A stretch of DNA of 64,000 nucleotides from Actinomycetota bacterium. GTDB taxonomy: Bacteria; Actinomycetota; UBA4738; HRBIN12. Location: contig JAJPHY010000054.1 of the NCBI GenBank assembly GCA_021325015.1, positions 8,523 through 72,522 of the forward strand, in the 5' to 3' direction. How positions within the stretch are numbered: position 1 is the first letter of the stretch; each line of letters opens with the position of its first letter. A model generated the notes under the pieces. The model was not told the DNA's origin. It was given only the letters and a program-made list of their open reading frames with translations, and did no database searches. This document shows positions 1-64,000 of this stretch, piece after piece. Position numbers and translations under genes: made by a program.

Positions 1-1057
1 ACAGGATGGCGAGCGCCGCGAGGACGATCACGCCGTTCGAGAACACCAGCCGGTCTCCGCGGTTGGCGAACTGACGCGGCATGAACCGGTCGCGCGCGAG
101 GATCGCCGACAGGCGCGGGAAGTCCTGGTAGGAGGTGTTGGCCGCCAGCACCAGGATCATCGTCGTGAAGATCTGCACGAGGTAGAAGCCGATCCCTCCC
201 CCGAACGTCGCGTGCGCGACCTGCGCCACCACCGAGCGCTCGTCGGACACCGTGACGTGCATCCGGCTGGCGAGGAACGAGATGCCGAGGAACATGGTGA
301 TCGCGATCGCGCCCATCATCGCGAGGGTCTCCGCCGCGTTCCTCGCCTGGGGGCGGCGGAACGCCGGCACCCCGTTGGAGATCGCCTCCACTCCCGTGAG
401 CGCCGTGGATCCCGACGAGAAGGCTCGCAGCACGATGAACAGGCCGACCGGCCCGGCGACCTTCGCCAGGTCGGCGGCGGGGGGGACGGGCTCGGCGAGC
501 GGACAGCCGCCGACGCACCGGGCGAGGCCTATCGCGACCATCGTGAGGATCGAGACGATGAACGCGTAGGTCGGGAAGGCGAACAGCGTCCCGGACTCCC
601 GAACCCCGCGGAGGTTCGCCAGGGTGATGAAGATCACGAACCCGATCGACAGCTCGACCTTGTAGGGGAGCAGGCTCGTCGCGGCCGACGTCAGGGCGAA
701 GACCCCCGCCACGATCGACACCGCGACCGTGAGCACGTAGTCGGTGAGCAGGGCCCCGGCCGCGATCAGGCCCGGGATGGTCCCGAGGTTCTCCTTGCTC
801 ACGATGTAGGCGCCGCCGCCGTTCGGATACGCCCGAACGGTCTGCCGGTACGAGGCCACGACGATCGCCATCAGGATCGCGATGGCCGCGGCGATCGGCA
901 TCACGTACCGGTAGGCGTAGGCCGCCAGCGTCGCCCCGAGCAGGACGTGCAGGATCTCCTCGGTCGCGTACGCAACGGAGGACAGGGCGTCCGAGGAGAA
1001 CACCGGCAGGGCCAGGATCTTCGGCAGGAGGGTGTGCTCCAGGCGCTGGCTGGCCAT
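1..1057 (-). CDS. APC-superfamily permease, KimA-like K+ uptake transporter paralog. The N-terminal ~350 aa is present; the C-terminus runs past the window edge.
   Basis: Hand translation of the minus strand from ATG at 1057 gives MASQRLEHTLLPKILALPVFSSDALSSVAYATEE...GDRLVFSNGVIVLAALAIL. This aligns residue by residue with the permease at 3427..5931. The first in-frame upstream stop leaves no other start. The + strand ORFs 212..1195 and 252..569 are off-frame artefacts. Confidence 0.7.
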   Translation of the reverse strand, partial: MASQRLEHTLLPKILALPVFSSDALSSVAYATEEILHVLLGATLAAYAYRYVMPIAAAIAILMAIVVASYRQTVRAYPNGGGAYIVSKENLGTIPGLIAAGALLTDYVLTVAVSIVAGVFALTSAATSLLPYKVELSIGFVIFITLANLRGVRESGTLFAFPTYAFIVSILTMVAIGLARCVGGCPLAEPVPPAADLAKVAGPVGLFIVLRAFSSGSTALTGVEAISNGVPAFRRPQARNAAETLAMMGAIAITMFLGISFLASRMHVTVSDERSVVAQVAHATFGGGIGFYLVQIFTTMILVLAANTSYQDFPRLSAILARDRFMPRQFANRGDRLVFSNGVIVLAALAIL

Positions 1058-1139
1058 GGCCCGGCCGACGAGGACCCGCTTCAGGAGGCTGCCGGTGGTG
1101 GTGCGCTGCCGCTCCCCGATGGCGATGGTCCTGCGGATT

Positions 1140-1865
1140 CTAGTTCGAGCGCTCCGCGATCCACCGGTAGCCGACGCCCGGCTCGGTCAGGATGAGCGCG
1201 GGCGCCGCGGCGGCGTCTCCGAGCTTGCGCCGCAGGGCGCGCACGTACACGCGGAGGTAGTGGCTCTCCTGTCCGTATCCCCGTCCCCAGACCTTTCGGA
1301 GCAGCCACTGGTGGGTGAGGAGCTTGCCGGGGTTGGTCACGAGCGCTTCGAGCAGCGCGTACTCGGTCGGCGTGAGGTGGACGAGCTCGCCGCGGAGCGT
1401 GACGCGGCGGCGGGCGAGATCCACCTCGAGGTCTCCGTACCGCTGCAGCGCCGGCGCCGGCTCCTCCGGTTGCGCACGGCGAAGCTGGGCGCGAAGCCGC
1501 GCGAGCACCTCTTCCATGCCGAAGGGCTTCGTCACGTAGTCGTCGGCGCCGGCGTCGAGCGCCGCCACCTTGTCGGCCTGCTGGTCCCGAACCGAGAGCA
1601 CGATCACCGGCACGTCCGAGAACGCGCGGAGCCGCCGAATCACCTCGGTGCCGTCGAGGTCGGGCAGCCCGAGGTCCAGGAACACCAGGTCGGGCGCGCG
1701 CTCGGCCGCGGCGACGAGCGCCTCCTCCCCGTTTGCCGCGGTCCGGACCGCGTAACCGTGCGCCTCGAGGCTCGTGCGGAGCGCGCGGCGGATCTGCGGC
1801 TCGTCGTCGACCACGAGCACCGTGGTGCCGGACCCTCCCGCAAACGGAGCCCGGAGCGAGCTCAC
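1140..1865 (-). CDS. kdpE: OmpR/KdpE-family response regulator (receiver plus winged-helix domain)
   Basis: The C-terminal 240 aa of ORF 1140..2837 read VLVVDDEPQIRRALR...LDLGLPDLDG...DDYVTKPF...LTPTEYALLEAL. The GTG start at 1865 overlaps the kinase TGA stop (GTGA). An alternative GTG lies 15 codons downstream (VLVVDDE). Confidence 0.8.
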   Translation of the reverse strand: MSSLRAPFAGGSGTTVLVVDDEPQIRRALRTSLEAHGYAVRTAANGEEALVAAAERAPDLVFLDLGLPDLDGTEVIRRLRAFSDVPVIVLSVRDQQADKVAALDAGADDYVTKPFGMEEVLARLRAQLRRAQPEEPAPALQRYGDLEVDLARRRVTLRGELVHLTPTEYALLEALVTNPGKLLTHQWLLRKVWGRGYGQESHYLRVYVRALRRKLGDAAAAPALILTEPGVGYRWIAERSN

Positions 1866-3316
1866 GACGCCGGCTCCTGCGGCACCGGCCCCGCGTCCGC
1901 GATCGGCAGCTCGAACACGACCGCCGTTCCGCCTCCCGGCGCCCCCTCGATCCAGATCCGTCCGCCGTGGGCGAGCACGATCGCGCGCGCGATCGCGAGG
2001 CCGAGCCCGCTCCCGCGCCGGCCGTCGGCCCCCTCGCCCCGCACGAACGGCTCGAACGCCCGCTCGCGCTCCCCCGGGGGGATGCCCGGCCCCTGGTCGA
2101 CCACCCGCACCTGGATCGCCCGATGCCAGAGCGAGGCCGAGACCACGACCTCGCCTCCCGGCGGCGAGAACCGCGCGGCGTTCTCGAGGAGGTTCGTGAG
2201 GACCTGATCGATCTGGACCGGATCGATCGGCACCTCCGGCAGGTCCGGCCGGATCACCGTCCGCACCGCGAGCCCCTCGAGCGTCGGCGCCATCCGGTGC
2301 AGGACCGACTCGATCACCTCCTCGATCGAGGTCGGCTCCTTCGCCGGCACGAGCGCGCCGGCTCGCACCCGGGCGAGGTCCAGGATGTTGCCGACCAGCC
2401 GGTTGAGGCGGTCCGTCTCCTCGAGCACGGTCGCGAGCAGCTCGCGCTGCTGCCCCGGATCGTGGGTCGTCGTCGCGTCGAGCAGGCTCGTGACGCTCGC
2501 CTTGATCGAGGCGAGCGGCGTGCGCAGGTCGTGGGTGACCGAGGAGAACAGCGCCGCGCGAAGCTGACTGGTCTCGGATTGGACGAGCGCGGCCCGGACC
2601 TGGACGTCCAGCCTCGCCCGCTCGACGGCCACCGCCACCTGACGAGCACAGGCCTCGAGCAGGTGCAGGTCGGACCCGGCCAGCCGGTCCAGGCTCGCAC
2701 GACGGACGGCGGTGAGGGTTCCGAACGGGACGTTCGCGACCACGATCGGCACGACCGTCGAGAGGCCGGGGTCGGCCCCCGGCTGCTCGGCCGCGCCGTC
2801 GAACCGAACCTCGTCGGTGCCCACGTGGATCTCGCACCGAGCCAGCCCGAACGGCTCGAGCAGGGCCTGCGCGAAGTCGGTCAGGACGCGCTCGAGCGGC
2901 TCGGCCGACAGCAGCCGCGAGGCGAGGTAGTTGAGCAGGCGCGTCTCCTGCTCCCGCCGCGAGGCGCGGCTCCGCTCCTCGAGCGCGCGCGCGAGGAGCA
3001 GCCCGACGATCGACGCCACGACGAGGAACACCCCGAGCGCCAGCCAGTCCTCCACCTTGGCGACGCGGAAGGTGTCGAGTGGCGGCGTGAAGAAGAAGTT
3101 CAGCCCGAGAAACGAGAGGAGCGCCGCGCCCAGGCCGCTCGGCGTCCCGCCCACGGCCGCCGCGGCCACGACGCCGAGCAGATACAGCGACGTCGAGGCG
3201 ACGGCGCCGTAGGAGCGGAGCGCCAGGGCGAGGAGCGTCGCCGCCGCGGGGGTCAGGACGGCGGCGAGGACCGACCGCTCGGCTGAGGCTCGGCCCGGAC
3301 GGAACGGCTCCCTCAT
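1862..3316 (-). CDS. kdpD: KdpD-like sensor histidine kinase, C-terminal half only (4TM, GAF-like, HisKA, HATPase_c). It lacks the N-terminal KdpD/Usp sensor domains.
   Basis: H-box FSSVTHDLRTPLASI, N-box LLENAARFS, and G-boxes DQGPGIPPGE and GSGLGLAIARAIVLAHGG are close to E. coli KdpD. The protein is 484 aa versus ~890 aa for full KdpD. Confidence 0.85.
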   Translation of the reverse strand: MREPFRPGRASAERSVLAAVLTPAAATLLALALRSYGAVASTSLYLLGVVAAAAVGGTPSGLGAALLSFLGLNFFFTPPLDTFRVAKVEDWLALGVFLVVASIVGLLLARALEERSRASRREQETRLLNYLASRLLSAEPLERVLTDFAQALLEPFGLARCEIHVGTDEVRFDGAAEQPGADPGLSTVVPIVVANVPFGTLTAVRRASLDRLAGSDLHLLEACARQVAVAVERARLDVQVRAALVQSETSQLRAALFSSVTHDLRTPLASIKASVTSLLDATTTHDPGQQRELLATVLEETDRLNRLVGNILDLARVRAGALVPAKEPTSIEEVIESVLHRMAPTLEGLAVRTVIRPDLPEVPIDPVQIDQVLTNLLENAARFSPPGGEVVVSASLWHRAIQVRVVDQGPGIPPGERERAFEPFVRGEGADGRRGSGLGLAIARAIVLAHGGRIWIEGAPGGGTAVVFELPIADAGPVPQEPAS

Positions 3317-3323
3317 CTCGGCA

Positions 3324-3389
3324 TCACGCTAGCCGTTTTCACGCGTTCTTCACGCTCCCGCCCGCGGCTTTCACGCCGCGCTTACACGC
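3324..3389. promoter_or_regulatory. Array of five (T)TCACGC direct repeats in the divergent kdpD / K+ permease promoter; candidate response-regulator (KdpE-like) operator
   Basis: CACGC occurs at 3325, 3340, 3351, 3372 and 3385, spaced 15, 11, 21 and 13 nt, the last in TTACACGC form. OmpR-family regulators bind direct repeats with ~10-11 bp periodicity. Confidence 0.4.
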
Positions 3390-3426
3390 CTGGTTCGAAG
3401 CTCGGGGCAGAGAGGACGGCGGTAAG

Positions 3427-5931
3427 ATGGCGATCCGAGAGCGCACGGGGCACGCGGAGCCGCAGGCGCGGCCCGAGCCGGACGGGCGATCGCGCGCCGA
3501 GGGGCGACGGGCCCTTCCTCAGGGCCCGGCCTACCTGGTGAAGCGGGCGATCCTGGGCCCGCCGATCCCCACGCACCGGCTCATCCACGAGCGGCTGGGC
3601 AAGTTCCTCGCCCTGCCCATCTTCTCCTCGGACGCACTGTCCTCGGTGGCCTACGCGACCGAGGAGATGCTCCGCGTGCTCGTTCCCGTGTCGGCCGCGG
3701 CGGCGTTCGCCCTCGTGTTCCCGATCTCGATCGCGATCGGCATCGTCCTGCTCGCGTTGATCTTCAGCTACCGGCAGACGATCAAGGCGTACCCGTCGGC
3801 CGGCGGCGCCTACATCGTCACCAAGGACAACTTCGGGCTCTTGCCGGCGCAGGTCGCCGGGGTCGCGCTCCTCACCGACTACGTGCTGACCGTCGCGGTC
3901 TCGATCTCGGCGGGCGTGGCGGCCATCGTCACGGTCTACACCGGCCTGTACCCGTTCCGCGTGTGGATGGCGGTCGGGTTCCTCGCGATCCTCATGTGGG
4001 GGAACCTGCGGGGCGTCAAGGAGTCCGGACGGCTCTTCGCCTCGCCGACCTACGTGTTCATCTTCATGATCTTCTCGCTCCTCGCCGTCGCGGCGTTCAA
4101 GCTCGCGACCGGGCACCTCCAGCCGGCGGCCCCCCCGCCGTCGGCGACCGGCCACGGGCTCCTGTACGGCGTCTCGCTGTTCGTGGTGCTCCGAGCGCTC
4201 GCCTCGGGATCGACCGCGATGACGGGCGTCGAGGCGATCTCCAACGGCGTCCCCGCGTTCCGGCCCCCCGAATGGAGGAACGCCCGCGCGACGCTGCTGA
4301 TCATGGGCGCGATCCTCGGAACGATGTTCCTCGGCATCTCGTACGTGGCCCACCGCCTCCTGATCGTCCCGGATCCCTCCGAGCGCAAGACCGTGCTCGG
4401 GATGATCGCGCGCGAGGTGTTCGGACCCACCGGGCTCGGGCACGCCGCATTCTTCCTCCTCCAGATCGCGACGATGGCGGTCCTGGTCCTCGCGGCCAAC
4501 ACGTCGTTCGCCGACTTCCCGAGGCTCGCGAACTTCCACGCCGGCGACTCGTTCATGCCGAGGCAGTTCACGCGTCGGGGGCACCGGCTCGTGTTCTCGA
4601 ACGGGATCCTCGCGCTCGGCGCGGCCGCCGGGCTCATGATCGTGGGCTTCCAGGCCAACGTGACGCGGCTGATCCCCTTCTACGCGATCGGGGTATTCAC
4701 GTCGTTCTCGATGTCGCAGGCGGGAATGGCCAAGCGACACTGGAAGCTGCGCGAGCCCGGATGGCGTCGCGGGATCGCGATCAACGGCTTCGGCGCGCTC
4801 GCCACGGCGGTCGTCGACGTGGTCATCATCATCACGAAGTTCTCCGAGGGGGGATGGGTGATCCTCGTCCTCGTCCCGATCCTGGTGTGGCTGCTGGTCC
4901 GGATGAACCACCGCTACGAGCGCGAGCGCCGAGAGCTCGAAGAGCACCTCGAACCGTTCGACCGGTCAACGATCCGCAAGCCCGCGGTGGTCCTGCTCGT
5001 CGAGGACCTCGACCGCAAGACCATGCACGCGCTCCAGTACGCCAAGACCATCCGGCCGGAGAGCGTCTCCGCGGTGCACTTCGCCGGCGCCCGGGGGACC
5101 GACGGACTCGAGCAGCGGTGGCGGGAGCTCGGCATCGACGTCCCGTTGAAGGTCGTCCGCTGCGACGGCCACCTGCCGAGCGCGCTCGCCGGCTTCGTGA
5201 GCTCGGTCCCCGAGGGCCGGGACGTGAACGTGATCGTCCCCGGCCCCGCGCGGATGGGGATCTGGGAACGGCTCCGCCGCGGCCGGACGGGCGCGCAGCT
5301 CGCGCGGGCCCTCCTGCCGTACGGGCGCGTGCGCGTGACGACGGTCAAGGATCACCCGGGGCCAGGGCACATGGTCACCGAATCCGTCGGCGGTCGGACC
5401 CGCCTGCGCGTCGTCCCGCGGAGCAGCCACCGGGTCATCGTGCTGGTCGACAAGGTCGATCGCGCCGTGATCCGCGCCGTCCGGTACGCGCTCTCGCTCG
5501 GTGCGACCGACGTGTGGGCGGTGCACGCGGCCGTGGACCCCGATCTCCAGGAGCACGTGATCCGCCGGTGGATGGAGCTCGGACTGCCCGTTCCGCTCGA
5601 CGTCATCGAGTGCTGGGACCGGAACGTCCCGCGCGCCCTCGAGCGCTACGTGGCCGAACAGACCGGAACGGACTGCGAGGTCACGATCGTCATGCCGAGG
5701 CGCGACTACGCGCAGCTCCGACAGCGCATCCTGCACGACCGGACGAGCCGCAGGATCGCGCAGGCGCTCGGCCGCTACGAGCACGTCGACCTCGCCGTCG
5801 TTCCCTTCTACTTCGACAAGGTCCACGCGGCGGACCGACCCCGACCCGTCGAGGCGCCCGAGTCCACCACCCCCCTCCCCTCGGGCGCCTCGATCCCATC
5901 CGGCAACGGCCAGGCGGGTCGGATAAGCTGA
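3427..5931 (+). CDS. APC-superfamily KimA-like K+ transporter with a C-terminal cytoplasmic extension of two USP-like domains
   Basis: Twelve-TM core with LALPIFSSDALSSVAYATEE. The C-terminal ~350 aa hold two repeats with USP signatures (VVLLVEDLDRKTMHALQYA...VNVIVPG and RVIVLVDKVDRAVIRAVRYA...EVTIVMPRR). The true start may be GTG 3538, because the first ~37 aa are not conserved in the paralog. Confidence 0.8.
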   Translation: MAIRERTGHAEPQARPEPDGRSRAEGRRALPQGPAYLVKRAILGPPIPTHRLIHERLGKFLALPIFSSDALSSVAYATEEMLRVLVPVSAAAAFALVFPISIAIGIVLLALIFSYRQTIKAYPSAGGAYIVTKDNFGLLPAQVAGVALLTDYVLTVAVSISAGVAAIVTVYTGLYPFRVWMAVGFLAILMWGNLRGVKESGRLFASPTYVFIFMIFSLLAVAAFKLATGHLQPAAPPPSATGHGLLYGVSLFVVLRALASGSTAMTGVEAISNGVPAFRPPEWRNARATLLIMGAILGTMFLGISYVAHRLLIVPDPSERKTVLGMIAREVFGPTGLGHAAFFLLQIATMAVLVLAANTSFADFPRLANFHAGDSFMPRQFTRRGHRLVFSNGILALGAAAGLMIVGFQANVTRLIPFYAIGVFTSFSMSQAGMAKRHWKLREPGWRRGIAINGFGALATAVVDVVIIITKFSEGGWVILVLVPILVWLLVRMNHRYERERRELEEHLEPFDRSTIRKPAVVLLVEDLDRKTMHALQYAKTIRPESVSAVHFAGARGTDGLEQRWRELGIDVPLKVVRCDGHLPSALAGFVSSVPEGRDVNVIVPGPARMGIWERLRRGRTGAQLARALLPYGRVRVTTVKDHPGPGHMVTESVGGRTRLRVVPRSSHRVIVLVDKVDRAVIRAVRYALSLGATDVWAVHAAVDPDLQEHVIRRWMELGLPVPLDVIECWDRNVPRALERYVAEQTGTDCEVTIVMPRRDYAQLRQRILHDRTSRRIAQALGRYEHVDLAVVPFYFDKVHAADRPRPVEAPESTTPLPSGASIPSGNGQAGRIS

Positions 5932-5938
5932 CGCGGCG

Positions 5939-6598
5939 ATGCGGGTGATCATCGTTGGGTGCGGGAGGGTCGGCTCCGAGCTGACCATCCAGCTCGCCAA
6001 GGCCGGCCACGACGTGACGATCATCGACAAGCGCCCCTCGGCGTTCGACCGCCTGCCGCCGGGGTTCGAGGCGCGAACGATGGTCGGGTTCGGGTTCGAC
6101 CGCGAGCTGCTCGAGGAGGCGGGGATCAAGGACGCCGACGCGTTCATCGCGGTGACCAACGGTGACAACTCGAACATCGTGGCGGCCCGCGTGGCGCGCG
6201 AGCACTACCACGTGCCGAAGGTCATCGCCCGGATCTACGACCCCCGACGGGCCGAGATCTACGAGCGACTGAACATCCCCACGGTGGCGACGACGACCTG
6301 GGGCGTGAAGCAGATCATGCTGATGCTGTCGCACGCCCGCGAGGAGATCAAGGAGAGCCTCGCCGGCGGCGACCTGTTCCGGATGCGGATCGGCGTCCCC
6401 GGGCACCTGGTCGGCAAGCCCGTCAACCGGCTGAACGTCGACGGCAAGGTCGTCGTGGTGGCGGTCGATCGCGGCGGGCACGGGTTCATCCCGGTCGCCT
6501 CGAGCACGTTCCAGGAGGGGGACTTCGTCGGCCTGATCGTGCACAAGGACGCGCTCGAGCTCCTCGACGAACTCCTGGCCCCGACCGTGGAGCACTGA
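5939..6598 (+). CDS. trkA: TrkA-N/TrkA-C K+ transport regulatory subunit (ceoB-like)
   Basis: Begins MRVIIVGCGRVGSELTIQLAKAGHDVTIIDK with a Rossmann GxGxxG motif. The C-terminal TrkA-C (RCK_C) domain is present. Confidence 0.85.
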   Translation: MRVIIVGCGRVGSELTIQLAKAGHDVTIIDKRPSAFDRLPPGFEARTMVGFGFDRELLEEAGIKDADAFIAVTNGDNSNIVAARVAREHYHVPKVIARIYDPRRAEIYERLNIPTVATTTWGVKQIMLMLSHAREEIKESLAGGDLFRMRIGVPGHLVGKPVNRLNVDGKVVVVAVDRGGHGFIPVASSTFQEGDFVGLIVHKDALELLDELLAPTVEH

Positions 6599-6599
6599 G

Positions 6600-7295
6600 A
6601 TGCGCGTGGTGATCTCCGGAGCCGGGGCCGTCGGACGCCACCTGGCGTCCGACCTTCGTCTGCGCGGTCACGATGTGCTGCTGATCGAGCAGGACCCGGC
6701 CACGCTCAAGGAGGCCAAGGAGTGGGCGCCCGACGTCGAGTACGTGCTCGGCGACGCGTGCGAGCTCTGGGTGCTCGAGAAGGCGAACCTGAAAACCGCG
6801 GACGTCGTCGTGGCCTCGACCGGGGACGACGAGGACAACCTGGTGACCTCGCTCCTCGCCAAGCAGGAGTACGCGGTCCCCCGCGTGCTCGCCCGGGTGA
6901 ACCACCCGCGCAACGAGTGGATGTTCACCGAGCAGTGGGGGGTGGACGTCGCCGTCTCGGTCCCCCACCTGCTCACGGCGCTCGTGGAGGAGGCGGTGAC
7001 CGTCGGCGACCTCGTCCGCCTGCTGCGTCTGGAGGGCGGCCGGGTGGCGCTGGTCGAGCTCACGATGCCCGACACGTCGCCCAACGCCGGCCGCCCGATC
7101 TACGAGCTCCGTCTGCCCGCCGACTCGGCGATCGTGGCCGTGCTCCGCGAGGGCCACGTGGTCATCCCGCAGCCCGAGTCGGTGATCGCGGCGGGGGACG
7201 AGGTCCTCGCCCTGTCCTCGGCCGAGTCGGAGGCGGCGCTCAGGCTGGCGATCGTCGGCGAGGGCGTCCCCGGCGGCTCGCCGCTCGACGAGTAG
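6600..7295 (+). CDS. trkA: TrkA-N/TrkA-C K+ transport regulatory subunit (ceoC-like)
   Basis: Begins MRVVISGAGAVGRHLASDLRLRGHDVLLIEQD, with a C-terminal RCK_C domain. The ATG lies 1 nt after the upstream stop. Confidence 0.85.
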   Translation: MRVVISGAGAVGRHLASDLRLRGHDVLLIEQDPATLKEAKEWAPDVEYVLGDACELWVLEKANLKTADVVVASTGDDEDNLVTSLLAKQEYAVPRVLARVNHPRNEWMFTEQWGVDVAVSVPHLLTALVEEAVTVGDLVRLLRLEGGRVALVELTMPDTSPNAGRPIYELRLPADSAIVAVLREGHVVIPQPESVIAAGDEVLALSSAESEAALRLAIVGEGVPGGSPLDE

Positions 7296-7317
7296 GGGCG
7301 CGGGGCCTCGGACAGAC

Positions 7318-7343
7318 AGACCCTGCGGACTAGTCTGTTTCAG
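7318..7343. repeat. Palindromic element GACTAGTCTG-TTT-CAGACTAGTC (10-bp stem) downstream of trkA; member of an ACTAGTCTG repeat family
   Basis: Read directly from the sequence. Related copies occur at 23196..23216 and 37840..37858. All sit 0-25 nt after + strand stops, locally GC-poor within a 70 % GC context. Confidence 0.5.
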
Positions 7344-7383
7344 ACTAGTCTGAGGGCCGACTGCTCCGGTGCCGCGCCGAGCG

Positions 7384-7797
7384 TCAGGCCGCGAAGTCGA
7401 AGCTCGGGTTCACCATCCGGCGCCCCTGACGGAGCTCCCCGACCACGCCTTCCACGATCAGACGCGTGCCGAGGGTAAGCCCGGGGATCGTCCGGCGCCC
7501 CATCCAGATCACCGACATCTCGCCGGTCCCGTCCGAGATCAGCGCCTCGAGCGACTCGAACCCCTCGATCGGCCGCACGGTGATTCGCTTGACCACCCCG
7601 GCCACCCGAACCCGGTCCCGGGTCGGGACCTCCGCGATCCGCGTCGTCCCCGGAACCTGCGAGGCCCACCGTCGGATCTCCTCGGCCAGGCGCTGCTCGT
7701 CGCTCTCCGCCATGCGGGAGAGGAAGCGACGGAACGGGTCGAGGATGCCCACGCGCCTATCGAAGGTGGTCGAGGCTCCGGCCGCAACTGGAGGCAC
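7384..7797 (-). CDS. OB-fold (tRNA_anti-like) nucleic-acid-binding domain protein
   Basis: RVRVAGVVKRITVRPIEGFESLEALISDGTGEMSVIWMGRR...RLIVEGVVGE is a typical OB-fold barrel. An alternative start at MAESDEQ (7713) would give 109 aa. Confidence 0.6.
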   Translation of the reverse strand: MPPVAAGASTTFDRRVGILDPFRRFLSRMAESDEQRLAEEIRRWASQVPGTTRIAEVPTRDRVRVAGVVKRITVRPIEGFESLEALISDGTGEMSVIWMGRRTIPGLTLGTRLIVEGVVGELRQGRRMVNPSFDFAA

Positions 7798-7800
7798 GGC

Positions 7801-10065
7801 TCAGGAGACGGCCGCCTCCTCCTTGGTCGTCTCGCGCGGGATCAGCAGCTCGCTCTTGCGGGCCTTCGAGATCCAGATCGCGGCCGCGAGGAGCACGGCC
7901 GCCGCCGCCGCGAACAGGAACCGCAGCGACCCGTCCCGAAACTCGACGACGAGCGGTGCGATCAACAGGGCGACGAGGTTCATGACCTTGATCATCGGGT
8001 TGAGCGCCGGACCGGCCGTGTCCTTGAAGGGGTCACCGACCGTATCGCCGATGACGGCGGCCCTGTGCTGCTCGCTGTTCTTGCCGCCGTAGTGGCCGGC
8101 CTCGACGTACTTCTTGGCGTTGTCCCAGGCCCCGCCGGAGTTCGACAGCATGACCGCCAGAAGCTGGCCGGTCAGGATCGCTCCCGCGAGGAACGCCCCG
8201 AGCGCCTCGGCCTTGAGGAGGAACCCCACGATCACCGGCGCCAGCACTGCGAGCAGGCCGGGCGTCATCAGCTCGCGGAGCGAGGTCTTCGTGCAGATGT
8301 CGACCACGCGCGCGTACTCGGGCTTCTCGGTGTAGTCCATGATTCCCGGGTGCTCGCGGAACTGGTTCCGCACCTCCACGACCACCTGCGAGGCGGCTCG
8401 GCCGACCGCGCGGATCGCGAGCGAGGAGAACAGGAACCCCACCGCGCCGCCGACGAGCAGCCCGACCAGCACGTCCGGCCGATCGACGGGGATCGGGAAC
8501 TCCTGGAGGTTGCCCTTGCCGAGCGCCTTCAGCACGGCGTCGGCGAACGACCCGAACAGCGAGGTCGCGGCGATCACGGCGGTCGCGATCGCCATGCCTT
8601 TGGTGATGGCCTTGGTCGAGTTCCCGATGGCGTCGAGGCCCGTGAGGATCTCCGCCGGACGCCCCTCGAACTCGCCGGACATCTCGGCGATGCCCTGCGC
8701 GTTGTCGGAGACCGGTCCGTACGTGTCCATCGACACGATGACGCCCACGGTCGTGAGCATCCCCATCCCGGTGAGCGAGATGAAGTACAGGCGCTCGAAG
8801 TTGTTGTTGCCGAGCAGGTACGCTCCGGTCACGGCGGCCGCGATCACCAGGATCGCCCACACCGTCGACTCGAGCCCGACCGAGAAGCCCGACAGGATCG
8901 TCGTCGCCGGGCCCGTCTGGGTGGCCTCGGCGATCTCGCGCACCGGCTTGTACTTGGTGTCGGTGAAGTACTGCGTGAGGATCTGGATGACCGAGGCGAG
9001 GATCAGTCCGAACAGCACGGCGACCGCCGGCCGGTAGTCCTTCATGTACCAACCGGCGATCACGAAGACGGCCGCCGCCGAGAGACCGGCCGACACGAAG
9101 AACCCGCGGTTGATCGACTTCATCCCGTGCTCGTCCTCGCTCCGGGGCGAGACCGCAAGGATGCCGACGATCGACGTGATCACGCCGACGGCGCGGACGA
9201 ACAGCGGGAACATCACGCCGCCGATCGCGCCGACCTGCGAGCCGGCGAACGCGGACGCGCCGAGGATCAGCGAGGCGACGAGCGTGACCTCGTAGGACTC
9301 GAACAGGTCGGCCGCCATCCCGGCGCAGTCGCCGACGTTGTCGCCCACGTTGTCGGCGATCACGGCCGCGTTGCGCGGGTCGTCCTCGGGGATCCCCTTC
9401 TCCACCTTGCCGACGAGGTCGGCCCCGACGTCGGCCGCCTTGGTGAAGATCCCGCCGCCCACCCGCATGAACATCGCGAGGAGCGCCCCGCCGAACCCGA
9501 AGCCGACGAGCACGTCGGTCGCGTCGGTCTTGTACACGATCAGGATCACGGTGGCCCCGAGAAGCCCCAGCCCGACGGTGAACATCCCCGCCACCCCGCC
9601 GGCGCGGAAGGCCAGCCGCATCGCGCGCCGCAGGCCCGATTCCCGCGCCGCATCGGCCACCCGGACGTTCGCGCGCACGGCCAGCCACATGCCCGTGAAC
9701 CCGGTGATCCCGGAGAAGCCCGCGCCCAGGATGAAGGCGATCGAGCGCCCGAACCGGATGAACAGGTCGCCGTGCACGGCGCCCTCGGGCACCGGCAGCA
9801 GGAAGAAGATCGCCACCGTGAGGATGACCAGGAACACACCCACCGTGGTGAACTGCCGCCGCAGGTAGGCGCTCGCCCCCTCCTGGATCGCCCGCGCGAT
9901 CTCCTTCATCTTGTCCGTGCCCTGGGGCGCGGCGAGCACCTCGCGTACCAGGTAGTAGGCGAAGAGCAGCGCGATCAGCGAGATGCCCAGGATGATCCAG
10001 AGCGCCCTGTCTTCGAACGAGCCGAACACCGCCTTGATCGGCCCGCCCTCGGCGGCCAGGTACAT
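7801..10065 (-). CDS. hppA: Membrane-bound H+-translocating inorganic pyrophosphatase (V-PPase), probably the K+-independent type
   Basis: MYLAAEGGPIKAVFGS...ADNVGDNVGDCAGMAADLFESYEV...DAIGNSTKAITKG, where the Lys in the GNxxKA motif marks the K+-independent type. ATG 10065 is preceded by GAGGAGG. ORF 7801..10725 carries a spurious ~220 aa N-terminal extension. Confidence 0.9.
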   Translation of the reverse strand: MYLAAEGGPIKAVFGSFEDRALWIILGISLIALLFAYYLVREVLAAPQGTDKMKEIARAIQEGASAYLRRQFTTVGVFLVILTVAIFFLLPVPEGAVHGDLFIRFGRSIAFILGAGFSGITGFTGMWLAVRANVRVADAARESGLRRAMRLAFRAGGVAGMFTVGLGLLGATVILIVYKTDATDVLVGFGFGGALLAMFMRVGGGIFTKAADVGADLVGKVEKGIPEDDPRNAAVIADNVGDNVGDCAGMAADLFESYEVTLVASLILGASAFAGSQVGAIGGVMFPLFVRAVGVITSIVGILAVSPRSEDEHGMKSINRGFFVSAGLSAAAVFVIAGWYMKDYRPAVAVLFGLILASVIQILTQYFTDTKYKPVREIAEATQTGPATTILSGFSVGLESTVWAILVIAAAVTGAYLLGNNNFERLYFISLTGMGMLTTVGVIVSMDTYGPVSDNAQGIAEMSGEFEGRPAEILTGLDAIGNSTKAITKGMAIATAVIAATSLFGSFADAVLKALGKGNLQEFPIPVDRPDVLVGLLVGGAVGFLFSSLAIRAVGRAASQVVVEVRNQFREHPGIMDYTEKPEYARVVDICTKTSLRELMTPGLLAVLAPVIVGFLLKAEALGAFLAGAILTGQLLAVMLSNSGGAWDNAKKYVEAGHYGGKNSEQHRAAVIGDTVGDPFKDTAGPALNPMIKVMNLVALLIAPLVVEFRDGSLRFLFAAAAAVLLAAAIWISKARKSELLIPRETTKEEAAVS

Positions 10066-10268
10066 GGAGGTCCCCTCCTCGGATTGTTGGTGAAGAAGCC
10101 TTCTATCCTGCGGAAACCCCGGGATTATAGGTGGAAGCCCTCGCCGCCGACCCCGGTCGAACGGAGGGCGTTTCCGGGGGTCCAACGCGGGGTGCCGCGT
10201 GCGGGGCATCCGGGCCGCGGCCGGCGTGCGGAGGGGGCGGGTGCGGACGCTCGCTCGTGTCGCAAGGG

Positions 10269-12026
10269 TCACGTGAGCGGCCCGACGACCGCGCCGAGCT
10301 CGCGGTCGAGGTCCTCCAGCCCGGCACGGAGGGCGTGCCCCGCGGCGGCGACCTCCTCCGCGTGCTCCGCGCTTCGCTCCCGCTCCTCCTGCGCGCGACG
10401 AACGCCCGCGCGGAGGCTCTCGACCGTGCTCGAAAGACGGTCCACGAGCTCGCGCTCGAGCGCGCGCACGCTCTGGTCCAAGCGCGTGACGAAGTCGTAG
10501 CGGAGCCGACCCATGTGCTTGTCGACCAGCCGTGGGATCGCCTCCATCACGTCCCGCTCCACGAGCTTGCGGGCCACCTTCCTCGGGAGGTACCGCCGCA
10601 GGTCGGGAAGGAGCGACTCCAGAATGGTCGGGACCTCGAAGAAGGAGTAGGAGAACTCGGTCCTCCGCGAGAGCTCGACGCGGGCCACCCCGGTCTCGAG
10701 GCGGATCCCGAGGATGTCGCCGCACACGCGGACGGTCTCCTCCGCGATCTGCTCGGCCTCCTGGACGAACCGGGCGGTCGCCTTCCGGAACGCCTCGGCC
10801 ACCCGCCGATCCTCGGCCCCTCGCCAGCGGTCGACGTCGGCGCGCAGCCGGGCCCGCACGAGCTCGTCCAGCTCGGAGCCCATCGTTCGGACCTCCTCCG
10901 CCCGGTCCAGGAACTCGCGGGCCACCCGACGGAGCTGATCCTCCTCGCGCCGTCGCAGCGCCTCGAGGTCGGCCTCGATCGTCGCGACCAGCCGGTCGCG
11001 CTCCTTCCGCACGAGCGCCCGTACGTCGTCCTGGCGCTCGGCCGCGCGGGCGAAGACCCGCTCCATCTCCTCGACGCGGCGGGCGAGGTCCTCCTGCGGC
11101 AAGGCCGCCGCCCGCTCCTCCACGTCGATCGAGTTCCGGAGGTCGGCGATCAGCCGCCGCGCGCGCTCGGCGACCGACTCCAGGATCGTGCCTCCCTTCT
11201 CGCGGAGCAGGAACGCCCGGAAGTCGCGCTCGAACGCTGGGAGCCCTGAGTCCTCCAGCGCCGTCGGGTCGGCTTCAAGCTTGGCGCGCAGCGCGTTCCG
11301 GGCGCTCACCGGGTACAGGCGAACCTCGTGGCCCACGGCATCGGCGATCACGCCTCGGGTGAACTCGATCGCCTCCTCGCGATCGGACTCGGACAGATAG
11401 TCGACCTTGTTCAGGACGAAGAACATCCGGGCCGCCTCCTCCCGCACCTCCCGGAGGAACGCCCGCTCGGCGTCGGAGATCGGCGGATCGGCCGTCGTGA
11501 GGAAGATCGCGGCGTCGGCCTCAGGCACGAACGCCCGGGCCGCCTCGGTGTTGTGGGCGTAGACGCTCCCCACGCCCGGCGTGTCGACCAGGAACACGCC
11601 GTCGCGGAGCTCCTCGGCCGGGTAGTGGAGGACGGCGCGCTCCACGCCCCGGCGGTTCTCGGGGTTCCCACGCTCCGTGACGAAGGCGGCGAGCTCGTCG
11701 ACACCGATCGGCTCGACCCGGCCGCCCGTACGCACCACCTCCGCGCGGACCTCATCGCCCCAGGTCACCGCCGTGACGACCGAGGTGAGCGGGACGACGG
11801 CGGAGGGCAGGACCTCCGCGCCGAGCAGCGCGTTGACGAACGTGGTCTTTCCCCGCTTGAACTCGCCGACCACCACCACGTTGAAGCGTTCCTCGGCGAG
11901 CTTGTTCGACAGCGCTCGGCAGGCCTCCGCCACTCCGTGCCCGTTGCGCCGCTCGGCGAGCTCGGCGAGTCGAGCGAGGAGCGCGGTGAGGCGGTCGCGG
12001 CCCTCCGCGTACGTCCGGTCCCCCAT
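10269..12026 (-). CDS. Bacterial dynamin-like GTPase (BDLP, IniA/IniC-like)
   Basis: P-loop VVGEFKRGKTTFVNALLG, switch motif DTPGVGS and NKVD, followed by a long coiled-coil stalk region. The SD AGGAG lies 5 nt before the ATG. Confidence 0.8.
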   Translation of the reverse strand: MGDRTYAEGRDRLTALLARLAELAERRNGHGVAEACRALSNKLAEERFNVVVVGEFKRGKTTFVNALLGAEVLPSAVVPLTSVVTAVTWGDEVRAEVVRTGGRVEPIGVDELAAFVTERGNPENRRGVERAVLHYPAEELRDGVFLVDTPGVGSVYAHNTEAARAFVPEADAAIFLTTADPPISDAERAFLREVREEAARMFFVLNKVDYLSESDREEAIEFTRGVIADAVGHEVRLYPVSARNALRAKLEADPTALEDSGLPAFERDFRAFLLREKGGTILESVAERARRLIADLRNSIDVEERAAALPQEDLARRVEEMERVFARAAERQDDVRALVRKERDRLVATIEADLEALRRREEDQLRRVAREFLDRAEEVRTMGSELDELVRARLRADVDRWRGAEDRRVAEAFRKATARFVQEAEQIAEETVRVCGDILGIRLETGVARVELSRRTEFSYSFFEVPTILESLLPDLRRYLPRKVARKLVERDVMEAIPRLVDKHMGRLRYDFVTRLDQSVRALERELVDRLSSTVESLRAGVRRAQEERERSAEHAEEVAAAGHALRAGLEDLDRELGAVVGPLT

Positions 12027-12031
12027 CGAGC

Positions 12032-12058
12032 GCTCCTACCCCCGCCATCGGTAGGAGC
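12032..12058. promoter_or_regulatory. Palindrome GCTCCTACC-N9-GGTAGGAGC, 5 nt upstream of the dynamin-like gene start and containing its SD
   Basis: Read directly from the sequence. A near-identical copy at 12195..12221 abuts the ATG of the divergent gene. Confidence 0.45.
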
Positions 12059-12104
12059 CATCAGCCCGGAGCGGGCGGTCGGCGGGCCCCATCGCCTGTT
12101 GTGG

Positions 12105-12132
12105 AGTATAGGCATCGGTCCCTCCTATACTG
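12105..12132. promoter_or_regulatory. Inverted repeat AGTATAGG-N12-CCTATACT in the centre of the divergent promoter
   Basis: Perfect 8-bp arms read from the sequence. The element is AT-rich and -10-like (TATAGG / TATACT). Confidence 0.35.
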
Positions 12133-12194
12133 CGTCGGGCGATTCGTTCGCCCGAGGCGATGGAGCTCGCCGAACCGCTCGACGTGAGCTGATA

Positions 12195-12221
12195 GCTCCT
12201 ACCCGTCGGGGAGGTAGGGGC
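12195..12221. promoter_or_regulatory. Palindrome GCTCCTACC-N9-GGTAGGGGC directly abutting ATG 12222 and containing the SD
   Basis: Read directly from the sequence. It is a twin of the element at 12032..12058. Confidence 0.45.
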
Positions 12222-12665
12222 ATGGAGCGGAAGAACGACACCGCCGGGCGGCTCGAGGACCTCGTCCTCACCTTGCGCGACACCGAGGTTCCGGCGGAGA
12301 CTCACCCGGTGCACATGCCCGACGACGCGAGCCCCGCCGATCCGGCCGAAGCTCGCTTCCTGCTGTACGTCGGCCTGTTCGACGCGCTGGCGGACCGAGT
12401 CCTGTCCGAGGCTCCCTCCGAGGAGGAGGGCGAGGTCCATCTTCGGCGCGCGCTGGCCGCCGCCATGAGCGCCGACTCCGTCCTGAAGTTCGAGCGACAC
12501 GAGCGCCAGACCCGTGCCGACCAGAACGAGCTCATGGCGCGGATGCGGTCGCGAGAGATCCAGATGACCGAGCGCTGGATGCTCCCTCGGCTGCGCGAGG
12601 ACATCGACGCCTACCGTCGCAGAATCGAGGGCCTTCGTCGCGCTCTGCTGGAGGAGGCGGAATGA
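12222..12665 (+). CDS. Hypothetical protein (147 aa, acidic, predicted helical)
   Basis: ATG has an upstream GGAGG. The composition looks coding. The stop overlaps the next start (ATGA). Confidence 0.55.
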   Translation: MERKNDTAGRLEDLVLTLRDTEVPAETHPVHMPDDASPADPAEARFLLYVGLFDALADRVLSEAPSEEEGEVHLRRALAAAMSADSVLKFERHERQTRADQNELMARMRSREIQMTERWMLPRLREDIDAYRRRIEGLRRALLEEAE

Positions 12666-13192
12666 CCGCCGGAGTCGAGATCCTCGCCGCCGACTGGGCC
12701 GCGCTCGTGCCGACCGGCCGGCTGGAGCCGGACGAGGTCCGCGGCCTCCTCGCGCGCGGCCGCGCGATCGCGGCGGCCGCTCCCGCCGGGGCGATGCCCG
12801 AGCGTCTCTCGCGGCCGGAGCGCCTCGAGCGGCTCCGCCGGTCCCTCGCGGTCGCGGCGGCCCGGGCGGCCGTTCACCGCTTCGAGCTCGTCAGGCAGCG
12901 CGAGCGCTTCGAGCGCTCGGAGCGCGACGAGGTCGAGACCTACGAGCGCCATCTCGAGCTCCACAAGGACGTGGTGCCTCCGCTCAAGCTCGAGGCCCGG
13001 GCCCTGCGCGCCGAGGTGCGGAGCCTGGAGGCGGAAGCGCGCGCACGCGGCATCGACGTCGACGCCATCCAGCCCGCGATCGACTGGCGGAACACGCTCG
13101 CCGTCGACGGCTACGAGGCTCCGAAGTACGAGACGCCCGAGAGCCGCAAGCGGGCCGCCGTCGAGTTCTTTCGTCGGGTGGGCAAACGGTGA
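12662..13192 (+). CDS. Hypothetical coiled-coil protein (176 aa)
   Basis: Translationally coupled to the upstream gene. Charged heptad-like repeats (ERLERLRRSLAVAAARA...ELVRQRERFERSERDEVETYER). Confidence 0.55.
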   Translation: MTAGVEILAADWAALVPTGRLEPDEVRGLLARGRAIAAAAPAGAMPERLSRPERLERLRRSLAVAAARAAVHRFELVRQRERFERSERDEVETYERHLELHKDVVPPLKLEARALRAEVRSLEAEARARGIDVDAIQPAIDWRNTLAVDGYEAPKYETPESRKRAAVEFFRRVGKR

Positions 13193-13244
13193 GGCGAGCC
13201 TCGAGACGAGCGGGCGCTCGGTCGCGGAGATTGAGGAGGGTGGC

Positions 13245-13979
13245 GTGGTCGTAGCGCGCCGGGCTCGAGCGCTCCGAGACGAGGTCGGCTACCACGATCT
13301 CCTCGCCGACCTCCGCAAGCCCGGGTGCCCGGCCTGCCACGGGGGCCACCGCGCCGCGTGGCGCTACCTCGACGCACTGCTCTGGGAGTTCGTGAACGAT
13401 CCGGAGGTCCGCGCGCGGCTCCGCGCGTCCCTGGGGTTCTGCCGGGAGCACGCCCTGATGCTCCTGGCGGTCGCCTCCAACCGGTCCGCCGGCAGCGGCG
13501 TCGGTATCCTGTACGAGGACCTGCTCCGCCACGTTCGCGAGGAGCTGATCTCGGCCTCCCGGAGCCGGACGCGGAGCGCCAGCCGGAGAGGGCGGAGGTC
13601 GTCCGAGCGCCCCGTCCGCGGGCGGTGCCCCGCGTGCGAGAGCGCAAACTTCGTGGCCACGAACTACGCCCGGATCCTTGCCACCGCACCCGAGGACTCC
13701 CCGCCGATCGAGGGCATCCGGCGGCCGATGCGGGGCATCTGTCTGCCGCACCTCGAGCTCGGTCTCCGGCACGCGCGGACCGAGGCCCAGGCGGCGCGCT
13801 TGGTCGAGCTCTACCTCCGCGGTGAGGAGGAGCTCCGCACCGACCTCACGGAGTTCGTTCGCAAGCAGGACTACCGGTTCCAGAGCGAGGGCCTGACCGA
13901 CGCCCAGGCGAGCTCGTGGATGCGGGCGGTGTACCGTCTCGTCGGCGAGCCCCTGCCCCGCAAGCCACCCGAGCGATGA
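13245..13979 (+). CDS. Hypothetical protein with two CxxC-type cysteine clusters (244 aa; putative Zn-binding)
   Basis: GTG start with GAGGAGG 6 nt upstream. Cysteine clusters GCPACH...FCREH and RCPACES...GICLPH. Confidence 0.55.
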   Translation: MVVARRARALRDEVGYHDLLADLRKPGCPACHGGHRAAWRYLDALLWEFVNDPEVRARLRASLGFCREHALMLLAVASNRSAGSGVGILYEDLLRHVREELISASRSRTRSASRRGRRSSERPVRGRCPACESANFVATNYARILATAPEDSPPIEGIRRPMRGICLPHLELGLRHARTEAQAARLVELYLRGEEELRTDLTEFVRKQDYRFQSEGLTDAQASSWMRAVYRLVGEPLPRKPPER

Positions 13980-15205
13980 GCGCCACGAAAACGAGCCGGC
14001 GCGAGTCGGTCCTGCGCAACCGCACGGTCGCCGGGATCGGCCTCGCGAGCTTCTTCTCCGACGCGGGCCACGAGATGGCGACGGCTGCCCTCCCCGCGTT
14101 CCTCACCTCGCTCGGGGCGCCGGCCGCCGCGCTCGGAGCCATCGAGGGCGTCGCCGACGCGGCCCTGTCGACCTCAAAGCTCGCGGGCGGCGTCGTCGCC
14201 GACCGCAGGGGCACCGACCGCCGGCGGGTGGCCGCCGCCGGCTACCTGGTCACGGGTCTCGGGTACGGCTCGTTTGCCTTCGCGGGGTCCTGGCCGGCCG
14301 TGGCCCTGGGCCGGGCGGTCGCCTGGGCCGCGCGCGGATTGCGGACGCCGGCCCGCGAGGCGCTCTTGGCCGAGGCCGTCCCTCCCGAGTACCTGGGCCG
14401 CGCCTTCGGCATCGAGCGCGCTGGGGACTCCCTCGGCGCGATCGCCGGACCGCTCGTCGCCGCCGCCCTCCTGTCGACGATCGGCTACCGGCACCTGTTC
14501 TGGATCAGCTTCTTCCCAGCCCTCGCGGCCGCGCTGTCGGTGCGATTCCTCGCCCGCGAGGTCCCGCGGGCGCGAGACGTCGCCCATCACGTGGGGATGA
14601 GCATCCGGGAGCTCGCGACCGCGCCGGGCCTGTTCCGATCGCTGCTCGCCGGGGTCGGGCTGTACGGGCTCGGCAACTTCTCCGCCACTCTGCTGATCCT
14701 TCGCGCAACCCAGATCCTGTCCTTTGAGGGCCGGAGCGCCGCGTCGGCGGCCGCGACGGCCGTGCTGCTCTACACGGCGCACAACGCGGCGAACGCGTTC
14801 GCCGCCTACCCGGCCGGAGCCCTCGCCGACCGGATCGGTCGCCGGGTGGTCCTCGTGATGGGCGTGGCGTTGTTCGCCCTCGCCTGCGTGGCCTTCGCGT
14901 TCTCCCCCTCGAGCCTGCCGATCCTCGCCGCGCTGTTCGTGGCGATCGGGGCCTCAACCGCGCTGGTCGAGACCGCGGAGGGGAGCCACGCCGCCGAGGT
15001 CCTCCCGATCGCGCTGCGTGGCAGGGGATACGGGGTCGTCGGGCTCGTCGACGGGGTAGGCGATCTCGTCTCGAGCCTCGTCGTCGGCGTCCTGTGGACC
15101 GTGGCCTCGCCGGCATGGGGGTTCGCGTACGCGGCGCTGCTCTCGATGCTCGGCGCGCTCGTGCTGATCCCCGGCTGCCTCACCGCCCGCCGGCCGAGCG
15201 CCTGA
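13976..15205 (+). CDS. MFS transporter
   Basis: Twelve predicted TM segments. Contains MFS motif A-like GRAVAWAARGLRTPAREALLAEAVP. The ATG at 13976 overlaps the upstream stop (ATGA). Confidence 0.8.
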   Translation: MSATKTSRRESVLRNRTVAGIGLASFFSDAGHEMATAALPAFLTSLGAPAAALGAIEGVADAALSTSKLAGGVVADRRGTDRRRVAAAGYLVTGLGYGSFAFAGSWPAVALGRAVAWAARGLRTPAREALLAEAVPPEYLGRAFGIERAGDSLGAIAGPLVAAALLSTIGYRHLFWISFFPALAAALSVRFLAREVPRARDVAHHVGMSIRELATAPGLFRSLLAGVGLYGLGNFSATLLILRATQILSFEGRSAASAAATAVLLYTAHNAANAFAAYPAGALADRIGRRVVLVMGVALFALACVAFAFSPSSLPILAALFVAIGASTALVETAEGSHAAEVLPIALRGRGYGVVGLVDGVGDLVSSLVVGVLWTVASPAWGFAYAALLSMLGALVLIPGCLTARRPSA

Positions 15206-16064
15206 CGAGCCGAACGAACTCGCGCGCGGCCGGCGAGAGCGGCGTACGGCGGAACACGAGCCCGATCGTCCGTCGGACCCGCGGCCGGAGCGGGGCGACG
15301 ACCGCGCCCCTGCGCGCCGCGTCGTGAGCCTGCGGGGCCGGCAGCAGCGTCACCCCGGCTCCGGCCAGCACGAGCGGCAGGATCGCCTCGCGCTCGTCGG
15401 TCTCGACCGCGACGAGGGCGCGGGCGCCCGCCGCCTCGAACGCCCGATCCAGCAGGCGGCGTGTCGACGTCCCGGGAGGGCCGGTCACGATCGGAAGGTC
15501 CCGCAGTCTCGCGACCGTGATCCGCCCCGAAGGCGGGGGCTCGAAGCCGGGCGGACAGACCGCCAGGAGCTCCTGGACGAGGAACGGCTCGGCGATCAGG
15601 TCCTCGTCCTCGACCGGCACCTCGGAGAGCCCGACCTCGGCTCGACCCGAGCGCACGAGCACGGCGACGGATCGGCCGGCCTCGGGCTGGAGGACACGGA
15701 CCGACACCCCAGGAAACTCGCGGCGGAAGGCCCCGACGAGCGGGGCGAGGGGATCCGCCGCGAGCGTTGGAAGCGCGGCCAGGTCCAGGCGTCCGCTCTC
15801 CAGCCCGGCGACCGCCGCGGCGGCCGCGCGCGCGTTCTGCACGTCCCGGACGATCCCGCGCGCGAACTCGAGGAACGCCTCGCCCGCCGAGGTGGGGATC
15901 ACCGAGCGCCCGAGCCGGTGGAACAGCTCGACCCCGAGCTCCCGCTCGAGGCTCCGAACGCCCTGCGACACCGAGGGCTGGGAGACATAGAGGGCCTCGG
16001 CCGCCCGAGAGAAGCCGCCGTGGTCGGCGACGGCGATCGCGTAGTCGATGAGCCTGAGTTCCAT
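15180..16064 (-). CDS. LysR-family transcriptional regulator
   Basis: N-terminal HTH reads MELRLIDYAIAVADHGGFSRAAEALYVSQPSVSQGVRSLE. The C-terminus is a substrate-binding domain. Confidence 0.85.
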   Translation of the reverse strand: MELRLIDYAIAVADHGGFSRAAEALYVSQPSVSQGVRSLERELGVELFHRLGRSVIPTSAGEAFLEFARGIVRDVQNARAAAAAVAGLESGRLDLAALPTLAADPLAPLVGAFRREFPGVSVRVLQPEAGRSVAVLVRSGRAEVGLSEVPVEDEDLIAEPFLVQELLAVCPPGFEPPPSGRITVARLRDLPIVTGPPGTSTRRLLDRAFEAAGARALVAVETDEREAILPLVLAGAGVTLLPAPQAHDAARRGAVVAPLRPRVRRTIGLVFRRTPLSPAAREFVRLVRRSAGGR

Positions 16065-16079
16065 AGGCTCAGCCTATCG

Positions 16080-16111
16080 TTTCGATGCGAAATCAGTGTT
16101 GAGCTTCTCAA
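16080..16111. promoter_or_regulatory. Two LTTR-type T-N11-A palindromes (TTTCGATGCGAAA and TTGAGCTTCTCAA) in the lysR/tauE divergent promoter
   Basis: Read directly from the sequence. The classic LysR box architecture is T-N11-A with 5-bp inverted arms. Confidence 0.45.
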
Positions 16112-16133
16112 CGATCGGTCGTGCGATGGAATC

Positions 16134-16919
16134 GTGGACGCGGGCAGATGCGCGGTCGTGGCCGCCGTGGCCGGGTGGACGTGGCTGTGGGTTGGGCTGA
16201 TCGGCCTCGCCGTCGGGTTCAGCGCGGGCCTGTTCGGCAAGGGCGGGTCGGCGGTCGCCACCCCTCTCCTGCACGCGGCGGGCGTTCCGGCCTTCGTCGC
16301 GGTGGCCGCCCCGCTGCCCGCCACCGTGCCCTCGACGCTCGCGGCGTCGTGGGCCTACGCCCGCGCGCACCTGGTGGACCGGCGGATCCTCGCCTGGAGC
16401 GCCGGGTTCGGGCTCCCGGCAACCGCCCTCGGGGCGCTCGCGACGCGATGGATCGACGGAGAGCTGCTGGTGCGCGCAAGCGAGCTGGTGGTGGCCGGGC
16501 TCGGGATCCGGTTCCTCCTGCGGCCGGGCTCGCCGACGGAGAAGGCGGCCGAGGCGCCGCCAGATCGCGCTCGGCTGGCGGTGGTCGCCACGCTCGTCGG
16601 GGTCGCCTCGGGACTGCTCGCGAACAGCGGCGGGTTCCTGCTCGCGCCGCTGTACCTGGGGGTGCTGCGCATGCCGATCAAGCGCGCCTTCGCCACCTCC
16701 CTCGCGGTGGCGAGCCTGCTCGCCGTTCCCGGCACGCTCGTCCACTGGGCCCTCGGCCATATCGACTGGGCGGTGGTCGCGGTGTTCGGGGCAAGCTCGA
16801 TCCCCTTCTCGTACCTGGGCGCGCGAGTCGCGCTCCGCTCCGATCCCGTTCGGCTGGAGCGGGTCTACGGGGCCGCCCTCACCTTGCTCGGACTCGGGCT
16901 GTTCGCACTGGGGCGCTGA
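16134..16919 (+). CDS. TauE/SafE (DUF81) family sulfite/anion exporter
   Basis: TM-rich protein with GLFGKGGSAVATPLL and ANSGGFLLAPLYLGVL. The start is uncertain (GTG 16134 or a downstream GTG). The ORF-track N-terminus from 15324 is antisense to lysR. Confidence 0.65.
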   Translation: MDAGRCAVVAAVAGWTWLWVGLIGLAVGFSAGLFGKGGSAVATPLLHAAGVPAFVAVAAPLPATVPSTLAASWAYARAHLVDRRILAWSAGFGLPATALGALATRWIDGELLVRASELVVAGLGIRFLLRPGSPTEKAAEAPPDRARLAVVATLVGVASGLLANSGGFLLAPLYLGVLRMPIKRAFATSLAVASLLAVPGTLVHWALGHIDWAVVAVFGASSIPFSYLGARVALRSDPVRLERVYGAALTLLGLGLFALGR

Positions 16920-16965
16920 GCCCCCGGCCGGCGGCGCCGGACGCCGCACAGCCCGCCACGTTCGG

Positions 16966-18309
16966 CTACGAGGGCGCCCGCTCCCGCGTGCGCAGCAGCA
17001 GGAAGCCCAGCAGCCCGGTGAGCACGGCCGCGAGCACGACCCCCACCCGAGCGGCGTCGAGCAGCGGGCCGGTGAGCGAGAGCTCGGCGACGAAGAGGGA
17101 CACGCTGAACGGCACCCCGGCTGCGGCCCCGACGCCGAGCACCCGCCTCCAGGTCAGGCCGGCCGGGAGACCGCTCGCGCCCAGTCGCACCGCCAGCCAC
17201 GACCCCAGGACGATCCCCAGGGGCTTGCCCAGAGCGCGGGCCAGCAGCATCCCCACCACCACCCGCTCGGAGCTCGTCGTGGCGAGCGCGTGCGGGACGA
17301 TCCGGACGCCGGCGTCGGCCAGGACGAACACCGGGAGGACCACGTAGCTCGTCCACGGGTGCAGGGCGGCCTCCAGCCTGGCGAGCGGCGAGACCGCGCC
17401 GCGGCAGAGCCTCGAGAGCTCGAGCCACTGCGCCGCGTCGGCATCGGGCGGAGAGGGATCGTCCACGGTCTCGTCGGCGATCCGGTGGGCCTCGCGGCTC
17501 ACCGCGCGGGGTCGGTGGAAGGGCACCGCCGGCGTGAGCAGCCCCATGGCGACGCCCGCGAGCGTCGGGGACACCCCCGAGCCGTGGAGCGCGAGCCACA
17601 TCGCGGTGCCGAGCGCGCCGTAGACGACGCTCGAGCGGACGTCGATCCGGCGGGCGACGAAGACCACGGCGCCGATGGCCAGCGCGAGGGCGACCGACCC
17701 CGCGGAGAGGCGGTGGGAATAGAAGATCGCCACGGCCGCGATCGTGCCCAGGTCGTCCGCGATCGCCAGCGACAGGACGAACACGCGGAGGGAGGAGGGC
17801 GCTCGAGGAAACGCGAGCGACAGAACGCCGAGCGCGAGCGCGATGTCGGTTGGCATCGCGGCGCCCCAGCCGTGCGAGGCGGGCGGGCTCGGGTTCGCCA
17901 CCAGGTACAGGAGCGCGGCGACGACCATCCCCCCGAGCGCCGCGGCCGCCGGCAGGATCGCCGCGCGCCGGCTCCGCAGCTCCCCCGTGAGAAGCTCCCG
18001 TTTGACCTCGAGCCCGGCCACGAGGAAGAACAGCGTCATCAGCCCGTCGCGGATCCAGCCCCGGAGGTCGTCCTCGACCCCCCACCGCCCGAGCCGAACG
18101 ACGAGGTGGCGGCTCCACAGATCCTCGTACGCCCCCCGGAGCGGCGAGTTGGCCCACACCAGGGCGACCGCGAGCGCGAGCAGCAGCAACAGGCCGCTCG
18201 CCACCTCGGTCTCGAGGAACGACTGCAACGGCCGGATCACCCGCCGGGGAATCGGCCGGTCCGAGCGCGACCACGGCAGGCGGAGCTCCTCGCCCCGTTC
18301 GACCTTCAC
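16966..18309 (-). CDS. nhaA: Na+/H+ antiporter NhaA (paralog 1)
   Basis: Contains LFFLVAGLEVKRELLTGELR, AIADDLGTIAAVAIFY and PWTSYVVLPVFVLADAGV. The GTG start at 18309 overlaps the stop of the upstream paralog (GTGA). Confidence 0.8.
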   Translation of the reverse strand: MKVERGEELRLPWSRSDRPIPRRVIRPLQSFLETEVASGLLLLLALAVALVWANSPLRGAYEDLWSRHLVVRLGRWGVEDDLRGWIRDGLMTLFFLVAGLEVKRELLTGELRSRRAAILPAAAALGGMVVAALLYLVANPSPPASHGWGAAMPTDIALALGVLSLAFPRAPSSLRVFVLSLAIADDLGTIAAVAIFYSHRLSAGSVALALAIGAVVFVARRIDVRSSVVYGALGTAMWLALHGSGVSPTLAGVAMGLLTPAVPFHRPRAVSREAHRIADETVDDPSPPDADAAQWLELSRLCRGAVSPLARLEAALHPWTSYVVLPVFVLADAGVRIVPHALATTSSERVVVGMLLARALGKPLGIVLGSWLAVRLGASGLPAGLTWRRVLGVGAAAGVPFSVSLFVAELSLTGPLLDAARVGVVLAAVLTGLLGFLLLRTRERAPS

Positions 18310-19736
18310 CGCCGGCGCTCCTCCTCGGCCGGCCGATCGCCCCGGAGGATCGCGTAGCCGAGGCCCCCCGCGACGACCGAGGCGAGCAGCACGCCGAGGC
18401 GGGCGTGCTCGAGCAGGGCGCCGCTCGGGAAGGCGAGCTCCGCGACGAAGATCGAGAGGGTGAAGCCGATCCCGGCCACGGACGCGGCCCCCGCGAGCCG
18501 CCTCCACGTGACGCCCTCGGGGAGGGTGCCCACGCCCGTCCGCACCGCCAGGGCCGAGGCGCCCAGGATGCCGACGAGCTTGCCCACAACCAGCCCCACC
18601 ACGACGCCGAGCGTGACGCGGCTCGCCGCGGCGCTTCGGAGGGCGTCCGCGGACAGGCGGACCCCGGCGTTCGCGAGCGCGAACAGCGGGACCACGACGA
18701 ACGTCGGCCACGGGTGGAGGGCGGACTCCAGGCGGGCGAGGGGCGACACGGCCTCGCGCGAGAGCCGTGCCAGTGAGAGCCACTGCGGCGCATCCGCATC
18801 CGGCGGCCATGGATCGTCCACCGTCTGATCGGCGACCCGGTGCGCCTCACGGCTCACGGCCGCCGGGCGCTGGAAGGGCGCCGCCGGCGTCAGCAGTCCC
18901 AGAACCACGCCGGCGATCGAGGCATGCACGCCGGACTCGAACACGGCCACCCAGAGCGCGACCCCGAGCGCCAGGTAGACCGCACCAGCCCGCACGTGGA
19001 TCCGGCGCAGGAGCACGGCGAGCGCGACCAGGGCGAGCGCGACCAGCAGCGGGACCCACGAGACCGATCCGGAGTCGACAACCGCGATCACCACGATCGC
19101 GCCGATGTCGTCGACGATCGCGAGGGTGAGCAGGAAGGGCTTCAGCCCCCCGGGGGCGCGACCCGCCGCGAGCGTCAGCCCGCCCAGGGCGAACGCGATA
19201 TCGGTCGCCATCGGGACGCCCCATCCGCGTCCGCCGTCCCCGCCGGCGTTCAGCGCCAGGTACAGGACGGCGGGCACCACCATCCCGCCGACCGCGGCCA
19301 CGACCGGCAGAGCGGCCGCGCGCATCGTGCGGAGCTCCCCGGTCAGGACCTCACGCTTGATCTCCAGTCCCACGACGAGGAAGAACAGCGCCATGAGGCC
19401 GTCGTTCACCCAGTGCCGCAGGTCCTGCGAGACGGGCACGCCCCCGGCTCTCAGGGTGAGCCTCGTGTGCCAGAGGGTTTCGTACGCGCCCCTCCAGGGC
19501 GAGTTCGCCCACCCGAGGGCGATCACGGCGGCGGCGAGGAGGACCAGGCCGCCTGCGGACTCGGTCCCCAGGAAGGCCTGCAGGGGCTGCACGATCCGGC
19601 GCGGGAGCGGGCGTTCCGAACGGGACCAGGGCGTGCGGATACCCTCGCCCAGCGCGGTCGGGTCGGTCGGTCGGTGCGCCACGCGGTCCTCGTCGCCGAC
19701 CAGGCTTCCCGGCGCACCCTCGATGGACGGCCTCAT
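18306..19736 (-). CDS. nhaA: Na+/H+ antiporter NhaA (paralog 2)
   Basis: Contains LFFLVVGLEIKREVLTGELR and AIVDDIGAIVVIAVV. ATG 19736 gives the start MRPSIEGAPG. The conserved leader PWSRSERPLPRRIVQPLQAFLGTE is shared with paralog 1. Confidence 0.75.
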   Translation of the reverse strand: MRPSIEGAPGSLVGDEDRVAHRPTDPTALGEGIRTPWSRSERPLPRRIVQPLQAFLGTESAGGLVLLAAAVIALGWANSPWRGAYETLWHTRLTLRAGGVPVSQDLRHWVNDGLMALFFLVVGLEIKREVLTGELRTMRAAALPVVAAVGGMVVPAVLYLALNAGGDGGRGWGVPMATDIAFALGGLTLAAGRAPGGLKPFLLTLAIVDDIGAIVVIAVVDSGSVSWVPLLVALALVALAVLLRRIHVRAGAVYLALGVALWVAVFESGVHASIAGVVLGLLTPAAPFQRPAAVSREAHRVADQTVDDPWPPDADAPQWLSLARLSREAVSPLARLESALHPWPTFVVVPLFALANAGVRLSADALRSAAASRVTLGVVVGLVVGKLVGILGASALAVRTGVGTLPEGVTWRRLAGAASVAGIGFTLSIFVAELAFPSGALLEHARLGVLLASVVAGGLGYAILRGDRPAEEERRR

Positions 19737-19773
19737 CGTACCCGATGTCCCCACACGTAGGATTGGAGACACC

Positions 19774-21453
19774 GTGAGACGCCCCCGATTCGGCCTGCCC
19801 GAACGCGACGCGCTGCACGCCGTCCGCCTCCGGTGGCAACGGACCGTGGTCCTGGCAGGCCTCACCGGCGTCCTCACCGGCCTTGGCGTGGCGTTGTTCG
19901 ACTGGCTGACCGCGAACGTGCTCCTCGATTCGGTCCGGAGGTCCCCGCGCTGGGCTCAGACGCTCGCGCCGGGGCTCGGCCTCCTCTTGGCGGCCCTCCT
20001 GCTGCGCTTCGCCGCTCGCGGCGCGAGTCCCTCCACCTCAGACGAGTACATCCGCTCCTTCCACGAACGCGGCGCCCGCCTGCCGCTCACCCCCGTGGTT
20101 GGGCGGATCCTGGCCTCGGTGGCCACGCTCGGGTCGGGAGGGGCGATGGGGTTCGAAGGCCCGTCCATCTACCTCGGCGCCGCTGTCGGCTCGCTTCTCC
20201 AGCGGAGGTTCTCGCGGTTCTTCTCGCGGGAGGACGCCAAGGTGCTCCTCGTGGCCGGCGCGGCCGCGGGCGTCTCGGCGATCTTCAAGGCGCCGGCGAC
20301 CGGCGCGCTCTTCGCGCTCGAGGTGCCGTTCCAGGAGGACCTCGCCGCGCGGGCGGCGCTTCCCGCGGTGGTCTCCTCGGCGGCCTCCTACCTGACGTTC
20401 GTGGCGTTTCACGGCACCACCCCGCTGTTCTCGGTGCGGGGCAATCCGGGATTCCAGCTGAACGATCTCGTGGGCGCCGCGCTGGTGGGCCTGCTCTGCG
20501 GGACCGGTGCCCGCGCGTTCGTCTGGCTGATCCGGCAGGCGAAGCGGGCCCAGCGATCCGTCCCGCCGCGGGTGGCCTGGCTGGTCGGCGGCGCGGCGCT
20601 GGCCGGAATCGGCGCGCTCGGGTTCGCCGCCTTCGACGGACCGCTCGCGCTCGGGCCCGGCTACCGGGCCGTCACCTGGCTCACCGATCCGACCCGCGAC
20701 CTCGGCCCGATCGCCCTGCTCCTCGGGTTGCGGGCGCTCGCCACGGCGTTCACGCTGGCCGGCGGGGGCGCCGGCGGGCTGTTCATCCCGCTCGTCGTGG
20801 AGGGCGCGATCCTCGGTCGCCTGATCGCCGGCGTGATCGGGCTGACCCGAACGACCCTGTTCCCGCTGGTGGGAGCCGCCGCCTTCCTCGGTGCCGGCTA
20901 CCGGACGCCGATCGCCGGCGTGATGTTCGTCGCCGAGTCCACCGGGAGGCCCGGGTTCGTGGTCCCCGCCCTGATCGCGACGGCCGTCGCCCAGCTGGTG
21001 ATGGGTCGCTCCTCGATCTCCCCGTATCAGATCCGCATGCGCGGGGGCCACGTCGAGGAGCGGCTGCGGATGCCGGTCTCGACCGTCCTCGTCCGCGACC
21101 CCTACACGGTGCCGCCGACCGCGACGGTCGAGGACCTGCTCCACCGCCACTTCGTACAGGCGCGCTCGCGCGCGATCCCGGTCGCTGAGGTGAACCGATA
21201 CCTCGGCATGGTGCGGCTCGAGGACGTCGACGAGGTGCCGCGGGAGGAGCGGGCCTCGCGGACGGTCGCCGAGGTCATGCGCCCCGACGTCCCGGCAGGC
21301 TCGAGCGGATGGACGCTCCGCCACGCGGTGGCCGCGATGGAGGCCGCCGACGTGGATCAGCTCGCGATCGTCGAGGGCGAGACCCTCGTGGGCGTGGTGA
21401 GCATGGACGACATCGTCAGCCTGGGCGAGATCCTGGAGGCGACCTCCGACTGA
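19774..21453 (+). CDS. ClC-family chloride channel / H+-Cl- exchanger with C-terminal CBS pair
   Basis: GSGGAMGFEGP selectivity motif and GYRTPIAGVMFVAE, with two C-terminal CBS domains. GTG 19774 has GGAG 6 nt upstream. An in-frame ATG at 19723 is the alternative. Confidence 0.8.
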   Translation: MRRPRFGLPERDALHAVRLRWQRTVVLAGLTGVLTGLGVALFDWLTANVLLDSVRRSPRWAQTLAPGLGLLLAALLLRFAARGASPSTSDEYIRSFHERGARLPLTPVVGRILASVATLGSGGAMGFEGPSIYLGAAVGSLLQRRFSRFFSREDAKVLLVAGAAAGVSAIFKAPATGALFALEVPFQEDLAARAALPAVVSSAASYLTFVAFHGTTPLFSVRGNPGFQLNDLVGAALVGLLCGTGARAFVWLIRQAKRAQRSVPPRVAWLVGGAALAGIGALGFAAFDGPLALGPGYRAVTWLTDPTRDLGPIALLLGLRALATAFTLAGGGAGGLFIPLVVEGAILGRLIAGVIGLTRTTLFPLVGAAAFLGAGYRTPIAGVMFVAESTGRPGFVVPALIATAVAQLVMGRSSISPYQIRMRGGHVEERLRMPVSTVLVRDPYTVPPTATVEDLLHRHFVQARSRAIPVAEVNRYLGMVRLEDVDEVPREERASRTVAEVMRPDVPAGSSGWTLRHAVAAMEAADVDQLAIVEGETLVGVVSMDDIVSLGEILEATSD

Positions 21454-21482
21454 GCTCGGGGCATCGTCCCGGATGCCGGGGC

Positions 21483-22232
21483 ATGACCCGGGTGGTTGTA
21501 GTTCGGGGCGGGCCCCGGTACCCTTCCCGCGGTTTGTCCGAAGGTCGCCATCGCCCGTCACCCCAGCGGCGGCTCCCCCCCGCGGTGCTGATCGTCCCAG
21601 CCGCGCTCGTCGCGCTGGGCCTGGTCCTGTTCCTCGTGCTTCGCGGCGGGAGCGGCGGCCGAGGCATCTTCGGCGGAGGCCCCGACGACACGATCCCCGC
21701 GTTCGACTTCCGGATCACAAAGACACAGCCGATCGTGGTCACCGACAAGGAGCCGTCGCAGTTCGACTCGTCCGCGGCGCAGGTGGCGGACGAGGTGACG
21801 AAGACGATGACGGCGCTCTACACGGAGGCCTTCCTCGACCCGTCGAACTGGCGCGACGGCACGTACGACAACGTGTGGCCCCTGTTCGACGAGGGCTCGC
21901 GCACGAGCGCTCAGCAGGACGGCACGACGCTCACGCTCGGCGCCTCCGCCGGCGACACGTACGACAAGGTCGGCCGCCCCAAGGGAAAGATCGCCGTCAA
22001 GGTGCTCCTGGACCGCGAGGAGAAGCCCTCGATGGCGGTCGCGATCGTGAAGTTCAGCGCCCTCGGGACCCGCAAGGACGGCACGTACACCGAGATCGTG
22101 AGCACCGGCCAGTTCTTCCTGAGGCCCGGGGGTTCCGGCTGGACCGTGTACGCGTGTCAGGTCCGGCGCTCGGACCACGAGACCACGCCGCCGCCGGGTC
22201 CCTCCGGCAGCCCCTCGGGAGCGTCCTCGTGA
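21483..22232 (+). CDS. Hypothetical membrane-anchored protein (Arg-rich N-terminus, one TM, extracytoplasmic domain)
   Basis: The C-terminal 200 aa of ORF 21309..22232 show coding composition (TKTQPIVVTDKEPSQFDSS...). The stop overlaps the LCP start (GTGA). The start is uncertain. Confidence 0.5.
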   Translation: MTRVVVVRGGPRYPSRGLSEGRHRPSPQRRLPPAVLIVPAALVALGLVLFLVLRGGSGGRGIFGGGPDDTIPAFDFRITKTQPIVVTDKEPSQFDSSAAQVADEVTKTMTALYTEAFLDPSNWRDGTYDNVWPLFDEGSRTSAQQDGTTLTLGASAGDTYDKVGRPKGKIAVKVLLDREEKPSMAVAIVKFSALGTRKDGTYTEIVSTGQFFLRPGGSGWTVYACQVRRSDHETTPPPGPSGSPSGASS

Positions 22233-23185
22233 GGCGGCGGACCGTCCTCGCGGCCGTCGCGCTTGCGGCGTGGATCGCGGGATCGACGCTCGGGATCTCG
22301 GCGCCCGGAGGAACGCCGAGGGCCTCGGCGCAGCCGTTCCTCGAGATCGGCCAGGCGCACGCCGGGTTCGCGCCCACGCTCGACGGCTCTCGGCCGATCT
22401 TCATCCTGTTCATCGGGAGCGGCGCGCGTCCCGGTGAGGACGTCGAGCACTCGCTCGCCGACTCGATCCACATCGTCTCGATCAACCCGGCCAAGCACCG
22501 ATCGGCGATCCTCGGAATCCCGAGGGACTCGTGGGTGGACATCCCCGGCCACGGGTCGAGCAAGATCAACTCGTCGATGGTCTACGGGGGACCCCAGCTG
22601 CTCGTCCAGACCATCGAGAGCCTGACCGGCATCCACCTCGACTACTGGGTCCTCACCACGTTCTGGGGCTTCACGACGATGCTGAACAACATCGGCGGCC
22701 TCACCGTGGACGTGCCGTTCGCGATGCACGACTCCTACTCGGGGTCGGACTTCGAGCCCGGGGTGCAGGTCCTCAAGGGGCCCGACGCGTTGGCGTTCGC
22801 CCGCGACCGCCACAGCCTGCCCGAGGGCGATTTCGGGCGGTCGGAGGACGGAGGCCGGCTCATCGTGGCCGCGCTGCAACAGTTCCGGAAGGAGTACTCG
22901 AAGGATCCCAGCCGGCTGCTGACCTGGGTCGCGGCCGGCCTTCGAAACGTCCAGACCAACGTGCCCTTCGACCAGGTTCTCGAGCTTGCGTTCACCGCGC
23001 TCTCGGTGAACCCCAAGTACGTCGAGAACGTGGTGGCGCCGGGGACGACCGGCATGGTGGGCGGAAGCTCGGTCGTGAATCTGACCTCGCAGGCGCAGAC
23101 GATCTTCCACGACATGGCGGGCGACGGGCTGATCGCCAAGAAGAACCTGCCGCCGAGCCCGAACGCGAGCCTGCTGGGCGGCTGA
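22229..23185 (+). CDS. LytR-CpsA-Psr (LCP) family cell-envelope phosphotransferase
   Basis: FILFIGSGARPGEDVEHSLADSIHIVSINP...GIPRDSWVDIPGHGSSKINSS.. The N-terminal ~250 aa of ORF 21473..23185 are off-frame. The real start is GTG 22229. Confidence 0.8.
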   Translation: MRRRTVLAAVALAAWIAGSTLGISAPGGTPRASAQPFLEIGQAHAGFAPTLDGSRPIFILFIGSGARPGEDVEHSLADSIHIVSINPAKHRSAILGIPRDSWVDIPGHGSSKINSSMVYGGPQLLVQTIESLTGIHLDYWVLTTFWGFTTMLNNIGGLTVDVPFAMHDSYSGSDFEPGVQVLKGPDALAFARDRHSLPEGDFGRSEDGGRLIVAALQQFRKEYSKDPSRLLTWVAAGLRNVQTNVPFDQVLELAFTALSVNPKYVENVVAPGTTGMVGGSSVVNLTSQAQTIFHDMAGDGLIAKKNLPPSPNASLLGG

Positions 23186-23195
23186 TCACCCCCGA

Positions 23196-23216
23196 GCTAG
23201 TCTGTTACAGACTAGT
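23196..23216. repeat. Palindrome AGCTAGTCTGT-T-ACAGACTAGTT, 11 nt after the LCP stop; ACTAGTCTG family
   Basis: Read directly from the sequence. The arms are 9-10 bp. The flanking genes are convergent. Confidence 0.5.
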
Positions 23217-23263
23217 TGCGGAGCTCCGGACCCCGGCACCGGCGCCGCGGCGTGCTCGGCATC

Positions 23264-24310
23264 TCAACGCGTGAGCACGTACACGACGTACGCCGCGTAG
23301 AACGCGCCCTGCAGCAAGAGCCAGGGCGCCGTGAAGCGCTTCCGGAACCGGATCGTGCCGTACAGGACGAGTCCGGCCGCGAGCGCGATGCCGGCGGCCA
23401 CCAGCGCCTCGTGCGCGAGGTGCCAGGGGGTGAGCAAGAGCCCAACGGTCACGGGGAACGAGGACTGGAACACCATCGCCCCGGTCATGTTGCCCAGCGC
23501 GAGGGTGTCCTTGCGACGCCGGACCCAGATCACGCTGTTGAACTTCTCCGGCAGCTCGGTCGCGAACGGCGCGAGGAGCAGCGCGAACACGAGGTGCGAG
23601 AGGTGGAACCGCTCGCCGAGCAGGTTCACCGCGGAGACGAACAGGCGCGCGCCGCCGACGATCAGCAGGAGAGAGACGGCGACCTGGACGAAGCTCGGCC
23701 AGCTCGGCAGGCGCTTGGACCACGCCGGGAGCGAGGGTCGCAGGCGCCGGAACCAGGCCCACACGTACAGCGGTCGGATCTCGCTCTCGGCCTCCGCCTC
23801 GAGCTCGCGCTCGCCGGGCGCGGCGAAGTGCCGCCGCACGTAGAACACGTAGCCGACGACCAGGACGGCCGAGAGGGCCCAGTCGAGCGCCCGCACGTGG
23901 ACGAGCCCGGCGACCATCGCGAGCGCGTACATCGCGAGGAAGTAGCCGAGGTCCTGCCGAAGCACGCCCGGATCGCCCTCGAGCTCCAGGCTCCGCCCGT
24001 TCGTTCGGGAGGTGACGAAGACCGCCACCGCGATCACGAACATCGCGAGCGTGGTCAGCATGAACGGCGCCCCGAGGATCGCGCCGATCCCGATCTCCTC
24101 GCCGGAGGCATGACCGGACACGATCGCGATGATCGGCAGGATCGTCTCGGGGAGCGCGGTGCCGACGGCGGCGAGCACGCTCCCGACCGCGCCGTCGGAC
24201 AGGCCGAAGCCCTCGCCGATCCACTCCACACCGTTCGTGAACAGCTCGGCGCCGGCGAGGATCACCAGGAGCGACAGGGCGAGCTCGAGCCATTGCATGG
24301 GCCGGGGCAT
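23264..24310 (-). CDS. CaCA-family cation/Ca2+ antiporter (YrbG-like)
   Basis: Alpha-repeat motifs GTALPE and ATELPE/GNMTGA, with 10 predicted TM segments. Confidence 0.8.
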   Translation of the reverse strand: MPRPMQWLELALSLLVILAGAELFTNGVEWIGEGFGLSDGAVGSVLAAVGTALPETILPIIAIVSGHASGEEIGIGAILGAPFMLTTLAMFVIAVAVFVTSRTNGRSLELEGDPGVLRQDLGYFLAMYALAMVAGLVHVRALDWALSAVLVVGYVFYVRRHFAAPGERELEAEAESEIRPLYVWAWFRRLRPSLPAWSKRLPSWPSFVQVAVSLLLIVGGARLFVSAVNLLGERFHLSHLVFALLLAPFATELPEKFNSVIWVRRRKDTLALGNMTGAMVFQSSFPVTVGLLLTPWHLAHEALVAAGIALAAGLVLYGTIRFRKRFTAPWLLLQGAFYAAYVVYVLTR

Positions 24311-24467
24311 TGTCCCACTCCGACCGGGCCCGACCCTCTGTTACGCTGCGTCGATCGAAGGGGAGTAGTCCGGAAGCGGACCTCGCCGTCATCACGGCCG
24401 ATCGGCCCGGCGGGTCCCTCGCGACGCGGGGACGAGACCTTCGGCCCGTGGAGGCTGAGGAGGTCGC

Positions 24468-25799
24468 GTGACCACGCTGAAGGAGGAGCTCCGGGACGTC
24501 CATCCGTCCCGGCAGGGCGCCTCCCTGATCCTGGCCTTCGCCGCCACCGGCCCCGGGCTCGTCCTGCGCGTCTCGGGCGCCCACGTGGCGGAGCCGCTCG
24601 CGGCCCTGCTGTTCGGCCTCGCGATCGTCGGGGCCGCGTTCCTGCTCTCGTGGGCGGCGGAGGTCGCCCAACTCGACATCTCGGCCGGCCTCGCAATCGC
24701 CGTCCTCGCCTTCATCGCGGTGCTGCCCGAGTACGCGGTCGACATGGTCTTCGCGCTGAAGGGCGGGAACGCCGTGCAGGCCTACGGGGCCGCCTGCCGA
24801 CCTCCCGGCTCGGGCGTCGAGACCGCGTGCTCGCTCGCGCTCGCCAACATGACCGGCGCGAACCGCCTGCTGATCGGGATCGGCTGGTCGATGGTGGTCT
24901 TCATCGCCTGGGCGCGGCTGCGGGCCCAGGGTCGCCCGTCGGGCGAGGTCGTCCTCGAGCGGTCGCACGCCGTCGAGGTCTCCTTCCTCGGCCTCGCCAC
25001 GGCCTACTGCCTGTTCCTGCCGCTCAAGCACTCCGTCACGCTGATCGACGCGGCCGTGCTCGTCGGGATCTTCGTCGCGTACACGATCCGGATCTCGCGC
25101 GCGCCGGCGGAGGAGCCGCACCTGGTCGGCCCCGCCCGCCTCCTCGGCGGGCTTGCGCGCGCGCCACGCCGGCTCGCCGTCGTCGGGCTGTTCGTGTTCT
25201 CGGCGGCCGTGATCCTGCTCGTCGCCGAGCGCTTCGCCGACGCGCTCGTGGGGACCGGGCGCGAGTTCGGCGTGAGCGAGTTCCTGCTGGTCCAGTGGCT
25301 CGCGCCGCTCGCCTCCGAGGCGCCCGAGCTCCTCGTCGCCGGGCTGTACGCGTGGCGGCTGAACACGAACGCCGGCCTCGGCACGCTCGTCTCGAGCAAG
25401 GTCAACCAGTGGACGCTGCTCGTCGGGACGCTCCCGGTGGTGTTCGCGCTCGGCGTCGGCGGGCTCCACGGCCTGCCGATCGACGCGCACCAGCGCGAGG
25501 AGCTGTTCCTCACGGCGGCGCAGTCGTTCTTCGCGCTCGCGGTGCTCGCCACGCTGTCGATCTCGTCGCGCGAGGCGCTCATGCTCTTCTCGCTGTTCTG
25601 GGCGCAGTTCGTGATCGGCGCGGTCGTGCCGGACTCGTTCGGCGGACGCGAGCTCGTGATCGTGGCGATCGCCTATCTGGTCCTCGGGATCCTGATCTTC
25701 GTCCGAGACCGCGAGCGGATCCCCGAGTTGCTGCGGGACGGGTTCGTGCGCCCGTATCACCTGCTGAACGGCGCGGCCGACGAGGAGGGCCGGCGGTAG
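24468..25799 (+). CDS. CaCA-family cation antiporter (second, divergent paralog-like)
   Basis: Contains AVLPEYAVD, ANMTGANRLL and ASEAPELLVAG. Membrane protein of 443 aa. Confidence 0.75.
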   Translation: MTTLKEELRDVHPSRQGASLILAFAATGPGLVLRVSGAHVAEPLAALLFGLAIVGAAFLLSWAAEVAQLDISAGLAIAVLAFIAVLPEYAVDMVFALKGGNAVQAYGAACRPPGSGVETACSLALANMTGANRLLIGIGWSMVVFIAWARLRAQGRPSGEVVLERSHAVEVSFLGLATAYCLFLPLKHSVTLIDAAVLVGIFVAYTIRISRAPAEEPHLVGPARLLGGLARAPRRLAVVGLFVFSAAVILLVAERFADALVGTGREFGVSEFLLVQWLAPLASEAPELLVAGLYAWRLNTNAGLGTLVSSKVNQWTLLVGTLPVVFALGVGGLHGLPIDAHQREELFLTAAQSFFALAVLATLSISSREALMLFSLFWAQFVIGAVVPDSFGGRELVIVAIAYLVLGILIFVRDRERIPELLRDGFVRPYHLLNGAADEEGRR

Positions 25800-25908
25800 C
25801 CTCAACGCTCCGGACGCCCGTGGCGGCGGCCGAACCAGCGACAGGTCCACTCCTGGCCTCCGATCGTCCCCAGGCGATTCACCGGCAGGTCGGTACGATC
25901 CGCGGCAT

Positions 25909-28168
25909 GGATTCGCGCGCCCTCCTGGAGCGGGTCGCCGGTCCGGACACTCTCGTCCACGTGCGCGAGCTCCCGGCTCGCCCGAACGTCGTGGAGCCGT
26001 TCCCCGAGGACCTGCCCGAGCTGCTCGTCGAGCGGCTGTCGCTCCTCGGCGTCGAGGGCCTGTACCGGCACCAGCGGGAGGCGCTCGACGCGGTCCGCGC
26101 CGGCCGGAACGTCATCGTCGCCACCGGCACGGCGAGCGGGAAGACCCTCGTCTACAACCTCGCGTTCGCGGCCGAGGCGATCCTCGACGCCAAGCGCACC
26201 GCCCTGTACCTGTACCCGACGAAGGCGCTCGCGCGCGACCAGCTCCGCCAGATCCGCGAGCTCAAGCTCCCGCAGCTAAAGGCCGCCGTGTACGACGGCG
26301 ACACGCCGCGGGCCGAGCGACCGCTCGTTCGCAAGAACGCGAACCTCGTGATGTCGAACCCCGACATGCTCCACGCCTCGCTCCTCCCCGATCACGCGCG
26401 GTGGGCGGACTTCCTGCTGCGCCTGTCGCTCGTCGTCGTCGACGAGGCGCACGTCGCGCGCGGCGTGTTCGGCTCCCACGTCGCGATGGTGCTCCGCCGG
26501 CTCCGACGCCTGATCGCCCACTACGGCGGCGAGCCGCGGTTCGTGCTCGCGAGCGCGACGGTCGGCAATCCGGCCGAGCTCGCCGAGCGGCTGGTCGGCC
26601 TGCCGTTCGACGCCGTGACCGAGGACGCCTCGCCGTCGGGCGAGAAGGTGTTCGCGCTCGTGAACCCGCCGGTGATCGACGAGGAGTCGGGGGCGCGACG
26701 GAGCGCGCTCACCGACGCGTCGGGGATCATGGCGCGCCTGGCCGAGGCGGGCGTGAGATCGATCGGGTTCACGAGGTCCCGGCGCGCCGCGGAGCTGCTC
26801 GCCGAGTTCGCGCGCCGGGAGCTGCCCGCCGAGCTCAAGCCCCGGGTGAAGTCCTACCGCGCGGGCTACCTGCCCGAGGAGCGCCGCGAGCTCGAGCGAA
26901 TGCTGGCGGAGGACCGCCTCGTGGCCGTGGCCTCGACGAGCGCGCTCGAGCTCGGGATCGACATCGGCTCGCTCGACGCGGCGATCCTCGTCGGCTACCC
27001 GGGCACCCGCGCCTCGATGTGGCAGCAGGCCGGGCGCGCCGGGCGCCGGGAGTCCGCCTCGCTCGCGGTGCTCGTCGCGCAGGACGACCCGCTCGACCAG
27101 TACCTCGTCACGCACCCCGAGGACCTGTTCGACCGGCCGGCCGAGGACGCGGTGATCGACCCCTCGAACCCGTTCGTGCTCGAGCCGCACCTTCTGTGCG
27201 CGGCCCGCGAGCACCCGCTCGCCGAAGAGGAGCTCGCGTTCTTCGGGCCCGAGGCGGCGGACGCGGCCGCCCGTCTGGAGGAGCGGGGCGAGCTGGTCCG
27301 GCGCCGGGGGACGCTCCACCACCGGGGGCGGGAGGCTCCGCACCGGCGCGTCGACATCCGGAGCTCGAGCGGGCACCTGTTCGCGATCGTGATCCGGGAG
27401 ACCGGCGAGCTCCTCGGGACCGTGGACGAGTCCCGCGCCTACGACCACGTGCATCCCGGGGCGGTCTACCTGCACCAGGGCGAGCAGTTCGAGGTCTCCG
27501 AGCTCGATCTCGCGAACCGCGTCGCGCTCGTCTCGCGCGCCGACCCCGACTACTACACGCAGTCTCGCGACACCACCGACATCGAGGTGGTCGGGGCGAG
27601 CGAGCGGGCCGCGACCGGCGACGGCGTGCCGACCTTCTACGGCGCCGTCCGCGTGACCAACCAGGTCGTGGGGTTCGTGCGGCGCCTGGTGGCCTCGGGC
27701 GAGGTGGTCGACTCGGTCCCGCTCGACCTGCCGCCGCAGACGCTCGAGACGAAGGCCGTGTGGTGGGCGATCCCCCAGCGCGTGATCTCTCGAGCGGCGA
27801 TCCGCCCGCCGGACCTGCCCGGTGCGGTGCACGCGGCCGAGCACGCCGCGATCGGGCTGCTGCCCCTCGTCGCGACGTGCGACCGGTGGGACGTCGGCGG
27901 GGTCTCCACCGCGTACCACCCCGACACCGACGCCTGCACGATCTTCGTCTACGACGGCTACGCGGGGGGCGCCGGGATCGCCGAGCGCGGGTTCCGCTCG
28001 GCCGAGCGGCTGCTCGAGGCGACGCTCGAGACCGTGCGGCGGTGCCCGTGCCCGCACGGGTGCCCCTCGTGCGTTCAGTCGCCCAAGTGCGGCAACGGCA
28101 ACGAGCCGCTCGACAAGGCCGGTGCGGTCGCGCTGCTCGCGGCGATGCTCGGGAGGAGCTGGGGATGA
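25909..28168 (+). CDS. MrfA-like DEXH-box helicase with C-terminal DUF1998 Zn-finger domain
   Basis: Walker A TGTASGKT, DEAH-type VVVDEAHV and motif VI QQAGRAGRR. The C-terminal domain has four Cys (CPCPHGCPSC...C). This is the C-terminal 753 aa of ORF 23216..28168; the upstream 900 aa are off-frame. Confidence 0.85.
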
Positions 28169-28178
28169 GGGGTTGGAG

Positions 28179-28658
28179 ATGACGGAGCGACCGTACGTCG
28201 CAGTCTGCGGGGCCGGGGTGGCAATCGAGCGGGAAGCTGCCTGGGCCGAGGAGATCGGGCGCCTGCTCGCCGAGGCCGGCGCGGTGCTGGTCTGCGGCGG
28301 GCTGGGCGGCGTGATGGACGCCGCGGCCAGGGGATGCGCATCGGCCGGCGGCACCTCGATCGGCATCCTGCCCGGCGAGTCGCGCTCGGCCGCGAGCCCG
28401 CACCTGTCGGTCGCGATCCCGACCGGGCTCGGCGAGGCGCGGAACGCGCTCGTCGTCCGGGCGGCCGACGTCGTGATCGCGGTCGGCGGCGAGTTCGGCA
28501 CGCTGTCGGAGATCGCCCTCGCGCTGAAGACGGGAAGGCCGGTCGTCGGCCTCGGGACGTGGGAGCTCGCGAGGGACGGTCAGGCGGTCGAGGCGATCGA
28601 GCGAGCCTCGAACCCCGCGGAGGCCGTCCGGCGCGCGCTCGTCCTCGTCGGAGCGTGA
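28179..28658 (+). CDS. TIGR00725-type SLOG (LOG/DprA-like Rossmann) family protein
   Basis: VAVCGAGVA...LVCGGLGGVMDAAARGCASAGGTSIGILP...VVIAVGGEFGTLSEIALAL is the SLOG signature. It lies 10 nt after the helicase stop. Confidence 0.7.
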   Translation: MTERPYVAVCGAGVAIEREAAWAEEIGRLLAEAGAVLVCGGLGGVMDAAARGCASAGGTSIGILPGESRSAASPHLSVAIPTGLGEARNALVVRAADVVIAVGGEFGTLSEIALALKTGRPVVGLGTWELARDGQAVEAIERASNPAEAVRRALVLVGA

Positions 28659-28661
28659 GCC

Positions 28662-29333
28662 TCAGCGCCCGCTCGCGGGGGGCGGCTTGAACGCAGCCCT
28701 GGCGGCGGCCTTGGCCGCCGCCTTGGCCTGCTTCGCGGCCGCCTTCACGTCGGAGCGGGCCGCTTTCCACTGCGCGGAGGCGAGCTGCGCGACCGCTCGC
28801 GCCTCGAGCGCCGCCGCCCTCGCCTCGCGCGCGGCCGCCTTGATCGATTCGCGCACGTCGGGGGGCGGCAACATCGCGAGGATGCGCTGGGCGTGTTTGC
28901 GCTGCAGCTCCGTGCCGCCCACCAGGAAGTCCCGGATCGCCCGGAGGTGCTCGATCGAGACATTCCGCATCTGTCGGTTGCCCTCCTCGCGAAGGGGTCC
29001 GTACAGCTCCCCCGCAGCTCGCAGGGTCTGCTCGGTGATCACGACGAGCACCCGCCGCTGGTCCCCCGCATCGCGAACCCGACGCACGAGCCCGGCGGAT
29101 TCCAGACGGTCCAAGGCCGCGGTCATCGCTCCGGGCGACATGCCCGTCGCTTCGGCGAGCTGACCGGCCGTCATCGGGCCCCGGACGTTCAGCATGCCGA
29201 GGCAGCGCTGATCGGTCCGGTTGATCCCGAACAGCCTGCCGACGGCGTCGTCCAGCAGGTCGCTGGCGATCTGGTACTCCTGGATCGCCCGCCCGATCTC
29301 GCGGATCAGCTCCTGTCGAGATTCATTTGACAT
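28662..29333 (-). CDS. MarR-family transcriptional regulator with Ala/Lys-rich basic C-terminal tail
   Basis: wHTH region MTAGQLAEATGMSPGAMTAALDRLESAGLVRRVRD...RRVLVVITE. The tail reads AAKQAKAAAKAAARAAFK. Start ATG 29333 (MSNESRQ) has AAAGG upstream. In-frame ATGs at 29351 and 29369 are alternatives. Confidence 0.75.
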   Translation of the reverse strand: MSNESRQELIREIGRAIQEYQIASDLLDDAVGRLFGINRTDQRCLGMLNVRGPMTAGQLAEATGMSPGAMTAALDRLESAGLVRRVRDAGDQRRVLVVITEQTLRAAGELYGPLREEGNRQMRNVSIEHLRAIRDFLVGGTELQRKHAQRILAMLPPPDVRESIKAAAREARAAALEARAVAQLASAQWKAARSDVKAAAKQAKAAAKAAARAAFKPPPASGR

Positions 29334-29356
29334 TGGAACCTTTCGATTCATAAACT
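29327..29356 (+). promoter_or_regulatory. Candidate sigma70-like promoter (TTGACA-18-TAAACT) for the ABC transporter, in an AT-rich divergent region
   Basis: Hexamers read from the sequence. The segment 29320..29380 is unusually AT-rich for this DNA. Confidence 0.35.
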
Positions 29357-29398
29357 GTTCGAGTTTCAAAAGTATACCCCCGCACGGGAGGAGAGCGG

Positions 29399-30376
29399 AT
29401 GAGCCACGCGATCGAAGCCGAGGGACTGGTCAAGACCTACCCGAAGGGCGTCCGAGCGCTCGACGGGCTGGGGTTCGCCGTCGAGGAGGGGACCATCTTC
29501 GGGCTGCTCGGCCCGAACGGAGCCGGCAAGTCCACCACCGTGAAGGTCCTGACCACGCTCTCCCGACCCGACGCCGGCGGGGCCCGGGTCGCCGGCCTGG
29601 ACGTCCTGCGCCGGCCCGACCGCGTCCGCCGGGTCATCGGGCTGGTCTCGCAGCGTTCGGCGGTGGACCCCGAGGCCACCGGACGGGAGAACCTGACCCT
29701 GCAGGGCCGCCTCTACGGCATGGAGGGGCGAGAGCTGCGCGGGCGGGTCGCGGAGCTGCTCGAACGGTTCGGGCTCGCCGGCGCCGGCAAGCGGGTCGCC
29801 CGAGACTACTCGGGTGGAATGCAGCGGCGCCTCGACATCGCGACCGGGCTCGTGCACCGCCCGAAGGTGCTGTTCCTGGACGAGCCGACGACCGGCCTCG
29901 ACCCCGAGGTGCGGGCGGACATGTGGCGCATGATCCGCGAGCTCGCCCGCGACGAGGGCCTCACGATCCTGCTCACGACGCACTACCTCGAGGAGGCCGA
30001 CCGGCTCGCCTCGCGTCTGGCGATCGTCGACCGCGGGCGCGTGGTCGCCGAAGGGACGCCTGAGGCGCTGAAGAGCGAGCTCCGCGGCGACGCCCTGCAG
30101 ATCGAGCTCGGCGACGGGCAGACGAACGGCGAGGTCCACCGCGCGCTGGCGTCGCTGGCCGAGGTGCGCGACGTGGTCCTCGAGGGACGGAGGCTCCGGG
30201 CCCGCGCCGACGACGGTCCGCGAGCGGTTCCCGTCGTGCTCCAGGCGCTCGAGTCAGCGGGGGTCCGGGTCGCGTCGGTGACCGTGTCCCGGCCCTCGCT
30301 CGACGACGTGTATCTGCGGCACACGGGCCGGAGGTTCGAGGAGGCCGATCGGGCCGAGGAGGTGAAGACGAGATGA
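29399..30376 (+). CDS. ABC transporter ATP-binding protein (DrrA-like, ABC-2 type)
   Basis: Walker A GPNGAGKST, signature YSGGMQRRL, Walker B LLFLDEPTTGLD. Strong SD GGGAGGAG. Confidence 0.9.
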   Translation: MSHAIEAEGLVKTYPKGVRALDGLGFAVEEGTIFGLLGPNGAGKSTTVKVLTTLSRPDAGGARVAGLDVLRRPDRVRRVIGLVSQRSAVDPEATGRENLTLQGRLYGMEGRELRGRVAELLERFGLAGAGKRVARDYSGGMQRRLDIATGLVHRPKVLFLDEPTTGLDPEVRADMWRMIRELARDEGLTILLTTHYLEEADRLASRLAIVDRGRVVAEGTPEALKSELRGDALQIELGDGQTNGEVHRALASLAEVRDVVLEGRRLRARADDGPRAVPVVLQALESAGVRVASVTVSRPSLDDVYLRHTGRRFEEADRAEEVKTR

Positions 30377-31149
30377 CGTCGCTGAAGCACACGTGGTACA
30401 TGACGCTCCGTCACCTGCGGGCGCTCGCCCGCCAGCCCTGGTACATCGCGTTCACGCTGGTCCAGCCGATGATCTACCTGCTGCTGTTCGGCTCGCTGTT
30501 CCAGAAGATCACGGGGCTCGGACACTTCGGCACGGCCGACTACATCGCGTACCTCACGCCGGGCATCGTCGTGATGACCGCGATGTTCTCGGGTGGGTGG
30601 TCGGGCATGGGGATGGTCTTCGACCTCGACCGGGGCGTCATGGACCGGTTCCTCGTCTCGCCGGTCCGCCGGGGCTCGCTGATCAACGGTCGCGTCGCGC
30701 AGGGCGCGATCGTGGCGGCGATTCAGGCGCTGATCATCCTCGTCGTCGGGCTCGTGCGCGGCGCTCGGTTCGACGGCGGGCCGCTCGGCGTCCTCGCGCT
30801 CATCGCGAGCGCGGTGCTGCTCGCGGCGCCGTTCATCGCGCTCTCAAACGCCACCGCGCTCATGGTGCGGAAGGAGGAGTCCGTGATCGGCGCGGTGAAC
30901 TTCATCCTGCTGCCGCTCACCTTCACCTCGTCGGTGTTCATGGCCAAGGACCTGATGCCCGGCTGGATGCAGACCGTGGCTCGGTTCAACCCGGCGAACT
31001 GGGCGGTCGAGGCCGCTCGGGACGCCGCGCTGCAGGCCCACCCGGACTGGGGCTCGATCGGCACGCACCTCGGCCTGCTCGCGGCCTTCACGGTCGTCGC
31101 GGTCGCGCTCGCCACGAGGGCCTTCCGCGCCTACCAGCGCTCCGTCTGA
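30373..31149 (+). CDS. ABC-2 type transporter permease (DrrB-like)
   Basis: Six TM segments. The start overlaps the upstream stop (ATGA). Confidence 0.85.
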   Translation: MTSLKHTWYMTLRHLRALARQPWYIAFTLVQPMIYLLLFGSLFQKITGLGHFGTADYIAYLTPGIVVMTAMFSGGWSGMGMVFDLDRGVMDRFLVSPVRRGSLINGRVAQGAIVAAIQALIILVVGLVRGARFDGGPLGVLALIASAVLLAAPFIALSNATALMVRKEESVIGAVNFILLPLTFTSSVFMAKDLMPGWMQTVARFNPANWAVEAARDAALQAHPDWGSIGTHLGLLAAFTVVAVALATRAFRAYQRSV

Positions 31150-31154
31150 ACCGG

Positions 31155-32324
31155 CTACCGCAGAGCCGGATCGTAGGGGAACGGGGCGAGCACCCTCGCC
31201 CCGTTCGCCGTCACGAGCACCTGCTCGCCGAGCTTCACGCCATCGCGCGCCCCCGCGGCGCCCGCATACAGCTCCACCACCAGCGCCATGCCCTCGACCA
31301 GCACGCGGTCGGGGTTCGGCTGCCGGTCCTCCGGGTACGCGACGCTCGGGCTCTCCTCCTCCAGCCCGATGCCGTGCACCATGACCTCGTAGCGCTGCGG
31401 CCGGTACGCTTCCGGCAGCCGGGGCGCGCGCTCGGCCAGCTCCCGGCAGGTCACACCGGGGCGGATGAGATCGAGCATGCGGGAGAGCCACTCGTACGCG
31501 ACCCCGAAGACCTCGCGCTGCGCCGGCGTCGGCCGAACGTCCCCGCAGAGGAACGTGCGCGACACGCAGAAGAAGTAGCCCTCGACGCCGACCGCGTCGG
31601 TGTCGACAAAGACGAGATCGCCCGGCTCGAGCGCCCGCGCCGTCGCCTCGGCCCGCCACGGGTTGGTGTTCGGCCCGGAGCACACCGTGCTCGTCGCCAG
31701 GTACTCGCCGCCGTGTCGCAGCAGCCGGTCGGCGAGGACGGCGAGCAGGTCGCACTCCCGCACGCCGGGCGCCACCGTCGCCTCGAACGCGGACAGCAGG
31801 TCCGACACGATCGCCCCGTTGAGCTCGAGGAGCCGGACCTCCTCGACGGTCTTGACCTCGCGTGCCGCACACGTGACGGGCGACGAGTCGGTAAGCGAAA
31901 CGCCCTCCCGGAGCAGCGCGAGCAGACCCGGCGTCCCGAGCCGGTCCACCGCCAGGCGGTCGGGCACCGCGCCGAGCTCGCGGGCCGCGCCCAGGACCTC
32001 GCGAACGAACACCGCCGCCTCGCCCTCGGGGTCGTCGGTGAACTCCCACGCGTGCATCGGCCGCACGTCGGGGGCGATCCGGCGCGCGCGGTGGATCGAG
32101 TTCGGGTGCTCGAACAGGATCGGAACCCCCTCGGCCGGAACGAGCGCGCACCGGACGAAGGTCGTCTCGCTCCAGATCGGCATCGTCGACACCCCGGTGG
32201 CGTAGCGGATGTTCGGCTCGTTGAAGAGCAGGCACAGGTCGACGCCTCGCTCGCGCATCGCCGCCTGCAGGCGCGCGAGCCGGCCGGCACGAAGCTGCGC
32301 AAGGTCGATGCCCAGGTGGGTCAC
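31155..32324 (-). CDS. M24-family Xaa-Pro dipeptidase / creatinase-like hydrolase
   Basis: Creatinase_N-like N-terminus and pita-bread C-terminus (VFVDTDAVGVEGYFFCVSRTF, EVMVHGIGLEEESP). GTG 32324 has AGGA upstream. The ORF-track start at 32489 overlaps the MMPL gene. Confidence 0.8.
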   Translation of the reverse strand: MTHLGIDLAQLRAGRLARLQAAMRERGVDLCLLFNEPNIRYATGVSTMPIWSETTFVRCALVPAEGVPILFEHPNSIHRARRIAPDVRPMHAWEFTDDPEGEAAVFVREVLGAARELGAVPDRLAVDRLGTPGLLALLREGVSLTDSSPVTCAAREVKTVEEVRLLELNGAIVSDLLSAFEATVAPGVRECDLLAVLADRLLRHGGEYLATSTVCSGPNTNPWRAEATARALEPGDLVFVDTDAVGVEGYFFCVSRTFLCGDVRPTPAQREVFGVAYEWLSRMLDLIRPGVTCRELAERAPRLPEAYRPQRYEVMVHGIGLEEESPSVAYPEDRQPNPDRVLVEGMALVVELYAGAAGARDGVKLGEQVLVTANGARVLAPFPYDPALR

Positions 32325-32335
32325 GACTCGGGATC

Positions 32336-34579
32336 CTAGCGGGGCGGCAAGCGCAGCCGGCGCTTGGAGTGCCCGTCGTGCGCCATCTTGAACACCTGGT
32401 AGGGCTCGCGCGGCTCGATCGGCGGCAGGCTGCCCTCCCCCTCGATGTCGAGACCGGGCAGGATCCGGTTCAGCCAGCCGGGGAGCCACCAGTTCGCGTG
32501 CCCGAGCAGCACCATCGTGGACGGCACGAGCACGATCCGCACCACCGTGGCGTCAACCAGCACCGCCACGGCGAGCCCGAACCCGATCATCTTCACGGTC
32601 GAGCTCTCGTTCAGCACGAACGAGAGGAACACCGCGATCATCACGAGCGCGGCGGAGGTGATCACCCGTGCCGTCGAGCGGATGCCGGTGGCGACGCTCT
32701 CGACCGTGTCGCGATCGACCAGGTACTCCTCGCGGACCCGGGAGAGCAGGAACACCTCGTAGTCCATCGACAGGCCGAACAGGATCGCGAACATCACCAT
32801 CGGGACGAACGAGACGATCGCGACGGGCCCGTCGAGCCCGAGCAGGCGATCACCCCAGCCCCACTGGAACGCCGCGACGACGGCGCCGTAGGCGGCGGCG
32901 ATCGACAGGCCGTTCACGATCGCCGCCTTGAGCGGCACGAGGACCGAGCGGAACACGAGCAGGAGCAGCACGAACGAGAGCGCCACCACGGTCGCGATCA
33001 ACGGGACCAGGCGTCCCGCGACGAGCGACTTGAGGTCCAGGAACAGGGCGGTCGCGCCCCCCACGAGGATCGTCGCTCCGGTCTCGCGCTCGATCGGCGG
33101 GAGCACCCGCTCGCGTAGCCGCTCGACCAGGTCGCCGGTCGCCGACGAGCCGCGGGCGGAGCGCGGGATCGCGGTGACCACGGCCGTCCGCCCATTCGCG
33201 CTCACCGCCGGCTGCGTCACGGCAGCCACGTCGGGATCGCTCCTCACCGCCGCCACGACCGCCTGCACCGCCGAGGCGTCCCCCGGAGTCGGCAGCTCCG
33301 CGACCAGCAGGAGCGGGCCGTTCACGCCGGGACCGAACCCCTCGGCGATGAGCGCGGCCGCCCGCGCCTGGGTCGAGTCCTTCCCGGCAACGCCGACGTC
33401 GAGGCCGAGGCGCATCGAGAACATCGGGACCATCAACGTTCCGACGACGGCGAGCCCCGCGACGAGCGAACGCCACGGGTGGGTGGCCACGACGCGCGCC
33501 CACCTCGCCCAGATCCCCTGATGGTCGGTCTGCGATCGCCGCCGCGGCCACCCGATCCCGAGCGCGTCGACGCGGCGGCCGAGGATCCCGAGCAGCGCCG
33601 GCAGCAGCGTGAGGGCCGCGGCGACGGCGACGAGCACCGCGATCGAGGCGACCGAGCCGATCAGGCCGACGAACGGGATGCCCGACACCCACAGCCCCCA
33701 GATCGCGACCATGACCGTGAACCCGGCGAACAGGACGGCCTGTCCGGCCGTCGCGACCGCGCGCCCGATCGCGTCGCCGACCGCTAAGCCGCGCCCGAGG
33801 CCTTCCCGGAAGCGCGTGACGATGAACAGCGAGTAATCGATGCCCACGCCGAGGCCGAGCATCGTGGCGAGCGTCGGGGTGAGCGTCGGGATGTCGCCGA
33901 CGTGCGAGATCAGCCAGACGATCGCGAGCGAGGTCCCGAGCCCGAGGAGCGCGGTCACGATCGGCAGCCCCATCGCCGTCAGCGATCCGAACGCGAGGAA
34001 CAGCACGACGACCGCCGCCGTGAGGCCGACGATCTCCGAGCCGCGGGGCTCCGGCAGGTGGGTGAACTCGACGAGCGGGCCTCCGAGCTCGACCTGGAGG
34101 CCGGCCGCGCGGGCCGGCGCCACGACGGCGCTCAGGCGATCGGCGGCGGCGCGTCCCAGCCGGGTGAGGCCCTCGTCGTAGTGGACGGTCGTGAACGCGA
34201 TCGTTCGATCCCGGGAGATCCCGGCCTCCCCGCCGGTCGCGGTCGGATCGTCCACCGCGACCACGTGCGGAAGACCGGCGACCCGCTGGAGAGTCCCCTC
34301 GATGGCCGCCATCGCCGCCGGAGTGGCGAGCGTGCCGGTTCGCGCGTGGAAGACGATCGTCGCGGTGGTGCCCGCCTGCTCGGGAAACCGGGCCCTCAAC
34401 ACGTCCAGGGCGCGTTCGGCCTCCGACCCTGGGATGCGGAAGTCGTCGACCAGCGCGGGCCCGGCGATGCGCCCGGCCGCGAACACGGCCCCGGCCACGA
34501 GGACCCAGACGCCCAGCACGAGGAACCGGCGGCGGGCGGCACCCCGCCCGAGGCGGTACAGACCGGTGGTCAGGCTCAT
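32336..34579 (-). CDS. MMPL-family (RND superfamily) membrane transporter
   Basis: Two 6-TM bundles with periplasmic loops. Contains DYSLFIVTRFREG and MDYEVFLLSRVREE. ATG 34579 has GAGGAG upstream. ORF 32336..35707 carries a spurious 375 aa N-terminus. Confidence 0.85.
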   Translation of the reverse strand: MSLTTGLYRLGRGAARRRFLVLGVWVLVAGAVFAAGRIAGPALVDDFRIPGSEAERALDVLRARFPEQAGTTATIVFHARTGTLATPAAMAAIEGTLQRVAGLPHVVAVDDPTATGGEAGISRDRTIAFTTVHYDEGLTRLGRAAADRLSAVVAPARAAGLQVELGGPLVEFTHLPEPRGSEIVGLTAAVVVLFLAFGSLTAMGLPIVTALLGLGTSLAIVWLISHVGDIPTLTPTLATMLGLGVGIDYSLFIVTRFREGLGRGLAVGDAIGRAVATAGQAVLFAGFTVMVAIWGLWVSGIPFVGLIGSVASIAVLVAVAAALTLLPALLGILGRRVDALGIGWPRRRSQTDHQGIWARWARVVATHPWRSLVAGLAVVGTLMVPMFSMRLGLDVGVAGKDSTQARAAALIAEGFGPGVNGPLLLVAELPTPGDASAVQAVVAAVRSDPDVAAVTQPAVSANGRTAVVTAIPRSARGSSATGDLVERLRERVLPPIERETGATILVGGATALFLDLKSLVAGRLVPLIATVVALSFVLLLLVFRSVLVPLKAAIVNGLSIAAAYGAVVAAFQWGWGDRLLGLDGPVAIVSFVPMVMFAILFGLSMDYEVFLLSRVREEYLVDRDTVESVATGIRSTARVITSAALVMIAVFLSFVLNESSTVKMIGFGLAVAVLVDATVVRIVLVPSTMVLLGHANWWLPGWLNRILPGLDIEGEGSLPPIEPREPYQVFKMAHDGHSKRRLRLPPR

Positions 34580-34704
34580 GCGAACCGCTCCTCGAGCTCC
34601 CGGCCATGGTACGGGAGTCACCGGCGCGGCCGCAGGGACGAACGGCCCCGCTCGGCGGGGCGAACGCCCAAGGGCCGCGTGGCCAGCAGATCCGCGCCGT
34701 CGCC

Positions 34705-36279
34705 TCAGGCGCGAACGCGCTGGAGCGCCCGCATCACGGCTCCGCGCTCCCCCGGCGTGAGACCGGTGAGGAGGAACGCGGTGGAGTAGACGAGGCCGCC
34801 CGCGAGCCCGGTGCCGAGCAGGTCGATCCCCCACTTCGGACCCGAGAGCAGCGCGTGCACGCCGATCATCGCCGCGGCCCCCACCGCCGCCGGGACGGCG
34901 AGGCGGAGGTAGTGGCGGTCGTACGGTTGGATCCGCACGAACCGCCACACGAGCAGTAGACGGAAGGTGTTGGAGAACACGAGGGTCGATGCCTGGGCGA
35001 TCGCGGCCCCCTTCGGCCCCATGCCGGGGACGAGCGCGACCGCCACGCCGAGGTCGAGGGCGAAGGAGGACGCGTACACGAGCAGGTCCCAGCCCGTGCG
35101 CCCCACCATGATGAGGACGAACCCGGCCGCCCCGACGCTCACGTTCACGATCTGCCCGACGAGCAGGATCCGCAGCCACGACGTGCCGGTCGAGTAGTTG
35201 CCGCCGAAGACCTTCAGCACCGGACCGGGCGCGATCAGGAACAGGAGCAGCAGCGGGATCGTGCCGGCGAGCGTCCACCGCGTGATCGACTTGAACAGCC
35301 CGTCGAGCCGGTCGCGCTCGCCGCGCTCGTGCAGGTCGGCCACGAAGGGGCTGAACATGTACGAGACGGCGGTCAGGAACAGGACGAGCGCCTGCGCCAC
35401 TCGCACAGCGGCCGCGTAGACGGAGAGGTCGGCGCTTCCCGACGGCAGGTAGTGCGAGAGCACGAACAGGTCCGTGTAGAACAGCGCCTGCGACAGGAGC
35501 GCGGCCGGCGCGCGCGGCGCGCCGTAGCGCAGGAGCGCGGCGGCCTCGTGCGGCTCGGCGGGCATCGGCTCGAACGCCGCAGTCTCCCGCCGCCACAGGA
35601 CCCACGCGAGCGCCGTGGCCACGACCCACGAGAGCGTGTACGTCCACACGGTGACGGCGACCGTCTTCTCGACCACGCTCCATCCGACCAGCGTGAGCGC
35701 GATCCACGAGATCGGCTGGCCGATCCAGTACGCATAGAGCGTGTGGCGCATGATCTTCAGCCCGCGGCTACCGCCGAGGTATACCTGCGCCAGCGCGACG
35801 AACGCGAGCCCGATCGCCGCCGCCCGGAACGCGCTCGCCGGCGCGTGCAGGAACGACGAGAGGGGGGTCGCGAGCAGGAGCCCGGCGGCCGCCACGACGA
35901 CCGAGACGCCGAGCGCGACGAGCGCGGCGATCCGCACGATCGCGCGCGAGCGGCCGGGCTCCCCCTTGCCGACCTCGATCGCGACGCGCCGGACCGAGGC
36001 CATGTCCATGCCGAACCGCGTCGCGGCCCCGGCGACGAACGCGAGCTGGGTGGCGAGCGTGACCTGCCCGAAGGCCGCCGAGTGCTTGCCGAACGCGCGG
36101 GCGATCAGGACGTTCATCCCGAAGCTCGCCAGCACGAACACCGCGAGCCCGACGACGTTCTGCCCGGTCCCGGCCAGGATCGTCACGTGGTCCCGGCCGT
36201 GGGCGTCCTCGCCGAGACCGAGCGCGTCGGCCAGGCGGGCCCCTTCCGCCCGCGACCGACGACCCCGCTCCGAGCTCAC
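34705..36279 (-). CDS. MOP-superfamily polysaccharide/lipid-linked oligosaccharide flippase (Wzx/MurJ-like)
   Basis: About 14 TM segments. GTG 36279 is preceded by GAGGAGGAGGGG. Confidence 0.7.
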   Translation of the reverse strand: MSSERGRRSRAEGARLADALGLGEDAHGRDHVTILAGTGQNVVGLAVFVLASFGMNVLIARAFGKHSAAFGQVTLATQLAFVAGAATRFGMDMASVRRVAIEVGKGEPGRSRAIVRIAALVALGVSVVVAAAGLLLATPLSSFLHAPASAFRAAAIGLAFVALAQVYLGGSRGLKIMRHTLYAYWIGQPISWIALTLVGWSVVEKTVAVTVWTYTLSWVVATALAWVLWRRETAAFEPMPAEPHEAAALLRYGAPRAPAALLSQALFYTDLFVLSHYLPSGSADLSVYAAAVRVAQALVLFLTAVSYMFSPFVADLHERGERDRLDGLFKSITRWTLAGTIPLLLLFLIAPGPVLKVFGGNYSTGTSWLRILLVGQIVNVSVGAAGFVLIMVGRTGWDLLVYASSFALDLGVAVALVPGMGPKGAAIAQASTLVFSNTFRLLLVWRFVRIQPYDRHYLRLAVPAAVGAAAMIGVHALLSGPKWGIDLLGTGLAGGLVYSTAFLLTGLTPGERGAVMRALQRVRA

Positions 36280-36430
36280 CGACGACCCCTCCTCCTCGCC
36301 CGGAGCCACCCTCGGCCCGGTCCGGCCCGGCAGCCTACCGCGCGGTCGCGTCGGCCCCTCCTCATCGTCAAGGAATCTCCATTCCGAGGCATCGCCATCC
36401 CGCGCGGAGCCTGGAAGACTCGCCCTGCCG

Positions 36431-37330
36431 ATGATCACGTTCGTCCAGTCGACGGTCATGGGGCTCCTGCAGGGGTTCAGCGAGCTCTTCCCGATCTCGA
36501 GCCTCGGACACAGCGTGCTCGTGCCCGCCCTTCTCGGCTGGCACCGCGTGGTCTCCTCACAGTCGCGGAGCGAGTCGTTCTTCCTCGCGTTCCTCGTCGG
36601 CCTGCACGTGGCGACCGCGCTCGCGCTCCTGGTCTACTTCCGCTCGGACTGGGCGCGGCTCATCGGCGGCTTCTTCCGCACGCTGCGGACCCGCAGGATC
36701 GAAGACGCCGACGAGCGGATGGCCTGGCTCCTCGTGGTCGGGACGATCCCGGTGGGGATCACCGGCCTGCTGCTCGAGCACGCGCTCCGCGTGCTGTTCG
36801 CCAAACCGCTCGCGGCCGCCGCGTTCCTCGCCGTGAACGGCGCGATCCTGTTCGCCGGCGAGCGCCTGCGACGGCGGGCGGAGGTCCGCCAGCTCGTCGC
36901 CGCGAGCGCCGGGGCCGGCGACGGGGGCGAGCCCGGCCGGAACCTGGAGACGCTGGCCTTCCGCGAGGCGTTCGTGATCGGGCTGTTCCAGACGCTCGCC
37001 CTCCTCGAGGGGATCAGCCGCTCTGGCATCACGATGGTCGCCGGACTGCTGCGCGGCCTGAACCACGAGGACGCCGCCAGGTTCTCGTTCCTGCTCGCGA
37101 CGCCGGTGATCCTCGCCGCCGGCCTCTACAAGCTCCCCGACCTCCTCGGCCCGCTCGGCAACGGGATCCGCCCGCAGGTGCTGGTCGGCGCGATCGCGGC
37201 CGGGATCACCGCGTACCTGTCGGTGCGGTTCCTGATGCGCTACTTCCAGACGCGGACGCTCACGCCGTTCGCGGTCTACTGCCTGCTCGCGGGCGGGCTC
37301 GCCCTCGTCTACTTCGGCCTGATCCGCTGA
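36431..37330 (+). CDS. uppP: Undecaprenyl-diphosphatase
   Basis: GFSELFPISSLGHSVL, ISRSGITMVAGLLRGL and RFSFLLATPVILAA are BacA/UppP signature regions. Confidence 0.85.
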   Translation: MITFVQSTVMGLLQGFSELFPISSLGHSVLVPALLGWHRVVSSQSRSESFFLAFLVGLHVATALALLVYFRSDWARLIGGFFRTLRTRRIEDADERMAWLLVVGTIPVGITGLLLEHALRVLFAKPLAAAAFLAVNGAILFAGERLRRRAEVRQLVAASAGAGDGGEPGRNLETLAFREAFVIGLFQTLALLEGISRSGITMVAGLLRGLNHEDAARFSFLLATPVILAAGLYKLPDLLGPLGNGIRPQVLVGAIAAGITAYLSVRFLMRYFQTRTLTPFAVYCLLAGGLALVYFGLIR

Positions 37331-37436
37331 GGCGTTCGGCCCGGAGCCCCGAGCTCGGAGCCGGCCCGGTACGATCCCGCGCTGAGCGTCCCGCGCGGCG
37401 GAGCGCGGGCCGCGCCGACGACCCGAGGAGGCGTGC

Positions 37437-37844
37437 ATGGCGGACGACGATCGCTACGAACGCGGGCGCAGGCGCCTGGCCGAGATCCACGGCGAGCGCT
37501 CCCTGGCCACGATCGAGTCGCTCGGCGACCTCGGCCGCTACATCGTCGAGTTCGCGTACGGCGAGGTGTACTCGAGGCCGGGGCTCTCCCTCCGCGACCG
37601 GCAGATCGCGACGGTCGCCGTGCTGGTCGCGCTCGGTCGCTCGTCGCAGCTCCCGGTGCACCTGCGCTCCTCGCTCGCGGCCGGCCTCACGCCCGACGAG
37701 CTTCGCGAGATCATCCTGCAGACGGCGACCCTCGCCGGGTTCCCGCCGGCGATGAACGCGATGTCGACCCTGAAGACCATCCTCTCCGAACGCGAGGACC
37801 CGGCCGGTCGGCCCGAGGCCGGCCCGGCTACGAGCGGGAACTAG
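37437..37844 (+). CDS. Carboxymuconolactone decarboxylase (AhpD-like) family protein
   Basis: YIVEFAYGEVYSRPGLSLRDRQIATVAVLVALG is the CMD domain. Confidence 0.8.
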   Translation: MADDDRYERGRRRLAEIHGERSLATIESLGDLGRYIVEFAYGEVYSRPGLSLRDRQIATVAVLVALGRSSQLPVHLRSSLAAGLTPDELREIILQTATLAGFPPAMNAMSTLKTILSEREDPAGRPEAGPATSGN

Positions 37845-37858
37845 TCCGTGACAGACTA
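37840..37858. repeat. Palindrome CTAGTCCGT-G-ACAGACTAG overlapping the TAG stop of the CMD gene; ACTAGTCTG family
   Basis: Read directly from the sequence. Followed at 37862..37883 by the GC hairpin GGCGCGCC-CCGCGT-GGCGCGCC. Confidence 0.5.
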
Positions 37859-38057
37859 GATGGCGCGCCCCGCGTGGCGCGCCGGTAGGCCGGCATGCTG
37901 GCGCGGCTCCCGAACACCCCGTCGAGCCCGGAGCACGACCCGACGGCTCGTCGATGAACCGGTTCGTCGCGGGCCTCCTCGAGGCGATCGGGGTGCGGGC
38001 CCGACCCGGGGCCGAGGTGGTCGGGGTGCGCGACCGACCCGGTACGCTCGCGCCGCC

Positions 38058-39590
38058 ATGTTGTTCGAGGACGTCGCACGGACCTCGGCAGAGGTCGCCC
38101 GGACCAGCTCCCGATCGAGGAAGGTCGAGCTCCTGGGCGGGCTCCTCCGCTCGGCGGGTCCGGCCGAGGTCCCGGTGGTGGTCGCCTACCTGTCCGGAGC
38201 GCTCCCGCACGGGCCGGTCGGCGTGGGATGGGCCTCGCTCCGCGACCTTCCCCCTCCCGCGTCGCGCGCCACCCTCGGGGTTCGCGAGGTCGACGCCGCG
38301 CTCCGACGGATCGGCTCTCTGTCGGGAGCGGGGTCGCAGTCCGCGCGGCGGCGGGAGCTCGCCGACCTGTTCGGGCGGGTCACCGAGCTCGAGCGGCGGT
38401 TCCTGATCGGGTTGCTGACCGGCGAGGTCCGGCAGGGCGCGCTCGAGGGCGTGATGGTCGAGGCCGTGGCGCGGGCGGCGGAGGTTCCGCCGGGGGCGGT
38501 GCGGCGGGCGCTGATGCTCGGAGCCGACCTCGGAGCGGTGGCCGCGGCGGTCCTCGCCGAGAGCGAGCGCGGGCTCGCTCGGTTCCGCCTCCAGGTGCTC
38601 GAGCCGGTCCAGCCGATGCTCGCCCGGACGGCCTCGGATCTCGCCGGGGCGTTCGGGCGGATCGCGCCCGCGTCGATCGAGTGGAAGCTCGACGGCGCAC
38701 GCATCCAGGTGCACCGCCGTGGCGACCGGGTCCGCGTCTTCACCAGGAACCTGGCCGACGCCACCGAGCGCGTGCCCGAGATCGTCGAGCGGGTCCTCGC
38801 GCTCCCGGTGGAGGCGGTCGTGCTCGACGGCGAGGCGATCGCCCTCCGCGACGACGGACGCCCTCGCGCGTTCCAGGTGACGATGCGCCGGTTCGGAAGC
38901 CGGCGGGGAGTCGAGGAGCTCCGCGCGGAGATCCCCCTGTCCTGCTTCTTCTTCGACGCGCTCCACCTGGACGGGGAGGACCTGATCGACCGGCCGCAGG
39001 CGGCGCGGTTCGAGGCGCTTCGCGAGCGGGTGCCGCCCGATCTGGTCGTGCCCCGCACCGAGGCGGCGACGGATGCGGAGGCCCGGCCATTCCTGGAGGA
39101 GACGCTCGCGCGCGGGCACGAGGGCGTGATGGTCAAGGCGCTCGACGCGCCGTACGAGGCCGGCCGCCGCGGCGCGAGCTGGCTGAAGGTCAAGCGCGCG
39201 CACACGCTCGACCTGGTCGTGCTCGCCGCCGAGTGGGGGCACGGGCGTCGGCGGGGGTGGCTCAGCAACCTGCACCTCGGCGCGCGCGATCCGTCCTCCG
39301 GCGGGTTCGTGATGCTCGGCAAGACCTTCAAGGGGATGACCGACCAGATGCTGGCGTGGCAGACGGAACGCCTGCTCGAGCTCGAAGCGGCCCGGGACCG
39401 CTCCACCGTCTACGTGCGCCCGGAGCTGGTCGTCGAGGTCGCGTTCGACGGGCTGCAGGAGAGCCCGAGGTACCCGGGCGGGCTCGCGCTCCGGTTCGCC
39501 CGCGTGAAGGGCTACCGGCCCGACAAGCGGGCCGGCGAGGCGGACACGATCGAGACCGTGCGGGCGATCCACGCGGGCTCGAACTCCTGA
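38058..39590 (+). CDS. ligB: ATP-dependent DNA ligase (LigB-type)
   Basis: N-terminus MLFEDVARTSAEVARTSSRSRKVELLGGLL is mycobacterial LigB-like. Adenylation motif I EWKLDGARIQ, plus the OB domain. The ORF-track start at 37860 is likely too far upstream. Confidence 0.85.
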   Translation: MLFEDVARTSAEVARTSSRSRKVELLGGLLRSAGPAEVPVVVAYLSGALPHGPVGVGWASLRDLPPPASRATLGVREVDAALRRIGSLSGAGSQSARRRELADLFGRVTELERRFLIGLLTGEVRQGALEGVMVEAVARAAEVPPGAVRRALMLGADLGAVAAAVLAESERGLARFRLQVLEPVQPMLARTASDLAGAFGRIAPASIEWKLDGARIQVHRRGDRVRVFTRNLADATERVPEIVERVLALPVEAVVLDGEAIALRDDGRPRAFQVTMRRFGSRRGVEELRAEIPLSCFFFDALHLDGEDLIDRPQAARFEALRERVPPDLVVPRTEAATDAEARPFLEETLARGHEGVMVKALDAPYEAGRRGASWLKVKRAHTLDLVVLAAEWGHGRRRGWLSNLHLGARDPSSGGFVMLGKTFKGMTDQMLAWQTERLLELEAARDRSTVYVRPELVVEVAFDGLQESPRYPGGLALRFARVKGYRPDKRAGEADTIETVRAIHAGSNS

Positions 39591-39615
39591 TCGCCCGGGC
39601 GCTGCCCGAGCGCCG

Positions 39616-40836
39616 TCACGGCGCCCGGCTGGCCTCGAACACCGGGACCGGGCTCCCGAACCCCTTGAGCTCGACCTCACCCATCTCGGCGAACGCGAAC
39701 CCGCGCCCCGAAGCCGGCCCGACGACCTCGCCGCTCACGAGCGTCTGTCCGGCGCTCGCCACGGCGGCGATGCGGGCCGCGAGGTTCACCGTTCGACCGA
39801 AGTAGTCGCCGTCCTGGAAGACGGCCGGGCCGGCGGCCACCCCGGCGTGCGCCGGCAGCCCGAGCTCGGGCGCCCGGTGCACCACCTCGAGCGTCGCCTC
39901 GACCGCGTCTCCGGGGTCGCGGAAGTGCACCATCACGCCGTCGCCGAGCCACTTGATCGGTTTGCCTCCGGCCTCGGTGGTGACGCGGTCGACCACGTGC
40001 CCCAGGTCGGCGGCCAGGCGCGCGCTCGCCTCATCGCCGTGCTGTTCGGTGAGCGCCGTGAACCCGGCGAGGTCGACGAAGGCGAATGCCGGCGGCCGTG
40101 CCGGCCGCTCGTACAGGCCCATCTCGTCGAGCACACCCTCGATACCCTCGACGGTCAACGCGTTCCAGGCGCGCTCCTGCTGGCGCCGGTAGGCCACCAG
40201 CACCATCCGCTCCTGCAGCGGGGTCGACTCGGCCCCGAACGCATTGGCCGCGTCGACCGCCTCCCGGTACGACATCCCCCGGCGGACGAACGCGCCGAGC
40301 ACGAACTTCTCGAACAGCGCCGCCTCGGCGTCGACGATCCGCCGCATCGCGTCGGCGTACACCCGAGCCGTGCGGAGGAGGGCATCCCGGTCGAACACCG
40401 TGGCGGCGAGGCGGACCAGCGGGAAGATCTCGAGCTCGTCCTCGCGGATCCGGTCCGACGGCAGGCGGCGGGTCGAGCCCATCGACTGCGCGACGTCGAG
40501 CACGAGCTCGATTGGTAGCTGCATGCGCTCGGCCAGCTCTTCGTAGGTGAGGTCGGCGAGCGTGGACCACCGATAGTGCGGCAGATCCATGAACGAGAGC
40601 GAGACGCGCCCCTCGGCGATGGCCCGACCGATCGCTGCGGCCGGCATCCCCGCGAGCTCACACGCCGAGACGAATCGGACCCGGTGGACGTCGCCCTGGG
40701 TAAACGGCTCGTCGCCGTCGGCCGGAAACAGGACGCCGTGCTCGACGAGCCGGTCGATCGCCGCGACGTCCACGCCCGCGCGTTCGGCGAGCGCCTCGCG
40801 CGAGAGGCGGTCAGGCTCCAGGGACGGAGGGTCCAT
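39616..40836 (-). CDS. Class III adenylate/guanylate cyclase with N-terminal HTH-containing domain
   Basis: Catalytic motifs FAFVDLAGFTALT, WLGDGVMVHF and GRTVNLAARI. The N-terminal HTH-like stretch is LSREALAERAGVDVAAIDRLVEHGVL. Confidence 0.8.
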   Translation of the reverse strand: MDPPSLEPDRLSREALAERAGVDVAAIDRLVEHGVLFPADGDEPFTQGDVHRVRFVSACELAGMPAAAIGRAIAEGRVSLSFMDLPHYRWSTLADLTYEELAERMQLPIELVLDVAQSMGSTRRLPSDRIREDELEIFPLVRLAATVFDRDALLRTARVYADAMRRIVDAEAALFEKFVLGAFVRRGMSYREAVDAANAFGAESTPLQERMVLVAYRRQQERAWNALTVEGIEGVLDEMGLYERPARPPAFAFVDLAGFTALTEQHGDEASARLAADLGHVVDRVTTEAGGKPIKWLGDGVMVHFRDPGDAVEATLEVVHRAPELGLPAHAGVAAGPAVFQDGDYFGRTVNLAARIAAVASAGQTLVSGEVVGPASGRGFAFAEMGEVELKGFGSPVPVFEASRAP

Positions 40837-40927
40837 GGACGCCCAAGAGTATCAGGGAGCAACCACGGTGGACGGGGGCGGCCGGCGGCACAGGCGCAGC
40901 TCCCGCGCCGGCGCTCACCGCCGACCG

Positions 40928-42103
40928 CTATCCGGCGGGCACCGGCGTACGGAGCATGGGCGTTCGACCGCAGTTTGCTCGGTACCGCTCGAACCGTTCC
41001 AGCACGTCCGCCGGCAGATCCGGCAACCCGGGCGGCCCGGCCCGGTACTTTGTCCCGTCGGGCCGGTACCAGGCCACGGCGCCGTCGGCCGCGCGCTCGA
41101 TGCGCCACCCGTGCTCGTGCACCAGCCGGTGATGGAACGTGCAGATCATCAGGAGGTTGTCGAGATCGGTTCGGCCGCCCCTGGACCACCACTTGATGTG
41201 ATGGGCTTTCAGGTAGCTCCGGCGGCCGCAGCCCGGGAACCGGCACTCGGGGTCGCGGTGCCGAAGCAGGCGGAGCATGCTCGCCGGGGGTTCCCTCCGG
41301 GCTCGCCCGAGAGCGAGCGGATTGCCCGCCCCGTCCTCGGCGACCACTTGGAGCCTTGCCTCGCAGGCGAGCCGCTGAAGCGCGGCGCCCACGACCACGC
41401 CCTCGAACCCCACCCGCGCGGAACGATCGTCGCTCAGGAGGGCCTCGGCTGGCGCGTGGATCAGGATCGTGGGCGTCGGGTCGGCCGAACCCCGGCACAC
41501 CGCCACGAGGGCGTCGGCCAGCCGCTCCGGCCCGTTCGGGTCCTCGTCCGGCATGGTCGGGAGCCGGTCAGCCACCCGGTCCAGACACTGCTCGACCACC
41601 GCCATCTCGGCGGCCGGCAGGCGGGCGAGGAGCTCGCCCATCGTTCCCTCGTCGGCGTACCAGATGTTTACCGAACGAGCGCGCTCGGCTTGCTCGGCCT
41701 CCTCCCGCGACCGCCTGACCTCGAGATCGCCCCGCCGGCGTATCGTGGCGGCGGAGACCTCTCCGGCCCAGCGGAGCAGCCGAGCCTCGGTTTCGGGCGT
41801 GGCGAACCGGCAGAGCTCGAGCACCTTGTCGATCCCGATCTCGCCCCGCTCGAACGCGCCCGCGATCCGCGGGAGGGATCGAAGCGCGTGCCCGGCACGG
41901 ATCCAGCGCTCGGCCTTCCACCAGGAGACGCCGTATCGCATCGAGACGTAGTGGCTCATGCTCATGGCGCCGGAGTCAGTCCAGACCGCGCGCTCGTCGG
42001 CGCGAGCGATGAGCTCGAGCATCCGACGCTGCGAGCGGCAGATCTCGGCGTTCGACCGGTCGATCTCGTCGACGAGCTCTTCGCGTGTGGTCGAGGGCCG
42101 CAT
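40928..42103 (-). CDS. DUF222 plus HNH endonuclease domain protein (mycobacterial REP13E12-like family)
   Basis: N-terminal DUF222 (EICRSQRRMLELIARADERAVW) and C-terminal HNH (CRFPGCGRRSYLKAHHIKWWSRGGRTDLDNLLMICTFHHRLVHE). Confidence 0.8.
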   Translation of the reverse strand: MRPSTTREELVDEIDRSNAEICRSQRRMLELIARADERAVWTDSGAMSMSHYVSMRYGVSWWKAERWIRAGHALRSLPRIAGAFERGEIGIDKVLELCRFATPETEARLLRWAGEVSAATIRRRGDLEVRRSREEAEQAERARSVNIWYADEGTMGELLARLPAAEMAVVEQCLDRVADRLPTMPDEDPNGPERLADALVAVCRGSADPTPTILIHAPAEALLSDDRSARVGFEGVVVGAALQRLACEARLQVVAEDGAGNPLALGRARREPPASMLRLLRHRDPECRFPGCGRRSYLKAHHIKWWSRGGRTDLDNLLMICTFHHRLVHEHGWRIERAADGAVAWYRPDGTKYRAGPPGLPDLPADVLERFERYRANCGRTPMLRTPVPAG

Positions 42104-42273
42104 GATCCGAAGTATCGAACATGCGTTCGGAGGCGTCAGTGAGGTCGGTCACATCCGGACCGAAATCCGCCGGCGGCACCGAACTTGTCCCCCAGGTGGG
42201 GCCCGTGGTGGGCTCCCGGTGCCGCGGCGGGGAGGCGAGCCGGAGCCCCCCTCCGGACGGTCGGAGGACGCTC

Positions 42274-43848
42274 CTATTCGAGGTAGCCGAGGCCGCGCAG
42301 GTGCTCCTCCATCTCGTCGGCCTCGGTGTCGGAGACGGTCGGCTCCTCGGCGACCGCGACGGCGGCCGGAACCGACTCGCCGGCCCTGACCGAGGCCTCG
42401 GCGCCGACGACCTCGTGCAGGACGCGACCGGTGGGCTTGATCGAGGCGGGCGCGTCGAGCGCGGCCAGGATCGTCGGGGCGAGGTCGATGAGCTTCGGCT
42501 CCTGCTCGAAGGGCTTCACGTTCGGACCGACGGCCACGATCACGCCCTCGGGTCGGTGGTCGCCGGAAACCCAATCGGCGTCCTCGATCGCGGACTTCGC
42601 GTGGGTGAGCGAGTAGCCCTCGGCAGGCTCCATGAGGATGTCGGGCGCGGTGTCGGCATGCCTGCCCTTGAAGACCTCTTCCTTCTTGAAGATCGCCTTG
42701 ACGGGCTTGCGCCCGGTCTTGGGGTCGACGAAGGAGGCGAGCCGGTCCATCACCTCGTCGCGGACGCGCTCGAAGTCGCCGGGGTCGACGATGCCGTCCG
42801 GCTCGCGGCCGGCCAGGTTGATCGAGACGCCCTCGCCGGTCGAGCGGATCGAGGTGTACGCGCGGGTCTTGGACCAGTTCACGGGCTGCGGCAGGGAGAC
42901 CTTGCCGTGCAGGCCGAGCACGTCGTAGAGCTTCCGCGCGATCTTGCGGACGGCGCCCCACTGCATCGGACCGAAGACCACGTTCGACGCGCTGAACTCG
43001 AGGTAGCCGAGCTTCTTCAGCAGGTGGTCCATGTGGATCGTGCGGGTACAGGACTGGAACCCGTGGTCGGAGATGAACAGGATCAGGTCGTCCTCGCGCG
43101 TGCGCGAGACGAACGAGCCGATCGCGTCGTCGAGCTGCTTGTAGACGTCGCGGACCTTCGAGGCGAGCGCGGTGTCCTTGTTCCTTGCGTAGTCGGGGTG
43201 ATCGGGGCCGACGTAGTTGGAGAGGGCGTGCTGGGTGCGATCGACCGAGACCCAGACGGAGGCCATCAGGTCCCAGTCGGTGTTGTCCATCAGCCACTCG
43301 GTCGCGCGGATCCGCTTGCCGGTGATGTCGAGGGCCTCGGCCAGGTACGGCTCGGGCCGGTTCCGGTAGGTGGTCCAGGACATACCGTTGATCTCCCAGG
43401 GCACGCCGGCCTTCGCGAGCGTCTCGGGCAGGTCGGCGGGGTGGGAGTAGGTGCGGTTCTTCGGAAGGACCCCGCCGGCCAGGATCCGCCCGTTGATCTC
43501 GGGGGGCGGGAACATCAGGGGCACGTCGGCGTAGACCCCGACCTTGCCGGCCGCCGAGAGGTCCTCGACGAACGTGCGCTCCTTGATCGATCGATAGGTG
43601 ACCGGGTAGGCCTTGTGGGTGCCCGGGACGGTCTCGAGGATGTCGTAGACGCCGTGGTCGGCCGGGTCGACGCCCGTCAGGAACGATGGCCAGGCCGCCC
43701 ACGAGTGGGTCGGGACGGTCGAGCGCAGGACCGCCCGCTGCCCCCGGCCGATCAGGGCCTCGAGGTTCGGCAGGTCGCCCCGCTCGAGCAGGGGGTCGAG
43801 GATGCGCCAGTCGGCGCCGTCCCATCCGATCAGGAGTACTCGTGGCAT
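42274..43848 (-). CDS. Alkaline-phosphatase-superfamily protein (type I phosphodiesterase / nucleotide pyrophosphatase-like)
   Basis: MPRVLLIGWDGADWRIL...LILFISDHGF metal-binding core. C-terminal LRGLGYLE. Confidence 0.8.
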   Translation of the reverse strand: MPRVLLIGWDGADWRILDPLLERGDLPNLEALIGRGQRAVLRSTVPTHSWAAWPSFLTGVDPADHGVYDILETVPGTHKAYPVTYRSIKERTFVEDLSAAGKVGVYADVPLMFPPPEINGRILAGGVLPKNRTYSHPADLPETLAKAGVPWEINGMSWTTYRNRPEPYLAEALDITGKRIRATEWLMDNTDWDLMASVWVSVDRTQHALSNYVGPDHPDYARNKDTALASKVRDVYKQLDDAIGSFVSRTREDDLILFISDHGFQSCTRTIHMDHLLKKLGYLEFSASNVVFGPMQWGAVRKIARKLYDVLGLHGKVSLPQPVNWSKTRAYTSIRSTGEGVSINLAGREPDGIVDPGDFERVRDEVMDRLASFVDPKTGRKPVKAIFKKEEVFKGRHADTAPDILMEPAEGYSLTHAKSAIEDADWVSGDHRPEGVIVAVGPNVKPFEQEPKLIDLAPTILAALDAPASIKPTGRVLHEVVGAEASVRAGESVPAAVAVAEEPTVSDTEADEMEEHLRGLGYLE

Positions 43849-44140
43849 GGAAATCAGTCCTCAGCAGGGGGTTCGGGTCCGGGAGAGTCTACCCAAGGAG
43901 GGCGCGGGCACTCCCGTTCTCGTCGCGTGTCAACGCCAGGGCCCTCCCCGCGCACATGTGAGTGATGAGGGCGGAGACTCGGGGGCCGATCACAGTGTTT
44001 GAGAGCTCGTTCGAGTCCTTCCGCCGCGCATGGTTCCCGTCGGTCGGCCGCGCCGTGGCGCTCGTGGTGAGGGATCTGGATCAGGGGAGCTGGCGACCGC
44101 GGGTACCTCCGGGTTTGACGAAAGGGCAGAGTGCTCCATA

Positions 44141-44171
44141 ACCTACTGGTTCTATAAACGAGAGGCTATAG
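44141..44171. promoter_or_regulatory. AT-rich inverted repeat TCTATA-N10-TATAGA immediately upstream of arsR-family gene; candidate operator
   Basis: Read directly from the sequence. It overlaps the presumptive -10/SD region. Confidence 0.3.
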
Positions 44172-44561
44172 ATGGCAACGACTGTGGCAGACCCGCTCGA
44201 TGCGGTGTTCGGGGCGCTCGCGGATCCGACGCGGAGGGCGATCCTCTCCCGTCTGGCGCAGGGGGAGGCGACCGTCACGGAGCTCGCCGCGCCGTTCAGC
44301 GTCTCGCAGCCGGCGATCTCGCGGCACCTCAAGGTGCTCGAGCACGCCGGGCTGATCTCCCGGACCCGGCGGGCCACCGCCCGCCTCAGCCACCTCCGGG
44401 CCGAGCCGCTCCGCGAGGCGACCGTGTGGCTTGCCGGCTATCGGAAGTTCTGGGAGGAGAGCTACGAGCGGCTCGACGAGCTGCTCGAGACCCTGCAGTC
44501 GCAGGGGCAGGAGACCGACCGATCGCGACCGAGCGATCCGGCAGGAAGGAGCACGACGTGA
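44172..44561 (+). CDS. ArsR/SmtB-family transcriptional regulator
   Basis: LADPTRRAILSRLAQGEATVTELAAPFSVSQPAISRHLKVLEHAGLI. Confidence 0.85.
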   Translation: MATTVADPLDAVFGALADPTRRAILSRLAQGEATVTELAAPFSVSQPAISRHLKVLEHAGLISRTRRATARLSHLRAEPLREATVWLAGYRKFWEESYERLDELLETLQSQGQETDRSRPSDPAGRSTT

Positions 44562-45040
44562 CCGAGATGCAGATCACCGCCGAGCCCGGGGTTCCGCAGA
44601 TCCTGACCTCGCGCGAGTTCGCCGCGCCGCGCGACCTGGTGTTCCGCGCGTTCACGGAGCCGGACCTGCTCGTCCAATGGCTCGGACCTCGCAGGTACAA
44701 GATGACGATCGACCGGTGGGACCTCCGGGACGGCGGCACGTATCGCTACGTCCACGCCGACGAGGCCGGCAACGAGTTCGGGTTCCACGGCGTGTTCCAC
44801 GGCGATCCCTCACCCGACGGCATCGTGCAGACGTTCGAGTTCGAGGGCGCTCCCGGCCACGTCTCGATGGACACGGCGACGTTCGAGGAACGGGACGGCA
44901 AGACGATCGTCCGCATCAACTCGGTATTTCAGTCGGTCCAGGCCCGCGACGCGATGGTCGATGCCGGCATGGCGAGCGGCATGAGCGAGGGGTACGAGCG
45001 CCTCGACGACCTGCTCGCCAGGCTGGTCGCGAACGGCTGA
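44558..45040 (+). CDS. SRPBCC / AHSA1-domain protein
   Basis: The GTG start overlaps the arsR stop (GTGA), with AGGAAGGAG 8 nt upstream. AHSA1-like fold sequence is present. Confidence 0.8.
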   Translation: MTEMQITAEPGVPQILTSREFAAPRDLVFRAFTEPDLLVQWLGPRRYKMTIDRWDLRDGGTYRYVHADEAGNEFGFHGVFHGDPSPDGIVQTFEFEGAPGHVSMDTATFEERDGKTIVRINSVFQSVQARDAMVDAGMASGMSEGYERLDDLLARLVANG

Positions 45041-45072
45041 AAGAGCCGCTGACCCCGGAAAGGGAGAGGACC

Positions 45073-45543
45073 ATGCAGAAGATCACACCGTGCCTGTGGT
45101 TCGACACCCAGGCCGAGGAGGCCGCGACCTTCTACGTCTCGCTGTTCGACGATGCGGAGGTGAAGAGCGTCCAGCACCTGGACGGGACCCCGAGCGGGGA
45201 CGACGTGGCGCTGGTGTCCTTCCGGCTGGAGGGTCAGGAGTTCACGGCGATCAACGGCGGGCCGCAGTTCCCGTTCACCGAGGCCGTCTCGTTCCAGGTC
45301 TCGTGCAAGGACCAGGCCGAGGTGGACCGGCTCTGGAGGGCGATCACCGCCGACGGGGGCGAGGAAGGGCAGTGCGGCTGGTGCAAGGACCGGTTCGGCC
45401 TGAGCTGGCAGATCATCCCCGATCGGATGGGCGAGCTCCTGGGCGATCCCGACCCCGAACGCGCCCAGCGCGCGATGCAGGCGATGCTCCAGATGCGGAA
45501 GATCGACGTCGCGGCGCTCGAGCGCGCGGCCGACGGTACCTGA
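45073..45543 (+). CDS. VOC (glyoxalase/bleomycin-resistance) superfamily protein, PhnB-like
   Basis: MQKITPCLWFDTQAEEAATFYVSLF...WCKDRFGLSWQI. Confidence 0.8.
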   Translation: MQKITPCLWFDTQAEEAATFYVSLFDDAEVKSVQHLDGTPSGDDVALVSFRLEGQEFTAINGGPQFPFTEAVSFQVSCKDQAEVDRLWRAITADGGEEGQCGWCKDRFGLSWQIIPDRMGELLGDPDPERAQRAMQAMLQMRKIDVAALERAADGT

Positions 45544-45573
45544 GGCCGGGGCCCGGGCTCCGGGGAGGGGTTC

Positions 45574-46365
45574 GTGGAGATCGAGGTCGGAGGGCTCCGG
45601 ATCGCATACGAGCGGCGGGGGAGCGGACCGCCGATCGTCCTGCTCCACGGCGGGCTGGCCGACCACCGCGACTGGGAACCTCAGCTCGAAGGGCTCTGTG
45701 ACGAGCTCACGGTCGTCGCCTGGGACGCGCCGGGATGCGGAGGCTCGGACGACCCGCCGCCGGCGTTCCGGTTCCCCGATTACGCGGAGGTGCTCGCCGG
45801 GTTCATCGAGGAGCTCGGGCTGGAGAGGCCACACGTGCTCGGGCTCTCGTGGGGTTCGACGCTCGCTCTGGAGCTCTACCGCCGGCGCCCCGATGTGCCG
45901 CGAACGCTGATCCTGGCGGCCGCCTACGCGGGCTGGGCGGGCTCCCTGCTGCCCGAGGTGGTCGAACGGCGAGTGGCCGACACGCTGGCAGAGCTCGAGA
46001 CCCTTCCACCGCAGGACTATGCGAGGACGTGGATCCCGACTTTGTTCACGGAGCGTGCGCCCGCCGGGCTCGTCGAACACTACCTGGGGGTGATGGCCCA
46101 GTTCCACCCCGCCGGGGTCCGACCGATGCTCCACGCGATGGCCGAGGCGGACCTGCGGGAGGTTCTGCCGACGATCGGGGTCCCCACGCTCCTGCTCTAC
46201 GGGGAGCTGGACGTTCGCTCACCGATCGACGTGGCCCGCCAGATGCAGGCGCGCATTCCCGGCTCCACCCTCGTGGTGCTCCCCAAGGTCGGCCACATGG
46301 GCAACCTCGAGACGCCGGAGGCGTTCAACGCCGCGGTGCGCGAGTTCCTCGCCCGCGGAGGTTAA
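45574..46365 (+). CDS. Alpha/beta-fold hydrolase
   Basis: HGGLADHRDWE, nucleophile elbow GLSWGS and C-terminal His (KVGHMGNLE). Confidence 0.85.
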   Translation: MEIEVGGLRIAYERRGSGPPIVLLHGGLADHRDWEPQLEGLCDELTVVAWDAPGCGGSDDPPPAFRFPDYAEVLAGFIEELGLERPHVLGLSWGSTLALELYRRRPDVPRTLILAAAYAGWAGSLLPEVVERRVADTLAELETLPPQDYARTWIPTLFTERAPAGLVEHYLGVMAQFHPAGVRPMLHAMAEADLREVLPTIGVPTLLLYGELDVRSPIDVARQMQARIPGSTLVVLPKVGHMGNLETPEAFNAAVREFLARGG

Positions 46366-46877
46366 GTCTTGCCGCCTCGCCCGGTTTCCTCCAGGATCCG
46401 GCGGAGCACGGGCAGGACGAGCCGGTCCTTCTCGCGGCCGGCGGCCTCCTTGGACCGGATGACGTCGGCGAGCGAGGCCACGTCCACGTCGACCCCCAGG
46501 ATCCTGAGGCGCACGGCGTCCCTCGAGACGTCCTCGTATCCGGCGGTCCCCGTCGGCTCGAACGTGATGTCGAGCCGGCCGTGATCGGTCACGAGGTTCC
46601 ACACCGCAGAGGCGGCGAGCGATCGCGCGTCGTGATCGAACGGGAGCCCCTCGGGTTTGTCGACCGTCCAGACCCGCGCATGCATCGCCTTCAACGCCTC
46701 CGAGAGCCGGCGGAGGTTCTCCTCGGTTCGGTCCGGCACGACGTCGACGTCGACCGTGACGTACGGGGACCCGTGGATCACCGCGGCGAAGCCGCCGATG
46801 AGGACGAACCGTACCCCGTGCTCTCGAAGGACGGCGAGGATCCGCTCGGGCGCGAGCTCGGGTTCAGGACCGACCAC
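46362..46877 (-). CDS. Minimal nucleotidyltransferase-fold protein (putative toxin partner)
   Basis: FVLIGGFAAVIHGSPYVTVDVDVVPD is an NTase GS...D.D-like motif. The GTG start overlaps the 3' end of the upstream XRE gene by 14 nt. Confidence 0.65.
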   Translation of the reverse strand: MVGPEPELAPERILAVLREHGVRFVLIGGFAAVIHGSPYVTVDVDVVPDRTEENLRRLSEALKAMHARVWTVDKPEGLPFDHDARSLAASAVWNLVTDHGRLDITFEPTGTAGYEDVSRDAVRLRILGVDVDVASLADVIRSKEAAGREKDRLVLPVLRRILEETGRGGKT

Positions 46878-47232
46878 GGCGGTGTTCCATTGCGGCCCGG
46901 CGGCTGCGAACCTCCATCGCAGCCCGGCCGGCGCGGGCGAACCGGAGGGCGGCCTGGTGCTGCCGCACGCGCTCGTCCACGCTCAGGCGCAGGTTGGCCC
47001 GGGCGGCCACCCAGTCGGAGTCATCGAGCGGGACGATCGTCGATCCGAGCTCGAAGCCGCAGGCGCGGACGAGCTCTCGAGCACGAGCCAGGCTCGGCTC
47101 CGTGCGACCCCGCTCGATCCTGGCGATCGCGGACTGGGTGGTTCCGACCCGCCGGGCGAGCTCGGCCTGCGTGAGGCCGGCCCGCCGGCGGGCTTCCCGG
47201 ATCAGGGCTCCCCCGATCATGTCAGGGATCAT
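46864..47232 (-). CDS. XRE-family HTH transcriptional regulator (putative antitoxin)
   Basis: LIREARRRAGLTQAELARRVGTTQSAIARIERGRTEPSLARARELVRACGFEL is an HTH_3 motif. This is the C-terminal 123 aa of ORF 46864..48672. Confidence 0.7.
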   Translation of the reverse strand: MIPDMIGGALIREARRRAGLTQAELARRVGTTQSAIARIERGRTEPSLARARELVRACGFELGSTIVPLDDSDWVAARANLRLSVDERVRQHQAALRFARAGRAAMEVRSRRAAMEHRRGRS

Positions 47233-47397
47233 AGCGGAATTGCTATGCCCTCGCGACCTCTGCCCAGCCGCGGCGATCTGGATCGAGCTCCGGCAGGTGT
47301 CGGGGGGGAGCGGCCGTGGTCCCCTGCCCCATCCGAGCGCAGCTCCTGAGGGTCGCCGCCCACCTGGCCGAGCCTGCATCCGGCTATCGTCTTCGGC

Positions 47398-47658
47398 ATG
47401 GAGACCTGGGACGCCCTTCGAGCCCGACGCAACGTGAGGAGCTACGCCGACCGCCCGATCGCCCCCGACGACCTCGAACGCATCCTGGAGGCGGCCCGTC
47501 GGAGCCCGTCCTCGATGAACCAGCAGGCGTGGGACTTCGTCGTCGTCACCGACCGAGTGCGCCGCGGCCGAATCGCCGGCCGTTCGACCGGGTCGTCCAT
47601 CGCGAGCGCTGGTCGTAACCCCCTCGGGCCGGCCGATCGACACCGGCCCCGGAGTTGA
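47398..47658 (+). pseudogene. Nitroreductase-family gene remnant (N-terminal ~55 aa conserved, then divergence and a stop at 86 aa)
   Basis: DALRARRNVRSYADRPIAPDDLERILEAARRSPSSMNQQAWDFVVVTD matches nitroreductase N-termini. Full-length enzymes are 180-220 aa. The downstream sequence belongs to a convergent gene. Confidence 0.5.
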
Positions 47659-47702
47659 TCGCAGACCCGGGCCCGGACCGACTCGAGGGGGCCACGGCCG
47701 GC

Positions 47703-48575
47703 TCACCCGGCGGGGACCGAAGCTCCGAACGCGGCCGCGTGATCTCGAACGAACTCCCCGAACGTGCGGGGCCCGCGGCCCAGCAAGTCGCGGACGGTCG
47801 TGGTCACCCCGCTCAGCGAGCCCTCGCGGATCAGCCGGAAGACCCGCGGGAGGTGGACCACCAGCCATTCCGGCGCGCCGGTACCCCGGAGCTGGCCGAC
47901 CACCGACTCCTCGGGAACGTCCACGAACCGGACCTCGCGGCCGAGGACGGCCGAGAGCTCCTCGGCCGCCGCCCCGAACGTGATGGCCTCGGGACCGCTC
48001 AGCGTGTACGTCATGCCGGCGTGCCCGTCGCGGGTGAGGACCACCGATGCCACGGCGCCGGTGTCGGCGGGGTCGATCGTCGCTACTTTGCCCTCGCCGG
48101 CCGGAGCCGGCAGGACGCCCTGGCCGGCGATGGGCTCCGCCCAGGCCAGGAAGTTGGTCATGTAGAAGCAGGACCGCAAGATCGTCCAGGGCAGCCCCGT
48201 GGCCCGCAGGTGATCCTCGGCCAGGCCGTTCCAGTCGAACGTGGGGAGCGGGGATCCCGCCTCGGCAAGCACGGTCGACACCTTCACCACCCGCCCCACG
48301 CCCGCGCGCGCGGCCTCGTCGATCAGCCGCATCTCCCAGGCGGGCTTGTCGGGGCCGTCGGCGGTGGAGACCAGCAGGGCGTCCGCGCCGGTCACGGCCC
48401 TGCGGATGGCTTCCTCGTCGCCGAGGTCGCCCACCGCGAGCTCCACCCGGCCGCCGAGGAGCGCCCGCCCCTTCTCCCGGTCGCGGACGAACGCACGGAC
48501 GGGCTGGCCCGCCCGAACGAGCTCGCGGACGGCGCTCGAGCCGACGTTGCCGGTCGCTCCGGTCACCACGATCAC
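47703..48575 (-). CDS. NmrA-like / atypical SDR NAD(P)H-binding oxidoreductase
   Basis: Begins VIVVTGATGNVGSSAVRELVRAG. GTG 48575 has GGAGG upstream and overlaps the upstream stop (GTGA). Confidence 0.8.
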   Translation of the reverse strand: MIVVTGATGNVGSSAVRELVRAGQPVRAFVRDREKGRALLGGRVELAVGDLGDEEAIRRAVTGADALLVSTADGPDKPAWEMRLIDEAARAGVGRVVKVSTVLAEAGSPLPTFDWNGLAEDHLRATGLPWTILRSCFYMTNFLAWAEPIAGQGVLPAPAGEGKVATIDPADTGAVASVVLTRDGHAGMTYTLSGPEAITFGAAAEELSAVLGREVRFVDVPEESVVGQLRGTGAPEWLVVHLPRVFRLIREGSLSGVTTTVRDLLGRGPRTFGEFVRDHAAAFGASVPAG

Positions 48576-50005
48576 GCGGCACCTCCCTCCTCCCCGGGCT
48601 TCCCCGCGGGCACGATGTTCTGGTTGAGCCGGAACAGGTTGGCGGGGTCGTACCGGCGCTTGAGCTCGGCAAGGCGGGCGTACTTCTTGGGCCCGAACGA
48701 GCCCACCACCCGGTCCCCGTCGTCCTCGCTCGCGAAGTTGGTGTAGGTGCCGCCCGCCGAGAACGGCTGCATGGCGCGCCAGAGCGAGCGGGTCCAGGCG
48801 ATGTGGCGCCCGTCCTCGGTTGGATCGCTCCAGCGGGCGTTCACGTTCAGGATCGTGAACGCGTCGCGGTGGCCGAACGCGGTCGCCTCCTCCGGGACCC
48901 GCCCGACGGCGCCTCCGAGGTACGCGAACTTGAAGTCCGAGAGCGGGGATGTGATCGAGTCCAGATGCTCCAGCAGGATGCCGGTCGCCGCGTCCGGGAG
49001 CTCCTTCAGGAACTCGGCCTTCCAGTAGTTGCGGAGCCCCGGCCCCCAGCTCGCGTCCTGCATCGTCTGCATCTGCACGTACGGCCGAGGCTCGACCAGG
49101 TCGACGATCGGCCGGGCGACGGAGCGGATCGGGGAGATGGCCCGCTCGCCGTCCTCGAGCGCGCCGCAGTGGATCGCCGCGATCCCCACGATCGGACGCC
49201 CGTGGACCTCCTCGGGCAGGAACGGCGTCGGCGGCGCGAGCCGAAGCACGAGCCCGAGCATCAGGTCGTCGGGCGCCGCGTCGCGGAGCTCTCGATAGGC
49301 GGCGATCAGCTCCGACGCGCTCTCCGCCGGAAACAGCAGCATCCCGGCCATGACCGTGGGGCCCACGGGGTGGAGCTCGAGCTCGAACGAGGTGACGATG
49401 CCGAAGTTCCCGCCGCCTCCGCGCAGGGCCCACAGCAGGTCCGGGTCGTCCTCGGGCGAGGCCCGGACCAGCGAGCCGTCGGCCAGCACGACGTCGGCCG
49501 AGATCAGGTTGTCGCAGGCCAGCCCGTGACGGCGCTGGAGCCACCCGAGCCCTCCGCCGAGGGTGAACCCCGCTACGCCGGTCGAGCCGACGAGCCCGCC
49601 GGTGGTGGCCAAACCGAACGCCTGGGTCTCCCGGTCGAGCTCGGACCACACCACGCCCGGCTGAACGTGGGCCCGGCGGGCGAACGGATCCACCCGGATC
49701 CCCTTCATCCCCCCGAGGTCGATCACGAGGCCGCCGTCGCACGTCGAGTGCCCGGCCACGCTGTGCCCGCCGCTCCGGACGGCCACCAGCAGGTCGTGGT
49801 CGCGGGCGAAGCGGACCGCCGCCATCACGTCCGCGACGCCCCTTGGGCGGACGATCGCGGCGGGGCGCTTGTCGATCGAGCCGTTCCAGACGCGTCGGGC
49901 CTCCTCGTAGCCGTCGTCGACCGGCGTGACGATCCCCCCCGAGAGGCTCTCGGCCAGGCGCGCGAGCATGGCCGGGTCAAGCGCCCGGTCCGTGGAAACG
50001 GCCAC
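48572..50005 (-). CDS. FAD-linked oxidase, BBE-like (PCMH-type FAD-binding plus BBE C-terminal domain)
   Basis: RSGGHSVAGHS, GGGLGWLQRRHG and C-terminal YDPANLFRLNQNI are BBE signatures. Confidence 0.85.
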   Translation of the reverse strand: MAVSTDRALDPAMLARLAESLSGGIVTPVDDGYEEARRVWNGSIDKRPAAIVRPRGVADVMAAVRFARDHDLLVAVRSGGHSVAGHSTCDGGLVIDLGGMKGIRVDPFARRAHVQPGVVWSELDRETQAFGLATTGGLVGSTGVAGFTLGGGLGWLQRRHGLACDNLISADVVLADGSLVRASPEDDPDLLWALRGGGGNFGIVTSFELELHPVGPTVMAGMLLFPAESASELIAAYRELRDAAPDDLMLGLVLRLAPPTPFLPEEVHGRPIVGIAAIHCGALEDGERAISPIRSVARPIVDLVEPRPYVQMQTMQDASWGPGLRNYWKAEFLKELPDAATGILLEHLDSITSPLSDFKFAYLGGAVGRVPEEATAFGHRDAFTILNVNARWSDPTEDGRHIAWTRSLWRAMQPFSAGGTYTNFASEDDGDRVVGSFGPKKYARLAELKRRYDPANLFRLNQNIVPAGKPGEEGGAA

Positions 50006-50064
50006 GTCATCCCCCTCCCCTGCAGCGGATGACCCGAGGATGCGGGAGCGCGCTCGAGTCGCTC

Positions 50065-50104
50065 AAGTCCACGTTCTGGACCGTTCGGTCCCATTTCTGG
50101 ACTT
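50065..50104. promoter_or_regulatory. Nested palindromes AAGTCCA...TGGACTT with inner GTCCA-CGTTC-TGGAC between the divergent FAD oxidase and hxlR-family genes
   Basis: Read directly from the sequence. Confidence 0.3.
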
Positions 50105-50137
50105 GCCGCGGTGGACCCGTATGACCAAGATCGTCCG

Positions 50138-50827
50138 ATGAAGGGATACGGACAGTTCTGTCCGATGGCCCGGGCCTCGGAGCTGGTCGCGCAGCGGTGG
50201 ACCACGGTGATCATTCGGAACCTCCTGGCCGGGGCGACGACGTTCGGTGGCATCCTCGACGGCGCGCCGGGCCTGTCCAAGACGCTCCTCAGCCAGCGGC
50301 TTCAGCAGCTCGAGCGGCACCGGGTGATCCGACGCTCGCCGAACCCGAACGGCCGCGGCCACACGTACCACCTGACCGACATCGGGATGGAGCTCGCGCC
50401 GGTCCTCGAGGCGCTGGGCACCTGGGGCACGCGGTGGCTCGACCTGGACGCCGAGCACCTGGACCCCTACCCCGTGCTCTGGGACATCTCGAAGTTGATC
50501 GCCCAGGAGGATCTCCCGGAGCGGCGCGTGGTGATCCGCTTCGACATCACCGACCGCCGCTGGCGGAACCGGTTCTGGCTGGTCCTGGAGCCGCACGATC
50601 GGGAGGTGTGCACAGTAAATCCCGGGTGGACCGAGGACCTGGTGATCCGGCTGGACAGCCGCTCTCTAGCCGAGTGGCACATCGGCGATCTCGGGCTCCG
50701 GGAGGCGATGCGGGACGGCCGGATCCACATCGAGGGCCCTCCTCGGCTCACGCGCGAGTTCGAACGGCGGTGGCAGGGCCTGAGCTTCTTCGCCCGGGTC
50801 GAACGCCCCCTGGCCCGCGAGGGCTGA
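50138..50827 (+). CDS. HxlR-family winged-helix transcriptional regulator with C-terminal extension
   Basis: YGQFCPMARASELVAQRWTTVIIRNLLAGATTFGGILDGAPGLSKTLLSQRLQQLERHRVI. GTG 50111 is the alternative start. Confidence 0.75.
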   Translation: MKGYGQFCPMARASELVAQRWTTVIIRNLLAGATTFGGILDGAPGLSKTLLSQRLQQLERHRVIRRSPNPNGRGHTYHLTDIGMELAPVLEALGTWGTRWLDLDAEHLDPYPVLWDISKLIAQEDLPERRVVIRFDITDRRWRNRFWLVLEPHDREVCTVNPGWTEDLVIRLDSRSLAEWHIGDLGLREAMRDGRIHIEGPPRLTREFERRWQGLSFFARVERPLAREG

Positions 50828-50830
50828 GCC

Positions 50831-51100
50831 TCAGTCGTGTCTGGCCCTGGCAACGGCCTCCCGGGCCCTGCGCTCGGCCCACTCGGGAGAGAAGACCCGC
50901 AGCATCGTCGCGGCGTGCACGAGCAGGCCGATCCCCCACGCCGCGAGCGGCCAGTAGAACCACCAAGCCCCGCCCTCCCCGCGCCCGGGCCGGTCGGGAT
51001 CGCGCCCGCCCGCGAGGTCGACGCGAGAAAGATCCCTCGGCCGATCCGCTCGACGGATGGCAAATCCGGGCTCCCGCCGTACCGTTGACGGCGAACGAAC
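50831..51100 (-). CDS. Possible small 2-TM membrane protein (C-terminal WWFYWPLAAWGIGLLVHAATMLRVF); start unresolved
   Basis: Only the C-terminal ~60 aa of ORF 50831..51214 look coding. The N-terminus overlaps the ABC ATPase start. Weak call. Confidence 0.3.
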   Translation of the reverse strand, partial: VRSPSTVRREPGFAIRRADRPRDLSRVDLAGGRDPDRPGRGEGGAWWFYWPLAAWGIGLLVHAATMLRVFSPEWAERRAREAVARARHD

Positions 51101-51136
51101 CCTCGAGCGGCCCCCGACGACCAACGAGGAGTGCGC

Positions 51137-51905
51137 GATGGACACGAGCACGACCACCACCGATCTGCCGGGCCCGCCGAGCACGGCCGCCGCCCGCGCC
51201 GAAGGTCTCCGCAAGGTCTACGGGAGCGGCGACGCCGCGGTCGAGGCCCTCCGCGGCATCACAATCGCGTTCGAGCGCGAGCAGTTCACGGCGATCATGG
51301 GCCCTTCGGGCTCGGGCAAGTCCACGCTCCTGCACGTCATGGCCGGGCTCGACACGCCCACCGAGGGCAGGGTGTACGTCGGCGACGTCGACCTCACCAC
51401 CCTCTCCGAGCGCAAGCTCACCCAGCTCCGGCGCGACCGGCTCGGGTTCGTGTTCCAGGCCTTCAACCTCGTGCCGACGCTCACGGCCGCCGAGAACATC
51501 ACGCTCCCGCTCGACATCGCCGGGAGGAAAGACGAGCGCGGGTGGTTCGACGTCGTCGTGGACACGATCGGGCTCCGGGACCGCCTGCGCCACCGGCCGA
51601 GCGAGCTGTCGGGCGGCCAGCAGCAGCGCGTGGCGGCCGCGCGCGCCCTCGTCACGCGGCCCGAGATCGTGTTCGCGGACGAGCCCACCGGCAACCTCGA
51701 CTCGCGTTCGGGCGCCGAGCTCCTCTCGTTCCTGCGACAGGCCGTGCGCGAAGTGGGTCAGACGATCGTGATGGTCACTCACGACCCGGTGGCCGCGAGC
51801 TACGCAGACCGAGTCGTGTTCCTGGCCGACGGCAAGATCGCCGGCGAGATGACCGAGCCCACGGCCGAGCGGATCCTCGACCACATGAAGACGCTGGAGG
51901 CCTGA
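51137..51905 (+). CDS. ABC transporter ATP-binding protein (MacB/LolD/FtsE-like)
   Basis: Walker A GPSGSGKST, signature LSGGQQQRVAAARAL, Walker B IVFADEPTGNLD. ATG 51137 has GAGGAG upstream. Confidence 0.85.
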
Positions 51906-51908
51906 GCC

Positions 51909-54440
51909 GTGTGGCGGGCGACGTTCAAGAGCCTGCTCGCGCGCAAGGTGCGACTGCTGCTCACCACGCTCTCGGTGGTCCTCGGGGTCGGGTTCGTCGC
52001 GGGCACGTTCGTGCTGACCGACACGATGAACGCCACCTTCGACCAGCTCTTCCACAACCTCACGAAGAACACCGACGTGATCGTGCAGAGCCGGTCGGCC
52101 TTCGACTCGGCGGGGTCGAACAACGCCGACCAGCGCGAGCCCATGCCGGACTCCATCGTCCACACCATCGAGTCGGTGAACGGGGTGGCGAAGGCGATCC
52201 CCCAGGTCAACGGGTTCGCCCAGATCGTCGACCCGGCCACCGGCAAGCCGATCGGCGGGATGGGGCCACCGGCGATCGGCGCCTCCTGGAGCGGAGACCC
52301 GAGCGAGGCCATCACGCTGCGCTCCGGCGCGGCGCCCCACGGCCCGGACGAGACCGCGATCGATGCAGCGACCGCAAGGAAGTACGGGATCGGCCTCGGG
52401 GACCGCGTGAAGATCCTGTTCGAGGGCCCGTCGCACCTGTTCACGGTCACCGGCATCGTCGGCTTCGGCCAGGCCGACAACCTCGCCGGCGCGACGCTGG
52501 CCGTGTTCGACTTCCCCACGGCTCAACGGGTGCTCGACAAAGTGGGGCTCGCGGATGCGGTGGACGTGCAGGCAGACCCCGGCATCTCGGCGACGACGCT
52601 CCGCGACAGAGTCGCCGCGGTCCTGCCGAAGGGTATCGAGGCGATCACGGCCACCGACTTCGCCGACCAGCAGGCGGGGCAGATCCAGAGCGCGCTCGGC
52701 TTCTTCCGGACGGCGCTGCTGGTGTTCGCGGTCGTCGCCCTCTTCGTCGGCGGCTTCATCATCCTGAACACGTTCACGATCATCGTGACCCAGCGGACGC
52801 GCGAGCTCGCGCTGCTCCGCGCGATCGGCGCGAGCCGAGGCCAGGTCACGCGCTCGGTGCTGCTCGAGGCGGCGACCCTCGGCATGGTGGCCGGCGCCAT
52901 CGGGGTCGTGGCCGGGATCGGCATCGCGGTCGGGCTGCAAGCGCTGCTCGGCGCGTTCGGCATCGACCTGCCGAGCACCTCGACGCAGATCCTGCCGCGG
53001 ACCGTGATCGTCTCGCTCGCCGCCGGCCTGCTCGTCACGGTGATCGCCTCGGTCGTGCCGGCCCGGCGAGCCTCCGCCGTGGCGCCGGTGGAGGCCCTGC
53101 GCGCCGACGGCGCCCCGGCCGCGCGTTCGCTTCGCCGTCGCGTCCCCGCCGGAATCGCCGTGACCGCCGCCGGCGTGGGAACGCTCGCCTACGGCCTGGT
53201 CGGCGGCGGCGCGTTGCTGTTCGTCGGGCTCGGCGCCGCCGTGACGTTCGTGGGGGTCGCGATCCTCTCGGCGCTCATCGTTCGGCCGGCCGCGACGGCG
53301 GTCGGGTGGCCGCTCCGCGCGCTCGGGCTGCCGGGTCGGCTCGGCAGGGAGAACTCGCGGCGGAACCCGCGCCGCACGGCCTCGACCTCCGGAGCGCTGA
53401 TGGTCGGCCTCGGGCTGATGGCCTTCGTCGCGATCTTCGGCGCCTCGGTCCGGAGCTCGGTCGATCACGTGATCGCCGACACGGTGCGGGCAGACCTGTT
53501 CCTGAGCTCGAGCTCGTTCGAGGGGTTCGGACCGGACGCCGCCCAGGTCCTCCGCACGCTGCCGCAGATCGACGCCGTCTCGGAGTTCCGAGTCGTGCAG
53601 GCCCGGATCGCCGGCGGGAACGCGACGGTGACGGGCGTCGACCCGTCCTCGATCGGCCGGGTGGCGAACCTCGAGATGCGTTCGGGCTCCCTCGGCGCCC
53701 TCCGAGGGGACGCGGTGCTCGTGCAGGCCGACACCGCCGCCGAGCACGGATGGTCGTTGGGAGACCCGGTGCGGATCGAGTTCGCCCGCACGGGCACGCA
53801 GACGTTCACGCTCGCCGGCACGTACGAGCGGGACGAGATCGTCGGTCAGTACGTGATCCCGATGAGCGCGTTCGAGGCGAACGTCACGACGCAGCTCGAC
53901 CAGGCCGTGCTCGCCACGGCTGCGCCGGGCACGAGCGTCGCCGAGGCAGAACGAGCGGCGAGGAGCGCCCTCACGGACTTCCCGAACGTCCAGGTCCGCA
54001 ACCAGGCCGAGTTCCGCGCGCAGCAGGCCAAGCAGGTCGACGCCGCGATGTCGCTCATCACGGCGCTGCTGCTCCTCGCGGTGCTGATCTCGCTGTTCGG
54101 GATCGTGAACACGCTCGGCCTGTCGATCCACGAGCGCCGGCACGAGATCGGTCTCCTGCGGGCGGTGGGGATGAGCCGCGCCCAGGTGCGGCGGATGGTG
54201 CTCGCGGAGTCCGCCATCGTCGCGCTCCTCGGCGCGCTGCTCGGAACGGCCGTGGGCATCTTCTTCGGCTGGGCGGTCCAGCGATCACTCGCCGACCACG
54301 GCGTCTCGCAGTTCGCGATCCCCGGTGGCCAGCTCGCCCTCTACGTCGCGCTCGCCGCCGTTGCGGGAGTGCTCGCGGGGTTCGTTCCTGCGGTGCGCGC
54401 CTCCAGGCTCAGGATCCTGGACGCCATCGCCTACGAGTGA
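51909..54440 (+). CDS. ABC transporter permease with two FtsX domains (MacB-type, 843 aa)
   Basis: Two MacB_PCD/FtsX modules, each ending in four TM segments (ALLRAIGASRGQV and GLLRAVGMSRAQV). Confidence 0.85.
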   Translation: MWRATFKSLLARKVRLLLTTLSVVLGVGFVAGTFVLTDTMNATFDQLFHNLTKNTDVIVQSRSAFDSAGSNNADQREPMPDSIVHTIESVNGVAKAIPQVNGFAQIVDPATGKPIGGMGPPAIGASWSGDPSEAITLRSGAAPHGPDETAIDAATARKYGIGLGDRVKILFEGPSHLFTVTGIVGFGQADNLAGATLAVFDFPTAQRVLDKVGLADAVDVQADPGISATTLRDRVAAVLPKGIEAITATDFADQQAGQIQSALGFFRTALLVFAVVALFVGGFIILNTFTIIVTQRTRELALLRAIGASRGQVTRSVLLEAATLGMVAGAIGVVAGIGIAVGLQALLGAFGIDLPSTSTQILPRTVIVSLAAGLLVTVIASVVPARRASAVAPVEALRADGAPAARSLRRRVPAGIAVTAAGVGTLAYGLVGGGALLFVGLGAAVTFVGVAILSALIVRPAATAVGWPLRALGLPGRLGRENSRRNPRRTASTSGALMVGLGLMAFVAIFGASVRSSVDHVIADTVRADLFLSSSSFEGFGPDAAQVLRTLPQIDAVSEFRVVQARIAGGNATVTGVDPSSIGRVANLEMRSGSLGALRGDAVLVQADTAAEHGWSLGDPVRIEFARTGTQTFTLAGTYERDEIVGQYVIPMSAFEANVTTQLDQAVLATAAPGTSVAEAERAARSALTDFPNVQVRNQAEFRAQQAKQVDAAMSLITALLLLAVLISLFGIVNTLGLSIHERRHEIGLLRAVGMSRAQVRRMVLAESAIVALLGALLGTAVGIFFGWAVQRSLADHGVSQFAIPGGQLALYVALAAVAGVLAGFVPAVRASRLRILDAIAYE

Positions 54441-54499
54441 CGCCCGCGGGCCCCGACCGCGCCGGTCTCGCGCCTCGGTCAGTCGCCGTGCTCGAGAGC

Positions 54500-55870
54500 T
54501 CAGGGCTTGATGTTCTGGTTCAGGTGGAACACGTTCTCCGGGTCGTACGTCTGCTTGACCTTCACGAGATGGTCGTAGTTGGCGCCGTAGTTGGCCTTCA
54601 CGCGGTCCTGGTCGTCGGCCGCCATGAAGTTGACGTATCCGCCCTCCTCGGAGTGCGGCGCGACGGCCTCGTAGTAGCGACGGACCCACGCGATGTTCGC
54701 CTCGTTCTGAGCCGGATCCGGCCACATCCCCGCGATCACCGGCGCGAAGCTCGCGTCGCGGTGCCCGAACGCGGTGGCGCCCGGCGCCACCCGGTGCACC
54801 GCGCCGTTGATCGGGTAGATGTGCATCGTCGAGGTCACCACCGGGACCTCGGGGCCGTGCTCGGCGTGGGCGGCGATCGCGTCGTCGGTGAGCTCCTTCA
54901 CGAAGGCGGCCTTCCAGTAGTGCTGCAACCCGGGCGGGACGAGCGCGTCGAACGCGCCGTTCAGCGCCGGGTAGGGCATCGGTCCCACGTGCTCCGCCAC
55001 GACCGGCGCGACGTCGTGGAACGGCCGCAGCGCCCGCTCGCCGTCCTCGACGGGTCCCGCCCAGCACGCGACCATCGCGACGAACGTGTCGCCGTGCCGA
55101 TCCTCGGGGATGAACGGCAGCGGGGGCGCGGTCTGGAACGCCGGGAACGCGCCCATCTGCTCGGGGGCGTCGGCGATGTACTCGCGGAAGAACCGCAGGA
55201 CGTTCTCGGTCTCGTCGAGCTCGTAGAACATCGGTCCGCCGTAGATGTCCTTGACCGGGTGGAGCCGGAACTCGAGGGCGGTCACGACCCCGAAGTTCCC
55301 GCCGCCCCCGCGGAGCGCCCAGAACAGGTCGTCGTTCTCGGTCGCGCTCGCGACGAGGAACCGCCCGTCGGCGGTCACCACGTCGGCCGAGACCAGGTTG
55401 TCGCACGACAGGCCGAACCCGCGCGCCAGGTACCCGATCCCGCCGCCGAGCGTGAGGCCGGCGACCCCGGTCGTCGAGATGATCCCGCCGGTCGTCGCCA
55501 GGCCGAACGCGTGCGTCGCGGCGTTGAAATCTCCCCACGTGGCCCCACCCTCGGCCCTCGCCGTGCGCGACGCCGGGTCGACGCGAACGCCCCGCATTCG
55601 CGCGAGATCGATCACAACGCCTTCGTCGCAGGTCCCGAACCCCGGCACGCTGTGCCCGCCGCCGCGGATGGCCAGGTCGAGTCCGCGCTCGCGCGCGAAG
55701 GTCACCGCCGCGATCACGTCGCCGGCGTTCACGGCGCGAACGACCACGGCCGGCCGTCGATCGATCATCGCGTTGTAGACCTTCCGCGCCTCCTCGTACC
55801 CCCCGTCCCCGGGCACGATCACGTCGCCCCGCACCCGCTCGCGCAGCTCGTCGATCGAGAGCGTCCCCAC
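54500..55870 (-). CDS. FAD-linked oxidase, BBE-like (second paralog)
   Basis: RGGGHSVPGFGT, GGGIGYLARGFG and C-terminal YDPENVFHLNQNI. Confidence 0.85.
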   Translation of the reverse strand: MGTLSIDELRERVRGDVIVPGDGGYEEARKVYNAMIDRRPAVVVRAVNAGDVIAAVTFARERGLDLAIRGGGHSVPGFGTCDEGVVIDLARMRGVRVDPASRTARAEGGATWGDFNAATHAFGLATTGGIISTTGVAGLTLGGGIGYLARGFGLSCDNLVSADVVTADGRFLVASATENDDLFWALRGGGGNFGVVTALEFRLHPVKDIYGGPMFYELDETENVLRFFREYIADAPEQMGAFPAFQTAPPLPFIPEDRHGDTFVAMVACWAGPVEDGERALRPFHDVAPVVAEHVGPMPYPALNGAFDALVPPGLQHYWKAAFVKELTDDAIAAHAEHGPEVPVVTSTMHIYPINGAVHRVAPGATAFGHRDASFAPVIAGMWPDPAQNEANIAWVRRYYEAVAPHSEEGGYVNFMAADDQDRVKANYGANYDHLVKVKQTYDPENVFHLNQNIKP

Positions 55871-56013
55871 GGCAGCCTCCTTCGGTCGGACCGTCCGCGG
55901 CGACGCTAGGTCGCCGGCGTGTGACCGCCGGTGAGAGCGCCCGTGTGAACGGGCGTGAGAGCGGCTCCCCCCGCCCCGGCAGGCTCGGTCTTGCCCCGGC
56001 CGCGGAGGGCGAG

Positions 56014-57876
56014 CAGGATGGCGAGATGGCGCTCGAGATCCACCTGCTCGGCTCGCCGGTCGTCGTGCGCGAGGGGGTGGTGTACGCGGCTCCGAAGGGC
56101 CGGAAGGTCTGGGCGCTGCTCGCCTACCTCATGCTCGTCGAGCGCCCGCCGAGCCGCCCGCAGCTCGTCGACCTGCTCTTTCCCGACGCCGAGGACCCGG
56201 CCGGAGCCCTCCGGTGGAACCTCTCGGAGCTCCGGCGGCTGCTCGGCGGATCCGACACGGTGGGGAGCGGCAACGTCGTCCGGCTCCGCCTGCCGGAGGG
56301 CTCGACGGTGGACGTGCAGGTGCTCATGAACGGCAGCTCCCACGAGGCCACCCGGCTTCCGGGACTCGGACGCGAGCTGCTCGAGGGCGTCGACGTGGAG
56401 GCGAGCCCCGGGTTTGCCGCGTGGCTGCTCGGCGAGCGGCGCCGGCTCCAGGCGCTGGGCGAGGCCGTGCTCCGCGAGGGCGCGCTACGTGCGCTGGCCG
56501 CGGGCGACGCCCGGACCGGCGTGGCCCTCGCCACCCGCCTCGTGGCGACCGACCCTCTGAACGAGGACGCCCACGCCCTGCTGATCCGGGCGTTCGCCGC
56601 GACCTCCGACGAGGTCGCCGTGAAGCGACAGCTCGCGGCCTCGATCGACCTGTTTCGCCGGGAGCTCGGCGTCGAGCCGGGTCCAGAGCTCACCGAGGCG
56701 GCCAGGATGCCCGCAAGGCCCGCGCGGGCGGGAACCGGGCAGGGACGCGCGGCGATCCAGGCGGTGCTCGAGTCCGGCCGGGCCGCCGTCGACGCCGGCG
56801 CCGAGTCCGGGCTGGAGGCGCTCCGAGGGGCGGTCGACCTCGCACGGGAGGTCGGAGAGGCAGATCTGGAGGCGGCCGGCTGCCTGGCGCTCGGCACCGC
56901 CCTCGTGCACGCGGCCAAAGGCAAGGACGAGGAGGGTGCGGCCGCCCTCCATCGCTGTATCGCCGTCGCCGAGTCGACCGGCCGGCGGGACCTCGCGACG
57001 TCGGCCCACCGCGAGCTCGGATACATCGAGGTCCTGCGGGGGGACTTCGCAAGGGCGAGCACCCTGCTCGCCACCGCCGAGACGCTGGCCGACGGCGATC
57101 CGGTCGAGCTGGCGAAGATCAAAGCCGTCATGGGCGCGTTCCATGGAGACCGGGGGGAACTCGACCGGGCGACGGCGGCCCTCCGACGCTCGATCGAGCT
57201 CTCGGAGGAGACGGGCCAGCCCAAGCAGATCGCGTGGTCTGCCACGATGCTCGGCAGGGCTCTCCTCCAACGTCGAGAGATCGACCTCGCCGAGGAGGCA
57301 CTCGAGCGCGGGCGCGAACTCGCCCGGGGCGAGCGGTGGACGGCCTTCCTGGCGTGGCCCGAGGCGCTGCTTGCCGAGGTGTGGTTCCGGCGCGGTGAAC
57401 TCGACCGGGCGTCGGAGGCCTTCGAGCACGCCTTCGCGCTTGGCGCCCAGGTGAACGACGCCTGCTGGGAGGCGTACGGCGTTCGAGGGCTCGGCCTCCT
57501 CCATGCGGCCAAGGGCGACCTCGGCACGGCGATCCAGACCATTGACGACGCCCTGAGCCGCTGCGCGCGTCAGCGCGACACCCACCTGTGGCTCCGCGCC
57601 TACGTCCTCGACGCCCTGTGCGCCGTGGCGGTCGCGGACGGGCATCCCTCGGCCGAGCGCTGGGTGAGCGACCTGTCGGCGCTCGCCGCCCGCGCGGGGA
57701 TGCGTGAGATCCTCACGCGGGCCTACCTCGACCGGCGCGACCTCGGCGACCCCTCGGCCGTCGAGGTGGCGCGCGTGCTCGCGATCGGCGTGGAGAACCC
57801 CCGTCTCGAGCAGCTCATCGATCCCGAGGGCCCACCGCTGCTCGAGGACCTGCTCGGAGAAGGCGCACGCACGTAG
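56014..57876 (+). CDS. SARP/AfsR-family transcriptional regulator (OmpR-type wHTH, BTAD and TPR-like repeats)
   Basis: MALEIHLLGSPVVVREGVVYAAPKGRKVWALLAYLML is the classic SARP N-terminus. A BTAD domain (ALATRLVATDPLNEDAHALLIRAF) is present. Confidence 0.8.
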   Translation, partial: QDGEMALEIHLLGSPVVVREGVVYAAPKGRKVWALLAYLMLVERPPSRPQLVDLLFPDAEDPAGALRWNLSELRRLLGGSDTVGSGNVVRLRLPEGSTVDVQVLMNGSSHEATRLPGLGRELLEGVDVEASPGFAAWLLGERRRLQALGEAVLREGALRALAAGDARTGVALATRLVATDPLNEDAHALLIRAFAATSDEVAVKRQLAASIDLFRRELGVEPGPELTEAARMPARPARAGTGQGRAAIQAVLESGRAAVDAGAESGLEALRGAVDLAREVGEADLEAAGCLALGTALVHAAKGKDEEGAAALHRCIAVAESTGRRDLATSAHRELGYIEVLRGDFARASTLLATAETLADGDPVELAKIKAVMGAFHGDRGELDRATAALRRSIELSEETGQPKQIAWSATMLGRALLQRREIDLAEEALERGRELARGERWTAFLAWPEALLAEVWFRRGELDRASEAFEHAFALGAQVNDACWEAYGVRGLGLLHAAKGDLGTAIQTIDDALSRCARQRDTHLWLRAYVLDALCAVAVADGHPSAERWVSDLSALAARAGMREILTRAYLDRRDLGDPSAVEVARVLAIGVENPRLEQLIDPEGPPLLEDLLGEGART

Positions 57877-58020
57877 GACTCGCAGGGCCACCCGTTGCGA
57901 GGCGCCCGCCGGATCGCGCCTTCGGTCGTGGGCCCGGCCCGTCCGGGGCCGTCCGACCCTCCCCGCCGGCCTCGCACGGCCGCCACCATTGGCGGACGGA
58001 GCCGCCCGAGGAGGATCTCG

Positions 58021-58542
58021 ATGAACGCGATGGTGGTCTACGAGTCGCTCTATGGCAACACCGCGGCGATCGGGGAGGCGATCGCCGAGGCCCTCCGCGG
58101 GCGCGGGCTCGAGACCGAGTCCGGCCTCATCTCCCGGATCTCGCCGGAGGTGGCGGCGGCGTTCGACCTCCTCGTCGTCGGCGGTCCCACGCACCAGCAC
58201 GGGATGAGCAAGCCGGCCACCCGCAGGACGGCGGTTCAGGATGCGGCCAACGCGTTCGCCGACCCCACGGTCGAGCCCGGGCTGAGCGAGTGGCTCACCG
58301 ACCTCCCCGACACCGACGGCAAGCTCGGCGCCGTGTTCGACACCCGCATCGACAAGCCGGTGTTCCTCACGGGATCGGCCGCGAAGGGGATCGCGCCGCG
58401 GTTGCAGGGGAGCGGGTACCGGCTCCTGGCCAAGCCCGAGAGCTTCCTCGTGACGATGAAGAACCGTCTGCGCGAAGGGGAGATCGAGCGTGCAGGGAGC
58501 TGGGGCGCGGAGCTCGCCGAGCTCGCCTCGGTCTCGCGGTAG
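58021..58542 (+). CDS. Flavodoxin-like protein
   Basis: Begins MNAMVVYESLYGNTAAIGEAIAEAL. GAGGAGG SD upstream. Confidence 0.8.
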   Translation: MNAMVVYESLYGNTAAIGEAIAEALRGRGLETESGLISRISPEVAAAFDLLVVGGPTHQHGMSKPATRRTAVQDAANAFADPTVEPGLSEWLTDLPDTDGKLGAVFDTRIDKPVFLTGSAAKGIAPRLQGSGYRLLAKPESFLVTMKNRLREGEIERAGSWGAELAELASVSR

Positions 58543-58593
58543 GGGCTCACGCTCGGGCCGGCTCCCGAAGCGCACGGCCGACGCGGTCCTCGC

Positions 58594-59332
58594 TCAGCGT
58601 GGACGTCGCGGGTCCACGACCTCCAGGTGCACGTGCGGGCGGTGTCCCCCGACGTAGTAGTCGGTCTCGGAGGTGAACGGGAACACCCTCGCGACTCCCA
58701 GCCGGGTGAGGCCGGCGATCACGCGCTCGCCCGGTCGAACCGAGACGTGCGCGAGGTGGATCATCACCACTCGGTACCGCGGATCGGCGCTCGGTCGGAT
58801 CACGACCTCGACGTCGGCGTAGCGACCGTACAGGCGGTACGCCTTGACCTTCGTCACCACGCCGTCGGCCGGGGCCAGAAACGGCTGCCCCGGCCGCGTC
58901 ACCACGTCCACCGCCGAGGTCGCCGGCGTCGGCCGGCCGCGGCTCGCCATGATCACGTAGGCGGGCCCGTGCGTCGGCGCGGTGCGAGGGCGAAACTTCG
59001 TGAGGTTCTCGTCCCGCACCAGATGTCCGAGCGGATGCAGCGGCAGCGCGTCGTGGTACGACGCCTCGTGGTAGCAGACGCAGACGGGGTGCGATACGGG
59101 GAGCACGAGCCGCACGTCGTGCCATCTCGCGAGCGGGAGCGCCGGCCGGTGGGCGACCGTGGCTCCGCGCGAGGGTGGGGGCGCGAACTCGGCCGCTCGG
59201 GCGGCGGCACGCCGAGCCGGAACGAGTCCGTGGGGCGGGCGCCCCACCGAGGCGAGGACGACCAGCGCAAACGCAGCCCCGGCCGGGACCAGCACAACCC
59301 TCCACCGGCGGCGCCGGTGACGGTCCATCCGC
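58594..59332 (-). CDS. Putative secreted protein with degenerate M23/LytM-like C-terminal motif (HVHLEV)
   Basis: Signal-like N-terminus RRRRWRVVLVPAGAAFALVVLASVG. C-terminal GGHRPHVHLEVVDP resembles the M23 HxH motif. This is the C-terminal 246 aa of ORF 58594..59676. Confidence 0.45.
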
Positions 59333-59632
59333 ATCGTCGAAGTATGACCGGCCCGGAGGCGGTGCGGTCGCGCGTCAGGAATCCGAGGCCGGTCGCGCGC
59401 GACGAACTGGTGCGCCGGCCGCGCCGCCTGTCCGTGCTGCTCGCCGTCGTCGCGGGGCTCGCCGCCTTCGCCCTCGCACGCGGGCCGGCACGAACCCGTC
59501 CTCTCTCCGACCGGTCCGTTCGGCAGAGGTCCCGGCGAGCGGGGGTCCCAAGCCCCCATCCCCAGGCGACTCGAGCTGATAGCACGGTGGTCGGGAGGGC
59601 GGGTTCCACCGAGGGCGGACGGAGGTTGGAGC

Positions 59633-60127
59633 ATGACGGTGCTGGTGACGTACGCGAGCAGGCACGGGGCGACCAAGGGGATCGCGGCGGCGATCGCCGA
59701 GCGGCTGCGCGAACGAGGGCGCGCGGCCGAGCTCCGCCCGGTCGACGCGGTCGATCGGCTCGACGGGGCGGAGGCCGTGGTGCTCGGGAGCGCCGTCTAC
59801 GCGGGGTCGTGGATGAAGGGCGCGACCGCGTTCGTACAGCGACACCGCGAGGCGCTCTCCAGCCTCCCGGTCTGGTTGTTCAGCAGCGGCCCGACCGGTT
59901 CCGCCTCCGACCAGGACTGGACGCCCAAACAGATCGCCGCCGTGAGCCGGGATATTGGCCCGCGTGACCATCGCGTGTTCTTCGGAGCGATCGACGCCGA
60001 GAAGCTCGGCTTCGTCGAGCGCCGGATCGTGAAGGCGGTGAAGGCGCCGACCGGGGACTTCCGGGACTGGGACCGGGTTCGCGCCTACGCGGACGAGATC
60101 GCGGACGCGCTCGAGGGCGAGTCATAA
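59633..60127 (+). CDS. Flavodoxin-domain protein (HemG/WrbA-like)
   Basis: Begins MTVLVTYASRHGATKGIAAAIAERL. Confidence 0.8.
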   Translation: MTVLVTYASRHGATKGIAAAIAERLRERGRAAELRPVDAVDRLDGAEAVVLGSAVYAGSWMKGATAFVQRHREALSSLPVWLFSSGPTGSASDQDWTPKQIAAVSRDIGPRDHRVFFGAIDAEKLGFVERRIVKAVKAPTGDFRDWDRVRAYADEIADALEGES

Positions 60128-60340
60128 GGCCGGCTCGCGTCGTGCTGCTCATCGCAGGGATCCTGGGCGACGGGAACGCGGACTCGATGGACCCGGGCTC
60201 CGACGGTGTGGGCATGCGCGGCGGAATCGCTCTGTCACAGAGTCATCGTCCACGGATCGGGGTGCGTGCATCGGTTCATCGTGCGTCCTAGGCTTCGCCG
60301 CCGAGCGGCCCGCCGGCCGCGCGGGCGGAAAGGAGCGGCA

Positions 60341-60910
60341 ATGGCCGAGGTCCACATGCTGAGCGAGGGGTACGTGAAGGACGGCGATCGCGTCGGCTCG
60401 ACGGTGGGGTTCGTCCGCGACGGAGAGGCCCTCGTCGTGATCGACCCGGGGATGGTGCCTTCGCGCTCGGCCATCCTGGACCCGCTCGCGGCGATGGGCG
60501 TCCCTCCCGAGCAGATCACGGACGTGGTGGTCTCGCACCACCACCCGGACCACACGCTGAACGTCGCGCTGTTCCCCAACGCGCGGCTGCACGACCACTG
60601 GGCCTGGTACCGAGACGACCGGTGGGTGAGCCGCGACGCGGAGGGATTCGAGATCTCGAGCGGCGTGCGCCTGATCCGCGTCCCCGGCCACACCGAGCAG
60701 GACGTGGCGACCATCGTCGACACTCCGTCGGGCCTGTGGGTGTTCACCCACCTGTGGTGGACGGCGGATGGACCGGTCGAGGACCCGTACGCACCGGACC
60801 CGCAGACGCTGCACGCGAGCCGCGCGCGGGTGCTCGACCTGCCCGGTCTCGCGAGGATCGTCCCGGGTCACGGCCCGGCGTTCGCCCCAAGCTCGAGCAC
60901 GCCACGCTGA
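60341..60910 (+). CDS. MBL-fold metallo-hydrolase
   Basis: Contains VVSHHHPDH and RVPGHTEQD. SD AAAGGAG. Confidence 0.8.
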   Translation: MAEVHMLSEGYVKDGDRVGSTVGFVRDGEALVVIDPGMVPSRSAILDPLAAMGVPPEQITDVVVSHHHPDHTLNVALFPNARLHDHWAWYRDDRWVSRDAEGFEISSGVRLIRVPGHTEQDVATIVDTPSGLWVFTHLWWTADGPVEDPYAPDPQTLHASRARVLDLPGLARIVPGHGPAFAPSSSTPR

Positions 60911-60931
60911 GCGGCGGGGCTCCGGCTCCGC

Positions 60932-62050
60932 CTACGTGGGGGGAGCCGGGCGGGTGGGCTCGGCGTCCGGCAGGGCCAGCAACACGATCCGGCCGTCGAG
61001 CATGATGAGCGCGGGCTCGGCGAGGGCGTCGAGGTGCTCGAGCGGGTTGCGGCGGTACGCAACGAGATCCGCCGGCGCCCCCTCTTCGATCCCGGGGAGC
61101 CCGAGCCACGAGCGCGCCGCCCACGACGCCGCTCCGAGCGCCCGGTCCGGCTCGAGGCCGGCCCGGCGCAGGCGGCGGATCTCCTCGCGGATCAGCCCGT
61201 GTGGAGCCATGCCGGCGTCGGTCCCGGCGAGCACGGTCACGCCCGCGCCGGCCGCCTCGCGGACGAGGTCCGGCAGTCTGTTGACCGCCTCGCGAAGCGG
61301 CGCGAGACCCTCCTCGCTCGCCCCGAGCGCCCGGTGCATCTTGAGCAGCGCCTCATGGGCGACGAGCGTGGGCACCCAGGCCACACCGGCGGCGGCCATC
61401 GCCTGCACGTGCTCGCGGCGGATCATGACCCCGTGCTCGATCGAGTCGAACCCAGCGTCGATCGCCGCCTCGATCACTTGGGGCAGCGTCGCGTGGATCG
61501 CGATGCGCGCTCCGAGCAGGTGCACCCTGGCGGCGGCGGTGGCGAGAGCCCGGGGCGGGTAGTTCGCGCGCGGCTGGCCCCCGGGCGTCGGGAAGTCGCC
61601 CACGACCTTCACCCATCGAACGCCCGAGGCGACCTCGCGGGCCGCCGCCTCGGCGAGCTCGTCGGCCTCGACGCGGAGGGCAAGGCTCGGTACGAATCCG
61701 CCGGGCGGCGCGAGGAACCGTCCGGCCGTGATCGTTCGCGGGAGCCCCTCGTGCGGGCCGAGCCCGGCCGAGCCGGGGTCCGGGCTCCCGGGCTCCCGGA
61801 TGAGGAGCACGCCCGCGCGCAGATGGGCCTCGGCGCTTGCGCGCGCGGCCGCGCCGGCCGGGGCGTCGTCGCCGGCGGGGCTTCGCAGCCCGAGATGGGC
61901 GTGCGCATCCACAAGGCCCGGGATCAGGTAGCAGCCGTCGAGCAGGGAGCGGACCGGTTCGTCGGTCGAGAACGCGATTCGGCCGTCCACGACGAACACG
62001 TCGCGAACCTCGCCGTGGGGAAGGAGGGTCCCGCGGATATGGTCGGCCAC
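60932..62050 (-). CDS. Amidohydrolase-family protein (metal-dependent hydrolase)
   Basis: GLVDAHAHLG motif and TIM-barrel features. GTG 62050 has AGGAGG 5 nt upstream. ORF 60932..62836 carries a spurious 5' extension. Confidence 0.8.
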   Translation of the reverse strand: MADHIRGTLLPHGEVRDVFVVDGRIAFSTDEPVRSLLDGCYLIPGLVDAHAHLGLRSPAGDDAPAGAAARASAEAHLRAGVLLIREPGSPDPGSAGLGPHEGLPRTITAGRFLAPPGGFVPSLALRVEADELAEAAAREVASGVRWVKVVGDFPTPGGQPRANYPPRALATAAARVHLLGARIAIHATLPQVIEAAIDAGFDSIEHGVMIRREHVQAMAAAGVAWVPTLVAHEALLKMHRALGASEEGLAPLREAVNRLPDLVREAAGAGVTVLAGTDAGMAPHGLIREEIRRLRRAGLEPDRALGAASWAARSWLGLPGIEEGAPADLVAYRRNPLEHLDALAEPALIMLDGRIVLLALPDAEPTRPAPPT

Positions 62051-62200
62051 ACCGCCTCCTGGCACCGACCGACCACGAGACCCTACCCGAAGGCCGGCCC
62101 GGACGCCTGCGGGCCCCACGAGCCCACCGAACGCGCCGACTCCGAGCACGCACCCAGGACGGCTCGGGTGCTCGATCCAGCGCCTGACTATGCTTCGCCC

Positions 62201-63067
62201 ATGGCGCTGTACGAGCTGACGGTGCCCGGCGAGCGGCTCGTCGCGCCCGCCGTGGTGGCGGCCTTCGACGGCTGGATCGACGGCGCCGGCGCCTCGACGG
62301 CGGCGGCCGAGCGCCTGGCGGACGGCGCCGAGGTCCTCGCGCGGTTCGACCGGGACGCCCTGTACGACTACCGGGCTCGGCGCCCGATTCTGGACGTCGT
62401 GAACGGGGTCCCATCCGAGCTGACCTGGCCGGAGCTCACCGTTCGGCGGACCCGTCGCGGGGGTCGCGACGTCCTCGTCCTCTCCGGCGCCGAGCCGGAC
62501 TTCCGCTGGCGCGAGCTGGCGAACGACGTTCTGGCGATCTGCCTTCGGCTGGGGGTCGTGGAGTGGGTGACCCTGGGAGCGATCCCCGCGGCGGTCCCCC
62601 ACACGCGCCCGGTGCCGGTCCTCGCGACCGCCTCCACGCCCGGCCTGCTTCACGGCGGCGAGCAGCAGGGTCCCGAGGGGTTGCTTCGAGTGCCGGCCGC
62701 GGCGCTCTCGACGATCGAGCTCGCCGTGAGCGGCGGCGGGATCCCGGCCGTCGGGTTCTTCGCTCAGGTACCGCACTACGTGAGCGGCCCGTTCCCCGCC
62801 GCGACCATCGCGCTCCTCGAGCACGTGGGTCGACATCTCGGCATCGAGATCCCGCTCGGCTCGCTGCCCGACGAGGCCCTGGCCCAGCGCCGACGGCTCG
62901 ACGCGCTGACCGAGCAGGACCCCGACTCGAGGAGCTACGTCGAGCGCCTCGAGCGGTCCATGAGCGAGCAGCGCCTGCCCTCGGGCGACGAGCTCGCCTC
63001 AGAGATCGAGCGCTTCCTGCGCGACGCGGAGCGCGGGGAGGGCGGCGCCGGACCGCCGCGCGGGTGA
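62201..63067 (+). CDS. PAC2 (proteasome assembly chaperone-like) family protein
   Basis: Begins MALYELTVPGERLVAPAVVAAFDGWIDGAGAS. Contains VPHYVSGPFPAA. An in-frame ATG at 62189 is an alternative start. Confidence 0.75.
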   Translation: MALYELTVPGERLVAPAVVAAFDGWIDGAGASTAAAERLADGAEVLARFDRDALYDYRARRPILDVVNGVPSELTWPELTVRRTRRGGRDVLVLSGAEPDFRWRELANDVLAICLRLGVVEWVTLGAIPAAVPHTRPVPVLATASTPGLLHGGEQQGPEGLLRVPAAALSTIELAVSGGGIPAVGFFAQVPHYVSGPFPAATIALLEHVGRHLGIEIPLGSLPDEALAQRRRLDALTEQDPDSRSYVERLERSMSEQRLPSGDELASEIERFLRDAERGEGGAGPPRG

Positions 63068-63074
63068 GCGTCGC

Positions 63075-63425
63075 TCAGCGAGAGAGCACGCTTCGCAGGA
63101 CCTCCGCCGCCGAACGCTCCACGTCCCTCGTCGCCGTGAGGAGCGTGAGCCGGCCCTTCCCGGCGAGGGTCCGGAGCTCGGCGAGCGCGCGACGCCGCTC
63201 GGCCTGCCGGAGCTCGGCCCGGTACCGGCGCGCGAACTCGGCCCACCGTTCGGGGTCGTGTCCGTACCATGTTCGGAGCTCGTCGCTCGGAGCCACCTCC
63301 CGCATCCAGCGCACGTCCTCGAGAGTCGCCCGGCTCACGCCGCGCGGCCACAGCCGGTCGACCAGCACACACGTCCCGTCGCTCCGGTCTCGGGGTTCGT
63401 AGACGCGCTTGACCGCGACCTCCAT
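63075..63425 (-). CDS. DUF488-family protein
   Basis: Begins MEVAVKRVYEPRDRSDGTCVLVDRLWPRGVSRATLEDVRWMREVAPSDELRTWYGHDPERWAEF. Confidence 0.75.
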   Translation of the reverse strand: MEVAVKRVYEPRDRSDGTCVLVDRLWPRGVSRATLEDVRWMREVAPSDELRTWYGHDPERWAEFARRYRAELRQAERRRALAELRTLAGKGRLTLLTATRDVERSAAEVLRSVLSR

Positions 63426-63570
63426 GCCCCCATGATGCCCTGGGTTCGACCTGACGACCCACTCGGGTCCCCCGCCCGGACGGACGTTCGGCCCTAACCC
63501 CGACCACCCGCTGGGCCGCACCGTCGTGGAGGCGGGCACGCAGGCCGGTCGATCCGCAGGAGGTGGGCAC

Positions 63571-64000
63571 ATGCGCTGGAGCGACGAGTACACGGGGTAC
63601 GCGGCCGCGGTCGCCTCGTTCGCGGCGGTCGTGCTGTGGGCGGGCGGCGCCTCCGCGGGGTTCGCGGTCGCGGCGGCGGGCATCGCCGTCGTGCTCCTCG
63701 CGGTCGCGCTCCGGTCGTGGCGCCGAACGGCGCGCGTGCTGGTCGTCGGTCCCCCGAGGACCGAGCCGGTGGACCTGCTGGAGGAGGCGCTCGACGGCGC
63801 AGGGTTCGGCGTCGCGCACTGTCCCGGCCCGCCCTTCCGGGCCTGTCCGGTGTACGCGGGGCGTCCGTGTCCGGTACACGGCCGGCCGGTGGCCGCGGTG
63901 ATCGTTCGCGAGCCCGGCTCCTCGACCCCCGTGCCTCCCTGCGGCCGAGCTCTCCACATCCCCGCCCTGCCGGTCGAGGCGGGCGACCGCGCGCCCGCGG
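63571..64000 (+). CDS. Membrane protein (two TM then a Cys/Pro-rich domain), 3'-truncated by the window end
   Basis: Hand translation from ATG 63571 gives MRWSDEYTGYAAAVASFAAVVLWAGGASAGFAVAAAGIAVVLLAVALRSWRR...GVAHCPGPPFRACPVYAGRPCPVHG. SD CAGGAGG 8 nt upstream. The listed ORF 63563..63901 is off-frame. Confidence 0.45.
   Translation, partial: MRWSDEYTGYAAAVASFAAVVLWAGGASAGFAVAAAGIAVVLLAVALRSWRRTARVLVVGPPRTEPVDLLEEALDGAGFGVAHCPGPPFRACPVYAGRPCPVHGRPVAAVIVREPGSSTPVPPCGRALHIPALPVEAGDRAPA

Follow-up and report, generated by a model that had tools for sequence, protein, structure and literature searches.

A divergent intergenic region with two candidate fluoride riboswitches between a dynamin-like GTPase gene and a DUF6062-MFS transporter unit

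Two divergent genes in the 64-kb stretch of DNA analyzed here (the window) are separated by a 195-bp intergenic region that contains two palindromes, one at each start codon, and a central AT-rich repeat. We asked what kind of control this region exerts and over which genes. On the minus side, GCTCCTACC (12032-12040)-N9-GGTAGGAGC (12050-12058) forms a perfect 9-bp inverted repeat, and its minus-strand 3' arm stops 5 nt short of the ATG (12026-12024) of a 585-aa open reading frame. On the plus side, GCTCCTACC (12195-12203)-N9-GGTAGGGGC (12213-12221) gives eight Watson-Crick pairs and one U.G pair on the plus strand and adjoins the ATG at 12222 with no gap. An earlier note on this DNA had described both palindromes (12032-12058 and 12195-12221, 5 nt and 0 nt from the ATGs) and had placed a Shine-Dalgarno (SD) sequence in the 3' arm of each 9-bp stem. 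Both descriptions hold, with the 3' arm reading GGUAGGRGC. The pattern GCTCCTACC-N5-15-GGTAGG has two sites in 64 kb, which are the two palindromes, against an expectation of 0.00 (100 shuffles); a search for further copies, which the note had proposed for the genome, returned nothing beyond these sites in the window.

Two fluoride riboswitch aptamers and their platforms

An Rfam scan of the whole window returned exactly two matches above the gathering score, both to the fluoride riboswitch (RF01734). The plus-strand aptamer (12147-12208) scored 48.7 bits (E 2e-10) and the minus-strand aptamer (12045-12105) scored 47.2 bits (E 5.8e-10), against a gathering score of 34. Both match the model over its full length (1-64/64) and lie 13-15 bits over the gathering score. 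In the plus aptamer, P1 pairs 12156-12159 with 12168-12171, P2 pairs 12177-12180 with 12186-12189, and a six-pair pseudoknot joins 12162-12167 (GGAGCU) to 12194-12199 (AGCUCC). The corresponding elements of the minus aptamer are P1 (12096-12093 with 12084-12081), P2 (12076-12073 with 12067-12064), and a six-pair pseudoknot between 12090-12085 (GGGGCC) and 12059-12054 (GGCUCC). P1 is GGCG/CGCC in both copies, and the pseudoknot connects the P1 loop to the 3' tail. The conserved blocks GGCGAUGG, CUGAU, and CUCCUAC are present in the consensus alignment together with both helices; compared with the Rfam consensus, the minus aptamer is one A short in the AAC junction. Despite divergence between the copies, both retain the pairing of P1, P2, and the pseudoknot, and their pseudoknots differ by compensating changes (GGAGCU/AGCUCC versus GGGGCC/GGCUCC). 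A weak covariance-model match at 33939-33977 (12.8 bits, E 0.58) was attributed to chance.

The aptamers and the palindromes overlap. Each palindrome takes its 5' arm from the 3' tail of the aptamer, (A/G)GCUCCUAC, and this arm reads GCUCCUACC. The minus-strand hairpin (12032-12058) consists of this 5' arm (12058-12050), a loop (12049-12041), and the 3' arm GGUAGGAGC (12040-12032), which holds the SD GGAG (12036-12033) upstream of the AUG at 12026-12024. In the plus-strand hairpin (12195-12221), the aptamer tail at 12195-12203 faces the 3' arm GGUAGGGGC (12213-12221), the SD GGAGG occupies 12210-12214, and the stem runs right up to the AUG at 12222. The plus hairpin has a predicted energy of -15.7 kcal/mol (z -2.4) on the sense strand and -11.5 kcal/mol on the antisense strand; the minus hairpin has -16.1 kcal/mol (z -4.1). 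Pseudoknot-free minimum free energy (MFE) folding of both leaders, a check that the earlier note had suggested, placed the tail in the 9-bp SD hairpin in each case.

Because the five nucleotides GCUCC are common to the pseudoknot and the SD hairpin, the two structures are mutually exclusive. Blocking GCUCC in the folding calculation dropped the hairpin energy to -4.7 kcal/mol (plus) and -3.3 kcal/mol (minus). These features suggest a simple switch. At low fluoride, the aptamer tail would pair with the SD arm and block translation initiation. Fluoride, bound as an F-/Mg2+ cluster, would lock the pseudoknot and withhold the tail from the SD hairpin. The residual 4-bp stem would be too weak to hide the SD, which would become exposed and allow translation to begin. 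The minus switch would turn on the dynamin-like GTPase, and its transcript might continue into an H+-pyrophosphatase gene; the plus switch would turn on the p147-p176-DUF6062-MFS unit described below.

The pseudoknot helix, calculated as a plain duplex, amounts to -8.7/-9.5 kcal/mol, versus about -16 kcal/mol for the OFF hairpin. Since the OFF hairpin is the more stable of the two, switching would need either tertiary and ligand-binding energy or a brief co-transcriptional window. The tail and the SD arm are separated by only 9 nt. From the hairpin stability and this spacing, we infer that the switching decision is probably largely co-transcriptional, and thus kinetic.

We consider it highly probable that the intergenic region comprises two independent, divergent fluoride riboswitches, predicted to act as translational ON switches downstream of back-to-back -10 boxes. 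The earlier note had called the region a divergent control region, and two aptamers pointing apart bear this out. Its placement of the SD inside both hairpins also stands, although the note had overlooked that each 5' arm is the tail of an RF01734 aptamer, which would make the hairpins ligand-controlled platforms and not stand-alone elements. It had further offered translation blocking or protein binding as the role of the hairpins. The buried SD within a 5' UTR supports the former, and the latter is not supported, given G.U pairs that form in sense RNA only.

The plus leader has an additional feature that the minus leader lacks. A 6-bp hairpin (12137-12153, plus strand; GGGCGA-UUCGU-UCGCCC; -12.0 kcal/mol, z -3.7) lies between the predicted start site and the aptamer. 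The leader repeats GGCGAU, the P1 5' strand, and the MFE fold allows an alternative pairing with the P1 3' strand. The hairpin may be an mRNA-stabilizing cap or a decoy that tunes sensitivity.

Conservation of the candidate switches in related loci

We surveyed 80 loci (given here by L numbers) that encode relatives of the dynamin-like protein, using contigs from one genome per species. The loci were searched with a covariance model built from eight aptamers, from which the pseudoknot was left out. In 43 of the 80 loci, which span more than 10 phyla, the dynamin-like gene had an aptamer on its own strand in the 400 nt upstream; restricting the count to loci with enough upstream sequence gave 39 of 74. 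At least one aptamer was present somewhere in 52 of the 80 loci. Of 13 loci checked with the Rfam model, 12 again gave an aptamer ahead of the dynamin-like gene. A set of 85 distinct aptamers had 98.8% pairing in P1 and the pseudoknot, and seven of the ten pairs in these helices showed double changes (three of four in P1, four of six in the pseudoknot), a result matched by none of 500 shuffles.

The platforms are conserved as well. A tail-anchored hairpin follows 44 of the 45 aptamers found upstream of dynamin-family genes. About 23 of the hairpins are terminator-type platforms (Planctomycetota, Bacteroidota, Bacillota, and others) and about 18 are SD-type platforms (mainly Actinomycetota). 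In 11 SD-type orthologs, the 9-bp stem was 99% paired, versus 39-57% in slid controls. The stem contains two double-change pairs (UA to CG and CG to UA, in L036 and L008) and seven G.U cells that are paired in the sense RNA only. The SD in the 3' arm and the nearby AUG are retained in L002-L005, L009, L014, L082, and L085. Aptamer membership, competing helices with covariation, and conservation of both the design and the gene association are shown directly by these comparisons.

We considered whether the hairpins of the same fluoride aptamers might function mainly as transcription terminators or attenuators, either as U-tract-poor terminators or through polarity after failed translation. In other phyla, roughly half of the orthologous loci follow the same tail-anchored hairpin with a U-run, as in a classic terminator. 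Within the Actinomycetota, L006 relies on a terminator, L002 combines a U-run with an adjacent AUG, and high-GC Actinomycetota use terminators without U-tails. In the window, however, a terminator scan found no terminator-like site at either hairpin. The sequence past the two stems (AUGGAGCG / GCUCGAUG) has no U-run, so the combination of GC-rich hairpin and U-run that defines an intrinsic terminator is absent from both. Each hairpin instead has the SD in its stem, an AUG 0-5 nt away, no U-tract, and stem covariation. The conserved placement of SD and AUG is predicted by SD sequestration and is not required for termination. Because neither hairpin has a U-run behind it, we favor a platform that would act on ribosome access, and we regard a primary role in termination as unlikely.

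Several related loci vary the arrangement between aptamer and gene. In L008, a CUUCUACC/GGUAGAAG double change maintains the stem at the cost of a weaker SD. L007 (4854-4887) and L008 (183-217) carry AUGAG after an SD-type hairpin, 140-200 nt ahead of where the dynamin-like gene is estimated to begin. Either this is a short leader ORF or the true start lies further upstream than tblastn indicates. In Brocadia-type Planctomycetota, a 66-aa ORF of conserved length is found between the aptamer and the dynamin-like gene (L039 2577-2774, L044 4557-4754, L047 4263-4460).

The twin divergent layout of the window is recurrent, because aptamer pairs are also found in L034, L021, L082, and L085. These pairs lie between MFS and dynamin-like genes (L034, 4583-4919), between enolase and dynamin-like genes (L082, 4614-4982), between HisPhos-enolase and MutS-MutS genes (L085, 995-1169), and ahead of a 538-aa ORF (9255-10868, minus strand) and a 97-aa ORF (11238-11528, plus strand) in L021 (10940-11198). 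Some Actinomycetota loci form fluoride islands with three aptamers in about 5 kb.

The central repeat and the predicted promoters

The central repeat, AGTATAGG (12105-12112)-N11-CCTATACT (12124-12131), is a perfect 8-bp inverted repeat; the spacing of N12 given in the earlier note is one nucleotide too long. Each half reads CCTATACT on its own strand and contains a -10-like box. The minus-strand box (12105-12112; TATACT at 12110-12105) is 8 nt upstream of P1, and the plus-strand box (12124-12131; TATACT at 12126-12131) is 24 nt upstream of P1. The box centers are 21 bp apart, so each box occupies the position expected for the -35 region of the other promoter. A sigma-70 consensus scan returned no -35/-10 pair; only the -10-like boxes are present, with no -35 element. 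CCTATAMT occurs three times in 64 kb, versus 0.08 expected; all three copies are at this locus, and two of them form the repeat. The third (CCTATAAT, 10131-10124, minus strand) is upstream of the H+-pyrophosphatase gene and has no inverted partner. All three near-consensus -10 boxes of the window belong to the fluoride-linked cluster.

Related loci place the same element singly. Unidirectional Actinomycetota orthologs have one CCTATACT located 8-16 nt upstream of P1 (L002, L004, L009, L082, and p147 in L085), and other orthologs have TATACT (L005), TATAAT (L006), or CATAAT (L014) at this position. The two boxes of the divergent aptamer pair in L085, CCTATACT and GGTAGAAT, do not form an inverted repeat. 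The exact 8-mer CCTATACT also precedes aptamers in at least five other species, a degree of conservation that exceeds what a -10 hexamer needs. We favor reading the central repeat as a pair of independent -10 boxes that point in opposite directions. With these boxes as a guide, we infer transcription starts at about 12137-12139 (plus) and 12096-12099 (minus), which would place the aptamers and hairpins in the 5' UTRs, where a response to fluoride is likewise predicted from the sequence.

The earlier note had treated the symmetric repeat as part of one control element. The symmetry is real, but a single symmetric operator is disfavored by orthologs that carry one box. A more general form of this idea is that a dimeric transcription factor binds the palindromes, the central repeat, or both as DNA operators, possibly as a second layer over the riboswitches. 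The perfect 8-bp repeat is what such a factor might bind, conservation of the 8-mer extends past the six bases of a -10 hexamer in eight instances spread over several species, and a LysR-type regulator gene (15180-16064) lies 3 kb away. Half-sites of an operator should be conserved together in orthologous promoters, whereas the unidirectional orthologs have one half-site only, the twin locus L085 pairs CCTATACT with GGTAGAAT rather than with an inverted copy, and the copy upstream of the pyrophosphatase gene stands alone. The box lies between 8 and 24 nt from P1 depending on the copy, which fits a promoter element. For the palindromes at the ribosome-binding sites, we rejected a protein operator because of their overlap with the aptamer tail and because of the sense-only G.U pairs; neither DNA nor the antisense strand can form these pairs. 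We therefore conclude that the central repeat is very unlikely to be an operator, given the single half-sites in orthologs and the non-palindromic twin in L085.

It is scarcely credible that the aptamers are decayed relics beside constitutive hairpins: the cargo genes are atypical, but both copies clear the gathering score comfortably with all conserved blocks intact, have kept their helices despite divergence, and belong to an aptamer-gene pairing that is maintained across phyla.

Genes under the candidate switches and comparison with known systems

The first gene under the minus riboswitch (10269-12026, minus strand) encodes a 585-aa dynamin-family GTPase. The earlier note had called this gene dynamin-like, and its product matches Pfam Dynamin_N (93.8 bits, cutoff 27; 1.6e-26) and, over residues 20-393, has its best PDB matches in Nostoc BDLP (2J68, 1.2e-23) and IniA (6J72, 2.5e-14). 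The translation contains the G1-G4 motif series (G1 GEFKRGKTT, G3 DTPG, G4 NKVD). We conclude that the product is a bacterial dynamin-like protein with a GTPase domain and a helical stalk; its membrane activity is putative. Assignment to the anti-phage 'Dynamins' (LeoA/LeoBC) defense system was rejected, as the homology is weak and general (1e-16) and the partner genes are absent. Downstream of the dynamin-like gene is a gene for an H+-translocating pyrophosphatase (7801-10066, minus strand; ATG 10066-10064; Pfam H_PPase 3.5e-254). No recognizable terminator was found in the 200-nt gap between the two genes, and read-through from the minus riboswitch unit is possible.

The plus riboswitch precedes four genes on the plus strand. 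The first two encode p147 (12222-12665; 147 aa, charged and helical) and p176 (12662-13192; 176 aa), with the p176 start overlapping the p147 stop. Neither has a family in Pfam, NCBIfam, or PADLOC, and the two are not significantly similar to each other as paralogs would be (E 0.59). The third gene (13245-13979) encodes a DUF6062 protein with two invariant CxxC...CxxH motifs, a putative two-metal-site helical protein that has no solved structural relative. The last gene of the unit encodes an MFS transporter (13976-15205; Pfam MFS_1 3.5e-41), and its ATG at 13976 overlaps the DUF6062 stop. L082 and L085 have the same DUF6062-MFS order.

Neither operon opens with a recognized fluoride exporter, and no CrcB was found among the window ORFs scanned. 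H+-pyrophosphatase and NhaA genes of the window adjoin the two riboswitch units. Genes linked to ion homeostasis are abundant between 15180 and 21450 (LysR, TauE, two NhaA-type Na+/H+ antiporters, Na/Ca exchangers, and TrkA domains). None of these genes, nor a CLC gene at 60911-63064, has an upstream aptamer in the window. The CLC gene was rejected as part of the unit, being 49 kb away and carrying the canonical GKEGP motif of the chloride type rather than that of CLC-F.

Related loci assemble these genes in other ways. DUF6062 and an MFS transporter are the usual companions of the dynamin-like gene, and these clusters also contain enolase, MutS-like, CrcB, Na+/H+ antiporter, and H+-pyrophosphatase genes with aptamers of their own. 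Aptamers other than those ahead of dynamin-like genes precede Na+/H+ exchangers (4), DUF6062 (4), enolase (2), MutS domain V (2), and CrcB (2), as well as H+-pyrophosphatase, MFS, and DUF190 genes. L082 and L085 contain additional MutS-like, enolase, and histidine-phosphatase genes. The proximity of classic fluoride genes lends weight to the riboswitch assignment and to a shared response of the dynamin-like GTPase and DUF6062. In L004, L005, L014, and L082, one aptamer precedes the dynamin-like gene and, further along the same strand, the genes of the plus unit; the order in L082 is dyn-p142-p178-His_Phos_1-DUF6062-MFS-TauE. L085 instead has p147-p176-DUF6062-MFS-LysR-TauE-NhaA, matching the window, and its p147 has its own CCTATACT-aptamer-SD-hairpin cassette. 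From these two arrangements, we view the window as a rearranged form of a conserved, putatively fluoride-controlled cluster with one switch per half.

Two further loci deserve mention. The closest relative in the genome collection, L009, has a second aptamer before an apparently frameshifted MutS-like gene (GPNQGGKTTF; 8307-10100), and the frameshift is probably a long-read assembly error. L077, from the cultured strain Desulfofundulus thermobenzoicus DSM 14055, has the order aptamer-dynamin-like-aptamer-H+-PPase (4811-9058), with the genes ordered as in the window, and a third, weak aptamer-like match before a 428-aa gene (10102-11385). The cultured strain makes the predicted fluoride induction of a membrane-remodeling GTPase directly testable.

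The recognized fluoride gene set largely equals the neighbors seen in related loci, with the exception of DUF6062 (PMC2864571; PMC7266159; PMC11139923). A 2024 review lists exporters, Na+/H+ antiporters, pyrophosphatase, HAD phosphatases, enolase, formate hydrogen lyase, and chorismate mutase, and the genes directly controlled in the window are absent from the published lists compared (PMC11139923). In the literature searched, no paper contained both 'fluoride riboswitch' and 'dynamin'. The same search returned no paper tying bacterial dynamins to fluoride biology and none mentioning DUF6062. We provisionally regard the link between a dynamin-like GTPase and fluoride riboswitches as unreported in the literature searched.

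The window thus offers two natural, compact (about 75-nt) predicted fluoride-ON translational switches from a high-GC organism, and the switches flag a widely conserved dynamin-like GTPase/DUF6062/MFS module as predicted to be fluoride-induced. The cargo carries the wider value because riboswitch cargo is the main guide to the biology of fluoride toxicity. We propose, with slightly more reserve than conviction, that this dynamin-like GTPase subfamily is a widespread and unrecognized arm of the fluoride response that is usually found with DUF6062 and MFS, in Actinomycetota also with p147/p176, and is riboswitch-induced in more than 10 phyla. If so, its function would be one of membrane maintenance or of transport, or else would compensate for a GTPase step sensitive to fluoride. 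Current models center on exporters, enolase, pyrophosphatase, and pH homeostasis, and feature neither the membrane nor the GTPase idea.

We compared the two elements to known fluoride riboswitches. The archetypes of the crcB motif (RF01734) include the Bacillus cereus crcB and Thermotoga petrophila riboswitches (PMC8752731; PMC2864571; PMC7266159). In the B. cereus version, which controls a terminator, the ligand locks the docked, pseudoknotted aptamer and the downstream hairpin is prevented (PMC8752731). The window elements share P1, P2, the pseudoknot between P1 loop and 3' tail, the GGCGAUGG...CUGAUnnCUCCUAC blocks, and the predicted ON logic in which the ligand keeps the 3' tail from a downstream hairpin. 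They differ from the archetype, which uses an intrinsic terminator, in that their hairpin hides the SD, abuts the start codon, and has no U-run, and their cargo consists of neither exporters, enolase, nor other usual genes. Translation-controlling fluoride riboswitches were reportedly described by Baker et al. in 2012 upstream of eriC-F/CLC-F in Pseudomonas syringae. As in that switch, the aptamer tail (CUCC, an intrinsic anti-SD) sequesters the ribosome-binding site in the predicted fold; the cargo is different, and the two window units stand back to back with overlapping promoters. Two aptamers of one class within 200 bp also recall tandem riboswitches, but those in the window are on opposite strands, serve separate divergent operons, and would be non-cooperative.

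The dynamin-like protein invites a second comparison. Like Nostoc BDLP, Mycobacterium IniA, and Bacillus DynA, it combines a dynamin-type GTPase domain with a helical region behind it, and, as for stress-induced bacterial dynamins, its expression is predicted to occur only under chemical stress. Its relationship to BDLP and IniA is only remote (E 1e-23 to 1e-14). Unlike these proteins, its inducer would be sensed by a predicted fluoride-binding RNA and not by protein regulators. As RNAs, the two elements are typical of a well-studied riboswitch class; the class of switch is known, and the cargo is the less expected part.

Follow-up and report, generated by a model that had tools for sequence, protein, structure and literature searches.

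SftH-type helicases and SLOG proteins of the TIGR00725 family are both widespread and poorly understood in vivo. To our knowledge, the biochemistry of SftH has come only from the Mycobacterium smegmatis enzyme and no pathway has been assigned to it in Actinobacteria; likewise, we know of no established function for TIGR00725 (SLOG cluster 4), which belongs to the SMF/DprA-LOG superfamily, beyond the molybdenum-cofactor (Moco) carriers of cyanobacteria and algae. The mycobacterial SftH is a monomeric, ssDNA-dependent 3'-to-5' translocase/helicase (PMC3424565), and MrfA (YprA) of Bacillus subtilis, which has been implicated in the repair of mitomycin-type damage (PMC7797055), is paired with MrfB (YprB), a DEDDh 3'-5' exonuclease. 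The latest survey of YprA helicases describes their housekeeping 'YprA-only' branch as lacking a conserved genomic context (PMC12458937). A helicase gene followed by a gene with a SLOG region is known from RqlH-RqlI (PsyrT-PsyrA) of Escherichia coli and Pseudomonas, where both genes lie in one operon and their proteins co-immunoprecipitate; RqlI has a MoCo-binding/DprA-like region, and the C-terminal PRTase domain of RqlH mediates both toxicity and the binding of RqlI (PMC4670107). Here, we describe a tandem of an SftH-type helicase gene and a SLOG gene, a previously undescribed pair; a literature search found no paper mentioning either TIGR00725 or TIGR03817, the family model that matches the helicase.

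The two genes and their boundaries

The tandem lies in a 64-kb stretch of DNA from an uncultured actinobacterium (hereafter the window, meaning the whole stretch analysed). Its first gene encodes an SF2 DEAH helicase of the SftH/MrfA (YprA) type (25907..28168, + strand; 753 aa), as indicated by the translation, Pfam and TIGR03817, and runs from an ATG at 25907 to a TGA at 28166-28168. The preliminary description had placed its start at 25909, which is the last base of this ATG. The second gene (28179..28658, + strand; 159 aa), assigned to SLOG cluster 4/TIGR00725 by PF18306 and TIGR00725, extends from an ATG at 28179 to a TGA at 28656-28658, and the sequence offers an in-frame TTG at 28173 as an alternative start. 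The intercistronic spacer (28169..28178, + strand; GGGGTTGGAG) carries a GGAG abutting the SLOG ATG and, as only these 10 nt separate two genes on the same strand, co-transcription is likely. An independent public gene call for the identical contig contains the same two genes, and both reading frames were supported by a GC3 frame plot.

Upstream of the helicase gene, sequence and frame plot delimit a 107 nt spacer (25800..25906, + strand), a putative promoter region in which a promoter scan detected no sigma-70-like site and which is preceded by a Na/Ca-exchanger gene (24468-25799). Downstream, a MarR-family regulator gene (28662..29369, - strand; frame plot, Pfam MarR_2 2.9e-14) is oriented convergently, with its stop codon 3 nt from that of the SLOG gene. 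The helicase-SLOG unit closes at this MarR gene, which lies outside it; since the convergent gene is the next one downstream, the SLOG gene lies outside any downstream operon, a membership that the preliminary description had considered. Neighbours annotated with Pfam over about 21.5-32.5 kb comprised transporters, an LCP enzyme, the MarR regulator, an ABC-2 exporter and an M24 peptidase. Rfam as well as promoter and terminator scans gave no match at the pair itself, and no LexA or RecA-NDp box with up to two mismatches, searched with what we take to be the respective consensus sequences, was consistently placed upstream in the window and 25 related loci.

Pfam analysis of the helicase revealed matches to DEAD (7e-29), Helicase_C (4e-11), WHD_HRQ1 (7.5e-13) and MZB (DUF1998; 3e-23) and no nuclease domain, the order of domains being RecA1, RecA2, winged helix and a C-terminal four-Cys MZB. 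The protein carries the motifs GTASGKT at 74, DEAH at 179, SAT at 216 and QQAGRAGRR at 373, and its tetracysteine corresponds to Cys713/715/719/722. It scored 1015.1 bits with TIGR03817 (cut-off 874.1), residues 16-749 aligning on positions 1-740 of the 742 of the model, and its residues 6-725 matched the YprA/MrfA of B. subtilis (6ZNP; E = 3.9e-155), which identifies it as a helicase of the MrfA type, a type made up of RecA1/2, WH, OB-CON and MZB. Judged by these matches, it is an actinobacterial SftH/TIGR03817 orthologue, in which an SF2 motor precedes a four-Cys DUF1998 domain as in the rest of that family, and is homologous over its full length to MrfA of B. subtilis; by analogy with SftH, it would be expected to be a 3'-5' ssDNA translocase/helicase (PMC3424565). 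All sampled helicases, with or without SLOG, scored between 850 and 1244 bits with TIGR03817, and the helicase of the window is therefore placed among housekeeping orthologues.

Like mrfAB, the locus combines a full-length MrfA homologue with a second gene in an apparent operon (PMC7797055), but the partner is a SLOG Rossmann protein and not a DEDDh exonuclease, and the gene upstream encodes the Na/Ca exchanger. The preliminary description had called a DUF1998 helicase and a TIGR00725/SLOG protein, which the Pfam and TIGR scores bear out, and had correctly pointed out the departure from mrfAB, with a SLOG protein (Pfam) where the MrfB exonuclease would be. Its phrase 'instead of MrfB' is nevertheless misleading, because the helicase is an SftH/TIGR03817 orthologue (1015 bits); moreover, of 10 genes scanned that follow other TIGR03817 helicases on the same strand in tight coupling (Tad-type neighbours being annotated separately), none encodes an exonuclease.

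The TIGR03817 model bears the name 'helicase/secretion neighbourhood DEAH-box helicase', presumably in reference to a convergent Tad/type II secretion-like operon downstream. Indeed, in a large SLOG-less TIGR03817 clade the helicase gene is located between an H+-PPase/anti-sigma kinase/STAS block and a convergent Tad-type secretion operon. This name-giving neighbourhood, with its STAS, anti-sigma and Tad genes, is absent from the window locus, where the SLOG gene and then the convergent MarR gene follow the helicase, and tblastn searches with T2SSE, T2SSF, TadE, STAS and anti-sigma kinase proteins from related loci found no match in the 64-kb window.

The SLOG protein and its closest relatives

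The SLOG protein matched PF18306 (LDcluster4) with E 5.6e-44 (149.8 bits, cut-off 26.3) and TIGR00725 with 118.3 bits (cut-off 106.9), and in comparisons with PDB sequences it matched 6Y01 (1.2e-22), 2IZ5 (5.9e-22) and 1RCU (7.6e-21). An AlphaFold2 model (pLDDT 92.1, pTM 0.89) used as a Foldseek query returned 6Y01 with a TM of 0.89, followed by LOG and DprA structures, and structural alignment with the Moco carriers RoMCP (6Y01) and CrMCP (2IZ5) gave 33-36% identity and TM values of 0.84-0.89. By sequence and predicted fold, these two are the closest solved relatives of the protein, which is thus nearest to Moco carrier proteins and assigned to the TIGR00725/Moco-carrier-protein branch, and not, as had initially been suggested, to SLOGs of the kind found in conflict systems.

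As RoMCP and CrMCP, its best matches by both sequence and structure (E about 1e-22), are experimentally confirmed carriers (PMC7470044), the SLOG protein might be a genuine Moco carrier with a function unrelated to that of the helicase. We consider this improbable. Four residues are named for the anion site of RoMCP, Arg42, Ser67, Arg89 and Thr109 (PMC7470044), and in alignments only half of them are kept in the SLOG protein, with R88 and T108 as the equivalents of Arg89 and Thr109, whereas Arg42 is replaced by Leu, as in most of the SLOG subfamily, and Ser67 by Gly. Furthermore, the gene is paired with a helicase gene, no gene of Moco biosynthesis or of a molybdoenzyme was found among the Pfam-annotated neighbours (about 21.5-32.5 kb), and the RoMCP study itself questions whether bacterial homologues as distant as this should be regarded as MCPs (PMC7470044).

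LOG phosphoribohydrolases (TIGR00730; 5ZBJ, Rv1205) have the same fold, and their catalytic Arg (in MHxRK) and Glu (in PGGxGTxxE) align with R88 and E111, which are the equivalents of the LOG-type Arg/Glu pair and are conserved in the SLOG subfamily along with G107 and T108. However, TIGR00730 scored only 47.4 bits, below its cut-off of 96.35, and the two motifs are changed to GEARN and GGEFGTLSE. A role like that of DprA, in which the SLOG protein would bind the ssDNA made by the helicase and recruit recombination proteins, would accord with its superfamily membership, a weak match to PF02481 (1.8e-4) and the Foldseek matches to DprA structures. It also has a precedent in ShosA, a DprA-like protein of the SLOG superfamily that supports DNA repair (PMC11961720). 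We nonetheless regard such a role as highly improbable, given that the protein is acidic (pI 5.05; the median of helicase-adjacent SLOGs is 4.7), lacks the SAM and winged-helix domains of DprA and resembles MCP and LOG far more than it does DprA.

Recurrence and co-divergence of the pair

The occurrence of the tandem was surveyed from both sides, at 73 testable helicase loci from metagenomes and at 70 testable SLOG loci from species-representative genomes, the latter scanned with a 13-sequence alignment as query; genes in related loci were predicted with a home-made caller and trees were calculated by neighbour-joining. A SLOG gene was found directly downstream of the helicase gene in 15 of the 73 helicase loci, namely in 7 of 8 with at least 68% helicase identity, in 4 of 5 with 57-59% and in 4 of 60 with 55% or less, and 57 loci had no SLOG within about 4 kb. 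In the SLOG-centred survey the helicase gene was directly upstream in 12 of the 70 loci and no more than 6 kb away in another 8, 19 of these 20 belonging to Actinomycetota, and was missing from the remaining 50. The adjacency, whose confinement to this genome the preliminary description had named as a counter-argument, is thus conserved beyond it in several deep actinobacterial lineages, although it is not universal, and its recurrence in both surveys argues that the pairing is more than chance. It is present in three helicase clades, down to a helicase identity of 47%, and the junction consists of a 4-nt overlap (L002, L007, L033), a 1-nt overlap (L066) or a gap of 3-107 nt; translational coupling is suggested by the 4-nt overlap in some of these relatives.

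The gene order in clade 1, which includes the window locus in a syntenic arrangement, is LCP, Na/Ca exchanger, helicase-SLOG, membrane protein, flippase; in clade 2 it is STAS, LCP, helicase-SLOG, and in clade 3 HAD, FolP, helicase-SLOG, with two SLOG-linked singletons (L055, L075) outside the three clades. Since the flanks differ among the SLOG-linked clades, the pair alone persists. Pairwise distances of the helicases and of the SLOG proteins co-varied with a Mantel r of 0.87, a value reached in none of 2000 permutations; judged from these sequence distances, this is consistent with joint vertical inheritance, although species phylogeny alone might account for it.

Inserted genes split the pair at four loci of clade 1 (L004, L014, L037, L015), where both the helicase and the SLOG gene were retained in each case. 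At a further locus, L089, the same phosphoesterase gene is inserted, and there is no SLOG gene up to 3.5 kb away. A fusion of helicase and SLOG was found neither among the best 120 helicase matches (713-774 aa) nor among the best 150 SLOG cluster representatives, and no helicase residue tracks the presence of SLOG, as the search for SLOG-specific residues yielded only four weak columns, which clade 3 members without SLOG show just as often. Apart from the helicase, the genes found around the TIGR00725/Moco-carrier branch point to housekeeping functions that involve nucleotides and cofactors, the neighbours of cluster-4 genes including LigT with a PRTase, enolase/GAPDH, LarC/LarA, LeuRS/HolA, and acylphosphatase with APRT; LigT, PRTase, enolase and Lar genes are the neighbours of SLOGs from other phyla. 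The longer proteins among the best 150 representatives comprised fusions to LigT, TudS, AAA_33, DUF429 and DUF433 as well as tandem SLOGs.

It is quite possible, though in our view somewhat doubtful, that the SLOG gene came to lie downstream of the helicase by chance in some lineages, is accidentally co-transcribed and has a housekeeping function of its own in the metabolism of nucleotides or cofactors. The promiscuous context of the SLOG family, the insertions that split the pair, the many TIGR03817 helicases that do without SLOG and the lack of a partner-specific signature in the helicase would all agree with such neutral synteny. On the other hand, the adjacency, often with an overlap of stop and start codons, has been kept in three deep clades in which all other neighbours changed, and the 10 tightly coupled downstream genes scanned at other TIGR03817 helicases are each of a different family, so that no other partner recurs among them.

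Relation to defence systems and possible roles of the tandem

The nearest known analogue of the pair, a precedent that the preliminary description did not mention, is RqlH-RqlI/PsyrTA, in which an SF2 helicase gene likewise precedes a SLOG-region gene and which resembles a toxin-antitoxin or defence module in its behaviour. With this shared architecture, the helicase might act as an effector with the SLOG protein as its sensor, or as a toxin with the SLOG protein as its antitoxin. PADLOC analysis of both proteins yielded only partial matches to helicase cores, including PsyrT (1.1e-21, core only, residues 286-400), and a weak match of the SLOG protein to PsyrA (1.4e-7, 29 bits, residues 4-67). 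RqlH is RecQ-like, whereas the window helicase is of the YprA/SftH type, ends in MZB and is devoid of the PRTase domain through which RqlH exerts toxicity and binds RqlI (PMC4670107); RqlI has an additional N-terminal region and an HTH (the PsyrA model spans ∼400 positions), whereas the window SLOG is a bare 159-aa domain. Moreover, the helicase belongs to the housekeeping TIGR03817 family, outside the defence clades, and its locus is syntenic and vertically inherited. A module of this type is thus very unlikely at what appears to be a housekeeping locus.

Other defence systems share single components with the pair. DISARM (DrmA/DrmB) and Druantia (DruE) have an SF2 core and a DUF1998/MZB module in common with the helicase (PMC12458937), but in DISARM the DUF1998 protein DrmB is encoded by a separate gene whereas here DUF1998 is fused to the helicase, matches to DrmA were partial, the DruE models span 1460-2055 positions as compared with 753 aa, and no gene for a PLD nuclease (DrmC), a methyltransferase, DruA-D or DruH was found at the locus. 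In Thoeris, the SLOG of ThsA is fused to a SIR2 or TM effector and a TIR gene (ThsB) is adjacent, whereas the window SLOG is a single domain, TIR and SIR2 genes are absent from its vicinity and PADLOC gave no match to ThsA. Membership in a defence system was rejected on the basis of the PADLOC results, and a mobile-element context was likewise rejected, as no tRNA genes were found in the window and no helicase relatives among viral contigs. No defence or mobile-element genes occurred among the Pfam-annotated neighbours, and viral contigs contained only 12 SLOGs, all distant and none paired with a helicase. The idea of a defence pair put forward at the outset finds no support in these data, nor in the synteny and co-divergence of the locus, and the pair shows no sign of phage defence. 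The other suggestion of the preliminary description, a repair pair that senses nucleotides, is conceivable.

Instead, we tentatively favour, with a confidence just short of even, a two-gene housekeeping unit of genome maintenance, probably an operon, in which the SLOG protein would most likely be an accessory of the helicase that binds or hydrolyses a nucleotide-derived small molecule. This builds on what has been established about gene structure, family assignment and predicted fold, and on the finding that the pair is conserved and co-diverges; the pair is probably functional as a lineage-restricted operon of a repair helicase and a SLOG protein. By analogy with SftH and MrfA, the helicase would be a genome-maintenance motor with a presumptive repair role in this organism. 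The SLOG, a small acidic single-domain protein, would have a pocket suited to a ligand of the phosphoribosyl or mononucleotide type, in which the Arg/Glu pair of the LOG phosphoribohydrolases has been kept, and by binding or hydrolysing its ligand it may either tune the helicase or dispose of the nucleotide product of repair. RqlI, with its MoCo-binding/DprA-like region, physically restrains the RecQ-like RqlH and would offer a parallel. The coupling of helicase and SLOG, whether physical or functional, the ligand and any interaction are entirely what we infer.

A stronger version of this proposal, which we consider unlikely, would have the two proteins form a physical complex in which SLOG senses or hydrolyses a nucleotide-derived molecule, conceivably a damaged NMP, an ADP-ribose derivative or a pterin/mononucleotide cofactor, and thereby gates helicase activity. 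Such a complex would be the equivalent, in a housekeeping and vertically inherited form, of the RqlH-RqlI/PsyrTA toxin-antitoxin module and provide the first functional partner for the 'YprA-only' branch of repair helicases. If functional in any form, the link between the two genes gives a testable handle on both the helicase and SLOG, and extends the combination of helicase and SLOG known from RqlHI/PsyrTA to a housekeeping repair helicase; if not, it cautions that a DUF1998 helicase or a SLOG gene need not be a component of defence. Two contexts now emerge for 'YprA-only' helicases, the STAS/anti-sigma/Tad neighbourhood and a tightly coupled SLOG partner, the latter in Thermoleophilia-like and other uncultured Actinomycetota.

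Structure and products of the helicase and SLOG genes

The G+C content of the window (∼72%) crowds raw ORF lists with spurious long frames, and the true genes were picked by GC3 frame plot and direct translation. By both approaches, the helicase gene extends on the plus strand from the ATG at 25907 to the TGA at 28168 (753 aa) and is followed on the same strand, after a 10 nt spacer with GGAG at its end, by the SLOG gene (ATG 28179 to TGA 28658, 159 aa). The same two genes are reported in an independent public gene call of an identical contig, and the preliminary description agrees in all but the helicase start, which it had placed at 25909, the last base of the ATG. A mechanical ORF of 1650 aa (23216–28168, plus strand), extended because no stop interrupts the helicase frame over the 2.7 kb before its true start, was rejected as artefactual, a product of the 72% G+C, and represents no larger protein. 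Upstream, a Na/Ca-exchanger gene stops 107 nt before the helicase start. The next gene after SLOG encodes a MarR regulator (28662–29369, minus strand) and is convergent with it; the SLOG gene thus closes the transcription unit and cannot be part of an unrelated downstream operon, a possibility that the preliminary description had raised against its own reading.

Pfam domains of the helicase comprise DEAD, Helicase_C, an Hrq1-type winged helix and the MrfA Zn-binding domain (DUF1998), with the motifs GTASGKT, DEAH, SAT and QQAGRAGRR and the cysteines Cys713/715/719/722. It aligned end to end with Bacillus subtilis YprA/MrfA (6ZNP, E = 3.9e-155) and scored 1015 bits against the curated cut-off of 874 for TIGR03817 (NCBIfam), the actinobacterial family that includes Mycobacterium smegmatis SftH, a monomeric 3'-5' ssDNA translocase/helicase (PMC3424565).

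The small protein matched PF18306 (SLOG cluster 4) and TIGR00725, and its closest solved relatives were the Moco carrier proteins (MCPs) of Rippkaea and Chlamydomonas and Thermotoga TM1055 (E 1e-22 to 8e-21). Its AlphaFold2 model (pLDDT 92) superposed on Rippkaea MCP with a TM score of 0.89, LOG phosphoribohydrolases and DprA ranking lower among the structural matches. R88 and E111, the equivalents of the catalytic Arg and Glu of LOG enzymes, are kept in its family, and two of the four named anion-site residues of Rippkaea MCP (PMC7470044) are substituted. Being acidic (pI 5.05) and MCP-like, the protein is unlikely to bind ssDNA.

Conservation of the pair and its limits

The preliminary description had proposed the adjacency for profiling, and it proved to be real and conserved. 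Eighty metagenomic loci (without taxonomy), the best 80 of ∼600 pattern hits, were fetched with a helicase alignment and covered 85–46% identity to the window helicase; SLOG genes were detected with a profile from a diverse SLOG alignment, and the gene calls at all related loci, here and in the SLOG-based sample below, were made with a simple GC3/ORF caller. SLOG lay directly downstream in seven of eight loci at a helicase identity of at least 68%, in four of five at 57–59%, and in 4/60 at 55% or less, with one more at 1.3 kb. When flanking genes were mapped on a neighbour-joining tree of 97 helicases, three SLOG-linked clades emerged whose flanks are unrelated between clades: that of the window (LCP, one or more Na/Ca exchangers, the pair, a membrane protein and a flippase), a second (STAS, an unknown gene, LCP and the pair) and a patchy third (HAD hydrolase, FolP and the pair), besides two singletons (L055 and L075). 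In the large SLOG-less clade, the helicase has H+-PPase, anti-sigma kinase and STAS genes on its upstream side and is followed by a convergent Tad-type secretion operon, the context that gave TIGR03817 its name. A sample of ten helicases from all over the tree scored as TIGR03817 without exception (850–1244 bits).

At 10 other helicase loci a tightly coupled same-strand downstream gene was different every time (PrsW, RsmI, GNAT, oxidoreductase, Mrr, PEPCK, HD, 4Fe-4S protein, Lgt and a large peptidase), and none of these 10 was an exonuclease. The Mrr-type restriction endonuclease (Mrr_N and Mrr_cat, 1.2e-35; L134, 5162–6097), 57 nt after a TIGR03817-type helicase, was the sole defence-like partner seen among the best 80 of ∼600 metagenomic hits.

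Seen from SLOG, the adjacency was likewise not confined to this genome. Among 80 loci from species-representative genomes fetched with the diverse SLOG alignment (the best 80 of ∼600 pattern hits), 12 of the 70 with enough upstream sequence carried a helicase directly upstream on the same strand, and 8 further loci had one within 6 kb; 19 of these 20 were labelled Actinomycetota, Thermoleophilia or Solirubrobacterales. Measured to the nearest in-frame start codon, the junction was a 4 nt overlap in L002, L007 and L033, a 1 nt overlap in L066, a gap of 3–10 nt in L069, L055 and the window, and a gap of 31–107 nt in the remaining adjacent loci. Helicase and SLOG distances co-varied over 26 adjacent pairs (Mantel r = 0.87, 0/2000 permutations), which fits an ancestral pair that was inherited vertically as a unit and afterwards underwent losses.

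The clade of the window also contains split pairs that retain both genes, separated by one small opposite-strand ORF (L004), by three genes including a phosphoesterase (L014 and L037) or by five (L015); in L089, no SLOG was found within 3.5 kb and the downstream phosphoesterase gene is that of L014 and L037. No fusion of the two proteins was seen among the top 120 helicase and top 150 SLOG hits, no residues followed SLOG presence across related helicases, and no LexA or RecA-NDp box with up to two mismatches was consistently placed upstream at the window locus and related loci (26 loci in all). In some lineages, then, the results point to a conserved operon that probably has a function; an obligate two-component machine is unsupported. 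Functional coupling of the two genes is itself tentative, at slightly below an even chance, and the main rival, neutral synteny, is rated somewhat less likely.

Contexts of SLOG and a possible role in the pair

In other groups, the neighbours of SLOG, as read from sequences, are LigT (the usual upstream neighbour) and PRTase in Anaerolineae, enolase, MBL hydrolase and GAPDH in Dehalococcoidia, LeuRS and HolA in some Solirubrobacterales, and acylphosphatase and APRT in Ignavibacteria and Zixibacteria. SLOG cluster-4 proteins are fused to LigT/2H phosphoesterase, AAA_33 kinase, TudS 2-thiouracil desulfurase (twice), DUF429 and DUF433 (P0242, P0258, P0267, P0271, P0283 and P0259). What these contexts share is chemistry of mononucleotides, phosphoribosyl groups or cofactors rather than conflict systems, and the fusions together with the Anaerolineae LigT neighbour point to a role of this uncharacterized family in nucleotide or RNA-end chemistry.

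In one group of actinobacteria, to which Ca. Solincola belongs, SLOG lies between genes reading as LarE, LarC and a convergent LarA (L018, 3841–7921; L022, 138–4682; also L035 and L068), the nickel-pincer nucleotide cofactor genes. This suggests, by analogy with Moco carriage, that SLOG might here carry that mononucleotide cofactor. A TIGR03817-type helicase is located 2–5 kb away on the opposite strand in L018, L022 and L035; none was detected at L068.

In the third clade, the pair is immediately preceded by the gene for a FolP-like pterin-binding enzyme (PF00809; L066, 2749–3684; L155; L156, 3040–3882), scanned on L156 (1.2e-57) and assigned by sequence cluster in L066 and L155. Its position is curious, as the nearest characterized SLOG relatives bind a pterin cofactor, and may be coincidence.

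Taken as a pair, the two genes find their best analogue in RqlH-RqlI (PsyrT-PsyrA), in which a RecQ-like helicase is bound by the product of the adjacent gene, RqlI, which has a MoCo-binding/DprA-like region and curbs RqlH genotoxicity (PMC4670107). The two systems nevertheless differ considerably: the toxic, RqlI-binding part of RqlH is a PRTase domain, which the window helicase lacks, RqlI is larger than the window SLOG protein and has an HTH, and RqlH-RqlI behaves as a toxin-antitoxin or defence module. ShosA, which also belongs to the DprA-like/SLOG superfamily, supports DNA repair (PMC11961720). The best reading of the locus is that of an SftH/MrfA repair-helicase locus in a variant form restricted to certain lineages, with the TIGR00725 SLOG protein as a probably co-expressed partner. 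Most likely, SLOG would bind or hydrolyse a nucleotide-derived ligand and thereby assist or regulate the helicase; any specific ligand is far less probable than the coupling itself.

Neighbourhood of the pair and the defence question

The pair is surrounded by genes for an LCP transferase, two Na/Ca exchangers, MarR, a DrrAB-like ABC-2 exporter and an M24 peptidase, with, further upstream, a membrane protein that matched no family and, downstream, a flippase (34.7–36.2 kb); an NhaA-like antiporter, a CLC channel and an MMPL transporter were also read from translations. PADLOC gave only partial core matches for the helicase (DruE, BrxH, PsyrT, DrmA, DpdF and Cas3 models) and a PsyrA match of 29 bits for SLOG. 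No tRNA genes were found in the 64 kb window and no helicase relative in the viral contigs searched, and Bell et al. place non-defence YprA helicases on a separate branch (PMC12458937). Taken together, these observations leave the suggestion of a defence pair in the preliminary description unsupported.

The two divergent Na/Ca-exchanger-family genes just upstream of the helicase (23264–24310, minus strand; 24468–25799, plus strand) recur, one or both, ahead of the helicase-SLOG pair in most relatives from its clade. The MarR gene is divergent from the DrrA/DrrB-like exporter genes (29399–31149; module span 28662–31149), and their shared intergenic region holds a strong sigma-70-like site (29327–29356; TTGACA, 18 nt, TAAACT); the arrangement resembles that of typical efflux modules under MarR control. 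Two back-to-back fluoride riboswitches (RF01734; 12045–12105, minus strand; 12147–12208, plus strand) share one intergenic region, with scores of 47.2 and 48.7 bits (gathering score, 34); as they face opposite ways, they would control genes on both strands. The CLC-type channel gene, with CBS domains as read from its translation, is located ∼8 kb from them (∼19.8–21.45 kb).

Follow-up and report, generated by a model that had tools for sequence, protein, structure and literature searches.

A conserved XRE-HTH/nucleotidyltransferase gene pair from soil bacteria that resembles an unrecognised toxin-antitoxin family

A pair of small overlapping genes, encoding an XRE-family helix-turn-helix (HTH) protein and a nucleotidyltransferase (NTase), has been conserved across hundreds of genomes from soil bacteria and, judged from its sequences, looks like a toxin-antitoxin (TA) family that has so far gone unrecognised. 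We suggest that the pair is a two-gene, autoregulated TA-like cassette and a new MenAT-like variant, a reading that we favour with modest confidence and in which the toxicity of the NTase and its neutralisation by the HTH protein are presumed.

Both open reading frames are present at the coordinates that the original prediction had given for an overlapping HTH/NTase pair; they lie on the minus strand, which that prediction had left unstated (Table 1), and neither gene has a second copy in the 64-kb stretch of DNA analysed here (the window). The NTase frame encodes the predicted 171-aa protein, including the stretch GGFAAVIHGS...TVDVDVV. The upstream gene, described as encoding a 123-aa HTH_3 protein, does match Pfam HTH_3 (E=1.6e-16), but the length requires correction: ending with the stop codon at 46864, the frame encodes 122 aa from an ATG at 47232 (its 123 codons include the stop), and 118 aa from a second ATG at 47220. 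The latter is the likely start, as judged by the start consensus of the family (M-x-G-G), by gene calling (118 aa in three of four independent samples) and by the promoter anatomy, the ATG at 47232 sitting within a -10-like hexamer and the operator. The 14-nt overlap between the two frames indicates probable translational coupling of the HTH and NTase genes.

Table 1. Positions in the window of the gene pair, its sequence features and the adjacent gene remnant.
Feature	Position	Strand	Description
NTase gene	46362..46877	-	GTG start, 171 aa, MenT1-like fold; putative toxin
XRE-family HTH gene	46864..47220	-	118 aa; putative antitoxin and autorepressor
Overlap, HTH stop/NTase GTG start	46864..46877	-	14 nt
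NTase motif G28-G29...T41-V-D43-V-D45	46743..46796	-	hG[GS], Thr, two metal-binding Asp residues
NTase D103, LDITF strand	46569..46571	-	Candidate third catalytic carboxylate; 81/85 representatives
NTase C-terminal motif K143-EAAG-R148-E-K150-D151	46425..46451	-	Corresponds to MenT1 K137...R146-P-Q-D149; AbiEii K..A...R...RD
HTH_3 DNA-binding domain	47050..47202	-	Residues 11-61 in 122-aa numbering; recognition helix GTTQSAIAR
C-terminal helical extension of HTH protein	46918..47031	-	Residues ~68-105; DDSDW..A..NL.L.VD.RVRQHQAALRFARAGR
Operator palindrome ATAGC-N6-GCTAT	47231..47246	.	Upstream of HTH gene
Operator with flanking C and G	47230-47247	.	18-bp perfect palindrome CATAGCaattccGCTATG
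-10-like hexamer TATGAT	47228..47233	-	Fused to operator right arm; 7 nt upstream of ATG 47220
Nitroreductase remnant	47398-47658	+	PF00881 E=1e-14, profile positions 1-55 of 167 only

The association of the two genes is far beyond chance. An HTH homologue lies directly upstream of the NTase gene in 83 of 84 fetched loci (NTase identities 53-100%), the sole exception having no upstream DNA present, and the predicted order of putative antitoxin first and putative toxin second is thereby borne out across the family. In about 76 of these 83 loci the two reading frames share 4-20 nt at the stop/start junction: 14 nt in 34 loci, 8 nt in 22, 11 nt and 4 nt in six each, and 17 nt and 20 nt in four each. 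The surrounding DNA is mostly unrelated, the 64 upstream flanks falling into 40 groups and the 59 downstream flanks into 37. The pair thus displays two general properties of TA loci, namely two small co-directional genes kept together in linked or overlapping form, and mobility, seen in varied contexts and mobile elements: copies are carried by a mobilisable (MOBF) plasmid from Mycolicibacterium rufum, beside an IS110 element, and by a Miltoncostaea megaplasmid. No integrases were seen near the pair in the examined loci, where the neighbours are ordinary chromosomal genes, and no phage-borne copies of the pair were found. The module is usually present in single copy in such neighbourhoods, the family is under strong purifying selection, and the NTase is highly conserved (75-85% identity among 120 clusters). 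It is also a large family: it counts more than 2,300 clusters of proteins at the 90% identity level, 180 at the 50% level (E<=1e-30) and 2,710 at E<=1e-10, and has members in at least 493 species-representative genomes; the HTH protein has 1571 homologues, typically about 107 aa long. The hosts are mostly uncultured soil Actinomycetota, and the PGAP label of the protein is "hypothetical". In literature searches on DUF6036, DUF2204, TM1012, XRE with NTase toxin, and AbiEii with XRE, no description of the pair was found.

Genes near the pair in the window comprise an alpha/beta hydrolase, ArsR and a nitroreductase remnant. The last had been called decayed, in keeping with its match to just the first part of the Pfam profile (Table 1). 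The suggestion of an accessory islet finds partial support: a syntenic relative carries the pair at the same locus, with different genes directly adjoining it.

Profile comparison and predicted structure identify the NTase as distantly homologous to the Mycobacterium tuberculosis toxin MenT1, and its NTase active site is intact. MenT1 is the closest solved structure by two fold-search methods as well as the best sequence match in the PDB (E=0.011, the only one below E=0.5), and the model has the bi-lobed MenT fold, with an N-terminal beta-sheet NTase core and a C-terminal helical domain. Profile-profile comparison using hhalign against 57 full-length MenT1-like proteins gave a probability of 97.4% (E=1.3e-11, 141 columns), these genes coming from a metagenome scan, as a 60-aa MenT1 fragment query had returned short fragments only; against N-terminal MenT1 fragments the value was 94.2%. 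Fold, homology, active site and architecture therefore all agree with the proposal of a TA-like pair carrying an NTase akin to MenT and AbiEii. The relationship is a distant one, with only about 22-24% identity to MenT1, and the C-terminal helical domain is apparently shorter (171 aa in total, as opposed to 195 aa in MenT1), with two helices in the AF2 model where the crystal structure of MenT1 has a four-helix bundle (PMC10435456).

The original prediction had staked itself on the catalytic Asp residues, and D43, D45 and D103 are all there, with hardly any variation across the family. Among 85 diverse representatives, G28 of the hG[GS] motif is found in all, D43 in 80 and D45 in 83, while position 41, two residues before the first Asp, is always Thr (81) or Ser (4). 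T41, D43 and D45 align to MenT1 T39, D41 and D43 in both the PDB sequence search and hhalign (PMC10435456). Of these, D41 and D43, like D80, D82 and E146 in MenT3, are catalytic carboxylates (PMC10435456; PMC11162799), and T39 is the phospho-acceptor, as is S78 in MenT3 (PMC11375011; bioRxiv 10.64898/2026.01.19.700257). D103 lines up with the Asp that MenT1-like proteins conserve in VDLLF, and its counterpart by role in MenT3 would be E146 (PMC11162799). In the C-terminal motif, K143 (83/85), R148 (79/85) and D151 (84/85) are mapped by hhalign to MenT1 K137, R146 and D149. T41, D43, D45, D103, K143, R148 and D151 thus match residues important in MenT1 or MenT3 (PMC10435456; PMC11162799). One essential residue of MenT1 appears to be replaced: D152, which with K137 makes up the motif IV Lys and Asp and whose substitution by alanine abolishes toxicity (PMC10435456), aligns to V154, a largely non-acidic position in the family (A, V, T or Q, with D in 7/85), this correspondence being drawn from a sequence-profile alignment.

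Among characterised systems, MenAT1 of M. tuberculosis (Rv0078B-Rv0078A, DUF1814) shares with the window pair the GGFA-x10-T-x-D-V-D spacing, a Thr at the phospho-acceptor position, two metal Asp residues, the third carboxylate, the Lys and R-x-x-D, as well as a small acidic toxin preceded by a small basic partner gene that overlaps its start. AbiE (AbiEi-AbiEii) likewise has the antitoxin gene first and the NTase toxin gene second, and the AbiEii motif K..A...R...(R/K)D is related to the C-terminal motif of the window NTase. The AbiEi antitoxin has a winged-HTH DNA-binding domain and autoregulates; it belongs to COG5340, has a large C-terminal domain and is no XRE-HTH protein. The view that HTH antitoxins are established for NTase toxins accordingly fits AbiEi. 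It fails for MenA1, which, at 68 aa, has neither a DNA-binding domain nor an autoregulatory role, in contrast to the putative XRE-HTH autorepressor of 107-118 aa found here (PMC10435456; PMC11375011). In AbiE, auto-phosphorylation of the toxin is reported to be induced by the antitoxin (bioRxiv 10.64898/2026.01.19.700257).

Compared to the window NTase, AbiEii and the larger MenT toxins are longer proteins (290-292 residues in the MenT3 and MenT4 chains), and they belong, as the window NTase does not, to the Pfam family AbiEii/DUF1814 (PF08843). To this model the window NTase has no match at E<=1, and 8 of 129 diverse family representatives touch it at E<=0.01 (best E 1.9e-6). None of the curated TA, defence or toxin models (NCBIfam, PADLOC) matched the window NTase, nor did PADLOC yield a toxin match that would link the pair to phage defence. 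The nearest sequence models are DUF6036 and DUF2204, both of them uncharacterised minimal NTases, among which is Thermotoga maritima TM1012 (PDB 2ewr); they match 76 and 44 of the 129 representatives, respectively (E<=0.01), with the window NTase itself falling below the gathering thresholds (18.6 versus 23.6 bits for DUF6036, 19.3 versus 20.3 for DUF2204). The literature searches gave neither a function nor a partner for these two families: DUF6036 was mentioned in no paper, and DUF2204 in a single one concerning an unrelated protein.

A less probable reading, to which we would still give some weight, is that the NTase is a regulated, non-toxic enzyme acting on small molecules, nucleotidylating antibiotics or xenobiotics as ANT(2'')-Ia and LnuA do, with the XRE protein as its repressor, perhaps released by the substrate. 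The aminoglycoside NTase model PF10706 is touched by 23 of the 129 family representatives (best E 8e-7), though the window NTase reaches only 13.4 bits against a cut-off of 21 (E=0.086); the host belongs to a soil actinomycete lineage, the neighbouring genes (alpha/beta hydrolase, ArsR, nitroreductase remnant) are of a metabolic or detoxification type, and the equivalent of MenT D152 is apparently absent. The acidity of the enzyme (pI ~5) would also suit this reading, but MenT1-like toxins are just as acidic (median pI 5.14, compared to 5.16 for the family), and we therefore discarded acidity as an argument against a toxin. Both fold searches rank MenT1 above the resistance enzymes ANT(2'')-Ia and LnuA, which have no significant sequence-profile match to the window NTase, and the PDB sequence-profile search recovers only MenT1 among these NTases. 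Nor is the genetic arrangement typical of resistance genes, given the near-invariable overlap with an HTH protein, the extra conserved domain and the repeated fusions (see below); we know of no translational coupling of ANT(2'')-Ia or LnuA to an HTH partner, and the motif spacing before DxD probably differs between ANT(2'')-Ia (AadB sequence) and the window NTase. The invariant Thr/Ser at the MenT phospho-acceptor position and the occurrence in dozens of unrelated contexts, as opposed to biosynthetic or resistance clusters, argue in the same direction. If this reading were nonetheless true, the pair would represent a widespread family of regulated NTases with possible relevance to resistance.

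The HTH protein shares its XRE/HTH_3 domain with HigA, HipB, MqsA and the Xre protein of RES-Xre, and the pair has in common with XRE-type type II antitoxins a palindromic operator over the promoter and an antitoxin gene that comes first. Matches to the curated HipB, MqsA and HigA models are weak, with none reaching threshold, and the protein differs from these antitoxins both in its partner, an NTase in place of a kinase, RNase or RES enzyme, and in a C-terminal extension that is specific to the family. This extension is conserved as strongly as the HTH domain, with D70, L81, R88 and R97 invariant in the family alignment, and found no sequence match in Pfam or the PDB. It is a candidate NTase-binding or dimerisation module, although it could be no more than a dimerisation domain. 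A MenA1-like origin of this domain was rejected (hhalign probability 0.3%; no MenA1 match in the PDB search).

The palindrome ATAGC-N6-GCTAT occurs a single time in the window, compared to 0.00 expected from shuffled sequences, and 57 of the 84 loci carry it in the equivalent place, immediately before the HTH gene, once in each except for two loci with two copies. The type of operator covaries with the sequence of the HTH recognition helix. Across 50 non-redundant loci, the TAT of the operator arm also forms part of a TAnnnT hexamer, which ends 6 nt before the start codon in 31 loci and 7 nt before it in 12. A consensus sigma-70 promoter was not detected in the region because of the absence of a -35 element, so that the promoter is deduced from conservation; the region likewise holds no intrinsic terminator and no Rfam family. 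The short distance between the -10-like hexamer and ATG 47220 implies a leaderless transcript, and the fusion of the palindrome to this hexamer, along with the covariation with the recognition helix, points to an operon that is leaderless and autorepressed, with the HTH protein as the presumed operator-binding factor. At the sequence level the pair therefore has a further feature of TA loci, a putative DNA-binding antitoxin with an operator in its own promoter. No part of the system is better supported than the operator and the predicted autoregulation, which, if the reading that we favour is true, would provide a clean, conserved case of an operator-controlled leaderless actinobacterial promoter with covarying helix and operator.

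For the TA-like cassette that we favour, we suggest the following scenario. The XRE-HTH protein would bind the CATAGC-N6-GCTATG palindrome and repress its own bicistronic mRNA, as the palindrome overlaps the -10 box of the leaderless promoter, and the NTase would be translated by coupling to the HTH gene, its GTG start lying 14 nt inside the end of that gene. By analogy to the MenT toxins, free NTase would add nucleotides to tRNA 3' ends, blocking aminoacylation and growth, and the HTH protein would neutralise it by direct binding through the conserved C-terminal helices. Binding may also trigger auto-phosphorylation of Thr41 in the active-site loop, as for MenA1/MenT1, MenA3/MenT3 and AbiEi/AbiEii. 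Candidate physiological roles are plasmid or locus stabilisation, stress response and abortive infection. If true, the MenT/AbiEii toxin superfamily would gain a large branch that has gone unannotated, and such toxins a third, unrelated kind of antitoxin, after MenA1 and the MenA3/AbiEi type. With its phospho-acceptor Thr and apparently without one residue essential in MenT1, the family would also provide a natural test for the generality of antitoxin-induced auto-phosphorylation.

Natural single-chain HTH-NTase fusions exist, in which all three modules and the operator are retained, and are scattered among unfused relatives. Cluster representatives may be the longest member, so that fusions are perhaps over-represented, and only for one fusion did two samples provide verification. 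TA pairs seldom occur as covalent fusions, and this weighs against the TA reading, as do the high conservation of the NTase, the ordinary chromosomal neighbours without integrases, the absence of phage copies and the lack of matches to curated TA, defence or toxin models. For one fusion (P0242), AF2 modelling without an alignment, meant to stand in for the complex, gave an unusable result (pLDDT 42.8). The fusions argue for a physical cooperation of the HTH protein and the NTase, and they leave room for a different, rather doubtful interpretation, namely a two-part and sometimes fused transcription-factor switch. The NTase, instead of arresting growth as a toxin, would here be a sensor or modifier subunit and tune DNA binding by binding a nucleotide, or by nucleotidylating or phosphorylating itself or the HTH protein. 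The retention of the same operator by single-chain proteins interspersed with unfused relatives, the strong purifying selection on mostly single-copy genes at ordinary chromosomal sites, and the prominence of the operator and autoregulation among the supported parts of the system all fit such a switch. However, the full polymerase-beta-type catalytic set is conserved, suggesting turnover rather than the sensing of a ligand, a genuine toxin is the closest relative characterised so far (PMC10435456), and the fusion count is to be read with the caution given above. More speculative still, the HTH-NTase unit might act not as a poison and its antidote but as a DNA-tethered enzymatic switch, with the NTase, whether separate or fused, modifying its own Thr41 or the repressor according to nucleotide pools; this would couple transcription from the ATAGC-N6-GCTAT operator to nucleotide or energy status, and would represent a new class of one-component regulator built on the MenT-type fold.

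A small, minimal NTase with hG[GS]...DxD could also belong to a HEPN/MNT (type VII) system, as its MNT-type antitoxin or as an orphan, and adjoin an unrelated regulator by chance, and MNT/HEPN pairs do occur in related genomes (e.g., an NTP_transf_2/Polbeta gene 5.5 kb away in one locus), but we rejected this identity as highly improbable, given that the window NTase matches neither Pfam NTP_transf_2 nor Polbeta, none of the examined loci has a HEPN gene next to the pair, an HTH protein is the constant conserved partner, and fold and profile comparisons group the NTase with MenT1, TM1012 and ANT(2'') and not with MNT.

At one locus, in a metagenome-assembled genome that we take to be long-read assembled, a frameshifted NTase gene lies next to an intact HTH gene; this would fit the logic of a TA pair, and as a single case it was not counted. 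A cultured carrier is available in Mycolicibacterium rufum JCM 16372, whose plasmid copy (WP_043416234.1 and WP_052429202.1) makes the family experimentally tractable.

The putative antitoxin and toxin genes form, with strong support, a conserved and translationally coupled two-gene cassette. Across 84 fetched loci spanning NTase identities of 53–100%, an HTH homologue lies directly upstream on the same strand in 83, and the sole remaining locus has no upstream DNA. The stop/start overlap is nearly universal (14 nt in 34 loci, 8 nt in 22, 11 nt in 6, 4 nt in 6, 17 nt in 4 and 20 nt in 4), implying conserved translational coupling. The ORFs, lengths and 14-nt overlap of the original prediction were confirmed, and the end of the HTH gene stands, but its start at 47232 falls inside the promoter/operator; the likelier start is the second ATG at 47220, which matches the family consensus start M-x-G-G and gives the 118 aa called in three of four independent gene calls of the identical locus. 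In a 90%-identity database, 2,310 homologues of the NTase reach E<=1e-3; the best 120 show 73–100% identity, measure ~165 aa and come mostly from Actinomycetota MAGs. A profile search of 50%-identity representatives reached 9,780 clusters at E<=1e-3, of which 2,710 pass E<=1e-10 and 180 pass E<=1e-30. Among GTDB species genomes, at least 493 relatives were confirmed by scanning. Upstream flanks (n=64) fell into 40 unrelated groups and downstream flanks (n=59) into 37, the annotated neighbourhoods comprising many kinds of ordinary chromosomal genes. Mycolicibacterium rufum JCM 16372 carries the pair on a 264-kb MOBF plasmid, close to an IS110 transposase, and Miltoncostaea oceani carries it on a megaplasmid; PGAP labels these plasmid copies “helix-turn-helix transcriptional regulator” and “hypothetical protein”. 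A phage search found no phage-borne copies, and neither gene has a second copy within the 64-kb window.

Features of the pair and its surroundings in the window
Feature	Position	Strand	Details
NTase ORF	46877 to 46362	minus	GTG start; 171 aa; contains LIGGFAAVIHGSPYVTVDVDVV
HTH ORF	end at 46864	minus	122 aa counted from ATG at 47232
Overlap	46864-46877		HTH stop codon within NTase gene start
Palindrome (operator)	47230-47247		CATAGCaattccGCTATG; directly upstream of HTH gene
TATGAT hexamer	47228-47233		TAnnnT type; right operator arm runs into it
ArsR-to-hydrolase block	44172-46365	+	~2.4 kb; between NTase and Phosphodiest genes
ArsR-family regulator	44172-44561		HTH_5, E=1.9e-16
SRPBCC-like ORF	end at 45040		within block
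3-dmu-9_3-mt-like ORF	end at 45543		within block
Alpha/beta hydrolase	45574-46365	+	convergent with NTase gene
Nitroreductase remnant	47398-47658	+	PF00881, E=1e-14

The 64-kb window has a single copy of the operator core, ATAGC-N6-GCTAT, where shuffled sequences predict 0.00; the core is found at the same position in 57 of the 84 loci and nowhere else in them, as one copy per locus except for two loci with two. Between the end of the TAnnnT hexamer and the start codon there are 6 nt in 31 and 7 nt in 12 of 50 non-redundant loci. As the usual spacing from a -10 box to the transcription start is likewise 6–7 nt, the mRNA of the pair is probably leaderless and its operator overlaps the -10 box. 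For lack of a -35 element, a strict sigma-70 scan of the region gave no promoter match, and the promoter is therefore deduced from conservation. In 58 loci, recognition helices of the GTTQSAIAR type accompany ATAGC/GCTAT operators, while in loci with other helices this palindrome is replaced, by GATGCA-type repeats where the helix is GVSQ[SP]LVAR and by GGTATC...GATACC / GGTATCAGAT(C)TGATACC where it is GTSHAAISR. A conserved operator that overlaps the -10 box and covaries with the recognition helix is strongly supported, and it is well supported that the HTH protein, as predicted from these features, represses its own operon. The variants (GATGCA type in sub-clade loci L051, L052, L055, L057, L060, L063, L066, L069, L070 and L075; GGTATCAGAT(C)TGATACC type in L061 and L079) form a natural specificity-swap series. 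Tandem operator copies, or a full and a degenerate copy, lie upstream of the HTH gene in four loci (L072, 4624-4663; L080, 4643-4681; L077; L082), and such doubling may indicate cooperative binding.

The window NTase remained below threshold in Pfam (DUF2204, 19.3 bits against a cut-off of 20.3; DUF6036, 18.6 against 23.6; ANT(2''), 13.4 against 21), had no AbiEii match at E<=1, and was unrecognized by NCBIfam, PADLOC and PGAP; among 129 diverse relatives, Pfam contacts were to DUF6036 (76), DUF2204 (44), ANT(2'') (23) and AbiEii (8). Profile alignment of 85 diverse family members with 57 full-length MenT1-like genes recovered by a metagenome scan gave 97.4% probability (hhalign, E=1.3e-11, 141 columns), strongly supporting the NTase as a remote MenT1 homologue with a predicted intact active site. 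T41, D43, D45, K143, R148 and D151 align to MenT1 T39, D41, D43, K137, R146 and D149, and D103 aligns to the conserved D of VDLLF in MenT1-like proteins. Of the 85 representatives, 81 have Thr at position 41 and the other 4 have Ser, and the preceding loop 34–40 is the sole internal low-confidence segment of the structure model. In MenT1, T39 is the phospho-acceptor, and D41A, K137A and D152A each abolish toxicity (PMC10435456; PMC11375011); the catalytic carboxylates of MenT3 are D80, D82 and E146 (PMC11162799). The catalytic Asp residues, whose lack the original prediction had named as counting against it, are thus present. One real mismatch is MenT1 D152, which aligns to V154, a position occupied by A, V, T or Q across the family; either the role of D152 would be dispensable or supplied elsewhere, or the chemistry or substrate of the NTase would differ. 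That the NTase is instead a regulated small-molecule nucleotidyltransferase we consider unlikely. Acidity was dropped as an argument against a toxin, as MenT1-like toxins are equally acidic (median pI 5.14 vs 5.16 for the NTase family).

We lean modestly towards a toxin-antitoxin system. By analogy, the free NTase would be toxic to the cell and would extend tRNA 3' ends, and the C-terminal helices of the HTH protein would bind it and induce auto-phosphorylation of T41, as has been reported for MenA1/MenT1, MenA3/MenT3 and AbiEi/AbiEii (PMC11375011; bioRxiv 10.64898/2026.01.19.700257). The HTH protein is strongly basic (pI ~11.6), with HTH_3 at residues 11-61 of the 122-aa form (Pfam, E=1.6e-16); its 1,571 homologues, typically ~107 aa, combine the XRE domain with an equally conserved C-terminal extension (DDSDW..A..NL.L.VD.RVRQHQAALRFARAGR) that has no Pfam or PDB sequence match. 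Kinship with MenA1 was ruled out (hhalign probability 0.3%). MenA1 lacks a DNA-binding domain and does not autoregulate (PMC10435456; PMC11375011). In metagenome loci, a MenA1-like gene (~68 aa) precedes the MenT1-like gene (~200 aa) and overlaps it by 4 nt; this arrangement is frequent in metagenomes from soil and sediment (L096-L175), and the at least 507 confirmed stretches far exceed the 21 menA1 homologues that PMC10435456 cites. The toxin fold and general logic are already known, and diverse MenA antitoxins were to be expected; what the window pair combines is a separate NTase subfamily near DUF6036, a putative new antitoxin type, predicted autoregulation of a kind absent from MenAT1, the apparent loss of a D152 counterpart, and natural fusions. 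Our literature search found no description of DUF6036 or of an XRE-NTase toxin-antitoxin pair.

Single-chain proteins joining HTH, C-terminal extension and NTase make up 13 of the 129 representatives; if the longest member tends to represent its cluster, this figure may be too high. They are scattered among unfused relatives, and one (P0320) was seen in two independent samples, each time preceded by the same operator and -10 box. At the sequence level the fusions argue for physical cooperation of the two proteins. A non-toxin regulatory switch, which we regard as quite improbable, is kept in view mainly on their account. Minor options share what is left of the probability.

The decayed nitroreductase gene reported beside the pair was borne out: of the 167 profile positions, 1-55 alone are matched. 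The remnant is transcribed away from the HTH gene, with ~150 nt between it and the operator. A syntenic locus with the same pair (L001: HxlR, FAD/BBE, NmrA, pair, Phosphodiest) carries a 211-aa membrane-protein-like ORF in its place and is without the ArsR-to-hydrolase block. Pairs of an ArsR regulator and an adjacent SRPBCC/COG3832 protein were at one time suggested to resemble toxin-antitoxin modules. The NTase and hydrolase genes share their stop codons (TTAA, 46362-46365), and a search between and around the two genes yielded no intrinsic terminator. In L067 (5001-5479) the NTase frame is broken into two tblastn pieces in different frames beside an intact HTH gene, which could reflect either decay of the toxin gene or an indel introduced by assembly, in a MAG that we take to be long-read assembled. 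One lineage has, a few kb further downstream than the pair, an MNT-type gene of the NTP_transf_2/Polbeta kind (L087, 12101-12517; L088, 6863-7279), which probably belongs to a separate HEPN/MNT module.
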